The notes under the pieces were generated by a model that saw only the letters and a list, made by a program, of their open reading frames with translations, did no database searches and was not told the origin of the DNA. A DNA stretch of 64,000 bases from Squalus acanthias (taxonomy: Eukaryota). A program made the position numbers and the translations under genes. Below are positions 1 to 64,000 of the stretch, piece by piece (the stretch's first letter is position 1; the number at the start of each line of letters is the position of its first letter). The stretch is from contig CM059432.1 in NCBI GenBank assembly GCA_030390025.1, positions 78,184,001 through 78,248,000 of the forward strand, read 5' to 3'.

Positions 1-2
1 TG

Positions 3-794
3 CTCCTCGCCGGGTCGGGCGTCCTGGGGACTGGGGCGGGCGAGGCCAAAGAGGCTGAAGCCGAGCCCGCCTTTTATAACCCAGATATCTCCCAGGGACT
101 GCTCGACCTGGTGGAGGAGTGTAGCAATCCCCAGCCCGCTGGGTCGGAGGTTGGTGGCGGGGAGACGGAAAGCCCCCTGACTCCGTCTCTGTTGTTGGCG
201 CCGGACGTGCTGGAGGAATTTGGGATTATTTTCTCCCCGGTTTCTCCGGTCGCTCCGGCGCCTGAGGCGGGGGGGGGCCCCGAACCGCCGCCGCCGCCTC
301 CCGGCCCGGCGCCCCTGAAGGAGCCCAGGGTGGACTCCTCTGCCACCGATCCTGGGGGTGGGATCGTGACGGAGGCGGGGCCGGCCGGTGCGGCCGAGCC
401 GTTCGCTGCACCCTGTGTGACGGACGGGTTGGCCGCCGGTGACGACCTCCCGGAGGAGGACGGGGACTCGGTGGGGGGCATCGAGGACGATTTGGAGTCC
501 ATCGGCAGCGAGGTGATGGACGCCCTCGTGCCCTTCACCGACTCTCCCCTCATCCCCGTAGGGGAACTCCGGGATTTTATGGCCGTGAGCCAGGGTCGTC
601 ACAAGAAGATCCGGCTGGCCCTCGACAAGTGGTCGGAGCTGGCGCTGCTCGTCGTGTCCGTCCGCGCCGCCGTTAAAATCATGGGCGCGGACAAGGACGT
701 TGGCCGGCTCGAGCTGCGTCGGCTCAAGACGTTCCACACTGGGCTGCTGAGGGAGTGGCGGTCGTCAGTGACCGCGCTCCCTCCCCTCCGTTAG
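3..794 (+). CDS. Tx1 ORF1, C-terminal acidic/Pro-rich part (5'-partial)
   Basis: Open frame homologous to the ORF1 C-termini of copies B and C, ending ...ALPPLR*. Confidence 0.85.
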   Translation, partial: LLAGSGVLGTGAGEAKEAEAEPAFYNPDISQGLLDLVEECSNPQPAGSEVGGGETESPLTPSLLLAPDVLEEFGIIFSPVSPVAPAPEAGGGPEPPPPPPGPAPLKEPRVDSSATDPGGGIVTEAGPAGAAEPFAAPCVTDGLAAGDDLPEEDGDSVGGIEDDLESIGSEVMDALVPFTDSPLIPVGELRDFMAVSQGRHKKIRLALDKWSELALLVVSVRAAVKIMGADKDVGRLELRRLKTFHTGLLREWRSSVTALPPLR

Positions 795-819
795 GTAGAG
801 GTTGCACTATGCTTCTGAG

Positions 820-2893
820 ATGAAGATAACCATAGCCAGCCTCAACATCAACGGCAGCAGGGAGGCGCGCCGTAGATTCAATAACTTCTCGGTCCTTCGG
901 GACGGGAAATATGCGGTGTGCTTCCTGCAAGAAACCCACACCGTTCCGGGAGACGAGGCCACGTGGCTCCTGGAGTGGCAAGGAGGGGTCAGCATGAGTC
1001 ACCTCTCCAACAATTCCTGCGGGGTGGCTGTCTTGCTGGCCCCGCATTTTCAGCCGGAGATCTTGAGGGTCAAGGAGCACGTGCCGGGCCGCTTGCTCCA
1101 GGTCACTGTTCGCCTGGGAGGCGTGCCGCTCCATTTAGTGAACGTGTACGCCCCCCGGACCGGTGCGCAGCAAGTGCGCTTCTTCGGAGAAGTGTCCGCT
1201 CTTCTGGGCTCCATCGACGTGGGCGAGTGCGTCATCCTCGGGGGGGATTTCAATTGTACCCTCGAGGCGCGGGACCGGTCGGGTCCCCCGCGAAGCCCGG
1301 CGGCGATGGAGAAGTTGCGGGACCTGGTCGGGTCCTTCGACTTGGTGGACGTCTGGCGAAATCTCCATCCCGACTCCAGCGCCTTCACGAGCGTGAGGTC
1401 TGGAGGAGGAAGGTCCAGAATCGACCGCCTTTACATTTCCCGGGCGTACGTCTCCTGCGTTCCGGCGGCTTCCATGCGGCCGGTGCCGTGCACGGACCAC
1501 CACCTGGTGTGGGCGGAGCTCGCTCCGCTGCGCGCGCGGGGGGGGTCCGCGTACTGGCATTTTAACAACCTGCTGCTGGAGGACGCGCGGTTCCGGGATT
1601 CGTTTCGCCGGTTCTGGGCCGACTGGAGAAGGAAGCGGGGAGGCTTCCCCTCCTTGAGGCTATGGTGGGACGTGGGCAAGGCTCACGTCCGCGTCTTCTG
1701 TCAGGAGTACGCGAAGGGGTCGACCAAGAGGCGGGAGGCCCGGGTCGGGCGATTGGAGAAAGAAGTGCTCGACCTGGAGTCCCGTCTCGGTCAAGTCGTC
1801 GAGGACCCGGCCCTGCGGAAGGTGTACGAAGAGAAGAAGGGCGCGCTGAAGGACCTGCAGCTGGTCGGGTCCCGAGGCGCGTACGTGAGGTCGCGGATCC
1901 AGTTCCTGCGGGACCTGGACCGCGGCTCCCCCTTCTTCTACTCGCTGGAAAAAAGACGAGGGGTCCGTAAGCAGCTCTTGGGGCTGCTGGCCGACGACGG
2001 ATCTCTGGTCTCGGATCCGGAGGGGATCAGCGCGGGGACCCGGGCCTATTACGGGGCTCTGTTCTCTCCGGATCCGTCCAGCGAGGATGCGCGCAGAGTT
2101 TTGTGGGAGGACCTGCCGAAGGTCGGCCCGGAGGGCGCCGAAGAATTTGACGCTCCGCTAAGTTTGGCGGAGCTGACCGGCGCCCTGCGCCAGCTCTCGA
2201 GGGGAAAGTCCCCGGGGCTGGACGGGCTGACCGTGGAGTTCCACAGGGCGTTCTGGGACGTCTTGGGGGGCGACTACGCGTGGGTCCTGGGGGAAAGTCT
2301 GGCGACCGGGGAGATGCCCCTCTCTTGGCGCAGGGCGGTTATCGTCCTGCTGCCCAAGAGGGGTGATCTCCGCCTTTTAAAAAACTGGCGCCCGGTCTCC
2401 CTCCTCAGCACGGACTACAAAATTTTTGCCAGGGCCATGTCTGCCCGCCTCGGCACCGTGCTGGCCCACATGATCCACCCCGACCAGTCCTACACGGTCC
2501 CGGGCCGGACAATCCACGACAACATCCATCTGGTCCGGGACCTGGTCCACCTTTCCCAGAGGACTGGTCTGTCGGTCGCCTTCCTTTCCCTGGATCAGGA
2601 GAAGGCGTTCGACAGGGTGGATCACGAGTATCTCTTCGGGACTCTGCGCGCATTCGGGTTCGGGACGCATTTCGTCGCCCGGATCCGACTTCTGTCCGCC
2701 GCCGCGGAGTGTCTGATTAAAGTTAACGGGTCTTTGACGGCGCCCCTTCGCTTCGGGAGGGGGGTGCGTCAGGGATGCCCCATGTCCGGTCAGTTATACG
2801 CCGTTTGCGTGGAGCCTTTCCTGCGCCTCTTGCGGAAGAGGTTGACGGGACTGGCTCTGCAAGGGCCGGGCGTGGAGGTCGTCCTCTCGGCTT
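820..2893 (+). CDS. Tx1 ORF2 (APE endonuclease + reverse transcriptase), 3'-partial
   Basis: SLNING, LQETH, GGDFN, SRIDR and TDHH endonuclease motifs; PGLDG, NWRPVSLL, LDQEKAFD and QGCPMS RT motifs; stops at the gap just before YADD. Confidence 0.95.
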
Positions 2894-2903
2894 NNNNNNN
2901 NNN
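2894..2903. other. Assembly gap (10 N)
   Basis: Run of N. Confidence 1.
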
Positions 2904-4979
2904 GTAAGCCGAGAGGACGACCTCCACGCCCGGCCCTTGCAGAGCCAGTCCCGTCAACCTCTTCCGCAAGAGGCGCAGGAAAGGCTCCACGCAAACGGCG
3001 TATAACTGACCGGACATGGGGCATCCCTGACGCACCCCCCTCCCGAAGCGAAGGGGCGCCGTCAAAGACCCGTTAACTTTAATCAGACACTCCGCGGCGG
3101 CGGACAGAAGTCGGATCCGGGCGACGAAATGCGTCCCGAACCCGAATGCGCGCAGAGTCCCGAAGAGATACTCGTGATCCACCCTGTCGAACGCCTTCTC
3201 CTGATCCAGGGAAAGGAAGGCGACCGACAGACCAGTCCTCTGGGAAAGGTGGACCAGGTCCCGGACCAGATGGATGTTGTCGTGGATTGTCCGGCCCGGG
3301 ACCGTGTAGGACTGGTCGGGGTGGATCATGTGGGCCAGCACGGTGCCGAGGCGGGCAGACATGGCCCTGGCAAAAATTTTGTAGTCCGTGCTGAGGAGGG
3401 AGACCGGGCGCCAGTTTTTTAAAAGGCGGAGATCACCCCTCTTGGGCAGCAGGACGATAACCGCCCTGCGCCAAGAGAGGGGCATCTCCCCGGTCGCCAG
3501 ACTTTCCCCCAGGACCCACGCGTAGTCGCCCCCCAAGACGTCCCAGAACGCCCTGTGGAACTCCACGGTCAGCCCGTCCAGCCCCGGGGACTTTCCCCTC
3601 GAGAGCTGGCGCAGGGCGCCGGTCAGCTCCGCCAAACTTAGCGGAGCGTCAAATTCTTCGGCGCCCTCCGGGCCGACCTTCGGCAGGTCCTCCCACAAAA
3701 CTCTGCGCGCATCCTCGCTGGACGGATCCGGAGAGAACAGAGCCCCGTAATAGGCCCGGGTCCCCGCGCTGATCCCCTCCGGATCCGAGACCAGAGATCC
3801 GTCGTCGGCCAGCAGCCCCAAGAGCTGCTTACGGACCCCTCGTCTTTTTTCCAGCGAGTAGAAGAAGGGGGAGCCGCGGTCCAGGTCCCGCAGGAACTGG
3901 ATCCGCGACCTCACGTACGCGCATCGGGACCCTACCAGCTGCAGGTCCTTCAGCGCGCCCTTCTTCTCTTCGTACACCTTCCGCAGGGCCGGGTCTTCGA
4001 CGACCTGACCGAGACGGGACTCCAGGTAGAGCACTTCTTTCTCCAATCGCCCGACCCGGGCCTCCCGCCTCTTGGTCGACCCCTTCGCGTACTCCTGACA
4101 GAAGAGACGGACGTGAGCCTTGCCCACGTCCCACCATAGCCTCAAGGAGGGGAAGCCCCCCTGCTTCCTTCTCCAGTCGGCCCAGAACCGGCGAAACGAA
4201 TCCCGGAACCGCACGTCCTCCAGCAGCAGGTTGTTAAAATGCCAGTACACGGACCCCCCCGGCGCCTGCAACGGAGCGAGCTCCGCCCACACCAGGTGGT
4301 GGTCCGTGCACGGCACCGGCCGCATGGAAGCCGCCGGAACACAGGAGACGTACGCCTGGGAAATATAAAGGCGGTCGATTCTGGACCTTCCTCCTCCAGA
4401 CCCCACCCAAGTGAAGGCGCTGGAGTCGGGATGGAGATTTCGCCAGACGTCCACCAAGTCGAAGGACCCGACCAGGTCCCTCAACTTCACCGTCGCCGTC
4501 AGGCTTCGCGGAGGGCCCGAACGGTCCCTCGCCTCGAGGGTACAATTAAAATCCCCCCCGAGGATGATGCACTCGCCGACGTCGACGGTGCCCAGAAGAG
4601 CGGACACTTCATCGAAGAAGCGCACTTGCTGCGCACCGGGCTGGGGGGCGTACACGTTCACTAAATGGAGCAGCACACCCCCCAGATGAACAGTGACCTG
4701 GAGCAAGCGGCCCGGCACATGCTCCTTGACCCCCAAGATCTCCGGCTGAAAATGCGGGGCCAGCAAGATAGCCACCCCACCGGAAACGTTGGAGAGGTGA
4801 CTCATGCTGACCCCTCCTCGCCACTCCAGGAGCCACGTGGCCTCGTCTCCCGGAACGGTGTGAGTTTCCTGCAGGAAGCACACTGCATGCCTCCCTTCCC
4901 GAAGGGACGAGAAGTTATTAAATCTATGGCGTGCCTCTCTGCTGCCGTTGATGTTGAGGCTGGCTATGGTTATCTTCAT
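2904..4979 (-). CDS. Tx1 ORF2 (APE + RT), 3'-partial
   Basis: MKITIASLNING...LSAY with the same motifs as copies A and C. Confidence 0.95.
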
Positions 4980-5010
4980 GACAAGAGCATAGTGCAACCT
5001 CTACCTTACT

Positions 5011-7098
5011 CTAACGGGAGGAGGGAGCGCGGCCGCTAGTCGACCGCCACTCCCTTCCAAGCCCAGCGAGGAAATTCTGGATCCGACGCCGCTCGGCCAG
5101 GCCCACGCCCCCGTCCGCGCCCATGGTTTTGACTGCGGCGCGGACGGAGCAAACGAGCAGCGCCAGATCCGACCATTTATCGATGGCCAGCTGGATTATA
5201 TCCTGGCGACCCTGGCCCATGGCCACAAAGTCCCGGAGTTCCACAACGGGGATGAGGGGGGACCCGGAGGAGGGCACGAGGGCATCCGCCGCCTCACTGG
5301 CGACGGATTCCATATCATCCTCAGTGTCCTCCGCCGGGTCCTCGTCCTCCGGGGGGTCGCCATCGGCCAGCCCTACCTCTGCCCCGATCCCACCCCCAGG
5401 ATCGGCAGCAGAGGAGTCCTCCCTGGGCTCCTCCAGAGGCGCCGGGTCAGGAAGCGGCGGCGGCTCGGGGCCCCCCTCCGCCCCCGGCACCGGGGTGCAC
5501 AGGGAAACCGGGGAGCACATTAGTGCCAGTTCCCTCAACAACCCCGGCGCCAGCGTCGCAGACGGAGTCAGGGGGCCTTCCCCTTCACCGCCACCATCCT
5601 CCGACCCAGCGGACCGGGTACCCTGGTTATATTGCTCAACCAGGTCGAGCAGTGCCTGGGAGTGGTCCTGACCGTACACGGCGGGCTCTGCCTCATCGGC
5701 CTCGCCCGCCCCGGTCCCCAGGATGCCCGACCTGGCGAGAAACAACGGATCAGCGTAACTCCCCACATCGGGTAGTTCCGCGGCCCCCCCCATGAGCAGG
5801 GCCTCTCCCCCATCCCCGGGAGGCACAGGCTGGACAGACTCATCTGTCATGCCCTCCCGGGGGACAGGCGACCCCTGCTGGATGTCGGTGATGGTGTCGG
5901 TGGGGGGGGGGGGCGCAGCACCCGCGGCGGGCAACGACTCCCCTTGCGAGGGGGGACCCCGTTCCTCGCGGTCCTCCCCCTCATCCAGGATGTCGCGCCT
6001 CCTTTTCGAAGAGGAGGGACACGAAGGTTGGGAGACCTCCATGCATACCGAGGCCTCCACCTCCGCTCCCCCCTGTCGATCGGTCTGCTCGGGGGTCCCG
6101 GGCCCGGTCACGGCCGCAGGTCTCGATTTTGCCGCCTTGGCGGATGCGGCCGCAGGCCCGGGCACAAGGCCCCTCGCATTCTCGAACTACGCCGCCACCC
6201 GCGCAAGGTATAGGGGCGTAAGCTCGGGTAAGTCATTATGTATGTCAAGGGGACCCGCCTGAAGGTGTTTGCTTTTCCTCCGCGCCTTCCTTCCAATCGG
6301 ACGCTCCCCCTCCCCTTCGCCGGAGGCCGCGACGGCGTTGACCTCCGGCGTCGACCGCGCATCGGGTGTCGCAGACGCGCGGACAGAAACAGGGGGAGGA
6401 GCGGCGGCGGCGCCAGCCTTGGCCGCCTCAGTTGCTTTGGCGGCCTTGGAGGCGGGGCAGTTCTTTCTTATGTGCCCCACCTCCTTACAGGCGTGGCACC
6501 GCACACCGTCCGACGTCCAGAAGACGCGGTAGGCGGTCCCCTCGTGTGTTATGCTAAATGCGCCTTCCGTGTCTTCCTCCCGCGCCAGCTGGATAAACAG
6601 CTGGCGCCGGAAGGAGAAGACATGCCGGAGGCTGGCCTCCCTGCAGCCGAGCGGGATCGGATTAATCCCCGACCTCACCTCCCCCAGTTGACGTAGGTGG
6701 GGGAGGAGGAGCTCAACCGGAACAAAGGGCGGGACATTCGATAGTATGAGTCGCTGCTCGGTGGCCTCGAGCGGATCCACCGGCAGGAAGGTCCCGCCCA
6801 CGGTGAGCCCCTCGGTGACGGCCAGGGACACCGCCCGCTCCGACCGCAGGAAGAACACAGCCTTACCGTACATTTTAGAGGCCGCAACGATGGCTGAGGG
6901 GCCGACTACCCCAGCCATGGCTTTGACGCAAGCCTCTATGGTCATGTTGGGGTGAGTGTAGCTCTTCACCCCCAGCTTTTTTGTCAATAGCCTGAAAGGC
7001 GACGGGGCAGCAGAAGCAGCGGGACCAGCTGTGGCCGTGGCTGCCACACCCGCGTACAACCTTGCTTGCCCCGCCGCCGGCGAAGATGTGCTCGCCAT
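5011..7098 (-). pseudogene. Tx1 ORF1 (RRM-like region + CCHC zinc knuckle + acidic tail) with one in-frame TAG at 6187-6189
   Basis: MASTSS start and CHACKEVGHIRKNC knuckle; ORF-track pieces 6187..7272 and 5011..6165 are in the same frame. Confidence 0.9.
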
Positions 7099-8131
7099 AC
7101 TGAGGTGGTATAAAGGGCTACACCCACCCCAAGTCACAGGCCGGGTGATGTTTAAGTGGCCTTGGTTTTTTTTGTCTTTTCCCCCGAGCAGAGGGGGTTG
7201 TTTTGAGAAAAAGAAGGCACACCTCTCCCTTTTATGATTGGAATTGGGAGTGGCCTTCTCCCCTCTGCTCAATTGGGTAATAAATAAGGTTTGAGGTGCC
7301 TCGTTAGAGAGAGGCAGAGAGAGAGAGAGAGGGGGTGGGAAGGAGGAAGGAGGAAGGGGGAAGGCCGCACGGGCCTGTTCGCCACTCAGGATAGTGGGTG
7401 GGTGGGTGCTTCCTGGGGGGGTGGGTGCTTCCTGGGGGGGGGGGGCACTCTTTGATGATAAATAAAGTCTTTGTTGATGTTCTTCTGGTGGGGGGAGAAG
7501 ATGTCTTCACCTGGGAAAAAATAAAGCTGGAGATGCCCAGGCTCAGTCCACAACCAGGTCTTAACAATGTTCTAAAATGTGAAGCAATAGGCAAGGGGTG
7601 CCTGTTGATGGTGTGTGTGGCCGAGTTGTTAGCAAGAGCCACACACACTCCCCTTGCTATCCCGGTCTTCTTCTCCTTTCCTCCCCCCACCTCAAATACA
7701 AAGTCTTTTGGAGAGTGCCCTTTTTAACACCCACCTCTCGATGTTGTTTTCCTTCTCGATGGCTCGCTCTCCCTCCTTCCAAGCAGATGTTGGTCTTGTT
7801 CTCCCCTCTCTCGTAATGGAGACCAGTTGGGGAGGCAGTGATGGAAAGGCTTCCCTCTGTTGTTGCTGGTCTCCTCTCTCTCCTCTCCTCTCCTCTCTCA
7901 CCTCAGCAGCAGTCGTGGTTGTAGCTGTAGCTGCAGGCGTGGTGGAGGTGGAAAGGTCTCCACTCTGTCCTTCGTGGCTCCTTCTCCTTCTAGGCACAGA
8001 GAAAAGAGACCTCTCCTTTCCCCTCCTCTTCTCAGCAAACGGCGCTCACCCGTTCACGCAGCACCGAATTGAGCTGAGTCCCTCGCAGCCTCAGCCTCTG
8101 CCTCAGTCTGTCCTCGCCTGGGACCGCACTC

Positions 8132-8157
8132 GGGGGGGGGGGGGGGGGGGGGGGGGG
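8132..8157. repeat. G26 homopolymer at the head-to-head junction of Tx1 copies B and C
   Basis: Read directly. Confidence 0.95.
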
Positions 8158-8721
8158 TGTGTGTGTGGCTTCTGTAAAAGCTAGGCCGCACACGCCATAT
8201 TAAACACCCCTTTCCCATTGCCTGACCTGGGCCAGCTGGAGCTGCCTAGGTGAAGTCCCCAATTAATTTAATCTTATTGGGCATCGTTAAGACCTGGTGC
8301 AGGACTGAGCCTGGGCATCTCCAGCTATCCCAGGTGAAGACATCTTCTCCCCCCACCAGAAGACCACCACCAAAGACTTTTATTACATCGGAGAGTGCAC
8401 CCCCCTGCCAACACCCACCCACCCACCATCCTGAGTGGCGACCCTGCCCTTGCGGCTTCCCTCCTTCCCACCCCCTCTCTCTCTCTCTTTGTCTCTTGTC
8501 TCTCTCTGCCTCTCTCTCTAAGAGGCACCTCATTATCTTTTAATTAAGTACCTATTGAGCAGAGGGGAGAAGGCCCCTCTCCTAATTAATTCATATAAAG
8601 GGAGAGGTGTGCCTTCAATTTAAGAGCTCCCTCTGCTCAGGGGAAAACAAAAACAAAAGGCCATTAACACCTTCAGGCCTGTGACTTGGGGTGAGTGTAG
8701 CCCTTAAAAGACCCGTCCATT

Positions 8722-10824
8722 ATGGCGAGCACATCTTCGTCGGTGGCGGGGGCAGCGAGGACGTATGCGAGCGTGGCAGCCGCGGCCACGGCCGCAGCCA
8801 CGAGTCCTCCTGTTACCCCGTCACCTTTTACCCTCCTTACGAGGAAGAATGGGGTCAAGAGCTACACTCACCCCAATATGACAATAGAGGCGTGCGTGAA
8901 AGCCATGGCTGGGGTTGTCGGCCCTTCAGCCATCGTCGCCGCCTCTAAAATGTACGGCAAGGCTGTGTTCTTCCTGGGGTCGGAGCGGGCGGTGTCCCTG
9001 GCCATCGAGAAGGGGCTCACCGTGGGCGGGACCTTCCTGCCGGTGGACCCCCTTGAGGCCACCGCGCAAAGGATTGTGGTTTCCAACGTCCCGCCCTTTG
9101 TTCCGGGTGAGCTCCTCCTCCCCCACCTATGTCAACTGGGGGAGGTGAGGTCGGGGATCACACCCATCCCGCTCGGCTTCCGGGAAGCCAGCCTTCGGCA
9201 CGTCTTCTCCTTCCGGCGCCAGCTTTTCGTCCGGCTGGCGCGGGAGGAGGACGCGGACGGTGCGTTCACGGTGCTCCACGGGGGGACCGCCCACCGCGTC
9301 TTCAGGACCTCGGACGGCGTGCGGTGCTACGCCTGTAAGGAGGTGGGGCACGTCCGCAAAAACTGCCCCGCCTCCAAGGCCGCCACGACACCTAGCGCGG
9401 CCAGGGCTGGCGCCGCCGCCCCCCCTCCCCGATACTGTCCGCGCGTCGAGGGCGACGGATGCGCGGTCGAAATCGGAGGCCAATACCATCACGGCCTCCG
9501 GCGGGGGGGAGGGAGAGCGTCCGAGGGGAAAGAAGGCGCTTAGAAAGACTAAACACCTAAGGGCGGATCCCCTCGTGGAGGAAACATGCGATTTGCACGA
9601 ACTCACGCCCGAGTACATCGCGGAGTTGACCGGGACGCGTGAGACTGGGGGGGTCCTCGTGCCCGGGCCCGTGACCGTGACCGCAACTGCCAAGGCAGCT
9701 AAATCAAGACCTGCGGCCGGGCTCGGGCCCGAGGGGCCCAAGAAACCCGGTCATCGGAAGGGGGCAGAGAGGGAGGCCCCAGCAGACATGGAGGCCTCCC
9801 CCTCTCCGGGCCCCAACATGTTAAAAAGGAAGCTCCGCCCCCAGGAGGAGGACTGCGAGGAGGAAGGTCCCTCCGCAGAAGGGGGGGAGTCGCCCGCCGC
9901 GGGTGCTGCGCCCCACCCCACCACCGTCATCGTCGCGCGCGAGCGGCGGGGGTCGCCTGTCCCTCGGGAGGGTGAGACAGCCGAGTCTGTCCGACCTGTG
10001 CCTCCCGGGGATGGGGAAGAGACCCTGCCCGTGGGGGGGGGGGGGGTGCGGAACAACCCGCGGATATTAATAATAAAAATCCAGAACCGTTGCTCCTCGC
10101 CAGGTCGGGCGTCCTGGGGACTGGGGCGGGCGAGGCTGAAGCCGAGCCCGCCTTTTACAACCCAGATATTTCCCAGGGACTGCTCGACCTGGTGGAGGAG
10201 TACAACAATCCCCAGCCCGCTGGGTCGGAGGTTGGTGGCGGGGAGACAGAAAGCCCCCTGACTCCGTCTCTGATGTTGGCGCCGGACGTACTGGAGGACT
10301 TTGAGATTATTTTCTCCCCGGTTTCTCCGGTCGCTCCGGCGCCTGAGGCCCGAACCGCCGCCGCCTCCCGGCCCGGCGGTCCTGGGGGTGGGATCGTGAC
10401 GGAGGCGGGGCCGGCCGGTGCGGCCGAGCCGTTCGCTGCACCCCGTGCGACGGACGGGTCGGCCGCCGGTGACGACCTCCCGGAGGAGGACGGGGACTCG
10501 GTGTTGGGCACCGAGGACGATTTGGAGTCCATCGGCAGCGAGGCGATGGACGCCCTCGTGCCCTTCACCGACTCTCCCCTCATCCCCGTAGGGGAACTCC
10601 GGGATTTTATGGCCACGAGCCAGGGTCGTCACAAGAAGATCCGGCTGGCCCTCGACAAGTGGTCGGAGCTGGCGCTGCTCGTCGTGTCCGTCCGCGCCGC
10701 CGTTAAAATCATGGGCGCGGACAAGGACGTTGGCCGGCTCGAGCTGCGTCGGCTCAAGAGTTTCCACACTGGGCTGCTGAGGGAGTGGCGGTCGTCAGTG
10801 ACCGCGCTCCCTCCCCTCCGTTAG
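8722..10824 (+). pseudogene. Tx1 ORF1 with two frameshifts at homopolymers (C-rich run 9419-9430; G14 at 10033-10046)
   Basis: CYACKEVGHVRKNC knuckle; three ORF pieces together align with the single frame of copy B ORF1. Confidence 0.85.
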
Positions 10825-10849
10825 GTAGAGGTTGCACTATGCTTTTGAG

Positions 10850-13800
10850 ATGAAGATAACCATAGCCAGCCTCAACATCAACGGCAGCAGGGAGGCGCGC
10901 CGTAGATTCAATAACTTCTCGGTCCTTCGGGACGGGAAATATGCGGTGTGCTTCCTGCAAGAAACCCACACCGTTCCGGGAGACGAGGCCACGTGGCTCC
11001 TGGAGTGGCAAGGAGGGGTCAGCAGGAGTCACCTCTCCAACAATTCCTGCGGGGTGGCTGTCTTGCTGGCCCCGCATTTTCAGCCGGAGATCTTGAGGGT
11101 CAAGGAGCACGTGCCGGGCCGCTTGCTCCAGGTCACTGTTCGCCTGGGAGGCGTGCCGCTCCATTTAGTGAACGTGTACGCCCCCCGGACCGGTGCGCAG
11201 CAAGTGCGCTTCTTCGGAGAAGTGTCCGCTCTTCTGGGCTCCATCGACGTGGGTGACTGCGTCATCCTCGGGGGGGATTTCAATTGTACCCTCGAGGCGC
11301 GGGACCGGTCGGGTCCCCCGCGAAGCCCGGCGGCGATGGAGAAGTTGCGGGACCTGGTCGGGTCCTTCGACTTGGTGGACGTCTGGCGAAATCTCCATCC
11401 CGACTCCAGCGCCTTCACGAGCGTGAGGTCTGGAGGAGGAAGGTCCAGAATCGACCGCCTTTACATTTCCCGGGCGTACGTCTCCTGCGTTCCGGCGGCT
11501 TCCATGCGGCCGGTGCCGTGCACGGACCACCACCTGGTGTGGGCGGAGCTCGCTCCGCTGCGCGCGCGGGGGGGGTCCGCGTACTGGCATTTTAACAACC
11601 TGCTGCTGGAAGACGCGCGGTTCCGGGATTCGTTTCGCCGGTTCTGGGCCGACTGGAGAAGGAAGCGGGGAGGCTTCCCCTCCTTGAGGCTATGGTGGGA
11701 CGTGGGCAAGGCTCACGTCCGCGTCTTCTGTCAGGAGTACGCGAAGGGGTCGACCAAGAGGCGGGAGGCCCGGGTCGGGCGATTGGAGAAAGAAGTGCTC
11801 GACCTGGAGTCCCGTCTCGGTCAAGTCGTCGAGGACCCGGCCCTGCGGAAGGTGTACGAAGAGAAGAAGGGCGCGCTGAAGGACCTGCAGCTGGTCGGGT
11901 CCCTGGGCGCGTACGTGAGGTCGCGGATCCAGTTCCTGCGGGACCTGGACCGCGGCTCCCCCTTCTTCTACTCGCTGGAAAAAAGACGGAGGGTCCGTAA
12001 GCAGCTCTTGGGGCTGCTGGCCGACGACGGATCTCTGGTCTCGGATCCGGAGGGCATCAGCGCGGAGGCCCGGGCCTATTACGGGGCTCTGTTCTCTTCG
12101 GATCCGTCCAGCGAGGATGCGCGCAGAGTTTTGTGGGAGGACCTGCCGAAGGTCGGCCCGGAGGGCGCCGAGAATTTAGAAGCTCCGCTAAGCCTGGCGG
12201 AGCTGACCGGCGCCCTGCGCCAGCTCTCGAGGGGCAAGTCCCCGGGGCTGGACGGGCTGACCGTGGAGTTCCACAGGGCGTTCTGGGACGTCTTGGGGGA
12301 CGACTACGCGCGGGTCCTGGGGGAAGGTCTGGCGACCGGGGAGATGCCCCTCTCTTGGCGCAGGGCAGTCATCGTCCTGCTGCCCAAGAAGGGCGATCTC
12401 CGCCTACTTAAGAACTGGCGCCCGGTCTCCCTCCTCAGCACGGACTACAAAATTTTCGCCAGGGCTATGTCTGCTCGCCTTGGCACCGTGCTGGCCCACA
12501 TGATCCACCCCGACCAGTCCTACACGGTCCCGGGCCGGACAATCCACGACAACATCCATCTGGTCCGGGACCTGGTCCACCATTCCCAGAGGGCTGGTCT
12601 GTCGGTCGCCTTCCTTTCCCTAGATCAGGAGAAGGCGTTCGACAGGGTGGATCACGAGTATCTTTTCGGGACTCTGCGCGCATTCGGGTTCGGGACGCAT
12701 TTCGTCGCCCGGATCCGACTTCTGTACGCCGCCGCGGAGTGTCTGATTAAAGTTAACGGGTCTTTGACGGCGCCCCTTCGCTTCGGGAGGGGGGTGCGTC
12801 AGGGATGCCCCATGTCCGGTCAGTTATACGCCGTTTGCGTGGAGCCTTTCCTGCGCCTCTTGCGGAAGAGGTTGACGGGACTGGCTCTGCAAGGGCCGGG
12901 CGTGGAGGTCGTCCTCTCGGCTTACGCCGATGACGTGCTCCTCGCGGTCACGGATCCCGTCGACTTGCGGAGGATGCGAGAATGCCAGCAGATTTACTCG
13001 GACGCATCGTCCGCCAAGATCAACTGGGAGAAATGTTCTGGACTCCTGGTGGGCCCATGGCAGGTGGACTCCCTGCCGGAGGAGTTCGGGCCTTTCGCCT
13101 GGAGCACCACGCACCTCCTCTACCTGGGAGTCTACCTCAGCCCGGCCGAGGACGCCTGGCCGGCGAACTGGCAAGAACTGGAGGCCAAAGTCACCGCTCG
13201 CCTAGGGCGCTGGACAGGACTGCTCCGAGTGTTGTCCTACAGGGGTCGAGCGCTGGTCATAAACCAGCTGGTGGCCGCCATGTTGTGGTACCGGTTGGTC
13301 ACTTTGATCCCTCCCCCTGCGTTTGTCGCCAAGATGCAGAAGAAGCTCGTCGACTTCTTCTGGGACAAAAGGAAGCACTGGGTCTCTGCCGCGGTTTTGA
13401 GTCTCCCGCTTAGGGAGGGCGGTCAGGCGCTGGTGTGCCTTCGCACCCAGGCGGCGACTTTCCGTCTTCAGACGCTGCAGAGATACCTGTACGTGGAGAA
13501 TCCTCCTAGGTGGCGTGCGCTGGCGACGCATTTCTTCCGCCAGCTGCACGGCCTCAATTACGACACGCAGCTCCTGTTTGTGAGAGTGGGTGGCACGCGT
13601 GCCAGCCTGCGGGAGCTGCCTGTCTTCTACCAGGAACTGCTATGGGTTTGGAACAGCGTCGCCTCCGAGCGCAGTTCTCCCCCGTCAGGAGCGGCGGCCG
13701 TCCTTCGGGAGCCGCTGTTCAGGAATCCGCACCTCCACGACCGCGGGTTCGGCTGGCTGGCGGAGGGCAGGGCTGTGCCCGGTAAGGTGACCAGAGTCGG

Positions 13801-14749
13801 GGACCTGCTCGATGGCGGAGGAGCGGGCTGGATGGCGCCGGAGGAGTTGGCGAGGCGCATGTCCTGGGTCAACGTCCGGCTCGCGGTCAAAGCCATCGAG
13901 TCGCTAAAAGTGGCACTGGGCCCCGTCTCCACTAGGTGTGTCGAGGAGGCTCAAGCACGTGGGGCGATCCCGTCCGAACTGACCCCCGTTCGGACGGAAT
14001 TCCTTATCGGCGCCCGGCCCCGAATCCTCCCTCGGGAGCCGCCGCCTCACCACTTGAGCCTTCTCGGAGAAATGCCCTCCGTGCCCTTTCAATCCGCACG
14101 GAGGCGTTTCCTGTACGGGCTGCTCCTGCACACTCTCCACTTTGCCATCTTCGTCTGCCGTCCGGACACGCCTTGGCGTACCATCCTGCCGTCCGGCGGA
14201 GGCGAAGGTCCCCATTGGAAGGCTCTCTACGCGGGAGTCTTCCCTTGTTCTATTGGGGACTTGGCCTGGAGGGTGTTGCACGGAGCAGTCCCGTGCAATA
14301 GGATTTTAAATAGGTTTACGGACTCCCAGGCTGCTTGCCATTTCTGCGGCCTGGAGGAGTCCGTCTATCACATTTATATTGAATGTGAGAGGTTGCAGCC
14401 CCTCTTTCATTATTTGAAGGGGCTGCTCCTCAATTTCTGGTTGCACTTCAGCCCCACGCTCCTGATCTACGGTCACCCGGTGCGGAGGGGAGCAGGTAGG
14501 TCGGAGGACCTCCTCGTAGGACTGCTCCTGGGCCTGGCCAAGAAAGCCATTAATTGGTCCAGGCAGCGGGCGGTCGAGGGGGTCGTTCGGCCCGATTGCC
14601 TGCCTCTCTTCCGCGGCCATGTTCGCGCCCGGGTGGCCCTGGAGATGGAGCACGCGGTGTCCGCCGGCACGCTTGAGTTTTTCCGCGACCGGTGGGCGCC
14701 GCGGGGACTGGAGTGCATCGTCACCCCGGACTTTCAAATTTTAATTTGA
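10850..14749 (+). CDS. Tx1 ORF2, intact (1299 aa): APE endonuclease, RT (YADD), C-terminal zinc finger
   Basis: Uninterrupted ORF; endonuclease and RT motifs; CHFC-x-H-x4-C near the C-terminus. Confidence 0.97.
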   Translation: MKITIASLNINGSREARRRFNNFSVLRDGKYAVCFLQETHTVPGDEATWLLEWQGGVSRSHLSNNSCGVAVLLAPHFQPEILRVKEHVPGRLLQVTVRLGGVPLHLVNVYAPRTGAQQVRFFGEVSALLGSIDVGDCVILGGDFNCTLEARDRSGPPRSPAAMEKLRDLVGSFDLVDVWRNLHPDSSAFTSVRSGGGRSRIDRLYISRAYVSCVPAASMRPVPCTDHHLVWAELAPLRARGGSAYWHFNNLLLEDARFRDSFRRFWADWRRKRGGFPSLRLWWDVGKAHVRVFCQEYAKGSTKRREARVGRLEKEVLDLESRLGQVVEDPALRKVYEEKKGALKDLQLVGSLGAYVRSRIQFLRDLDRGSPFFYSLEKRRRVRKQLLGLLADDGSLVSDPEGISAEARAYYGALFSSDPSSEDARRVLWEDLPKVGPEGAENLEAPLSLAELTGALRQLSRGKSPGLDGLTVEFHRAFWDVLGDDYARVLGEGLATGEMPLSWRRAVIVLLPKKGDLRLLKNWRPVSLLSTDYKIFARAMSARLGTVLAHMIHPDQSYTVPGRTIHDNIHLVRDLVHHSQRAGLSVAFLSLDQEKAFDRVDHEYLFGTLRAFGFGTHFVARIRLLYAAAECLIKVNGSLTAPLRFGRGVRQGCPMSGQLYAVCVEPFLRLLRKRLTGLALQGPGVEVVLSAYADDVLLAVTDPVDLRRMRECQQIYSDASSAKINWEKCSGLLVGPWQVDSLPEEFGPFAWSTTHLLYLGVYLSPAEDAWPANWQELEAKVTARLGRWTGLLRVLSYRGRALVINQLVAAMLWYRLVTLIPPPAFVAKMQKKLVDFFWDKRKHWVSAAVLSLPLREGGQALVCLRTQAATFRLQTLQRYLYVENPPRWRALATHFFRQLHGLNYDTQLLFVRVGGTRASLRELPVFYQELLWVWNSVASERSSPPSGAAAVLREPLFRNPHLHDRGFGWLAEGRAVPGKVTRVGDLLDGGGAGWMAPEELARRMSWVNVRLAVKAIESLKVALGPVSTRCVEEAQARGAIPSELTPVRTEFLIGARPRILPREPPPHHLSLLGEMPSVPFQSARRRFLYGLLLHTLHFAIFVCRPDTPWRTILPSGGGEGPHWKALYAGVFPCSIGDLAWRVLHGAVPCNRILNRFTDSQAACHFCGLEESVYHIYIECERLQPLFHYLKGLLLNFWLHFSPTLLIYGHPVRRGAGRSEDLLVGLLLGLAKKAINWSRQRAVEGVVRPDCLPLFRGHVRARVALEMEHAVSAGTLEFFRDRWAPRGLECIVTPDFQILI

Positions 14750-14853
14750 TTTATTAAGTTTCATTTAAAGTTTTAATTGATTTACAGTAAATTTGGGTTC
14801 TGTTCAACCAAAAAGAGGAACACCAGGTTATAGTCCAACAGTTTTATTTAAAA

Positions 14854-14891
14854 TTACGAGCTTTCGGAGCTGCTGCCCCTTCGTCAGGTAA
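14854..14891 (-). ncRNA. Minimal hammerhead ribozyme motif (mirror copy)
   Basis: Exact reverse complement of 14900-14937. Confidence 0.75.
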
Positions 14892-14899
14892 AGGTACCT

Positions 14900-14937
14900 T
14901 TACCTGACGAAGGGGCAGCAGCTCCGAAAGCTCGTAA
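14900..14937 (+). ncRNA. Minimal type I hammerhead ribozyme motif
   Basis: Stem I UUAC/GUAA; CUGACGA at 14904-14910; stem II GGGGC-AGCA-GCUCC; GAAA at 14926-14929; stem III reduced to palindromic AGCU; putative cleavage after UC at 14933. Confidence 0.75.
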
Positions 14938-15085
14938 TTTTAAATGAAACTGTTGGACTATAACCTGGTGTTGTGCGACTTCTCATTTTTTTCACTCCTC
15001 TAAGGGCAGCCCAATTTCTGGCAAGGGTCTTTAAATGGGCATTAGGCCCCTCATTAGCATATGCAAGGCACCCAATGCCTGTTTT

Positions 15086-15276
15086 TCTCTTTTGAGCAAC
15101 CCATAAACAAATAGACTGTAACTAAACTTAAAACATTAAATGAAACTTAACAAATTAAATTAAATTTTGTCAGGGGTGATGATGCACTCCTGTCCCTGCA
15201 GTGCCCACCGGTCGCGGAAGGCCTCGAACGTACCGGCGGACACCGCGTGCTCCATCTCCAGGGCCACCCGGGCGCG
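15086..15276 (-). mobile_element. 5'-truncated Tx1 copy (ORF2 end + 3' UTR)
   Basis: Matches the ORF2 end RARVALEMEHAVSAG; flanked by 15-bp TSD CCCAATGCCTGTTTT at 15071-15085 and 15277-15291. Confidence 0.92.
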
Positions 15277-17179
15277 CCCAATGCCTGTTTTAGCTAGCCA
15301 GCCACCCCGGACGCCTGAAAAATGGCCTGACCCAATTTCAGGTAGAAGATTGACCTAAATTGGTCCTTACAACGAGGACCAATTTTTACCCCATCATTTC
15401 CACCTGCTGAATGTTATTGTCTGATTGAAAGTTTTCAGCAACAGTTTCAAAAGGAACCAATAGGGAATTGATTAATGAAAATTCAATTTTAAAGTCACTG
15501 AGGTTAAAAGACAATTTAGTGGTCAAGGACAATTTGTTGGCATATGACCATATATGCTAAAGGTTTCCAGTAAGCCTACCTTTCTAGGTATGCAGTGATC
15601 ACTTCTCAAATGTGTTTTACTATGTTTATTGAAGTATTTATAAATGCACAAATGGGACAGATGCTCACTTTGAAAGAAACCCTATCTGATGAAAGAAAGT
15701 CACATGTAAAGTTGGTCGCAATCTGGTATTGTGGATTTATTAAGGTTAATGGTTAGTGTTTGTATATGGATGAACAGATAACTGGATGGCTAGCTGACTG
15801 CCTTACTCTCAATAAGAGGAAGTCAGGAAACTGTCAGAATATGTTAAGGAGGGACTCTGTTAAAAATTAAACTGTTAAAAAAACTGATTATCTTTTCTCA
15901 GTTTGTTACCTGTTGCTTAGGGTAACCAACGGCTACAGTCTGAAACACTGAGTAACAGACAATGAAAGGCAAGTCATAACGTTTACTTGATTTTGGAGCC
16001 AGACTTTCCAAACACGCCAACGTAAAAAACCTCAAAAAAAGGCTGACTATCCTTAAAAGCCGATAACTCGAAAAACAACATACAAGTAATAAAATAGAAT
16101 AAAGAGCTATGACCAAGGCCACTGCTTCAAGGAGACTGAATAAATTCCTTATTACATTGGGTTTCAGGATTTTTATTTGTGTTTTATGATCATATTCTGA
16201 AATTTAGTTTGTTTTTCTTCGTAAACTGAAACCCAATGGCCTCACGTATGGTATTCAAAAATAAACTCCCCTTGACGTGAGAGGGTGCAGGCACTAGAAC
16301 TGTCCATGGCCCCCTTCACCAGAAAATGGCAGGACAGAAGAAAGGAAGATGGCCACTCTGAAGGCATCAGAAGACCAAGCTGCAAGGAAGGAGGCAACGG
16401 CATTGGCCAATGCAATCTGTCAGGTCTGCTGGACATAGGCGCAGTTGAGAAATAAGTTCAATGGCATAGAGATAAACGTAGGCCCCTTTGTATACATCAC
16501 TACTATTCCCCAATGCTCAGAGAAATTATCTACCAGGCTAGCATACAACATTTTTCCTTTTTTGCAAAAGACCTTCATTCAACAGAAGTTTCATGCCATA
16601 TTGTCAGAGGGGTCAATAGTTCCGATACACAGAGCTCTTCAGAGATCACCCACCAGAGTCATGCCAGAAAAACCACTATGTGAACTCGTGGGAGTAGCCA
16701 GTGGCTGGGAGGGAAGTGCTTAGGGCTGTTTCATCTGGTCTGCCAAATGCCAACATCTTAATAAGTGCACTCTGCTTACAGGACAAGGCTGCCCACTGTC
16801 ATTGTGTGAGAATCAAGACTGAAGGAGATCCATTACTAATTAACCAGCTTACCACATTTCTAAATGATGGCACTCACCTTATCTGGCCATGAAACCTTGG
16901 AAGGTAGTGGTGAAGGCAAGTTTGCAGTGTGGTGCCACTATTCAGCAAGTATCCTCCATTTGCTATGATCTTTCATATTGAAAGTCCTTTTGGGAATCCT
17001 GATAACACAGGCTACAGTTTCTAATTTGTCACATAACGCATTAAAGTTGTATGATCTTACTAATCTTGGAAGCCACTGTATTTTTGCTCTTTTCCTGTAG
17101 GTTTTGCCCTCAATGAAAAGGCATGGGGAAGTAGCAGCTCGATCTCAAGAACTTCACAGCATGTACTCCACCTGCCATA

Positions 17180-17560
17180 TATTCCATCAATGATGCCGTG
17201 GACGCTTGGAAACCGTGCCACTCACCAGTTGCTGGGTCATTTCCACTGGGAAAATTCTGAAGGTATTTTCCTAGCAAATTTGACATATGTGCTTTGCTTT
17301 CTGTGTCCTGATGCCATATTTGCCAGGGAAATATCTTCATATCTATGCACAACAAATTGTCTGACTCAACTGGCGTTCTCTGCAATAGCCTACTGTGGCA
17401 TAAAAAGTTAATGCCGTTAACACTTTCACTGTATTAGTCAGGAATGTAGTCTGCATATCCATTTGCAGCAGGTGGCACAGCTTGGTCACTGCCTCTCTGG
17501 TGAAGCAGGCATATTAGAGATGGTGTGGTCAGTACACTTGAGTCTTGAATTGGAGCGCAT
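17180..17560 (-). pseudogene. PIF/Harbinger (HARBI1-like) transposase fossil
   Basis: Minus-strand translation gives CFTREAVTKLCHLLQMDMQ...VKVLTALTFYAT and RFPSVHGIIDG, with stops and frameshifts between them. Confidence 0.78.
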
Positions 17561-18399
17561 ATAGTCACTGAGGTGCCTTTGCACCGGAAGGTGATGTCCC
17601 CTCGTGAATTCATTCTCTTCATCTAGCTCATCCAGCATTCTTGGCGCATTCCTCGGGATTCCTATCTTCCCACTTTGCTTTCCCAGCATCAATTAGGAAG
17701 ACTGTAAGTAATGGCCTTGTTGTCTACAGTAAAAGTTGCAATAATGGAGGCATCTACAAATATGCAAAATGTTAAATCCAGTTTATCAAACAGCAAAAAA
17801 CTGAGACATATATGCTCATTCAAACTCGTTTTAAATAATTGACTTCAGCTAGCCAGGTCCAGAAGTCCCCAGTCTTTTGGCCAAGGACTACACGGAGGGT
17901 GAAGCCTCCCCTGGCATCAAGAAATTTAGCATTTTGAATATATTTGTTAGCATAAGTCAGGTTTTGTAAACCTGCTGAGTGGCCAAGTTTAAAGTCTCAA
18001 ATTTGCCCATCAGAAAATTGGACGAGGTACAGAAGGGGTGAGGTCACAGTCCCCTTTTTCCTGACCCATTTAACATCATAAAAGTTCCAGGTCTAATTTA
18101 AATCTAGATACATCCTGGAAAAAATCATTGTTTATAAAACTGGAATGCATAGAGCAGCAATCATAATAAATTATTAATAATCTGGATTGACTGGGTAAAT
18201 TATAAACATGAATTGGACAAGTATTGATCTCAGTTTGGATGCTTTCCGGAATTAGATTCAAAATGGCATCTGGGCTCCAAATGCCATCTCCAAGTCCTGC
18301 AAAGGCCTTGATGGCAATCTGCAGGGGGTTTCTACAGCACTGATTTATCTTCGCAATTATTTCTAAATTGGCAAATAAGGGTTGACCCCGCTCCCAGGC

Positions 18400-18806
18400 T
18401 GATGGTGAGAGCACGGGACCATTGCTGATTACTCTGGTTCGTGGCTCCCAATTTCCCAGACCGAGTCCTCACTTGGCATACGCCATGTTTTGGCGGGAAG
18501 CCGCTGTGTTGTGCTCTCGCTCCTTGTCCTTTCCTCAATGCTGCTGTGCGCTGGGTCGACCATGCTGGTAGGGGGTTGTTTGTTTCATATGGGGTAATTT
18601 TATAAAATTATGCTACTAGCAGTAAGCCTTGCCCACCAGGAGTACATACCAGGCACACAGTTCCCATTACTTACTTTTAGTCAGAGTTGTCATTCTGTCC
18701 GCAGTGGGACACGAGTCTCCCGGGTGTCGCTGCTCTCTGCGCGGTTTACATTTCCCGCCTCCGGCCCACCGAGTGACGTAACCCACTGCCGCGGGGAGCG
18801 ACCGGG
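18400..18806. promoter_or_regulatory. CpG-rich promoter-like patch, possibly bidirectional
   Basis: YY1-like CGCCATGTT 18481-18489; E2F-like TTTGGCGGGAA 18489-18499 and TTTCCCGC 18751-18758; CRE/ATF-like TGACGTAA 18774-18781; minus-strand donor GTAAGT 18674-18669. Confidence 0.45.
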
Positions 18807-19908
18807 GAATGGGGGTCCAGGGGAGGAGAAGGTGACTGAGGAATGGGGGTCCAGGGGGGGAGGAGGAGGAGGTGACTGAGGAATGGGGGTCCAGGGGAGG
18901 AGGAGGAGGAGGAGGAGGAGGTGACTGAGCAATGGGGGTCCAGGGGAGGAGGAGGAGGTGACTGAGGAATGGGGGTCCAGGGGAGGAGGAGGTGACTGAG
19001 GAATGGGGGTCCAGGGGAGGAGGAGGAGGAGGTGACTGAGGAATGGGGGTCCAGGGGAGGAGGAGGAGGTGACTGAGGAATGGGGGTCCAGGGGAGGAGG
19101 AGGAGGTGACTGAGGAATGGGGGTCCAGGGGAGGAGGAGGAGGAGGTGACTGAGGAATGGGGGTCCAGGGGAGGAGGAGGAGGAGGTGACTGAGGAATGG
19201 GGGTCCAGGGGAGGAGGAGGAGGAGGAGGTGACTGAGGAATGGGGGTCCAGGGGAGGAGGAGGTGACTGAGGAATGGGGGTCCAGGGGAGGAGGAGGAGG
19301 AGGTGACTGAGGAATGGGGGTCCAGGGGAGGAGGAGGAGGAGGTGACTGAGGAATGGGGGTCCAGGGGAGGAGGAGGTGACTGGGTAATGGGGGTCCAGG
19401 GGAGGAGGAGGAGGAGGTGACTGAGGAATGGGGGTCCAGGGGAGGAGGAGGTGACTGGGTAATGGGGGTCCAGGGGAGGAGGAGGAGGAGGTGACTGAGG
19501 AATGGGGGTCCAGGGGAGGAGGAGGAGGTGACTGAGGAATGGGGGTCCAGGGGAGGAGGAGGAGGAGGACTGAGGAATGGGGGTCCAGGGGAGGAGGAGG
19601 AGGAGACTGAGGAATGGGGGTCCAGGGGAGGAGGAGGAGGTGACTGAGGAATGGGGGTCCAGGGGAGGAGGAGGTGACTGAGGAATGGGGGTCCAGGGGA
19701 GGAGGAGGAGGAGGTGACTGAGGAATGGGGCTCCAGGGGAGGAGGAGGAGGAGGTGACTGAGGAATGGGGGTCCAGGGGGAGGGGGAGGAGGAGGAGGTG
19801 ACTGAGGAATGGGGGTCCAGGGGGGGGAGGAGGAGGTGACTGAGGAATGGGGGTCCAGGGGTGGAGAAGGGGAATGGGGGTCCAGGGGAGGAGGAGGGGA
19901 ATGGGGAT
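18807..19908. repeat. G-rich minisatellite, about 29 units of GAATGGGGGTCCAGGG(GAG)nGTGACTGAG (mostly 34-43 bp)
   Basis: Read directly; unit length varies mainly in 3-nt steps. Confidence 0.97.
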
Positions 19909-20489
19909 TGTGGCTTAAGTGGGAGCAGCCAGTAAAGTTGTGAGTGAAACCTTAGTGTGGGCAAATAGGGAGGGAGACTGAGGATTCCCACTGGAAAAAC
20001 CAACGGGGAAGCGAGAAGGAAACTTCTTGAGCTCAGGGCTATTCTACCATTGGATGCTTTACCACAAGTGGCTATTGAGGCAAACTAGACTGGGGGGCGG
20101 GGAACAGTTCCTGGCAGTCACTAAGTAATGACAGTGGCAACTGGGGGAAGCAATCCTGCTCCTCCTGGATCACAAGGAAACTTGAATCTAATTTCCTGCC
20201 TAGGTCTCTTCTGGACTACGATCTACCTTCCAGCAGGTTTGGTCTGACGGGAAAACCGTCACTGTTCCCCTGCTGCTCCAACTAAAATTGCAGTTGGGTC
20301 CCGATCTGCTTATTTAAAGAAGGACCCCGCTGCCTTCCTGCTCAAAAGAGCAGGTTAATATCAGGACCTGACGGGAAAACCGCGGGATCACTGGGTAAGT
20401 TGCTGCCCTTATTTTAACTTTCTGCTGTCCCGCTTTCTGCCAGGTGTTTGGGAGTCATCGAAGCAAGCTGTTTGACCCAACCATCCCAT

Positions 20490-20790
20490 CTTGGTGGTTA
20501 TTTTCCAACCGAGCTGTAGTCCTAATCCCTTGTGCCTGCTCTGTTCCCATATTCTTTTATCCCCCTTTCCTTCCACCTATCTAACCTATTCTCAAATGTT
20601 GACATGGTCTCTGCTTCCTTCACTAATTCCAGAAGTGCATTCCACAGCCTCACAACCCTCTCCTACTCTCCATTATAAATGTCTTGTATCTTATATCTAT
20701 GTCTCCTCGTTCTAGACTCAACCACTGGAAACAATCTGTTTCTATTTCCTCTAGCCCATCCCTTTTTTAATTTTAAACACCTCTATCGGA
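20490..20790 (-). mobile_element. Decayed CR1 LINE 3' fragment
   Basis: CATTCCACAGCCTCACAACCCTC and neighbouring blocks match other CR1 3' ends in the window. Confidence 0.6.
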
Positions 20791-23700
20791 AAAAAACTTT
20801 GTGCTTATTGACAAGACAAAGGTCATCCCCAAGGGCTTTGCACCCCATGATGGATTTGCAACTTCTGCACAAAATGTGATGAAATGGTTAATTTCCACAA
20901 TGTGGCAACATTCAAATTATGCACAAGTACACAATGCTGCTATAGAAACAACAGTGCCATTTTTGTTTGAAGAGCTATTCAGGTGGGTGGTAGGCAGGGT
21001 GCACACAGCAGCCACTCATTCCATTTTGGTTTGAGGTCCTCATAATATATTCGGCGAGCTGCCAGCGTGAAACGTGATCCCTAGTAGGCAGTTCGCCAAT
21101 CTGGAGGTGAGAAATTGGGTAGGGTGGCTGAATGAGAAAGGCCTGCAGCAGCACCTTTTTTTTTTAAAGGAAAGTAGAAGCGTCAGGAGTGAAAACATTT
21201 TTGCATAACCCACAGCAGCAAGTACATTAAATTTAGCCTTTAAGGCTTAAAATGCAGCGGCACTGCCATAAAAATGCATTCCAACCCTCCTCTAACCTTC
21301 CCTGACTGCAGCTGAGGATCCCATTAATTACGCAAAGGCCACCTCTTGAATTGTACTGCCCATGGTTGGTGGGTGGGACAAGGAAGTGTGGTAATGGCAT
21401 CTGGGGTCCTAACTGTGTCTTCTGTCCTCAATTCACATATATGAATGAGACTCCCACCTGTTTCAGGCAGAAGCTAAATTGAGGTCTGCATGAAATTCAA
21501 GATAGATGGGGACTCAGTGGTAAATTAGCGGTTCCATTCCATGCACAATTTTGGTGCCGCCACTACCCCGTTTTTAAGCACAAACAGGGCAGTAGGGACA
21601 TGAAAATCGCCCCAACGTGTCAAAACAAAACTGCAAAATGTGCTCCCAAGTGCATCGCACATAATAAATCAATCCATGCACAAGGGATAAAACAAGAGGT
21701 AGGCCTGTGATCCTAGACTGACTATTTCTGATCATCAAAACTAAAATATCAAAGCGTACAGTTTAGTTAGTCAGCCTGGCTTCAGAGGAGAGGGACAGTG
21801 ACTCTGCCATATTTGGCACCAAAAATTAGAAATGTTAATTTTCAAACTTTAGTGCTTAAATTTAGAATTGTGGATTTTGTTAAGTTGAATATATTTTTAA
21901 TAACACAATCATGCAATAGTCTTTATTTTACTGCTACGTCTAACCTGTCAAAGTACTTTGTTGGATTAACAAATACAATTAACACGAAGATTCTATCAAG
22001 TTCCCTATGCTTCAGATATAGATGAAGTCCCATCAGATAGCTAACACTTTTTAGGACAACATCTTTTGTTCTTGGCTGTCCCAAACTGATCCAGGCTCTT
22101 AAATGGACCACTGAGGATGGTTAATACTAAGGTATTACTTTCTCTTGTACCAAACATGAACAAACAATAGCAAAATAAATGTTAGTGACCATTCATATTT
22201 TTCACAAAAAATATAGCTATTTAGATGGATTTATAGGAAAATGTTACTTTTCCAAACACCTTATTTCTTGATTCCATCAATCAGCCTGATGGGCTGAAGA
22301 CGTGCAGAATGACTATTAGCCATCAGTGGGTGAAACATAATACCACTTTTCAGTCTCATTGGTTTCTAGGTAGACTATGACGATGAATGTTTTATTCATT
22401 CTGTCCTAGGTTTTATGATTGGAAGGCCAATCAAATACCTGCTTGAACAAAGTAGGGAATACAATCCCAGTGACCTGTTTACCTCCGTACTGAGATCTGA
22501 GAGCAGCCGCTGTATCTTCACCGCAGGTAGACAATGTACTGACAATATATAGCTTATCTCGCTGTTTTGGTATTCTGTAACTCTTGCTATAAATGTACTT
22601 CACGCATCAATGTATGACGGTATTACAAATATAATGTCTGTGTGTAGCTGGAAGACTGCACAACAAGCAGATCATCTGTTAGTTGCAGCTGACTGTGCAG
22701 GAGAGTTTGGTTACATCTGGTGAACTGAAAGATGTTTTGTAAGTGTAGGGTTCAATTTGGCAACTCAAGTTTGTGGAATTACTGAGTTTTTTCTTGTAAT
22801 GAAATGTGGAGAATTTGAGATGTGACTATACTATATTGTATATTGTAACTTCTAAAAATGTTATACTGAAATTGCATGTGTGCTAGAAGAAATATCATTT
22901 TTTTTCCTTTTATATGATCAGTGTATCTTTGACATGCTTGCCATGACTAAGTGGAAGTGCCTTTCATAGGAATTGGCTCTTGGTATGAACATTTCAATTT
23001 TTCAGGATTGCATTAGTTGTTTAATAGTCACAGATATTTACATCAGCTTCTATCTGGACTTTAGCCACTCTCAGGACTATTTTGTTTCCACCTGCTGATA
23101 AAGAAAGCAGTAGAAATGCTAACGTGTAAGGTAATACTTTAGGTCTGTCCTGAAGTGAACTACTATTTCATGTGACAAAGTTTAAGGTCACCTACCTCCA
23201 GCTTTTTTTTTAATGGACTCCAGCTTCCTGGTATGACCACACCATCTTGGTTCTTTAATGGTTTTCTATTTTCTGCCCTGGCTTTGCAGCTATAATTTAT
23301 ATCCTTTTGATCTTTCCTCTCTGCTTCCTTTCCCTGAATTTGAAGTCCTTGGGTTCTACAAGATCATCTTAGTGTTTTATTTGAGTTCTATATTTTTTAT
23401 TTATTTTCTTTGTTCAATATACCCCTCACTCCCTAACAGTCAGTCTAATGGAGAATATCTTTCACAGCTTTGCAGCTGCTTATCCACCTTTATGTAGTCC
23501 TTAGTGCTCTTGGTTACTCAGTTCAGTCTCTGTTTTAGTTGGCTTGCACTATCCAGTCTCGTGGCTTATCTCTGCTCCATTCTATCCTTCTGCATTGGAC
23601 AAATCCTTGTGAGATTTTTATGTGAGCAGTATACTTAAGGCATGTCATCACAGCAAAATTATAAGCATGGCTAGAAGGTGCCTCAGTCACATGGGCTTCA

Positions 23701-24136
23701 GAGTTCACTTTGTCCATGCTGACGTGGCTGCCCCATGCCAGATTTTCTTCATTTCTCAGTAGATCAAGTGTGTCACATCTCCTTGATAACCAAGGGAAGG
23801 AGGGTTCTTGGGCAATCAGAAATTACCTGCACTGCAGCAATATAGTTGCTGTAAGCATAATGTCTAAATTTATGTTATTTGTAAGTGTTTTATGGGTTCT
23901 CATATAGGTGTTTCTTCTCTAAGTGCAGCTTCGCTGAAGCCAAAATATGGCCTCTAGTATTCTCCTTGTGTGTGCCCCTAAAGTTGAGACCCACGGCTTT
24001 TTTCTTGCTGGCCCTAATGTAAGTTCCCATTGCTGGTCTCAGTGGAGCAGCTTGGTGAATTCCCCAGGCCAGGCATTAGACTGACATGCAGGACCATTGA
24101 TATTGGTGCCATCGACCAGCGACTTTGAGCACTGTT

Positions 24137-24611
24137 AGAAAGAAAGAAAGAAAGAAAGACTTCCATTTATATAGCACCTTTCATGACCACCGGACATCTC
24201 AAAGCGCTTTACAGCCAATGAAGTACTTTTGGAGTGTAGTCACTCTTGTAATGTGGGAAACGCGGCAGCCAATTTGTGCATAGCAAGCTCCCACAAACAG
24301 CAATGTGATAATGACCAGATAATCTGTTTTTGTTATGTTGGTTGAGGGATAACTATTGGTCAGGACACCGGGGATAACTCCCCTGCTCTTCTTCGAAATA
24401 GTGCCACGGGATCTTTTACGTCCACCTGAGAGAGAGCAGATGGGGCCTCGGTTTAACGTCTCATCCGAAAGACGGCACCTCCGACAGTACAACACTCCCT
24501 CAGCACTGTACTGGAGTGTCAGCCTAACTTTATGTGCACAAGTCCCTGGAGTGGGACTTGAACCCACAACCTTCTGACTCAGAGGCAAGTGTGCTACCAA
24601 CTGAGCCACAG
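24137..24611 (-). mobile_element. tRNA-derived SINE, DeuSINE/SacSINE1-like, with L2-type tail and (TTTC)n end
   Basis: Box A TGGCTCAGTTGG (24608-24597); box B GGTTCAAGTCC (24564-24554); AAAGGTGCTATATAAAT-type tail shared with L2 ends in this window. Confidence 0.85.
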
Positions 24612-26280
24612 TGAGGGGTATATTGGGGAGCCAGAAGGTAATGTCAGGTGGGTCATGGAGCATGTTAAGGAGCACAAGCTGGAGGTTAGGCAGCAAGGTC
24701 GGTCAGAAGAGCATATTGGGGAGCAGAAGGGATATGGTGAGTAGGTGATAAAGGAGCAGACGTAATGGGTGAGAAGGATGGCACTGTTGCCTCTCCTTCC
24801 CGTTTCTCCATTGTCCCTTCCTTACTTCAATCATTCCACTCAGCTCCATTCCACCTCCACCCATCACCTAAAATCCCCCAGTGTCTCACTCCCTAAAATA
24901 TCCTTCCACACCCCACCCCCAAAAGGAAGGGAGGGGATAAGTGGAAGATAAAGGAGGGTGGGGAAAGTGGGAATTTGGGGCTTGGAAAGCAGATATGGAG
25001 CAGTGATTAGATCTTTTTCATGTTGCTTTCTAATACCACTGGAAAATGAGGCCTGTTCCCCCTCAGTGGCTCCTTTCCATCACCTTTTGAAAGAAAGCAG
25101 AAATGGAAAAGACAGAAGCAGAAAATTACATGGAGCTTAGAACAAACTAACAAAAGAGGAGAGAAATAGAAGCGGAACAGAAATACACTGGGAAGCGGAA
25201 GCTGAGATAGACAAACACACAGGGAAGAACCAACATAAAGATGATATAGAGAAAGGTAAGAGAGAGACTATTTGCTCCGACTTCATGCCCAACACCATAG
25301 GAAGTTCAGTAACTGTACATTAACATCAATGAGTGGCTCAAACATTTAATTTCAAAATGCATTGAAAAGTCCTATATCAGTCTCTGTCTATGGCAAAATC
25401 CATTTTAAAAGTGTTAGCCTGCATTGCCTGTTTATGCCTCTAGATGAGGCCATGATTGGCATTTACAGTGTTAAAACCTGTCATGATAAGGTTGGGTGCA
25501 AAGCCCATCAATCGTACTATGATTTTGGCCATGAGAGCCAGCATGCAATTCCAGTACAAATGCACTGGGTAGCAGCACATGAATGTGTGAGGAGTTCTTG
25601 CAGGATTGCAATATGTGGATGAAAGGCAAGTGTTGTGTTGAACTAAAAAATATTTGAGCAAAAAAAATCTAAGCCTTTTTTTAAAACAAAATTAGTACTC
25701 ACTTTTGCTTGAAGCTAAAATCAGTTTCATCCACCTGTCAATTCAGTTTTGAGAATTTGTAATCATACTTCGAGGGGCCTGATCTGCATCACTCCCCTTC
25801 CATGCTTTAATTCGGCTTAAAATTCAGGCTCATGCCCAAAATGCCATTCAAGGAATGACTTCCAAAATAATTTTTAACCCCTCTGTATTGTAGTCCTACC
25901 TCCACCTGCACCAACATTGAGTATTACTTCCTATTGGAGCACAGGATCTGTGAATTTATTTTTATTAACACGTACGCTCTCATGTCCAACTGTATGATTG
26001 CAGATAAATGCACTTGCAGGCAGATTTCACTGGCAAAAACTTTAAGGTTATCTTTATCTGTGCTCTAAACTAGACAGTTTTACTCCTGTTCTAGAGATTA
26101 TTTGGGCAGTGTAGAAAATAGATATGCAAACTACAAGATTGTAAGTTAAGGCATTGTGATACTAACCATGAAAGTGAAGCTTGAATAGATTATGGTGTCA
26201 TCAGAACTCCAATATTGTGTTACAGACTTCTGATGTATACATTTTGCATTTTGTAATATCAGAAATGCAAGAACACTTGC

Positions 26281-28465
26281 AGCAACAAGAACTTGCATTT
26301 ATATGGCACCTTTAATGCAGAAAAATGGTCCCAAGGCACTTCAGAGGCAAAAGGGAAAAAAGTGGACTTCGAGCCATTAGAAGGGGTGACCAAAAACTTG
26401 ATTAGAGATGGGTTTTAAGGAGGGTCTTAAAAGAAGGGGGCAGCTGTAGGGTTGGAAGAGATTACAAAGATAGGGATTTCAACACAACAATAAGAATTTT
26501 AATTTTGACTAGTTGGGAGACCAGGAGCTAAGGTAGGTCAGCAAGGACACGGGTGAAGGGTGAGTGGGTCTTGGTGTGAGATTGAATATAGGCAGCAGAG
26601 TTTTGGATGAGATCTCGGAGGGTTGTAAGGCTGGAGGAGGTTACAGAGCTAGGGAGGGGTGAGGCCATGAAGGGATTTAAAAACAAGAAAGAGAATTTTA
26701 AAATCGAGGCGTTTCTTAACCGGGAGCCAATGTAGCTCAGCGAGCACGGGTGAATGGGACTTGGTGCGAGGTACGATACGTACAGCAGAGTTTTGGATGA
26801 GCTCGAGTTTATGGAGGGTGGTAGATGGGAGGCCGGCCAGGAGAGCATTAGAATAGTCAAGTCTAGAGGTAACAAAGGTATGGATGAGGGTTTCAGCAGC
26901 AGATGAGCTGAGGCAGGGGTGGAGACGGGCGATGCTACAGAGGTGGAAGTAGGCAGTCTTGGTGATGGAGCAGATATGTGGTCGGAAGCGCATCTTGGGG
27001 TCAAATAGGATGGCATGGTTGTGAACAGTCTGGTTCAGCCTCAGTGACCAGGGAGAAGGATGGAGTTGGTGGCTAGGGAACAGAGTTTGTGGAGAGGACT
27101 GAAGACTATGGCTTCGGTCTTCCCAATATTTAGTTGGAGGAAATTTCTGCTCATCCAGTGCTGGATGTCGGACAAGCAGTCTAACAATTTGAGTGGAGGG
27201 GTCAAGAGAGGTGGGGGGGGAGGTAGAGCTGAGTGTCATCCGCATACGTGTGGAAACTGAGGCTGTGTTTTCGGATGATGTCGCCGAGGGGCAGCATGTA
27301 GATGAGAAATGGGAGGGGACCAAGGATAGATCCTTGGGGGGACACCAGAGGTAACGGTATGGGGGTGGGCGGAGAAGACATTGCAGGTGGTTCTCTGGCT
27401 ACGACTGGATAGATAAGAATGGAGCCAGGCAAGTGGAGTCCCACCCAGCTGGACGACGAAGGAGGATGGTGTGGTCAACTGTGTCAAAGGTTGCAGACTG
27501 GTCGAGAAGGATGAGGAGGGATAGTTTACCGCAGTCACATAAGGTGTCATTTGTGACTTTGATAAAGGCCATTTCAGTACTTTGGCAGGAGTGGAAACCT
27601 GATTGGAGTGATTCAAATATAGAGTTGCGGGAAAGATGGGCTGGATTTGGGAGGCGACACCACATTCAAGGACTTTGAAGAGGAAAGGGAGGTTGGAGAT
27701 GAGGTGGTGGTTTGCAGAGGGATCAAGGGTGGATTTGTTGAGGAAGGGGTGATGATGGCAGTTTTGAAAGGGGGGAAAATACCTGAGGACAGAGAACCAT
27801 TAACAATATTAGCTAACATGGGGGCGAGGAAGGGAAGTTGGGTGGTCAGCAGTTTGGTGGGAATAGGGTTGAGGGAGCAGGAGGTGGGTCTTGTGGACAA
27901 GATGAGCTCACAGAGGGCATGAGGTAAGATAGGAGAGAAATTAGAGAAAGATGAGAATTCAAGGCTGGGGCAGGGGGGACCCTTGCGGGAAGTTTGACTT
28001 GGTGGGCTAGGGGAAGGGAGGGAAGCAGTAAAGGCAGCTGGTCGAATGGTCTCGACCTTTATGACAAAGTCCATAAGCTTTTTGCACTTGTTGGTGGAGG
28101 AGGAAGGGAGAGGTGTTTAAGAAGACGTTTTGTAGTGGAGAAGAGAAGCCGGGGGTTATCATTGCATTCCAGGTTGATCCTGAAATAATGAGCAGTTTTG
28201 GCAAAGGAGAGCAGGACCCGATAGTGCTTTATGTGGTCCAACCAGATCTGGTGATGAACGTTTATGGTGGACAACTGGTTTAGCCATTCAAGTCTGCAAC
28301 CTTTGGACTTAAGGGAGCAGAGATGAGGGCCGTACCAGGGTGAGAGAGAGTAATGGTTTTAGTGGGGACAAGGGCATCAAAGGTGGGTGCAAGGGTGTGA
28401 TTGAACAGAGTGGTATCTGCAGAAATGTCGTGGTGAATGGAGAACCAAAGGCTAGACAGTTGGGT
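26281..28465 (-). mobile_element. L2-clade LINE, 5'-truncated and decayed
   Basis: RT fragments SLQSGFH...[20 protein letters not shown] and SRLDYSNALLAGLP; L2-type 3' tail. Confidence 0.88.
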
Positions 28466-29036
28466 ACTGGGTTAAAATTATCCTAAATCGCTTTCCTGTT
28501 ACATCTCTTGTTCTGGGTTAGATTCTAACTCTAAGAAGTAAAAGGACAATGTTTCAACCTATTGCACCTTCTAGCCTTAGCCCAGCACCCATCACCTCTG
28601 AGGCAGACTGCTAGTGTGCCAAATAGTATGCACTTTTCTCCTGTGAACTTGTAACCACTAGAACTAGATTGAGAAAAAAATAATTTCATGTAGGACCCTA
28701 ATGCTGACAGAGAGGAGACTTTCTGGGATTTGAACTCATATTTGCAAGTGAATGGACAGTGATCAACTTTGCCCAGCTGTCATAAGATACAACAGTCATG
28801 GAGGACCATGACTATACACTTCTTTTAAACAGAAAAGTTTTGGAGTTGGCTTTCAGGATCTCCATCACCCTGGGAAAGAGCTGCCACAGGAGTGGGAACA
28901 ACCTGTAGTGTGGTAAATAGGCCTTGCAGTAGAACAACAAAGTTTAAACTCATACAATGTAAATTGGGCTTTTTTTTAAAAACCTAAATTTTAAAAAATT
29001 TTGTATATTGGTATAGCAACAGAAACCAGCTAGAAT

Positions 29037-29325
29037 CACTCAGGATACGGGGTAGGACATTTAGGACTGAGATGAGGAGAAATTTCTTCACTCCGAGGGT
29101 GGTGAACCTGTGGAATTCTCTACCACAGAAGGCTGTGGGGGACAAGTCACTGAATATATTTAAGAAGGAGATAGATAGATTTCTAGACACAAAATGCATC
29201 AAAGGGGTATGGGGAGAGAGCGGGAATATGGTATTGAGATAGAGGATCAGCCATGATCATATTGAATGGCGGAGCAGGCTTGAAGGGCCGAATGGCCTAC
29301 TCCTGCTCCTATTTTTCTATGTTTC
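29037..29325 (+). mobile_element. CR1 LINE 3' end
   Basis: FRTEMRRNFFT...VVNLWNSLP and the GGCCGAATGGCCTACTCCTGCTCC tail. Confidence 0.9.
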
Positions 29326-29569
29326 AATAGCCCTACATTTAAACTTTGACATGCAAGGAACAGGGAGGGGTGGGTGGTTAGATTTTACAAATTGGTACTC
29401 ACAGCACAGAGCATCAGGCAAGAGAGCGCATGTCAAGAATTATAGGCAGAAAATTATGCAGGAAAAACTGACCACCATAAAGGATGGAAAACCGTGCAGA
29501 GCGTGGTGAATACCTGCCCAAATTCCCATGCACTCCCTTTGCACAAAGCTTGGTCAGCTGTAATAAATT

Positions 29570-29985
29570 GTTGGCTTGATGGTGGCGCTCTTACCTCTGA
29601 TTCAGAAAGTTATGGATTCAATTTCCACTCCAGAGACTTGAGCACAGAAATCTAGGCTGGCACTGCAGTGCAGTACTTGGGGAGTTCTGCACTCAGATGT
29701 TAAACCAAGGCCCCATCTGCCCCCTCGGGTGGGTGTAAAAGATCTCGAGGCATTATTCGGGAAAGAGCCAGGGAGTTCTCGCTGATGTCCTGGCTAATAT
29801 TTATCCCTCAACCAACATCACTAAAACAGATTATCTATTCATTATTACATTGTTGTTTGTGGAACCTTGCTGAGCGCATGTTGGCAGCCACATTTCCTAA
29901 CGGTGACTACACATCAAAAGTACTTGGCTGTAAAGCAGTTTGTGACGTCCTAAATGCAAGATTGTTCGTTCGGTCCTTCTTTCTC
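29570..29985 (+). mobile_element. Decayed DeuSINE-like SINE
   Basis: Collinear with the reverse complement of 24137-24611. Confidence 0.8.
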
Positions 29986-30117
29986 TGCCCCAGAGTCCCA
30001 AGCACCAGCAGTGTTTTTTTTTGAGGCTCGAAGTGCCGAATGTCCTACTCCTGCTCCTATTTCTTATGTTCTTTGACAGAGTGGGATCAGCTCTGAGGAA
30101 ATTCCTGGCCTAGGAAA

Positions 30118-30137
30118 ACTGCGCCCTCTAGTGGACC
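30118..30137 (-). promoter_or_regulatory. CTCF binding-site consensus
   Basis: Minus strand reads CCACTAGAGGGCGC (30134-30121), a full match to the CCASYAGRKGGCRS core. Confidence 0.65.
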
Positions 30138-30347
30138 AGAACTACCCAGAATGTTACAGGACAATAGGAAGCCATTCGACCCATTGCACCAGTTCTCTGA
30201 CATAACTATCCACTTAGGCCCACTCCTTTGCCTTTTCCCCGTACCCTCTTAAATTCTTTTTCAAGCTGTGCCGGCTGATTCCTTGGGCCTGGAGGGAAGG
30301 GATCCTGGGGAGGAACTCCTCCTGGCACCACAAAAATTAAAAATTAA

Positions 30348-31125
30348 GGGGGCAAAATTCGGCTCCTTTGTGCCTGCCATTAGCGCCTCCAGGGGGCCCT
30401 AACGGGGCGCAAAGGGGTTATCACCCAGGGTGGGGGGGGGGGACGACAAAAGTGCCCCCGCGAAATTCGGCAGGGCATTGCTGAGGTGCCACCCGATAGC
30501 ACCGTGCCCCCGCCAGTAGCACCCCGGGCCGCCACGCCTCTGGCGACGACGTCATCGCCATGCGCTGTGACCCCTTAGCGCGCCGCCGCGTCCCCATACT
30601 ACCCCGTGGCAGAAATTTGGCTGCGCCCCGCGAGGCTGCCATAGGCAATGTCAGCGCCAGCCTCACGAGTCCCAAACCAGGCCGACCTTCGCTCACGGGG
30701 CGGTAGTTAAAGGGGAGGTGTGGCCGCGACCTGCGCCGCCATTTTCTTTTTTTGGCCGACCTCCAGGTCGGTCCTCCGTGGTGGGCCGTGGTGTGGTCCT
30801 GGCTGCCATCGCGCCACGCCGCCCTGGTGGCCTAGTTGGGGCAATCGGAGGCCCTACAGAGTGTGCAGCAGCCCCCCCCCCCCTTTAACTGAAGGGGAGG
30901 GGCGTTGAAATGCGGCAGTGCTCCGCGGAGCCGCTGCCGATCGCACCCCGACATCGCCTCGGTTCTCGGTTACCGCCCCACTAGGAAGTGCAGCGCCCGA
31001 CATTACGCTCCACTTCCTGGGCGGGGCGGTTAGGCGAATTTCGCGGGCGGGGCTTCCTCACCAGGCGCAGAATGTCCCGCCTTGCCAGCGTCACCGCCCC
31101 GAGATGGGGTGCTACCAAATTTCGC
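30348..31125. mobile_element. GC-rich non-autonomous DNA element (Harbinger-like MITE)
   Basis: GGGGGCAAAATT...AAATTTCGC ends; collinear with 43343-44080. Confidence 0.6.
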
Positions 31126-32828
31126 ATGTTAAAAGTTTCTGGCCTTTAACGGTCGCTGGTTAGGCTGCTCAACACCTGGTTAAAGATGGGCTGAGCGTGC
31201 TTGATGTATGCCTCTGCATCATTCATATTTGAAAATCTGCCTCTGTGGTTGTTGACTTACCTTCATTCACCCAGCACTATTTAAAGCATGATGTATGGAA
31301 ATTGGGGTGCTTTTGAAGAGCCATCAACATTAAGATTTGTGAGGTGTGCACATATCGCATCCATGCCATTAGGTCTGCTATCATTGCATCCCCTGGGAAT
31401 TGAAGTCTCTACATGCACTAATCCCCTGATAGAGTGCAGTATGTGCACCTTTGACTGCAAATGTGGGTGGGAGGCTAAAACGAGTAGATACAGAGCGGGA
31501 AAATGGACTTCCAACTCTCCCGAGAGCGCTCTAACTTTAAGAGGGAAAGTGCCACATTTTTATACTATTCGGATACCTTGGGCTGCATCTACGCACAACA
31601 GCAAGCGTAGGTGCACATTTGCTGAGGCCAGGTATTGAGGTGTTTATCCAGCTCCGGCCTTCATCTCTTCTTACAAGCTTTGTTTATATTAAATCTTAAA
31701 TGCGCAAGCCAAGTGGCCTTGCAGACTTCCATAATTCTGATATGAGCTTTCCATGGAAAATTGCACACAATCAGCACTCTATTTCTCACAGACTTCACAC
31801 TTCCGGACTGAACTTCACCAGAATGGAATATCTACCCTATCCCAATTATGATTGGAAATTGGATCCAAGAAGAACAACAGCATCTCAGTTCATTGCATCT
31901 CTGTTGCTATTAAATAAATAAGCGATAACTTTTCTCAACATCCAGTAGTTTTAATTTTTAAATTCTATATCCTGCTTCTTGCTCCCTTCCCCCATCAATG
32001 TGGTTCACTACCTATGTTTTGGGTTGATCCGCTATCTCTGTTGCCCACTCTCGGTCCATCACAGCTGCGATCCACTCCCAGGCGCTTCATCGGCATGGAC
32101 AGGTTGGGCTGAATGGCCTGTTTCTGTGCCATATATCCTATGTAATGTAATCTTGCTGTGCTTCACTCCATGGCCTCTCCAGCTGATTTCCCACCCTCTC
32201 AAGCGGTGAGCTGCAGCAGGGTTCCTCTCCACTCTCTGTGCTCCCCTCCCTAGCTTCCCCCCCCCCCCCCCCCCCCTGTACCCTTTTGCTGTACTCTTCT
32301 TCCTGGCCTGCCCCAGCTGTGCTTCACTCCCCATAATTTTTGTGGTGCCAGGAGGAGATCCTCCCCAGGATCCCTCCCCTCCAGGCCCAAGGAGCCAGCC
32401 GGCACAGCTTGGGAGCCAGCTGATTTCCCACCCCCTCAAACGGTGAGCTACAGCAGGGTGCCCGCTTGGCATCCACAGCCTGCTGGGGGAATTTAAATGA
32501 GGCCTCCCGATACCGTCTTTAGATGGGCAGTGTGACTCCTTCATTGACTTAGCACCTGTTTTGGGAGAAAGTTGAAGATCGGTCCCAATGGCTTCTGACC
32601 CCTAAGTGAGCACAACAAGAAGAATAAAAAGCAAAATATAGGTTGAGGGATGGCATGAAAATGTCCCAGCAATGAGACAAAGCTCTTGAAATCCACTTCT
32701 GTATATATCTGTGACTAGCAATACTGAATGTCCCTGTTCATTGGATGGGAACATGAATCAGTGTTATGTGGGTGGAACATACAGCCGCGATTTTAATAGA
32801 GGAGGCGGGATGGAGTCGGGTTGCCTGG

Positions 32829-32990
32829 TGGGCGGGGTCCGGACCCGCTGCCGGCTGCATCCGATCCCCAGTGAGATTTTAGTTTAATTGGCCCCTTAAG
32901 TTGAGTGGTGCGCGCTGGCTGGTCCAATGACTGGGATCGGGTCTGTTAGTCGCCTCTGATGACGTCATTAGTGCGGATTTTTTTAAGGGC
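32829..32990 (+). promoter_or_regulatory. Putative promoter of the Harbinger Myb gene
   Basis: GC box at ~32829-32837; CCAAT at 32924-32928; palindromic CRE ATGACGTCAT at 32959-32968; T-rich TTTTAAG about 65 nt upstream of the ATG. Confidence 0.45.
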
Positions 32991-33052
32991 CCAATGCAGC
33001 CTCGGCCTTTCATTTCTTGATTCTGCTGGAGTCTGGAATTGGCAAGGCCACA

Positions 33053-34910
33053 ATGAGTGCATCGAAACCTAAGGCTGCACCACGCTTCACTGAGGAATCC
33101 CTGCAAGCTCTTGTGGTGGGAGTTAGAGGGCGCAGGGAGATTCTGTTCCCTCCCGATGGCCGGAGGAAGCCTCCCCAGCAAACCAAGGCAGCCTGGTTGC
33201 GCATTGCTGAGGAGGTCAGCGCAATATCCGTTTGTTCACGCACCTGGATCCAGTGCAGGAAACGCTTTAATAATCTTCTGCAATCATCAAAAGTGAGTAT
33301 CACATCACACTTACCTTCAATCTGCTTCCCTTCTCTTCTCATCACCAGCACTCTGCTTTGTAAGCCTGCTCCTCCACATCCCACCTTATCCTTACTTCCC
33401 TTGCACCCTTACCTATCCATCTCTCTCTCTGAACAGAATGACCTCACCATCCTGCTATGCACCCCTCAAACTCGCTCTCACTGTTATGCATTTACAACAA
33501 CTAACAACGCACAGGGAGCTAGCTTCCTCTTGGCACCTCACTCCATCTTGGTCTTCCTCTAAGCTTCTATGTTATGGATTCTTCACTTGTGTCCCTCCTT
33601 GCAGGAAAAGATAGCCCACAATAAGAGGGCGAGAGCACAGACCGGAGGAGGCCCACCAACCCTCGCAACATTGACAAGTGCTGAGGAGGCTGCGCACAAA
33701 ATCGTTGGAGGTGTGGAGGATGGAGAGACGGGCGCACTGGACGAAGCTGGTGACAGAATAGAGTTTCATCCCTCATTTAGATTTAATGATTGACTGCAAT
33801 GGCATATGATGTTCATAGAGATTCGCTTTGTATCATCTGCACAAAAGGATGTGTCTGCTACCTCAAAATCAGATGTCCAATTCATGCCTTTACTCTCCCA
33901 CAGGACCATCGAGCGCCCCCCTCCCCACCGTCCAGAAGGAAGAGCCAGACGACTCCTTAGAAGAACCTGCAGCCTCTGAGGGAGCAGCGTCACCAGGACT
34001 CAGCGCACCCAGCACCAGCGCAGATACGCACACTTCGGTGGGGCCTTCGCAACATAGAGTAGTGTTGTCACCTGGTGTATCGCAGCTCATAAGTGAGCAT
34101 CAGCAGATGGTGGAGACAGCAACAGCAGTGGAGACTCCTCGTCGGAGGTCGCATGACTCTCCTAGCTCTGCTCAGTTGTATGCAGATGCTGTGCCTCTGG
34201 GGCCATCCAGAAAGAGAGCGGTGCTGGAACTCCAGGAACAAGTGCAGGAGTCTCTGACAGGGTTTGCATCCAGGGTAACTGCGAGTGTGGAGAGAATGGA
34301 GGAGTCCATCTCTAACATGAGCACTGCCTTTGTGGAGGCAATGGCACATGAATGTTCTGCCATGGAGATGGTGGCAACCGCCATGGAGGACATAATTCGC
34401 CAGGCTAATGAAAACTTGGTGACTCTTCAAAATAAATCGTCAGCTATGGAGGAGAGATGGGCATCTATTCAGAAGAGACACCAGAGCTTCATGGACGTCC
34501 TTGTTATGAGGACTGCCAGTACAGATACGGGTCCTCATTGTCCCCCTGATGTGTAGCAAGGTGCTCTCCAGCCACTTGCTAGCACTGAACTGTGGCTGAC
34601 CCATGAGAGGGATGTTGGTGGCAGGCAACCAGGCAGTGTGGGCTCCTTTCCAAGCGCTCACACTCCCATGCCACTGCGGAGCCCTCGGTCAGAACCCGCG
34701 ATTCCTCACCCAACTGAGATGGCCGTCTCAGCCCCTGCACAGCCGCAGAAAGAGCAGACTGTTGCCGAGCCCTCCCAGGCTCGTAAACCCAGAGGATGCC
34801 CTTCAAAGGTGTCTAAGCAGGCGCAGCATCAAAGTACCTCTACATCTGCTGAAGCCACGGGGGAAGCACCATGTAGAAGCAGGCGTAAGAGGAAGATAAA
34901 GCACAAATAG
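33053..34910 (+). pseudogene. Harbinger Myb/SANT-like (NAIF1-like) DNA-binding protein gene; exons 33053-33292, 33605-33749, 33904-34910; one premature TAG at 34554-34556
   Basis: PRFTEESL...AWLRIAEEVSA...RTWIQCRKRFNNL and AQTGGGPP motifs; GT-AG introns of phase 0 and 1 keep the frame; basic C-terminus RSRRKRKIKHK. Confidence 0.82.
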
Positions 34911-35130
34911 TCACAAGGGAAGTCACTTGGGTGTTTTGTTCTGTTGTCTTTGGTTCTGTTTAATATTTTGCATTATCATGCTTTTGTGAATGTAGTAAAC
35001 AAAAGTGATGGCAAACAGTTGAAGGTCTGGCCTATGTGCTCTGGGAAATGGAAGTTACACATTGAGGCCTCAGGGCGACTTGCATTTGTAATGCTGATGC
35101 TGAGAGTGATAGGAAAGCACCATTTATTGG

Positions 35131-38100
35131 AGAGTCATAGAGTCATAACGGCACAGAAGGCGGCCATTCGGCCTATCGAGTGCGTGCCGGCTCTCTGTGA
35201 AGCGATCCAGTCAGTCCCATTCCCCCGCTCTATCCCCATAGCCCTGCAAGTTTATTTCCCTCAAGTGCCTATTATCCAGTCTCCCCTTGAAAACATTGAG
35301 TGTCTCCACTTCCACCACTTCCGTCGGCAGCGAATTCCAGGTCATCACCACTCACTGCGTTAAGTTTTTCCTCACACCCCCCCCTGTATCTCTTGCCCAA
35401 AACCTTAAATCTGTGTCCCCTAGTCCTTGTACCATCAATTAGTGGGAACAGACTTTCCCCGACTAGCCTATGCAAACCCGTCATAATCTTGTACACCTCT
35501 ATCAAATCACCCCTCAACCTCCTTTGCTCTAATGAACACAAATCCAGCTTCTCCAACCTGTCCTTGTAGCTAAGATCCCCCTCCTCAGAACCATTCTGGT
35601 AAATCTCTTCTGCACCCTCTCGAGGGCCTTCACATCCTTCCGAAAGTGTGGTGACGAGAACTGGATGCAATACTCCAGTTGTGGCCTAACCAGCGCTTTA
35701 TAAAGGTTCAGCATATGCTTTGCTAACCACTCTGTCAATATGTCCTGCCACCTTCAGGGACCTATGCACATTAACTCCCAGGTCCCTCTGTCCCTGCACA
35801 CTCTTTAAAACTGTGCCATTAAGTGTATATTGCCTCTCCCTCTTCCTTCTGCCAAAATACATCACCTCACACTTCTCTATATTAAATTCCATCTGCCACT
35901 TGTCTGCCCATTCAACTAGCCTTTCTCTGTCCTGTTGCAGTTGATTGGTATCAGCCTCACTGTTTGCCACACCCTCAAGTTTGCTGTCATCGGCAAATTT
36001 AGAAATTCTACTCTATTCCAATATCCAGGTCATTTATACATATAAAAAAAAGCAGTGGCCCCAGCACTGACCCATGGGAAACACCACTGTCTACCATCCT
36101 CCAGTCTGAAAAATAGCCATTTACTACAACTCGCTGTTTTCTGTCCTTAAGCCAATTCCTTATCCAAGCTGCCACTGACCCACCTATTCCATGAGCCTCA
36201 ATTTTGTTAACCAGCCTTCTATGTGGTACTTTGTCAAACACCTTCCGAAAATCCATGTAGACAACATCCATTGCATTCCCTTCATCAATTCTCTCTGTTA
36301 CTTCATCAAAAAATTCAATTAGATTAGTCAAAAACACGATCTGCCTTTTACAAATCCGTGTCGGCGCTCCTTAATTAGCTTAAACCTCTCCAAGTGCCCG
36401 TTAATTTTTTCCTTGATTATTGTTTCTAAAACTTTGCCCGCCACTGATGTTAAACTGACCGGCCTGTAGTTACTAGGATTGTCCTTACACCCTTGAACAA
36501 TGGTGTCACATTTGCCACATTCCATTCTTCAGGCACCTCCCTCGCATCTAGGGAAAGTTGGAAAATTATGGCAAGCCCTTCCGCTATCTCCTCCCCCAAT
36601 TCCCTTCGCAACCTGGGATGCTAGCCATCTGGACCAGGCGACTTATCCACTCTAAGCATACCCAGTCTTTCTAGTACAACCTGTCTATTAATTTTCACTC
36701 CTTCTATTTCTTCTACCTTTTCCACTTCTACCGATATTTTGTCAGCATCCACCTCCTTGGTAAACACCGATACAAAGTACTCATTGAGTATTCTCGCCTT
36801 GCCCTGCGCCTCTAAGCATATATCACCTTCTTTGTCCCTAATAGGCCCCACCCCGCCTCTTACTACCCGCTTACTGTTTACATGGCTGTAGAAGATTTTT
36901 GGGTTCCCTTTTATGTTAACCGCCATTCTACTCTCATATTCTCTCTTTGCCAATCTTATTTTCATCTTCACTTCCCCTCTCAACTTATTGTATTTGGTCT
37001 GGTTCTCCCTTGAAGAATTCACCTGACATTCATCATAGACCCTCTTTTTTTGTTTCATCATCTTCTCTATCTCCCTCATCATCCAAGGCGCCCTTGCTTT
37101 GGTTCCCTTACCCTTCCCTCTTGTTGAAATGTACCTAGCTTGTACTTGGAACATCTCCTCCTTAAAGATCACCCATTGTTCTGTTACAGTTTTTCCTGTC
37201 AGTCTTTGGTTCCATTTTACTCTGGCTAGATCCTTTCACATCCCATTGAAGTTAGCCCTATTCCAGTTTAGAAGTTCCACTCTAGATTGTTCCTTGCTCC
37301 TCTCGATTGCTAATCTAAATCTTATGATACGATGATCACCCGTACCCAAGTGTTCTCCCACAGACACTTTGGGGGCGATTTTGTCAATGGGGGTGCGTTG
37401 GAGGCGGGACTGCTGCTCGTCGGTTTTAGTCCCACCTCCATCGACTTGTGGCCAACCCACGCTATTTTCCCTTGATTGACCTTGTTAAGCCCGCCCAGCG
37501 GACTTAGCAGACAAATTAAGGGAAAGCCGGTGACAGAGAACGTCAGCGTATGACATTTCATCTGTCAAAAATTTTTGACCGATGAATTGTCATCGTTTGA
37601 CAGCTCTATGATGCTGCCAAACACAGACATTCTATGTTGATTGATGAGTCCTTGTATTCAAGACTCATCAAACCTCTTTTGTGAGCAGAAATTAGATGGT
37701 TGTTGCATTGGAGAATGCAGCAGCCATCTGTCATCTCTGCCGGTGAGATGCGAGACTCTCCGCATCCCCAACTGTTGAAGCCTGCAGGAAGAAACAAAGG
37801 TAAGGAAACATTTTCTATCACTTTCCACTCACCTCACATACTTACCTCTCTACACTTGCACCCATCACTCACCTTCACAGCGCACTTTTGCACCGCTCCG
37901 ACCCCCGCAGACCCACTGCTCGCCTTGGTGACCCTGGCGGGGTTTCCCAATGTTGGGAAGCCCGCGCCTCTGTTGGAAAAATAGGGATAATCCTCTTAAC
38001 TGCCTGTTAACTACCTGTTAACAGGCAGTTAAGTGGCTGTAATCCCCTTCCCGCTACCCACCTCCTGGGAAGATGGCACGGAGGCGGGTTTGGGGCGGGA

Positions 38101-39280
38101 TGGGCACCCGCCCCCAGATTCTGTCATTTTCCCGGCAGACCCGCCTCCCCAGGGCTGGCAAGATCGCGCCCTTGGTCTACCTGGCCCACCTCATTCCCCA
38201 GTACCAGATCCAGCAATGCCTCCTTCCTAGTTGGGCCAAGAACATATTGGTCAAGGAAATCCTCCTGAACACATTTCAGAAATTCCTCCCCCTCCTTTCC
38301 CTTTACCCTAGCATTATCCCAATCGATATTTGGGTAATTAAAGTCCCCCAATATCATCACTCTTTAGCTCTTGCATATCTCTGTGATTTCCCTGCAGATT
38401 TACTCCTCTACCTCCCTCTCACTATTTGGAGGCCTGTAGAATACCCCCAATAGTGTGATCATACCCTTTTTGCTCCTCAACTCTAACCAAATAGATTCTG
38501 TCCTTGTCCCCTCAAGAACATCCTCCCTTTCCAACACTACAATATCTTCCTTAATCAGCACTGCCACCCCACCTCCCTTTTTTCCTTCCCTATCTTTTCT
38601 GAACACCTTGTACTCTTGAATATTAAGTGCCCAGTCCTCACCGTTTTTAAGCCACGTTTCCGTTATTGCCACAACATCATATTGCCACACGGCTAATTGT
38701 GCTTGTAGCTCACCAACCTTATTCACCACACTTTGTGTGTTTACGTACATACATTCTAAACCCATTTTTGAATGTTTCATAGTCTTTCTTAGTCTAAAGG
38801 AATCTAAAGCCCTCCCTCCTGCACCATCTCTCCAGCCATGCATTTATCTGTTCTATCCTCCTATTGCTGTACTCACTAGCACGTGGCACCGGGAGTAATC
38901 CGGAGATTACTACCTTTGAGGTCCTGCTTTTTATTCTCATTCCTAGCTCCCTATAGTCTGCCTGCAGGACCTCATCCCTCTTTCTGCCTATGTCGTTGGT
39001 ACCGATATGGACAACGACCTCTGGCTGTTCATCCTCCCCCCTCAGAGTGTCCTGCAGCCTCTCAGTGACATCATTGACCCTGGCACCAGGGAGGCAACAT
39101 ACCATCCTGGAGTCACGTCTGCGTCCACAGAAACGCCTGTCTGTTCCCCTAACCAATGAATCCCCTATCACTATTGCTCTTCCACTCTTCTTCCTCCCCC
39201 CCCCCCCCCCCCCCCCCGGTGCAGCTGAGTCACCCGTGGTGCCGTGGCCTTGCCTCTGGCTGCTGTCTCCAGAGGAGCCA
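35131..39280 (-). mobile_element. Near full-length decayed CR1 LINE (SGNH esterase ORF1 ~38794-39280; endonuclease-RT ORF2), interrupted by a MITE
   Basis: VIGDSLVR and HIGTNDI in ORF1; [34 protein letters not shown] and RPQLEYC in ORF2; (TATGACTC)n-like tail. Confidence 0.92.
37371..38171. mobile_element. Harbinger-like MITE inserted in CR1
   Basis: Imperfect TIR GGG(G/C)GCGAT(T/C)TTG(T/C)CA; 3-bp flanks TTT/TTG; removal restores the CR1 peptide VGQVDQ|VSVGEHLG. Confidence 0.85.
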
Positions 39281-39391
39281 TGTTTCATCCTTTTTTATTT
39301 TTTCTGCCATATGAAGTGTAGCCTCATGAAATTGACTTCATGAACTTAATTTTGTTTTTCAGACGCCTGGTAAAAGCAGACTTAAGTTAAA

Positions 39392-39498
39392 ATGGCTGAA
39401 CAAAGACAACGTGCACTTTCTACATCTGGGGAAGCACTTTACCAAATTCTAGGCCTAGAGAAAGGAGCTTCACATGAGGAGATAAAAAAATCCTACAG
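39392..39498 (+). CDS. DNAJC5B: Cysteine string protein (DnaJ C5 family, beta-like), coding exon 1 (exon starts at 39363)
   Basis: [36 protein letters not shown]; acceptor TTTTTCAG at 39362; donor GTACGT at 39499; 107 coding nt. Confidence 0.93.
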
Positions 39499-40848
39499 GT
39501 ACGTAGAACGGTTTACCAAATCCCACACCAAAGTACTGTATAGGGATGAAAATACCGGGAACTAAATTTTAGATTGATGGTACCCTTCATCAGAATTGTC
39601 ATGATCAGGCTTAAAAAGCCTCTTTTATAGGCCAAGGACAAATCAGAATAGATGGAGGAGAGAACAATAGGTAATGGTTATGTGTTCAAATGGATTACTT
39701 TCACAAAGGCAACTACTTGGAGCAGTAGAATATTACATGCATGTCAGATGTCAGTGTTTCCTGCTGCCAGCATTTTGGGGGTCTGGTCAGTGTGTCAGCA
39801 TATGCTGACAAAAATCAGTATAAACTTCCCCTTCCCCTCCCAGTGCTGCCCTCTCCTCATTGATGCTTGTATCTGGGTCTGGCTGCTAATATCCTCCCTT
39901 CTCCTTACCTCGCTCCTGTGCAGCACCTTGGTACATTTTACTACGTTAAAGGTGCTATATAAATACAAGTTGTTGTTGTTGTAGACAGGAACTCCTGTTA
40001 CCCGTCTACAGTATACAGAGATCCAGCAATCCCTGCCTTAGCGCTAGCAGCAGTGTGGAGAGTGACTCTGGTCTGGTGCATTAGCAGCCAGATTCAGGTA
40101 GGAGCAAGATGGGGCAGGACTGAGTTAGGATGGAAAAGTGGATGGCAACGAAAGGGGGAAGTGGATAGCAATTGAAGAGGAGAGAAATGGATGGTAATGA
40201 AGGGAAGAGGCATAGGTTAAGAATGGTGGAAGAGGAGAGAAGCTGGGAGCAGCATTTTGGTGTGGGGGAGAGAGTGCCAACATTAAGAGAATGGGGAGAG
40301 AAAGTGCCAGTATGAACTGGGGGAGTGGTATCATGAACTCCGGTGGGGAGAAGGAAAAGTGCCACTTGAACTGGACGAGTGCATGAAGTGTACTAGCTTA
40401 ACAGGTTTGGAGGAGCCGAATGATGCCAGGTTGAATTGATGGGGGAGAGGAAGACGTATTTAGAGAGTTGGCAGAGAAGATAGTGAGGAATTAGATGGGG
40501 TACAGTGTCTCTGTGAACTGGGTTTGCAGAGGGTTGACTACTTTTGTGAACCAGGACGGTGGGGGTGGATGTGGGAGACTGTTAACATAGTATTTGGGTA
40601 TGTAATGGTCTGGTGGTCTGCTGAAAATGCAAATGTTACTTTGTTTTTCCTTTTTTGTAAGATTAAAAATCTATTGTGAAGTATAGAATGCTTAAAATAA
40701 ACCAGAATGCATATTCAAAATGAGCTACCAATTTTATGCCTCCAACATATGAATTTCCCTTTAGATTTTCATCTACTTATGTTTGTTCTAATGCAAGTGA
40801 AGGACTGTTGTTTCTATTTTCATCTTGAGTTGAAAGCCTATGGAACTA

Positions 40849-41201
40849 CAGGAAACTCTTTATTAACCGGGACCGGCGTGGTGCCGGTTAATCAAAAAGT
40901 CCGGATAATGGAGAGTTATATCTCCCAACGTACGAGAGCCCCGTACACATTGACATGCGCCTGCATTCGGAGCTCTGTCTCCCCGGGGACCGCCAGCTGA
41001 CCATCTGTCGTGTCCGCTGCCTACCCGGGCTGCACATTCCCCTCCCAATCTACACGCTCCGATACAAGGCAAACGCCTCGGTTTTTTTTAAAGTTAATTT
41101 TAAACGAGAGATGAAGGAAAACCCCGGTTACCTACTCAAGAATTTTGCCGGTTAAGAGAGATTTCCGGATATTTGGGTGCCGGTTAATAAAGAGTTTCCT
41201 G
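40849..41201. mobile_element. Tc1/mariner-pogo (Tigger-like) MITE, 353 bp
   Basis: Perfect 22-bp TIR CAGGAAACTCTTTATTAACCGG and TA target duplication. Confidence 0.9.
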
Positions 41202-41605
41202 TACATGTATTCATATGTCAGGGCCATTCTTGAGTTCGCTTTTTGGGGGCTGTGGCTGTATTTGCTAGTTTCTAGGTTGGCATGTATGCTACTAACAGAT
41301 TTTAAAGTGAAGGGAAGATATGTAAAGTGTTTTCTTGGTAGAGAATGGGTTTGGTTCATTTCGGATCAAATCTGAAGCACTGCCGTGAGACTGTTTACTT
41401 TTCACTAATATGCACTGGTTCACTGGTTCTTTACTTCCTTCAACCGATACAGGTTTTTACTTTTGTTGAGAATGAAATGCCTTTTATTTATACGGTAATT
41501 TTTAATTTTTCCCTTTTTTTACCCAGGTTTCCCATTTCTGCCCATGCACCATTCCCGGCTACCATCAGTACCTGCCATGTTGTTTGGATGCCAGCAGCAT
41601 GTATA

Positions 41606-42668
41606 TCATAGAAATTTACGGCACAGAAGAAGGCCATTCGGCCCATCATGTCTGTGCCGCCCGAAAAAGAGCTATCCAGCCTAATCCCACTTTCCAGCTC
41701 TTGGTCCGTAGCCTTGTAGGTTATGGCACTTCAAGTGCACATCCAAGCGCTTTTTAAATGCGTTGAGGATTTCTGACTCCACCGCCCTTTCAGGCAGTGA
41801 ATTCCAGACCCCCATCACCCTCTGGGTGAAGAAAGTTCTCCTCAACTCCCCCCTAATCCTTCTACCAATTACTTTAAATCTATTCCCCCTGGTTATTGAC
41901 CTCTCTGCTAAGGGAAATAGGTCCTTCCTATCCACTCTTTCTAGGCCCCTCATAATTTTATATATCTCAATCAAGTCTCCCCTCAGGTTCATCTGTTCCA
42001 AAGAAAACAACCCCAGCCTATCCAATCTTTCCTCAAAGCTAAAATTCTCCAGTCCTGGCTACATCCTTGTAAATCTCCTCTGTACCCTCGCTAGTGCAAT
42101 CACATCTTTCCTGTAATGTGGTGACCAGAACTATACGCAGTACTCTAGCTGTGGCCTAACTAGTGTTTTATACAGTTCAAGCATAACCTCCCTGCTCTTG
42201 TATTCTATGCATCCACTAATAAAGGAAAGTATCCCGAATGCCTTCTTAACCACCTTATCTACCTGTCCTGCTACCTACAGGGATCTGTGAACATGCACTC
42301 CAAGGTCCCTCTGTTCCTCTACACTTCTCAGTATCCTACCATTTATTGTCTTGCCATCCCTTGCCTTATTAGCCCTCCCAAATGCATTACCTCACACTTT
42401 TCCAGATTAAATTCCATTTGCCACTTTTCTGCCCACCTGACCAGTCCATTGATATCTTCCTGCAGTCTTCAACTTTCTTCCTATCAACCATACGACCAAT
42501 TTTTGTATCATCTGCAAACTTCTTAATCACGCCTTCTACATTGAAGTCTAAATCATTGATGTATACCACAAAAAGCAAGGGTCCTAGTACTGAGCCCTGC
42601 GGAACCCCACTGGAAAATGCCTTCCAGTCACACAAACACCCGTCGACCATTACCCTTTGCTTCCTGCC
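41606..42668 (-). mobile_element. 5'-truncated CR1 LINE
   Basis: [22 protein letters not shown] and LRGDLIEIYKI. Confidence 0.9.
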
Positions 42669-42759
42669 ACATCTGCTTGCTCAGACTGACCTCGCAGGTA
42701 TGCAATATCAGTGTCCTGTGGCCCTGAACTGAATTTCAAAACACACATCTGGTCAGTCA

Positions 42760-43333
42760 TCACCTACATCCAATTTTAGAACATTGCATGCCTTTGCCCC
42801 TACCTCATCCCGCTGCTGAATCCCTTATCTGCACCTTTGTCATTTCAAGTCATAATTTCTCGAACACCCTCCTTGCTAACCTTCCCTGCGACACCCAACA
42901 TAAACTCAAACTCAGAGAGAACTCTGTGGTCCATATCCCATCAAGCTCAAAGTCCACACACCCATCACTACTGTCTTCACCAATGATTTGTTTCCTGAAT
43001 CCTGACATTCAAAATCCTTATTCGGGTGTCAAATCTATCTGTGCCCTTCATCCCAGTGCTCACCCTCCACTCTTCTGACTGTTCATTTCTCTACACACAC
43101 ACACCACCCCTAATCCAGGCCTTAATACCCCTACACTCTGCAGTTCTCTTCCTAAACCTCTCTGCCTTGCTAATTCACTCCCCACCTTCAACAGCCTCTT
43201 CCAAATTTACTTCTTGACCGTACCTTTGGCCACCTCCCCTAAATTGTTTCTTGCTTAGTGTCCAGTACTCCACCAATAAAGTGTGTTGAAGCATTTTGTT
43301 TCATGGAAAGCACTATATAAATATAAGTTGTTA
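42760..43333 (+). mobile_element. Decayed L2 LINE 3' fragment
   Basis: AESLICTFV...NTLLANLP and the CTATATAAAT..AAGTTGTT tail. Confidence 0.7.
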
Positions 43334-43342
43334 TAATATCAT

Positions 43343-44080
43343 GGGGGCTAAATTCAGTTGATTTGCACCTCCCGTTAGCACCCAAATCAACTAGCGCCTG
43401 GGCGCGGCGCCGCTAACGCCTCCCGCAAAATTCAGCGGGAGGTTAGCGGCGGTGCTAACCGTTAGCACCACGCTGCGCCACCGGCAATGACGCCATCGCC
43501 GTGCGCAGCGCCCCGGCTGTAATATTGGGTGGCGCCCCCCGACTTACCGCCGGACGCTATGTCAGCTGGGGTCAAGGGGGCCTACCTGCGGCCGGGGCGG
43601 TGCTACTTAAAGGGGAGGTGGCGGGCGGCCATTTTTGTTGCTGGCCGCCTGCCAGCACCTGCCCCCGTTGGTGTCCCCGGCCCCCGTGAAGGCCCCCCCG
43701 CGGGGTGCCGGCTACTCTCCGTGAGCCCGGCACTCCACCTGACGTGGTGTCCTTTGTTCGTTTGCCGGCACTCCCGATCCCTGGTGGCCCAGCTGGGCGC
43801 TGGGACACGCTGCGCCAGGCCCCTCCCCTTTAATAAGGGGAGGAAGGCCTGCATTACCGCAGCGTGACGTGCTGCAGCGCATGGCGCTGCGGCACATCGC
43901 GCCGCGATATTGGCTTGCAGCGCCCCAAGAGGGACGCGGGACGCTTCCAGTAGCGCCCCTCCTCCCTTTCGGAGCGCTACCTGGGAAAATCGGCCGCGGG
44001 GGCACTAACTTTCTCGGGACGCTAATTCTAGCGCCCCGGCGAAGGTAGCACCCCAAAGGGCGCTACCCAATTTTTACCCC
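43343..44080. mobile_element. GC-rich Harbinger-like MITE (same family as 30348-31125)
   Basis: Imperfect TIR GGGGGCTAAATT / AATTTTTACCCC; shared internal TTAAAGGGGAGG and CCCTTTAA blocks. Confidence 0.7.
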
Positions 44081-44934
44081 AATGTAACTTTTGTCAGTAG
44101 GAGCTGGGACAGGATTGTGGCCAGAAGGTTATGCGGAGTGCTTTTGACTACTGTATTTGCACTATAGAAGATTCCATATTACACTACTCCAAAAGGGACA
44201 GGGGAAGACAAATCTGCTTTACACCAGTGCTCGTCACAGCATTTTATTGTTTTCACAGCGCTGTGTTGGCTTTGGCACAGAAGTGATTCCAATGTCTTGA
44301 GGCAATATGGTGATAACACACTGTCACTGTTCCTGTTTGCAGCCATCTAGGCTTAAGAACCATCAGAACACCTGACGTGGTGTCCTTTTCATATCTTTAG
44401 TCAGATACAATCTATCTTGTAGCAGACATCAACAGAACACACTTTTATATGTTTTTATTCTAAACTGGATTGTGCCATTTGTTGGCAAATATAAAGATCT
44501 TTTTTCGAAGACAGTACAAAAAAACAAGATGAATATAATTATATGGCAAAAACATTTTGGATACTTCCAGCCTAATTAAAATCCCAGAACCAGCTGTGCA
44601 GACAAAGAAAGGAAAATACTAAAAGGGTCAGCAGAAGTAAGGCAGAAAATAGTGCTTATAAAATCTAAAATTCTGTTTTTATTTCTGTTGATGTTTGTGA
44701 CTCAAGTGAGCATCTATTAATTAATACAGTTCCCATTCGTTTTGTGATTCACTTCCTCTTCCCCACATCAGCTTGGTTTGTATGCCTGCTTAGCACAATG
44801 TGGCTGAGATCAGGAACTTAGTAGCATGTGTAGATTGTGAATGAGAACCCATTTCCCATCACTCCATGATGCCAAATGTTGATGCTCCATCTCCCCTTCA
44901 CAAGACCAAATCTAATATCTGATGTAAACTTCCT

Positions 44935-45240
44935 TCAATGGTTTAGTAGGTAAATCACCGTGTGGCATGGTACTAAATCATATAGACCAGGAAAGTCCCA
45001 AATTCAATCCCTAATGTATGCCAAGTTTGTTTATCTCAGCCAGGGAAGCAGCAATGGAAAAATCATCCAGTGCTCCCATTCTTGATCGCTGTCTAGTAAC
45101 TCCTGCTGGAAAGTGTGCATGTGATTGGAAGTGGACAGCATCAGGATCTGCTGGTACTCATTGTCTAGGCTCAAATGTGAAAAATAGCCATGGCAAGGTA
45201 CTGGATAGTTGATGAAGACTATGGAACCATGCCCAATATC
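44935..45240 (+). mobile_element. Decayed LF-SINE-like element
   Basis: AGACCAGGAAAGTCCCA..TTCAATCCCT, TCTCAGCCAGGG and TGATCGCT..CTCCTGCTGGAAAGTGTG blocks resemble LF-SINE as I recall it (not searched). Confidence 0.55.
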
Positions 45241-45334
45241 AGTTGGTACATAAATTATTAAAATCAATTTTTATGGTGCTTTGTAGACATTTTTGCTGTA
45301 GTGACAAAAACTGCATTTTTTTTTCAGATAAACT

Positions 45335-45722
45335 CAGGAAGAATGAGAAGAGGCAATATAACCTCATTTTTACAATTTTAAAGGGGGTGCAGGAACAGAG
45401 GGGCCGGGGGGGTTTGTGTACAGAAATCTTTGAAGGTGGCAGGACAAGTTGATAAGGCTGTTAAAGCATATGGGCGCCTTGGCTTTATAAATAGGGACGT
45501 AGAGGTGAGATGAGAAGAATTTTTTTAACGCAGCTATTTATTATGATCTGGAATGCACTGCCTGAAAGGGTGTTGGAAGCAGATTCAACTGTAGCTTTCA
45601 AAAGGGAATTGGATAAATACTTGGAGAGAAAATTGCAGGGAGTGGGACTAATTGGATATCGATTTCAAATAGCCGGCACAGACATGATTGGCTGAATGGC
45701 CACCTGTGTTGTAAGATTCTAT
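45335..45722 (+). mobile_element. CR1 3' fragments with internal deletion
   Basis: ILKGVQEQR and RRIFLTQ..IWNALPERV; GGCTGAATGGCC tail. Confidence 0.75.
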
Positions 45723-46780
45723 AATCTTGGACCTAGAATGTGTAATCCACAGTCAGTGAAAGGTAGTCTGTGTGGTGACTCGTTGTAGCTACCATTTGAT
45801 TACAGTGGCCAAGTAATATAAACCCTACTCATTTTGCATACACTAAGTTGCTGTTAAAACAACATATTTGATGTTGGATGGCTTAATTTATCGATGGCAG
45901 TTAGACACAATGAAAAATAGTGGGGGGGGGTTTCTGGCTTGGCAGTAACTAGGTGGCTTTGTGACTGTAAATCAGAAAATAGGGCTCCCATGGGTTAGAT
46001 CAATGGTTTACATACCTTGAAATTTCTGGTCTATAATCCATAACAAAAGGTTAGGAGCTTTTCAAATCCATTATCTGCATTGCATGTTTTTTTTTATTCA
46101 TTCCTGGGATGTGGGCGTCATGGCAAGACCAACATTTATTGCCCATTCCTAATTGCCCTTGAGAAGATGGTGGTGAGCCGCCTTCTTGAACCGCAGCAGT
46201 CCATGTGGTGAAGGTACTCCCACAGTGCTGTTAGGGAGGGAGTTCCAGGATTTCGACCCAGTGACTATGAAGGAACGGCAATATATTTCCAAGTCAGTAT
46301 GGTGTGTGACTTGGAGGGGAACTTGGAGGTGGTGGTGTTCCCATGCGCCTGCTGCCCTTGTCCTAGGTGGAAGAGGTCGCGGGTTTGGGAGGTGCTGTCG
46401 AAGAAGCCTTGGCGAGTTGCTGCAGTGCATCTTGTAAATGGTACACACTGCAGCCACGATACACCGGTGGTGGAGCAAGTGAATGTTTAAGGTGCTGGAT
46501 AGGGTGCCAATCAAGCGGGCTGCTTTGTCCTGGATGGTGTCGAGCTTCTTGAGTGTTGTTGAAGCTGCACTCATCCAGGCAAGTGGAGAGTATTCCATTA
46601 CACCCCTGACTTGTGCCTTGTAGATGGTGGAAAGGCTTTGGGGAGTCAGGAGATGAGATACTTGCTGCAGAATACCCAGCCTCTGACCTGCTCTTGTGGC
46701 CACAATATTTATATGGCTGGTCCAGTTAAGTTTCTGGTCAATGGTGACCCCGCAGGATGTTGATGTTGGGGGATTCAGCA

Positions 46781-49341
46781 ATCATAGAATGTTTACAGCA
46801 CGGAAGAAGGCCATTCAGCCTGTTGAGCCTGTGCTGGCTCTCTGCAAGAGCACTTCAGCTAGTCCCACTCCCCCGCCCTTTCCCCGTAGCCCTGCAATTT
46901 GTTTTCCTTCAGATACTTATCCAACTCCCTTTTGAAAGCCGTGATTGAGTCTGCCTCCACCACCCTTTCAGGCAGTGCATTCCAGATCCTAACCACTCGC
47001 TGAGTTAAAAAGTTTTTTCTATGTCGCCTTTGGTTCTTCTGCCAATCACCTTAAATCTGTGTCCTCTGGTTCTCGACCCTTCTACCAATGGGAACAGTTT
47101 CTCTCTATCTACCCTGTCTAGACCCCTTGTAATTTTGAGCACCTCTATCAAATCTCCTCTCAATCTTCTCTGCTCTAAGGAGAACAACCCCAGCTTCTCC
47201 AGTCTATCCACGTAACTGAAATCCCTCATTCCTGGAATCATTCTCGTAAATCTTTTCTGCACTCTCTCTAAGGCCTTCACGCCCTTCCTACAGTATGGTG
47301 CCCAGAATTGGACACAATACTCCAGTTGAGGCCGAACCAGTATTTTATACAGATTCATAATTTCCATGCTTTTGTACTCTATGGGCTGGATTTTCAATGA
47401 CACGTGGAGTCGGGTTTGGAGGCGGGGGGTGGGGGGGGGGTTAAAGTTGCAGATTCAGGGGTCCCGACTCCAACCCGCCTCCATGCCAGTTTCTCTGGCG
47501 GCAGGTACCCGACCTGGTCTGAGACTTGACTCCCCGAGGCGGGAAGGGATTAGTAACAATTAACTGCCTGTTAACAGGTAGTTAACAGGCAGTTTTTTGC
47601 ATAATCCCTATTTTCAAAAGAAAAGTGTGGGCTTCCCGACAGGTGGCAACCACTCCAAGTTATCGGGGCGGGCCGTGGGTCTGCAGGGGTTGGAGGGATC
47701 GATATGTCCGGTGGGCAGGTGAGTGATGGGTGCATGTGTGCAGAGGTAAGTGTGTAAGGTAAGTGCTAAGTGTTGGAAAAAGTTTTACTTACCTTAACTT
47801 CCTCCTGCAGGTGTCAGCCCTTCAGTTCTCGGGAGTTAGAAATCTCCGGCACAGAAAGCAGGAAAGCCGTGGACCTGTCAAAAACAGCAGCCTTCTGTTT
47901 TCTGTGCTGGAATGATTTCTAACTCAGCCTGAAAGGAAGGACTGAAGTTAGAAATCATATTGTGAGTGTTTGACAGCTTCACAGAGCTGTCAAACGCTGA
48001 TATTTGATCTGTCAAAAGCTCTTGACAGATGAAATGTCAGTCTGTGACGTCACCTGTTGCCGGGTGGCCCTTAATTGGCCTGCTGAGCCCACTGGGCGGG
48101 CTCAACAAGGTCAATCAAGGGAAAATACAGTGGGTTGGCCACATCTCGATGGAGGCGGGTTCACAAGCCAGAATGTGTGATTCCCGAACCCAACCCGACT
48201 CCAACTTCAAAATCCAGCCCTATACCTCTATTCATGAAGCCCAGGATCCCGTAAGCTTTTTTTAACTGCTTTCTCAACCTGCCCTGCCACCTTCAACGAT
48301 TTATGCACATATACCCCTAGGTCTCTCTGTTCATGCACCCCCTTTAGTTTCCTCTCTTACATTTTGGTAGAAAGAATGATCACTTCGCACTTTTCTGCGT
48401 TAAATTTCATCTGCCACGTGTCCGCCCATTCCACCAGCCTGTCTATGTCCTCTTGAAGTCTATCACTATCCTCTTCACTGTTCACTATACTTCCAAGTTT
48501 TGTGTCATCTGCAAATTTTGTAATTGTGCCCTGTACACCCACATCCAAGTCATTAATATATATCAAGAAAAGCAGTGGTCCTAGAACTGACCCCTGGGGA
48601 ACACCACTGTATACTTTCCTCCAGTCCGAAAAACAACTGTTCACCACTACTCTCTGTTTCCTGTCACTTAGCCAATTTCATATCCATGCTGCCACTGTCC
48701 CTTTTATTCCATGGGGTTCAACTTTGCTGGCAGGCCTATTATTTGGCACTATGTCGAACGCCTTTTGGAAATCCATGTACACCATGTCAACCGCATTGCC
48801 CGCATCAACCCTCTCTGTTACCTCATCAAAAAACTCGATCAATTTGGTTAAACACGATTTGCCTTTAACAAATCCGTGCTGACTTTTCTTAATTAATCCA
48901 CACTCGTCCAAGTGACTGTTAATTTTGTCCCTGATTATTGTTTCTAAAAGCTTCCCCACTACCGAGGTTAAACTCCCTTACTGGCTTATAGTTGCTGGGT
49001 TTATCTTTACACCCTTCTTTGAACAAGGGTGTAACATTTGCAATTCTCCAGTCCTCTGGCACCACCCCTGTTTCTAAGGAGGATTGGAAGATTATGGCCA
49101 GTATCGCCACTATTTCTTCCTTCACTATCCTCAGTGTCCTAGGGTGCATCCCATCTGGTCCTGGTGACTTATCTACTTTAAGTACAGCCAGCTTTTCTAG
49201 TACCTCCTCCTTATCAACTTTTATCCCATCCAGTATCTCCTCTACCTCATCCTTCACTATGTCTATTGGCAGCATCTTCTTCCTTGGTGAAGACAGATGC
49301 AAAATACTCATTTAACACCGCAGCCATACCCTCTGCCTCCA
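46781..49341 (-). mobile_element. 5'-truncated CR1 LINE nested in the LINE above, itself interrupted by a MITE
   Basis: KSPGPDGMHPR, DFQKAFD, KFADDTKLG and RPQLEYCVQFW. Confidence 0.92.
47383..48220. mobile_element. Harbinger-like MITE, 838 bp (same family as 37371-38171, opposite orientation)
   Basis: Perfect 12-bp TIR GGGCTGGATTTT; 3-bp TSD TAT (47380-47382 and 48221-48223). Confidence 0.92.
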
Positions 49342-52284
49342 GGTGATGGTAATGCCGTTGAATGTCAAGGGCGGTGGTTAGACGCTCTCTTGTTGGAGAT
49401 AGTCATTGCCTGGCACTTGTGTGGTGCGAATGTTACTTGCCACTTATCAGCCCAAGCCTGAATGTCGTCCAGGTCTTGCTGCATGTGGGCATAGACTGCT
49501 TCATTATCTGAAGAGTTGTGAATGGAACTTAACACTGTGCAATCATCAGCGAACATCCTCACTTCTGACCTTATGATGGAGGGAAGGTCATTCATGAAGC
49601 CGCTGAAGATGGTTGGGCCTAGGACACTGCTCTGAGGAACTCCTGCAGCGATGTCCTGGGGCTGAGATGATTGGCCTCCAACAACCACAACCACCTTCCT
49701 TTGTGCTAGGTATGACTCCTGCCAGTGGAGAGATTGTCCCTTGATTCCCATTGACTTCAATTTTACTATGGCTCCTTGATGCCACACTTGGTCAAATGCT
49801 GCCTTGATGTCAAGGGCAGTCACTCTTACCTCACCTCTGGAATTCAGCTCTTTTGTCCATGTTTGGACCAAGGCTGTAATGAGGTCTGGAGCCGAGTGGT
49901 CCTGGCGGAACCCAAACTGAGCATCGGTGAGCAGGTTATTCGTGAGTAAGTGCCGCTTGATAGCACTGTCGATAACACCTTCCATCACTTTGCTGATGAT
50001 TGAGAGTAGACTGATGGGGCGTTAATTGGCCGGATTGGATTTGTCCTGCTTTTTGTGGACAGAACATACCTGGGCAGTTTTCCACATTGTCTGGTAGATG
50101 CCAGTGTTGTAGCTGTACTGGAACAGCTTAGCTAGAGGTGCAGCTGGTTCTGGAGCACAAGTCTTCCGCACGACAGCCGGGATATTGTCAGGGCCCATAG
50201 CCTTTGCTGTATCCAGTGCACTCAGCCGTTTCTTGATATCACATGGAGTGAATCGAATTGGCTGAAGACTGACTACTTTGAATGTGGGTACCTCTAGGAG
50301 GAGGCTGAGATGGATCATCCACTCGGCACCTCTGGCTGAAGATGGTTGCAAACGCTTCAGCCTTGTCTTTTGCTGGATGGGGATGTTCATGGAGCCTCCT
50401 CCTCCTGTCAGTTGTTTAATGGTCCACCACCATTCACGACAGCTTTGATCTGATCCGTTGGTTGTGGAATCGCTTAGCTCTGTCTGTAGATTCTGCTTCA
50501 GTTGTTTAGCATGCATGTAGTCCTGTGTTGCAGCTTCCCCAGGTTTGCACCTCATTTTTAGGTACACCTGGTGCTGCTCCTGGCATACTGTTCTGCACTC
50601 CTCATTGAACTAGAGTTGATTGCCTGACTTGATGGTAATGGTAGAGTGAGGGATATGTCTGGCCATGAGGTTACAGATTGTGGTGGAATACAATTCTGCT
50701 GCTGATGGCCCACAGCACCTCATGGATGCCCAGTTTTGAGCTGCTAGATCTCTTCTGAATCTATCCCATTTAGCACGGTGGTAGTGGCACACAACACGAT
50801 GGAGGGTGTCCTCACTGTGACGACGGGACATCGTCTCCACAAGGACCGTGCGGTGGTCACTGCTACCAATGCTGTCATGGACAGATGCATCTGCGACAGG
50901 TAGATTGGTGAGGACGAGGTCAAGTAGGTTTTTCCCTTGTGTTGGTTCTCTCACCACCTGCTGCAGGCCCAGTCTGGCAGCTATGTCCTTCAGGACTCGG
51001 CCAGCTCAGAATACAAATCGGAAAGCAAAACAAACCAATTATGTATGCTTCAGCTGCTATCACATATGAATGAGACCAGCCAGGTTTGAGCAAATACAGT
51101 GCAAAGATGAGTACCTTTCCTCGAAAATTATTGCAATGGATGCTGTAACAAACAATGAGAAGGAAAAGACTTGAAAAATGACAAACAGATGCAATTTATC
51201 AGACTGTCAGACTGAGAGAAGACGCCAGAACTGTCAACCTTGTTAAGTAGCAAGATATGACACAGAGCGGCATCCTGTACTTAAAAATGTGATGGATGCT
51301 AATGACAGCAATGCTGCAGATGACTGCTAATTTTAATGAAAAATATATGCTACTACTTTTAGGTACTTGCAAATCAGTAGAAACTTATTGCAAAAAAACC
51401 CCATGGCAATAATATCCATGGAGAAAGGCAACAGATTCTATCATTTCACTTATGCTTATACCTTCTGTGGCTCTTAAAATGTTATTAAAAGATCTTGCAA
51501 CAGCTTTTGCTGTTACATAAATATTAAGATGTTAGATGTAAATAAAACTTCATATTGCTAATAGATCTTATTACCTTTCTGATGCTTCCTAATTGACATA
51601 ATTTATCTAATACCTTAAAATTATCTTTAATTGAGTTATCAAACAGAATTAATTGAGTTATATATAGGAACATGGGAAACATGACTTACATTGTAAAATG
51701 GAGTTTACTTAACTAATTAATACAATGAATTGCTAATGTGACACAGCTTTCAAAAGACTTGGGGACCTGCGTTGCTAGTGGAATACATGATTATCCACTC
51801 GGGAGCTCTGGGCACAACAGAAGGAACACTTCTTATAAATATTAATTTCCTTTTCTCTTCTATTGATTTTCTTTGTCACTGCCAGATGCTTTGAACACTT
51901 GATTATGAAACTTCTGACATTGATTTAGTGCAATTATATTCTTTTTTATAATGTTTTTCACTTTTTGGGATACGTTCCATCACACACACCTGCACTGATT
52001 TCCCTCCCATCCTCCGCCATCCCTATTAGGCAGGTGAGATGGTCTTGGTTGCAGAATTCTCCATGACTGTTGACATTGCCACAGTATCAATGGCCAGAGG
52101 GCATCATTCAAGCATGGACTGTTGGATATTTTCAATTTTTCTTCCCCAAGATGGAACTTAGTGTTTTTGCATGGTGCTCCATTCAATGGTCCAGACAACT
52201 GGCAAAACTCACCTGACTGAGCTGTACAACTTTAAAAAGTATTCTGATATGTACAGCCTCTGTGTACCTGCATTCGCATACATA

Positions 52285-53750
52285 GGATCATAGTAACGTA
52301 GGAACAAGAGGAAACCATTCAGCCTCTCCAACCTGTTCTATTCAATTTGATCATGGCTTACCTGTACCTCAACTCCATTTACCCGCCTGTGTTCCATATC
52401 CCTTGATACCCTTACCAAATGAAAATCTTTCGATATCCGTCTTGAAAACTTCAAATGACCCAGCATCCACAGCCTTTTGGGGAAGTGAATTCCAGATTTC
52501 CACTACCCTTTGTGTGGAAAAAGTGCTTCCTGCTTTCACTCCTGAATGGCCTAGCTCTAATTTTATGATTGTGTCCCTTTTGTTCTGGATTCCACCACCA
52601 GAAGAAATAGCTTCTCTGTATCTACTCTATCGAATCCTTAGATCACCCCTCAACTGTCTCAACTCGAGGGTATACAAGCCAAGTTTATGCAACCTGTCCT
52701 CATAATTTAACCCTTTAAGCCCTGGTATCATTCTGGTGGATCTGCACTGTACCCCTTCCAAGCCTTCCTTCCTGAGGTTTGGTGCCTAAAACTAAATGCA
52801 GTATTCCAGATGGGGTCTGACCAAGGCTCTGTACAACGGAAGCATAATTTCCTCACTTCTGAATTCCAGCCCCATTGAGCTTAAGTCCAATATTACATTC
52901 GCCTTTTTGATTAATTTTTGTACCTGTGCACTAGCTTTTATTAATTTGTCTACCTAGACACCCAAATCCCTTTACTTCTCCACAGCTCCTAGTCTCTCGC
53001 CATTTAAAAAAAATCTAATTTGTCTGTCTTGGATCCAAAATGGATTACCTCACACTTCCTAACATTAAACTCCATCTGCCAAAGTTTTACTCACTCTCAC
53101 TTAACCGCTTAATCTATCTATATCCCTTTTGTAAATTCATGCTCGCATCTACACGACTTACTGTGCTTCCTAACTTAGTGTCATCTGCAAACTTGATAAT
53201 ACAACTCTCTATTCCTTTATCCAAATCATTGATATATATGGTGAAAAGTACAGTCCCTAGGGAACACCACTTGTCACATCACGCCAGAATATATTCCCTT
53301 TATCCCTACTCTCGGTCTCCAACCTCCCAACGAATTTTCAACCCGTGTCACAAGGTTATCTCCAATTTCGTGTGCTTTTGTTTTTGCTAATAATCTCTTG
53401 TGCGGAACCCTATCAAATGTCTTCTGGAAGTCCATTTGGCAATATCCATAGACACTTTCCTGTCACCCATGTTTGTGACGACTTCAAACAAATTAGCTAG
53501 ATTACTCGGACATGACCTACCCTTCACAAATCCATGCTGGCTCTTTGATCTGCTCATACTTATTCAAATGCTCAATCTCTCTGTTCTTGATGATGGATTC
53601 CAGTAACTTCTGCACAAATGATGTTAAACTGACCTGTCTTTGGTTTCCTGATTCTCCCTCCCTCCTTTCTTAAATAATGGAGTGACATTTGCAATTTTCC
53701 AATCCAAAGGCACACTTCCTGAATCTAGAGAGCTTTGGAAAATTATCATT
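52285..53750 (-). mobile_element. Old, decayed CR1 LINE
   Basis: IFQSSLDSGSVPLDWKIANVTPLFKKG; FADDTKLG remnant; CR1 3' tail. Confidence 0.82.
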
Positions 53751-54114
53751 GGTTCTCCGAATCGTGTATCAGGAGAAGCCCCAAGAAAGTTCTTGGCAAC
53801 AGTGTACAGGTTCACAGTTATGATTTTCCCAAATGTCGAGTTCCTATGGAGGGGGTCAAGTGGAGGTCAAGTTTTTCTCCACAGACAGAAAGGGAAAAAT
53901 CACTTGGGGCTACTTTCATACTTGCAACTAGCTTAAGAGCAACCAACTTGACACAAATCTGTGACCAGGTTGTCTACCTGTCCTCTTAGTGTGTGGTATT
54001 GGGAAAATGTGCAAAATTACAAAAAAAGATTTTGAATACTATAAACTGTTAAAATATGCACTGCTCAGCCAGTTTTTAGACATATTTAAATCTCTTACTT
54101 GTCACATTCCACAG

Positions 54115-54328
54115 AAAACTTGCTTTGAAACACCACCCAGACAAAAATCTTGATAACCCAGATGCGTCTGACAAATTCAAAGAGATCAACAATGCTCATT
54201 CAATATTGTCGGATATAACAAAACGAAACATTTATGACAAATATGGCTCCCTGGGTCTCTACGTAGCTGAACAGTTTGGTGAAGAGAATGTGAACACGTA
54301 CTTCATGCTGTCTAGCTGGTGGGCAAAG
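54115..54328 (+). CDS. DNAJC5B: Cysteine string protein coding exon 2 (J-domain with HPD motif and linker)
   Basis: [28 protein letters not shown]...[12 protein letters not shown] at 54113-54114; GT at 54329; 214 nt, phase-compatible with exon 1. Confidence 0.95.
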
Positions 54329-54503
54329 GTAACATTGGTTTTTCTTTTATCTGTTTTAGTGTACAGTAATATTTTGTGGTGCGATAAGTTACATAAAAGC
54401 TGCAGTCTGAAAATGTGCTTTCTACTGATACTTAGAGGATCAAAATCAGAAAGAGGGAATCTGAAATTTTCATAAGGATTTAGTACTATCAATGTAACAT
54501 GTT

Positions 54504-57500
54504 AGAACATAAGAAATAAGAGCAGGAGTAGGCCATACGGCCCCTCGAGCCTGCTCCGCCATTCAATAAGATCATGGCTGATCATCGACCTCAATTCCAC
54601 TTTCCCGCCTGATCTCCATATCCCTTAATTCCCCTAGAGTCCAAAAATCTATCTATCTCAGCCTTGAATATACTCAAAGACTCAGCATTCACAGCCCTCT
54701 GGGACAGAGAAGTCCAAAGATTCACAACCCTCTGAGTGAAGAAATTCCTCCTCATCTCAGTCTTAAATGGCCTACCCCTTATCCTGAGACTTTGCCCCCT
54801 AGTTCTAGACACTCCAGCCAGGGGAAACAACCTCTCAGCATCTACCCTGTCAATCCCCTTCAGAATCTTGTATGTTTCAATGAGCTCACCTCTCATTCTT
54901 CTAAACTCCACAGAGTATAGGCCCATTCTACACAGTCTCTCATCATAGGACAGTCCTCTCATCCCAGGAATTAATCTAGTGAACCTTTGTTGCACCGCAT
55001 CCAAGGCAAGTATATCCTTCCTTAGATAAGGAGACCAAAACTGTGCACAGTACTCCAGGTGTGGTCTCACCAAGGCCTTGTACAATTGTAGCAAGACTTC
55101 CTTACTCTTATACTCCAACCCCCTTGCAATAAAGGCCAACATACCATTTGCATTCCTTATTGCTTGCTGTACCTGCATGCTAGCTTTCTGTGTTTCTTGC
55201 ACGAGGACACCCAAATCTCTCTGAACACCAACATTTGAAAGTTTCTCACCATTTAAAAAATATTCTGTTTTTCTATTCTTCCTACCAAAGTGAATAACTT
55301 CACATTTCCCTACATTATACTCCATCTGCCACTTTACTGCCCACTCACTTAGTCTATCTATATCCCTTTGCAGACGCTTTGTGTTCTCCTCACAGCTTAC
55401 TGTCCCACCTAGCTTTGTATCATCAGCAAACTTGGATACATTATACTCGGTCCCTTCATCTAGGTCATTAATATAGATTGTAAATAGCTGAGGCCCCAAC
55501 ACTGATCCTTGCGGCACCCCACTAGTTACAGCCTGCCAACCTGAAAAAGATCCATTTATCCCTACTCTCTGTTTTCTGTCCAGTAACTAATCCTCTATCC
55601 ATGCTACTATATTACCCCCAACCCCATGAGCCCTAATCTTGTGTAATAATCTTTTATGTGGCACCTTATCGAATGCCTTTTGGAAATCCAAATATACTAC
55701 ATCCACTGGTTCCCCTTCATCTACCCTGCTAGTTACATCCTCAAAAAACTCTAATAAATTTGTCAAACACGATTTCCCTTTCATAAAACCATGTTAACTC
55801 TGCCTAATCATGTTATGATTTTCTAAGTGACTTGATACCACTTCCTTAACAATGGATTCCAGCATTTTCCCGACGACTGATGTCAGGTTAACTGGCCTGT
55901 AGTTCCCTGTTTTTTTTTTTCTCCCTCCTTTCTTGAATAGCTGTGTTACATTTGCGACCTTCCAATCCGCTGGGACCATTCTAGAATCTAGGGAATTTTG
56001 GAAGATCAAAACCAATGCATCCACTATCTCTTCAGCCACCTCTTTTAGAACCCTAGGATGTAGGCCGTCAGGTCCATGGGATTTGTCGGCTTTTACTCCC
56101 ATTAGTTTCTCTAGTACTTTTTCTCTTGTATTACATAGAAACATAGAAGATAGGAGCAGGAGTAGGCCATTCAGCCCCTCGAGCCTGCTCCGCCATTCAA
56201 TGAGATCATGGCTGATCATCCAAATTCAGTACCCTGTTCCTGCCTTCTCTCCATATCCCTTGATCCCTTTAGCTTTAAGAAATATATCTAACTCCTTCTT
56301 GAATATATTTAATGAATTGGCCTCTACTGGCTTCTGTGGTAGACAATTCCACAGGTTCACCACTCTCTGGGTGAAGAAATTCCTCCTCATCTCAGTCCTA
56401 AATGGCTTGTCCCTTATCCTTAGACTGTGACCCCTGGTTCTGGACTCCCCGGCCATCAGGAACATCCTTCCTGCATCTAGTCTGTCTAGTCCTGTTAGAA
56501 TTTTATAAGTTTCAATGAGATCCCCTCTCATTCTTCTAAACTCCAGCGAGTATAAGCCCAATCGACCCAATCTCTCCTCATACGTCATTCCTGCCATCCC
56601 AGGTATCAGTCTGGTGAATCTTCGCTGCACTCCCTCCATGGCAAGAACATCCTTCCTCAGATAAGGCGACCAAAATTGCACACAATACTCAAGATGTGGT
56701 CTCACCAAGGCCCTGTACAACTGCAGCAAGACATCCTTGTTCCTGTACTCGAACCCTTTCGCTACGAAGGCCAACATACCATTTGCCTTCTTAACCGCCT
56801 GCTGCACCTGCATGCTTACCTTCAGCGACTGGTACACAAGGACACCCAGGTCTCGTTGCACTTCCCCTTCTCCCAATCTATTGCCATTCAGATAATAATC
56901 TGACTTCCTGTTTTTGACACCAAAGTGGATAACCTCGCATTTATCCACATTATATTGCATCTGCCATGCTTCTGCCCAATCACCCAACCTGTCCAAATCA
57001 TACTGGAGTTTCTCGGCATCCTCCTCACGGCACACACTCCCACCCAGCTTTGTGTCATCTGCAAACTTGGAGATATTACATCCAATTCCCTCGTCTAGAT
57101 CATTAATATATATTGTGAATAGCTGGGGTCCGAGGACCGATCCCTGCGGTACCCCACTAGTCACTGCCTGCCACTCGGAAAAAGACCCGTTTATTCCAAC
57201 TCTTTGCTTTCTGTCTGCCAACCAGTTCTCTATCCAAGTTAATACCTTGCCCCCAATCCCATGTGGCTTAACTTTACACGCTAATCTCTTATGCGGGACC
57301 TTATCGAAAGCCTTCTGAAAGTCCAAATACACCACATCCACTGGTTCTCCCTTATCTATTTTACCAGTTACATCCTCAAAAAATTCCAGATTAGTCAAGC
57401 ACGATTTACCTTTTGTAAATCCATGTTGACTTTGTCCGATCCTGTCACTGTTTTCCAAGTGCTCTGCTATTACATCTTTTATAATGGACTCTAGCATTTT

Positions 57501-59260
57501 CCGCACTACCGATGTCAGGCTTACCGGTCTATAATTCCCCGTTTTCTCTCTGCCACCTTTTTTGAATAGTGGGGTAACATTAGCTATCGTCCAATCCATG
57601 GGTACTGTTCCAGAGTCTATCGAATTTTGGAAGATGACCAGCAATGCATCTACTATTTCTACGGCCACTTCTTTAAGTATCCTAGGATGTAGATTATCAG
57701 GCTCTGGGGATTTATCGGCCTTCAATTCCGTCAATTTCCCTAACACTATTTCCCTACAAATACTGATTTCTTTCAGTTCCTCCCTCTCATTAGACCCGAT
57801 GTTCCCCGACATCTCTGGGAGGTTATTTGTGTCCTCCTTTGTGAAGACAGAACCAAAGTATGTATTTAATTACATTAAGTTCCTCACCCTCATTAGACCC
57901 TTGGTTCCCCACCATTTTTGTATGCTGTTTGTGTCTTCTACTGTGAAGACAGATACAAAATATTTGTTTAACGTTTCTGCCATTTCCTTATTCCCCATAA
58001 TAATTTCTCCTGTCTCAGCCTCGAAGGGACCAATGTTTACTTTTGCTACTCTTTTCCTTTTTACATACTTGTAGAAACTCTTACAATCTGCTTTTATATT
58101 TCTTGCTGGTTTTCTCTCATTCTATTTTTTCCCTTTTTATCAATTTTTTTGGTCAACCTTTGCTGGTTTCTGAAACACTCCCAATCCTCAGGCTTACTAT
58201 TATTCTTTGCAACATTATAAGCTGCTTCTTATGTCTCTGTAATGTCTATTAGATCAAACCCATTTATCTCTATTTGTGCCCTAGTTCGTCTATCTTGTTA
58301 CAAATGCTTCATGCATTCAGATAAAGAGCCTTTAATTTAATTTTTTTACCATTATTCTCTGCTTTGACCTTATTCTCTGCTGCACTGCTACCATTAAACA
58401 TTCTGTCCCTTCCTGTCACACTCTGCTTATTTTTATTCAAATCGCTACACTGCTCTATTGCCTTGACCTTTCTCTTTAGATTTCTAAATTTCACCTCACC
58501 TGACCCCCCCCCCCCCCCCTTTTTTTAGTTTAAAGCCCTATCTACAGCTCTATTCTATTAAGTGGAGCCCGTCTCGACGGAACAGCTCCCTCTTTCCCCA
58601 GTACTGGTGCCAGCGCCCCATGAATTGAAACCCCTTTTTCCCACACCACTCTTTGAGCCACGCATTTAACTCTCTGATTAGCTTGACCCTATGCCAATTT
58701 GCGCGTGGCTCAGGTAGTAATCCAGAGATTATTACCCTTGTGGTTCTGCTTATTAATTTAGACCCTAGCTCCTCAAACTCCCTCAGCAGAACCTCATTCT
58801 GAGTTCTACCTATGTCGTTGGTTCCTACATGGACCATGACAACTGGATCCTCCCCCTCCCACTCCAAGTTCTTCTCCAGCCGCGAGTAGATATCCTTAAC
58901 CCTGGCACCGGGCAGGCAACACAGCCTTCGGGACTCTCTTTCGCGGCTGCAAAGAACAATATCTATCCCCCTGACTATACTGTCCCCTACTACTACCACA
59001 TTCCTTCCTTCTCCCTCTCCACTTGGATGGCCCCCTGTACCACGGTGCCGTGGTCAGTTTGCCCATCCTCCCTGCAGTCCTTTTCCTCATCCATACAGGT
59101 AGAAAGTACCTCGTACCTGTTGGACAAGGTCCAGGGCTGAGGCCCCTCCATCACTACATCCTGGGTCCCCATACCTTCCTGACTCGCAGTCACACCCTCC
59201 TGTCCCTGACCACTGACGAACTCAAATACTACTTAACCTAAAGGGTGTGACTGCCTCCTG
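54504..59260 (-). mobile_element. CR1 LINE with SGNH esterase ORF1 (58550-59200), internal deletion in the endonuclease region and a nested CR1
   Basis: VVGDSIVR and HVGTNDI; KALYLNA; 308-aa RT C-terminal ORF 54591-55517. Confidence 0.92.
56137..57868 (-). mobile_element. Young 5'-truncated CR1 nested in CR1
   Basis: 528-aa open RT ORF 56226-57812; its own 3' tail; candidate TSD ATTACAT (56130-56136 and 57869-57875). Confidence 0.9.
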
Positions 59261-60722
59261 GAGATTCACTATTCTCATATAGGTTCAAAAGGTATACAGT
59301 GTCTTGCCTAACCTGAATATATCACTTAGCTCAATTCTTTCCTATGTAAAACAATTCTGTGTTCTGTTAAAATTTTAAATGACTCGGGAATTACCACAGG
59401 GGCTCTTACACTCTCCTGCCATAACTTCGGCAGAAGATCGACAGAAACCCTGGTGAAAGGTTGGGTGGGAGGGCGGGGGAGAGACGGTTTTCATTATAAA
59501 TGGGCATTGGGCAGGTGGTGGGTGGATCAATCGAATTGCAGGCCTGATGACCTCGGCAGAGGCCCGAGCCATTTTGATGGTCGGGTCACATTTGCATCTG
59601 TTTTGCGAGCGGCAAGTGCCAAGGCAGCTCACGATCAGGGTAGGGCGGGTGCAGGAATTCCATCAAATCCTCTGCAAAGTCGAGTCGAACATTGGAGCTT
59701 GGAGGGAGAGGCAATCATGGGAGGAGGGGTTCAAAGGGAATGGTATGGAATGGGAAGATTTTTGTGAGGCCAGGAGGATCATTCATGCTGCCCCTGACCC
59801 CACAATCGTTCTTTGTGCAGCCTGCAGCGCCCCTTTAAGGACTGCTCAGCCTAATACCAATGGGCAGAGTGTGCGCCTCACACATTCCACCCATTGGTGC
59901 CTGAAAATTGCATTGGGGTCCTACATACATCATACTTTAATGAGATGCCTGCCTCAAACAGGCGCGCTCTGGCTGCCCATTTCCATGACCAATTGAGAAT
60001 GGCAGCAAGCGGATCACGATCCAGAATGGGGCGGTAAGTTTAGCGCTGCAATTTTCAGAGCACAACCACCACCCCATTCCTTCCGCCGGAGACATTGAAA
60101 ATCATCCCGTGTAAATGACCATTTATGCTGTTTGTCTGGGGGTTTCCCCCAAACTTACAGTGGGACATTGGGAGAATTCCCATGGAAATTCTACTCCCTG
60201 ATTTTTTTCCCTCCTTCCACCATGGATGGCAGGGCTGAGATCAGAAAATCACTGTGTAGGGAACTATGGTAATGAACCTGCACCCAACCACTCTGGCACA
60301 TTACGTGGGAGTGCCGATGTCCTGCACCATTGTGCAATTTGACATATTTTAAATATTTTATAATCTCCCCAGTATTGGAAGGGAAAACTGTAATACACAT
60401 TGGGGCAGTTTGCATTGCACGCAAAACTGAGCTCAGAACTTTCTTGTGTAAACCGGGCACTTGTAGAGCAGAACAGGGCTGAGGAAATTCACCCTACTGG
60501 TCTTGTTTTACACTTCCAGTTACACAGAAGAGAAATAGAAGTTCAAAATGTTCACCCAAAAATTGGCCTTTTTTTCCCTTGACTCCTTGTGCTGCATTTT
60601 CTTATTTTACTATAAAATTTGTGAGAATACAACAAAACATACAACCTGGATTTATAGTTACATTGAGATAACATTGCACAAATGATTATCTCTTTCTAAC
60701 TCCTTCAGTCCCCCCCCCTTAA

Positions 60723-61155
60723 ATTACATTGAGTTACATCGAGTCTACATTGAGTTACATCGAGTCTACATTGAGTCTACAGCACAGAAACAAGCTCTGC
60801 TCGTGTTTATGCTCCAGACAAACCTTCTCCCACCCCTCTTCATCTAACCCTATCAGCATAACCTTCTATTCCTTTCTCCCTCGTGCTTATCTAGCTTCTT
60901 CTTAAATGCATCTGTGCTATTCACCTCAACTACTCCTTGTGGTAGCGCGTTCCATATTCTAACCACTCTTTGGGTAAAGAAATTTCTCCTGAATTCCCTA
61001 TTGGATTTAGTAGTGACTATCTTATATTTCTGACCTCTACTTTTGGACTCTCCCACTAGTGGAAACATTTTCTCTATATCTACCCTATCAGGCCCTTTCA
61101 TTATCTTAAAGACCTCTATCAGGTCATCCCCCAGCCTTCTCTTTACTAGAGAAAC
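60723..61155 (-). mobile_element. CR1 3' fragment with expanded tandem tail
   Basis: RRNFFTQRVVRIWNALP; (TACAT(T/C)GAGT(C))n tail. Confidence 0.85.
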
Positions 61156-61929
61156 GTTGGGCTACATATTCCAGCTGGAAGACGGTAACCAGGAATGGTC
61201 ACCAGCAACAGTGACATGACTTCATCCCTCTTTTACATTTTAATTATTGCTAAAACCTAAGAGGTCCTTCAATGTACTTTATGTACTAATTGTGAAGATT
61301 AGTGACAAGTAACAGTTTGCCTTTGCCAATCATAAAAATTTAGGAGGAAAAATTAGTTTGCACCCAAAAACGGGCCCTGTGCCTGAATGGCTAGGCCCGA
61401 AGCGCACCTCGTATTGGGCCTCGGGCCTCATTATCATTGAACCAGTGATCTGTGGACACCTAATAAGTGCCTCAGGCAGCTCGCCAAAGAAGAGGCCTCA
61501 AAGATCTGGCCACTGTGTCGCCGGCAGGAACCCTCAGTTAAGTCTATAAAGGGGACCGTGAGAGGTGTTGGCTTGTTTGCCGCCTGTTTAAGGTGTGAGC
61601 CCTGGATCCCTATTTTTCTGCCTATACCAATAAGGTGGGCGGCATACTGCTGACTCGTAATGAGCATGCACTTTCTGCTTGCCATGCTGGAGGCTTAGGT
61701 TCCCATTAAGCTCCTGAAAAATGGGTGAGGCTCCATCGAATTTCTAGGACCTAAGCTTTACACTTTCATTAGCAAGGGACCATATTTTCCACCGTTCAAA
61801 AAAAACCATACAAAATGTACGTTTGAATTTTTTTTTTGAGAATGCAGTTTTGTTATCGACGATGAAAGGTATAAGCCAATCATGAGGGATCTGCAGCAAT
61901 GATCTTTTTATGTGGATCCCTACAACCTG

Positions 61930-62585
61930 TGTATCATCCCATATCTAGCCTCTCTTTCCTCCTTGAAGTTCCTTCAGCATGTCATTGCCTCCCAGCTCCA
62001 TGCCCATCTCTCCCAAAACTCCTGTTTGAATCCCTCCAGTCCAATGTCCACCTATGTTGCAGCGCTAAGACTGTATTGGCCAAATTCACGAAATACATCC
62101 TTTGTGACTGTGACCTTGGTGCATTATCATCCTTGACCTCTACACATGTTGATTGGGCTGTCCTCCACCACTGCCGGTTCTCTCCTCTATTATCCAGCTC
62201 TAGGGAACTGCTCTTGCATGGTTCCACTCCTACTTATCCAAGACAGCCAGAGCATCACCTGCAATGGTTGTTCTTGCTTTCCGTGCACCATCACCTCCAG
62301 AGACTCCCAAATATCTATCCTTGGCTCCCTTCATTTCTTCATCTACATGCTGCCCCTCTCGGACATTATCCACAAGCATGTGGTTAGCTTTCATATGTAT
62401 GCTGACAATACTCAGCCTTACCTCTCCACTACTTCTTTCAACCCCATGACCACCTCACTACTGTTGGACTGCCTATCTGACATCAAGTCATGGATGAGTC
62501 ATAACTTTCTTTGGCTGAACATTGGAAAGACTGAAGCCATCATTCTTCGTGTCCGCTACAAACTCTGCTCCTTTACCACAGACTG
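61930..62585 (+). mobile_element. Decayed L2 RT fragment
   Basis: SILGSLHFFIYMLPLSDII..FHMYADNTQ..CLSDIKSWMSHNFL.LNIGKTE. Confidence 0.85.
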
Positions 62586-63297
62586 CAAGATGGAAACCAG
62601 TCTGAAGGATTTGAACAGTGAGTGGTTGTACAGCAGTTTTGTAACTTATAGAAAACTAAAGACCTGGGACTTGTATTTTGTAAACAATGAGCTTTGTGGC
62701 TAAATTAGCATATCCTACATTTTTATGGGCCAATTATATGCAAATTCTGTGCACCTGCTGGAATACCAAACTTTTTGTTTGTTAAACCAGGTGAAGGGTT
62801 ATTTAATTACTTGAGAAGTGGAAAAGGAGCATTATTACTGCTGTGTCATTGTCCAATCTTTTGTTCAAATGGATTACAAATTTGACCAAAATAAAATGCC
62901 AACCATCCACCATTTGATTGCAAAACTATTGTCATCAACACTTTTTTGAGAAAAAGAGAGAAATGTATGCCCCTTAATGATTCTGATTCTGTTAGTATTA
63001 AAGTAACTTATCTTCATGCCACCTATGTGTGCAGTGAGGTGTAGTCCGGGGCAGACTGGCTCCCCTTTAAGGGAACAGGATACTTTGGGATTCTCACAGG
63101 AAAAGGGGAGCCCTATTTCCCATATGGTCAGTCCACCCTGGGTGTAGTGTAGCTACACACTTGAGCCTGGAAGACTAAGGTAAGACAAAGCCTATCTGAC
63201 GTGTTTTTTAAAAAGAGAACCCAATGCCTTGAATGACCAATGAAGCAGGAAACTGGAGGTTCGCACAGGAATGGCCATGCACAACACGGGCAATCAC

Positions 63298-63522
63298 AAG
63301 AACATAAGAAATAGGAGCAGGTGTAGGCCATACGGCCTCTCGAGCCTGCTCTGCCATTCAATAAGATCATGGCTGATCTTCTACCTTAACTCCACTTTCC
63401 TGCCCTTTCCCCATATCCCTTGATTCCCATAGTGCCCAAAAATCTATCGATTTCAGTCTTGAATATACTTAACAACTGAGCATCCACAGCCCTCTGGGGC
63501 AGAGAATTCCAAAGATTCACAA
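63298..63522 (-). mobile_element. CR1 3' end
   Basis: [12 protein letters not shown]...GIKGYGERAGKW and the CR1 tail. Confidence 0.9.
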
Positions 63523-63675
63523 AGCCCGTTGTGCACCCTTCCAACCACCAGAGCGCGGCCAGTGGAAAATCCAGCCCATAACTCTCAGTCCGAGAGCTCA
63601 ATAGCACAGCAGCCCCAACTAAATTATATATTCACTTCTGATTGCTTGCTTTTGTCTGATTTGCATTTTACCCAG

Positions 63676-63847
63676 GGCCTTTTTGTGTTCTGTGGGCTGA
63701 TCACTGGCTGTTACTTCTGTTGCTGCCTCTGCTGCTGCTGTAACTGTTGCTTTGGTAAATGCAAACCCAAGTCCCCAGGAGAAGAATACGAATACTACGT
63801 CTCACCAGAGGACCTGGAAGAACAAATCCGCACGGACATGGAGAATG
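63676..63847 (+). CDS. DNAJC5B: Cysteine string protein coding exon 3 (cysteine string); final exon lies beyond the window
   Basis: [29 protein letters not shown]...[22 protein letters not shown] acceptor; GTAAGT donor at 63848; 172 nt. Confidence 0.95.
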
Positions 63848-64000
63848 GTAAGTGCTAAAGGGAAGGTACCTGTTCTCCTTCAGCTTGAGCCTTACACGGA
63901 CAAGAAGCATCGGGTTAGTCCTGCGAGTGCTCAATTGACCAGAAAATTTGTAAAATTTTGGCCCTGATATTCTTCTTCCTAGAGCCTGGAGAATGTTCAG

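What the first reader, a model, noticed from the sequence alone, without database searches (positions are those of the whole stretch)
14819..14972. Spacer-less 154-bp palindrome carrying a minimal hammerhead ribozyme on each strand
Seen: 77-bp arms centred on GGT|ACC (14895/14896) with one mismatch. Each arm carries UUAC-CUGACGA-A-GGGGC(AGCA)GCUCC-GAAA-GC-UC-GUAA, so the core boxes and stems I and II are intact and stem III is reduced to palindromic AGCU. Known: Penelope-like elements carry such minimal hammerheads, which work as dimers, and often leave inverted terminal structures. Inference: any transcript crossing this site carries one sense ribozyme plus its antisense, so it can fold as a long dsRNA hairpin or, in trans-dimers, as an active ribozyme. 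It lies about 115 nt past the Tx1 3' end and could process Tx1 read-through RNA or yield siRNA.
Basis: partly seen in the sequence, partly recalled or inferred. Interest (0 to 1): 0.72.

Follow-up and report, generated by a model that had tools for sequence, protein, structure and literature searches.

The report
Penelope palindrome hit by Tx1 retrotransposon
This palindrome is one of many thousands of two-armed stubs left by a Penelope-type jumping gene, and its ribozyme motif is predicted to be locked inside a hairpin; the notable part is that a second jumping gene (Tx1 type) ends exactly at its left edge, at a spot where about four in five copies of that gene sit, likely because it aims there.

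Summary
In detail: 77-bp arms, one mismatch, a type-I minimal hammerhead on each strand with predicted cleavage after 14933, and stem-I covariation among copies. The parent is a Penelope-like element (RT + GIY-YIG ORF upstream of the same repeat). The stub is ordinary: 71,873 exact tail 28-mers occur in the genome, 52 of the first 100 lie in inverted pairs, and 90 loci share this exact centre. Inverted pLTRs with minimal hammerheads are published. The proposed function is not supported: in the full palindrome both ribozyme stems have about zero pairing probability, and only 2 of 84 arms end near the cleavage site. 947 of 1,140 Tx1 3' ends run into this Penelope site, against 0 of 30 for a sister subfamily, with a 14-bp duplication and a likely target-derived 5' head. 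I found no paper on a Penelope-targeting Tx1, but this scan reported it at least eight times on other DNA of this genome.

The parts
14819..14972 (.). Spacer-less palindrome: two head-to-head 5'-truncated copies of the terminal repeat (pLTR) of a Penelope-like element
   Evidence: family and parent ORF
14900..14937 (+). Type-I minimal hammerhead motif, predicted cleavage after 14933
   Evidence: anatomy; covariation among 49 distinct copies
14854..14891 (-). Mirror copy of the minimal hammerhead, predicted cleavage after 14858
   Evidence: L001 -
14894..14897 (.). Self-complementary 4-mer shared by both arms at the turn; present in the unfolded parent about 3 nt after an initiator-like motif
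   Evidence: (L002, L003); same 24-nt centre at 90 loci
14973..14993 (+). Unpaired rest of the right arm, ending at the short pLTR end; holds an intact, unused Tx1 target site at 14972|14973 on the minus strand
14819..14832 (+). 14-nt stretch that is duplicated as the target-site duplication in 5'-truncated Tx1 copies elsewhere; its first five bases also match the Tx1 3' terminus, so the junction is ambiguous by up to 5 nt
   Evidence: L040, L057; L099
8155..14818 (+). Tx1-clade non-LTR retrotransposon, 5'-truncated by about 400 nt, ORF1 split over frames, 3' end abutting the palindrome
10850..14749 (+). Tx1 ORF2 (APE endonuclease, RT, zinc-binding region), open for 1,299 codons, 50% identical to Xenopus laevis Tx1 ORF2
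14750..14818 (+). Tx1 3' UTR

Best explanation
The palindrome is a two-armed stub of a Penelope-like element's terminal repeat whose hammerhead motifs are predicted to be trapped in a 77-bp hairpin, and its left arm was likely cut short when a Tx1 retrotransposon inserted at a site that this Tx1 family likely targets. Step 1 (inferred, ~55% over fold-back): the Penelope enzyme nicked both target strands and primed a cDNA from each end, one from the far internal start (long tail) and one from the near one (short end). Both copied to about the 5' end of the RNA just upstream of the hammerhead, and the two cDNA 3' ends annealed at the self-complementary 4-mer. Step 2 (association shown, cause inferred, ~90%): the Tx1 endonuclease later nicked the left arm at its fixed site, with a 14-nt stagger, helped by a ~5-nt match between the Tx1 3' end and the target. 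Step 3 (inferred, ~75%): full-length Tx1 RNA starts with ~40 nt copied from this target, which would guide the 5' join and rebuild the site, giving head-to-tail arrays. The ribozyme here is a passenger.
For: Parent: L034 holds a 397-codon frame with RT thumb, a CX4CxxC linker and GIY-YIG-like motifs ending ~235 nt before the same hammerhead; 10 of its 47 listed homologues carry PF01541 beside RT-type families; L027 hits RVT_1. Ordinary layout: 71,873 exact tail 28-mers, reversed control 0; 26 tail-out pairs and 0 tail-in pairs among the first 100 hits; 15 of 15 other inverted loci have one long (64-66 nt) and one short (0-35 nt) end, and 13 of 15 share a flanking word of 9 nt or more; 90 loci have this exact centre. 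Of 84 arms taken in genome order, 14 end within -3..+5 of an initiator-like A and 1 in the 45 nt upstream of -15. Tx1: 947 of 1,140 3' ends continue into the site; 25 of 29 top-scoring other copies run into the Penelope tail, across several hammerhead subfamilies; sister subfamily 0 of 30; a 14-nt duplication that copies the target's own variant (L040); Penelope duplications enclose both elements (L088/L102, L077/L097); 27 of 30 5' ends carry the full target-like head, which differs from the copy's own 3' flank in 12 of 14 pairs and is within 2 changes of the family type in 13 of 14. Sequestration.
Against: The two arms of a locus have the same haplotype in 23 of 36 loci against 7% for random pairs: this fits fold-back or one reused RNA as well as two RNAs from one source. 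The 5'-end peak at the initiator is modest (14 of 84; 13 more stop inside the core), and initiator calls were heuristic, with one reference miscalled. The displaced outer part of the left arm and a Penelope duplication were not found for this locus: the Tx1 is 5'-truncated and an assembly gap lies at 2894-2903. Pfam found nothing in the L034 piece itself. 4 of 29 sampled Tx1 copies and 193 of 1,140 ends are not at the exact site. Some of the 14 head/flank pairs are array members, not clean single insertions. No enzyme or RNA test was possible.
Confidence: 0.8

Rival explanations
1. Fold-back: one Penelope cDNA self-primed at its 3' end and copied itself, making the second arm (self-priming as proposed for Adineta Penelope elements).
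For: Same haplotype in both arms at 23 of 36 loci, 76 of 77 nt here; PMC3846280 reads palindromes at inverted junctions as self-priming (passages); a shorter second arm is expected.
Against: The turn has no loop: the arms overlap in a 4-nt self-complementary word, which two strands can pair but one strand can hardly fold on (sequence; 90 loci). Solo arms also end at the short end (L002, L004, L006, L008). The purified anole enzyme cleaves and extends both strands from two internal starts (PMC11167929). At 5 of 36 loci the arms differ by variants common in the family, one of them a pattern artefact.
Confidence: 0.3
2. One reading: the hammerhead processes Tx1 read-through RNA, or the hairpin is a selected siRNA source.
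For: Core and stems are intact and covary; the predicted cut lies 115 nt after the Tx1 end; small RNAs from Penelope copies are reported in a rotifer (PMC3846280, passage).
Against: Stems have about zero pairing probability in context and the antisense arm is made first on either strand; trans pairing gives a full duplex; an intact sense core follows the Tx1 end in only 4 of 29 other loci; 2 of 84 arms end near the cut site; minimal hammerheads are inactive as monomers and weak as dimers (PMC4209133) or need protein (PMC11167929).
Confidence: 0.07
3. The Tx1 does not target Penelope; it carries the Penelope stub as a 3' transduction, or the two move as one composite.
For: Full-length copies do carry target-like sequence, at the 5' end; the 3' terminus shares ~5 nt with the site; arrays inflate the on-target count.
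Against: Tx1 ends 99% alike are followed by different Penelope subfamilies and lengths, up to ORF-bearing copies; the outer tail sits at the 5' side joined to unique flanks; Penelope duplications enclose both; both arms are hit at the same base in L044 and L056.
Confidence: 0.06
4. The palindrome is an assembly or library fold-back artefact.
For: An assembly gap with inverted Tx1 copies lies 12 kb upstream.
Against: The arms differ at one base and in length, the flanks are different, and the same layout recurs at thousands of loci with target duplications.
Confidence: 0.02

Closest known systems
Endonuclease-bearing Penelope-like elements with inverted pLTR, optional 30-40 nt tail and minimal hammerhead (PMC8557442, PMC3846280, PMC4209133); Neptune/Nematis-type by the CX2-5CxxC linker
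   Same: Inverted 5'-truncated copy, tail on one end only, target duplication, TATA plus initiator-like motif ~20 nt apart, minimal hammerhead with extra base after A9, G10.1-C11.1 and palindromic stem III
   Different: Here the whole insertion is only the two pLTR stubs, with a loop-less turn that recurs at 90 loci; clade not placed by a tree
Poseidon_Ac (PAc) of the green anole (PMC11167929)
   Same: Two internal reverse-transcription starts giving a long and a short end; both target strands extended; hammerhead dispensable for insertion
   Different: In PAc the ORF starts inside the hammerhead; here the candidate ATG lies at the tail end, and the element has the Neptune/Nematis-type linker
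Tx1L of Xenopus laevis (YTX2_XENLA), inserted in the DNA transposon Tx1D; crocodilian Tx1-Mar, Tx1-9_AMi, Tx1-8_Crp (PMC4494074, PMC1950540)
   Same: Tx1 clade (ORF2 50% identical over 1,299 aa), fixed site inside another transposon, tandem insertions around a duplication
   Different: Target is the pLTR tail of a Penelope-like retroelement next to its hammerhead; full-length copies likely carry ~40 nt of the target at their 5' end
Animal non-LTR retrozymes (bioRxiv 10.64898/2026.07.22.740005, passages)
   Same: Short Penelope-derived, hammerhead-bearing repeats
   Different: Retrozymes are head-to-tail tandem units; this is head-to-head and dispersed

Membership tests
Minimal type-I hammerhead (PLE min-HHR) | CUGANGA, GAAA and UH core in type-I order | tested here: met
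   60 of 84 arms taken in genome order keep it
Minimal type-I hammerhead (PLE min-HHR) | Stems I and II conserved as structure | tested here: met
   92.7% of cells paired, 0/500 shuffles as high; one stem-I pair C-G 19 / U-A 19; only one pair changes on both sides; rows were chosen by the core pattern
Minimal type-I hammerhead (PLE min-HHR) | Extra base after A9, G10.1-C11.1, palindromic stem III | tested here: met
   A14911, G14912-C14925, AGCU 14929-14932 (criteria from PMC4209133)
Minimal type-I hammerhead (PLE min-HHR) | Self-cleavage as a dimer or with protein | not testable with these tools
   folding predicts sequestration
Minimal type-I hammerhead (PLE min-HHR) | Match to an Rfam hammerhead model | tested here: not met
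   no hammerhead family at E<=1; minimal forms lack stem III, so this is weak
EN+ Penelope-like element | RT followed by C-terminal GIY-YIG endonuclease in the parent | tested here: met
   L034 frame read by eye, homologues with PF00078 and PF01541, RVT_1 in L027; no Pfam hit on the L034 piece; the name GIY-YIG for PF01541 is recalled
EN+ Penelope-like element | pLTR with hammerhead, inverted copies, optional tail, target duplication | tested here: met
   no duplication recoverable at this locus
Neptune clade | CX2-5CxxC linker (shared with Nematis) and RT tree position | tested here: inconclusive
   linker seen (criterion PMC8557442); no tree built
Tx1 clade | ORF1 with zinc knuckle, ORF2 with APE + RT, closest to Tx1L | tested here: met
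   no tree built
Target-specific Tx1 | More than 20% of flanks in one repeat (criterion of PMC4494074), at one base | tested here: met
   947 of 1,140; 25 of 29; sister 0 of 30
Target-specific Tx1 | Endonuclease nicks the site in vitro | not testable with these tools
   none
Non-LTR retrozyme | Head-to-tail tandem units with hammerheads | tested here: not met
   arms are inverted

The most novel reading that the evidence does not exclude
A young Tx1 family has become a parasite of a Penelope-like retroelement: it inserts at one base of the pLTR tail, has captured ~40 nt of that target plus the start of the hammerhead as its own 5' head, and rebuilds its site to stack in arrays; the stubs it lands in record two-ended Penelope priming, with both cDNAs running to the transcript's 5' end and joining at a 4-nt palindrome. 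The first target of this kind for Tx1 that I could find, and a genomic read-out of how inverted pLTRs form.
Probability: 0.5. Interest if true: 0.55.

Novelty: new member of a known kind. Interest (0 to 1): 0.36.

Why it matters
The palindrome and ribozyme as such are known features of Penelope-like elements and need no special function. What is useful is the pair. A Tx1 family with open ORF2s, over 1,100 3' ends, a fixed site with more than 70,000 intact copies, and a sister subfamily that lacks the preference is a ready system for asking how APE endonucleases and RNA-target homology set and change target choice. The recurrent loop-less turn and the long/short end asymmetry give testable predictions for the open question of how inverted pLTRs arise.

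Tried and rejected
Rfam scan: no hammerhead model; miRNA hits are hairpin artefacts. Expression: no RNA holder listed; all runs laid were contigs, which show no RNA ends or strand, so transcription, cleavage and siRNA stay untested. One contig of run X15 (organism G) spans the Tx1-Penelope junction, 14555-14863 with 11 differences; an X14 contig has only 26 nt on one side and is not counted; whether G is another species is unknown. Cleaved RNA as template: 2 of 84 arms end within about 3-4 nt of the cut site, no peak. Two unrelated RNA templates drawn from the whole family: rejected, arms match far above the random-pair rate. A ~54-nt target duplication for full-length Tx1: rejected, the head differs from the own 3' flank in 12 of 14 pairs (14 of 20 fetched pairs used, 2 duplicates and 4 without a 3' end dropped). 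A hammerhead built from the Tx1 5' head: no stem II-GAAA in the needed order, by eye. The A/G difference between arms at 14845/14946, seen in most palindromes: likely a result of ranking hits by a query that holds the rarer base, since loci found by the Tx1 end have A in both arms; not counted genome-wide. Left remainder of the arm and Penelope duplication for this locus: not found in the window or 20 kb upstream. Literature: searches found no Penelope-targeting Tx1; Repbase entries and subscription papers are not covered, and no supplements were opened (those of PMC4494074 list crocodilian Tx1 flanks).

Full report
Observation. The palindrome is real: arms 14819-14895 and 14896-14972, no spacer, one mismatch, folding z = -26. 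Each strand carries a type-I minimal hammerhead in its 3' arm; on + the core runs 14904-14933 with stems I (4 bp) and II (5 bp) and the AGCU remnant of stem III. Rfam has no matching hammerhead model. I took 104 copies of the repeat end from fetched loci; 68 kept the full core by pattern, giving 49 distinct sequences. On these, 92.7% of stem cells pair, above all 500 shuffles and all slid controls, with one stem-I pair switching between C-G (19) and U-A (19). The core is invariant there by construction; in 84 arms taken in genome order, 60 keep it.

What the arms are. The window lies in a 3.7-Gb genome, likely of a cartilaginous fish, judged from named homologues. Longer copies of the repeat lead upstream into an ORF with an RT thumb, a CX4CxxC linker and GIY-YIG-like motifs (L034). 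Its homologues carry RT families and, in 10 of 47, PF01541; L027 hits RVT_1 while the L034 piece has no Pfam hit. Downstream, copies stop either at a short end (as here, ~14993) or after a ~37-nt tail ending at an ATG. This is the pLTR and tail of an endonuclease-bearing Penelope-like element, Neptune/Nematis-type by the linker (PMC8557442, passages).

How ordinary. An exact 28-mer of the intact tail occurs 71,873 times. Among the first 100 hits, 26 pairs are tail-out inverted within 1 kb and none tail-in. The exact 24-nt centre of this palindrome occurs at 90 loci, this one included. In 15 of 15 other inverted loci one arm has the long and one the short end, and 13 of 15 have a shared flanking word of 9 nt or more. 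Inverted 5'-truncated copies, one-sided tails and palindromic junctions are described (PMC8557442; PMC3846280, passages), as are minimal hammerheads on opposite strands 100-700 bp apart (PMC4209133, parts 1-2 of 4).

How it likely formed. The parent has a TATA-like box about 20 nt before an initiator-like motif just upstream of the hammerhead, as noted for rotifer pLTRs. The turn here lies 3 nt after that initiator, in a self-complementary 4-mer shared by both arms. Of 84 arms, 14 end within -3..+5 of the initiator A, only 1 in the 45 nt upstream of -15, 13 inside the core, and 2 near the cleavage site. The purified anole enzyme cleaves and extends both strands, starts at two internal sites that define the tail, and does not need hammerhead cleavage (PMC11167929, parts 1-2 of 4). 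I therefore favour two cDNAs, one from each nicked end, running to near the RNA 5' end and annealing at the 4-mer; I took this reading up after seeing an earlier scan note (e1-8160173). Against it, the two arms share a haplotype in 23 of 36 loci against 7% for random pairs, which fits fold-back or a single source equally. I put it at about 55 to 30.

Is the ribozyme active here? In the full context both stems have pairing probability 0.0, forcing them costs ~70 kcal/mol, and even the right arm alone forms them only at 0.27-0.44. Two palindromic RNAs form a 154-bp duplex; for right arms alone the dimeric ribozyme (-17.5) is weaker than the best alternative (-24.9). No RNA data could test this.

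The Tx1 link. ORF2 at 10850-14749 is 50% identical to Xenopus Tx1 ORF2 over 1,299 aa and the element ends at 14818, touching the left arm. Using a query that held no Penelope sequence, 25 of 29 other 3' ends run straight into the same tail position, on several hammerhead subfamilies; the 4 others share only the first few bases (L041 and L042 are near-duplicates). Genome-wide, 947 of 1,140 ends continue with the exact next 9 bases (arrays count several times). With about 72,000 exact sites in 7.4 billion strand positions, chance is about 1 in 100,000 per insertion. A sister subfamily, whose fragment lies at ~15086-15273, has 0 of 30. Truncated copies show a 14-nt duplication, in L040 with the target's own variant on both sides. 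At 5' ends, 27 of 30 loci show the outer tail or an upstream Tx1, then the 14-mer, ~40 more target-like bases and the start of the sense hammerhead. That head differs from the copy's own 3' flank in 12 of 14 pairs and stays near the family type in 13 of 14, so it likely travels with the Tx1 RNA. Penelope duplications enclose both elements in two loci read by eye, so Penelope came first. Four more copies, 94-97% identical, lie within 20 kb upstream; the two whose 3' ends I could read stop at the same base, and one has both ORFs open.

Comparison with what is known. Tx1 families that aim at other transposons are known: Tx1L in Tx1D, Tx1-Mar, Tx1-9_AMi, and two in LTR elements (PMC4494074, passages and section 15; PMC1950540, passages; Kojima and Fujiwara 2004 seen only as cited there). 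My searches found no Penelope target; Repbase was not searchable and no supplements were opened. Retrozymes are tandem, not inverted (bioRxiv 10.64898/2026.07.22.740005, passages). This scan has already noted the Tx1-Penelope targeting at least eight times in this genome and such palindromes three times in other genomes; I had reached the targeting result before looking.

Verdict. The palindrome and its ribozyme motif are already-known Penelope features with no sign of a role at this locus. The adjoining Tx1 is a new member of the target-specific Tx1 kind with an apparently undescribed target. Interest 0.36.

Noticed in passing
window 15068-15291: 5'-truncated, inverted 3' fragment of a sister Tx1 subfamily (~15086-15273) with an 18-nt flanking repeat (15068-15085, 15274-15291); this subfamily's ends carry a short fixed terminus followed by unique DNA and do not sit in Penelope.
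   Followed up: partly
window 2894-2903: Assembly gap of 10 N between a + Tx1 copy and an inverted, 84%-identical Tx1 subfamily copy, both broken at nearly the same RT position; the 5.7-kb inverted repeat at 6-5739 spans this gap and may be partly an assembly effect.
   Followed up: partly
window 2904-8130: Minus-strand Tx1 of another subfamily with a different 5' UTR, joined through a G run to the truncated 5' end of the Tx1 studied; its target is unknown.
   Followed up: no
L031 and L032 (20 kb upstream of the window): Cluster of four further Tx1 copies: a minus-strand head-to-tail array of at least three and one + copy, set in two back-to-back Penelope tails 28 nt apart.
   Followed up: partly
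L044, L056: Penelope palindromes with Tx1 inserted at the same base in both arms.
   Followed up: no
L104, L019: Inverted loci whose two arms look like different hammerhead subfamilies; not read by the pattern.
   Followed up: no
window 14845/14946: The one mismatch falls in an AATAAA-like hexamer of the repeat (A in the left arm, G in the right); most palindromes found with the right arm as query show the same discordance, likely by ascertainment.
   Followed up: partly
window 37550-37593: Second, imperfect 44-nt palindrome, unrelated to the Penelope repeat.
   Followed up: no
window 52279-57869: Several decayed RT-bearing repeats in tandem (RVT_1 hits); family not determined.
   Followed up: no
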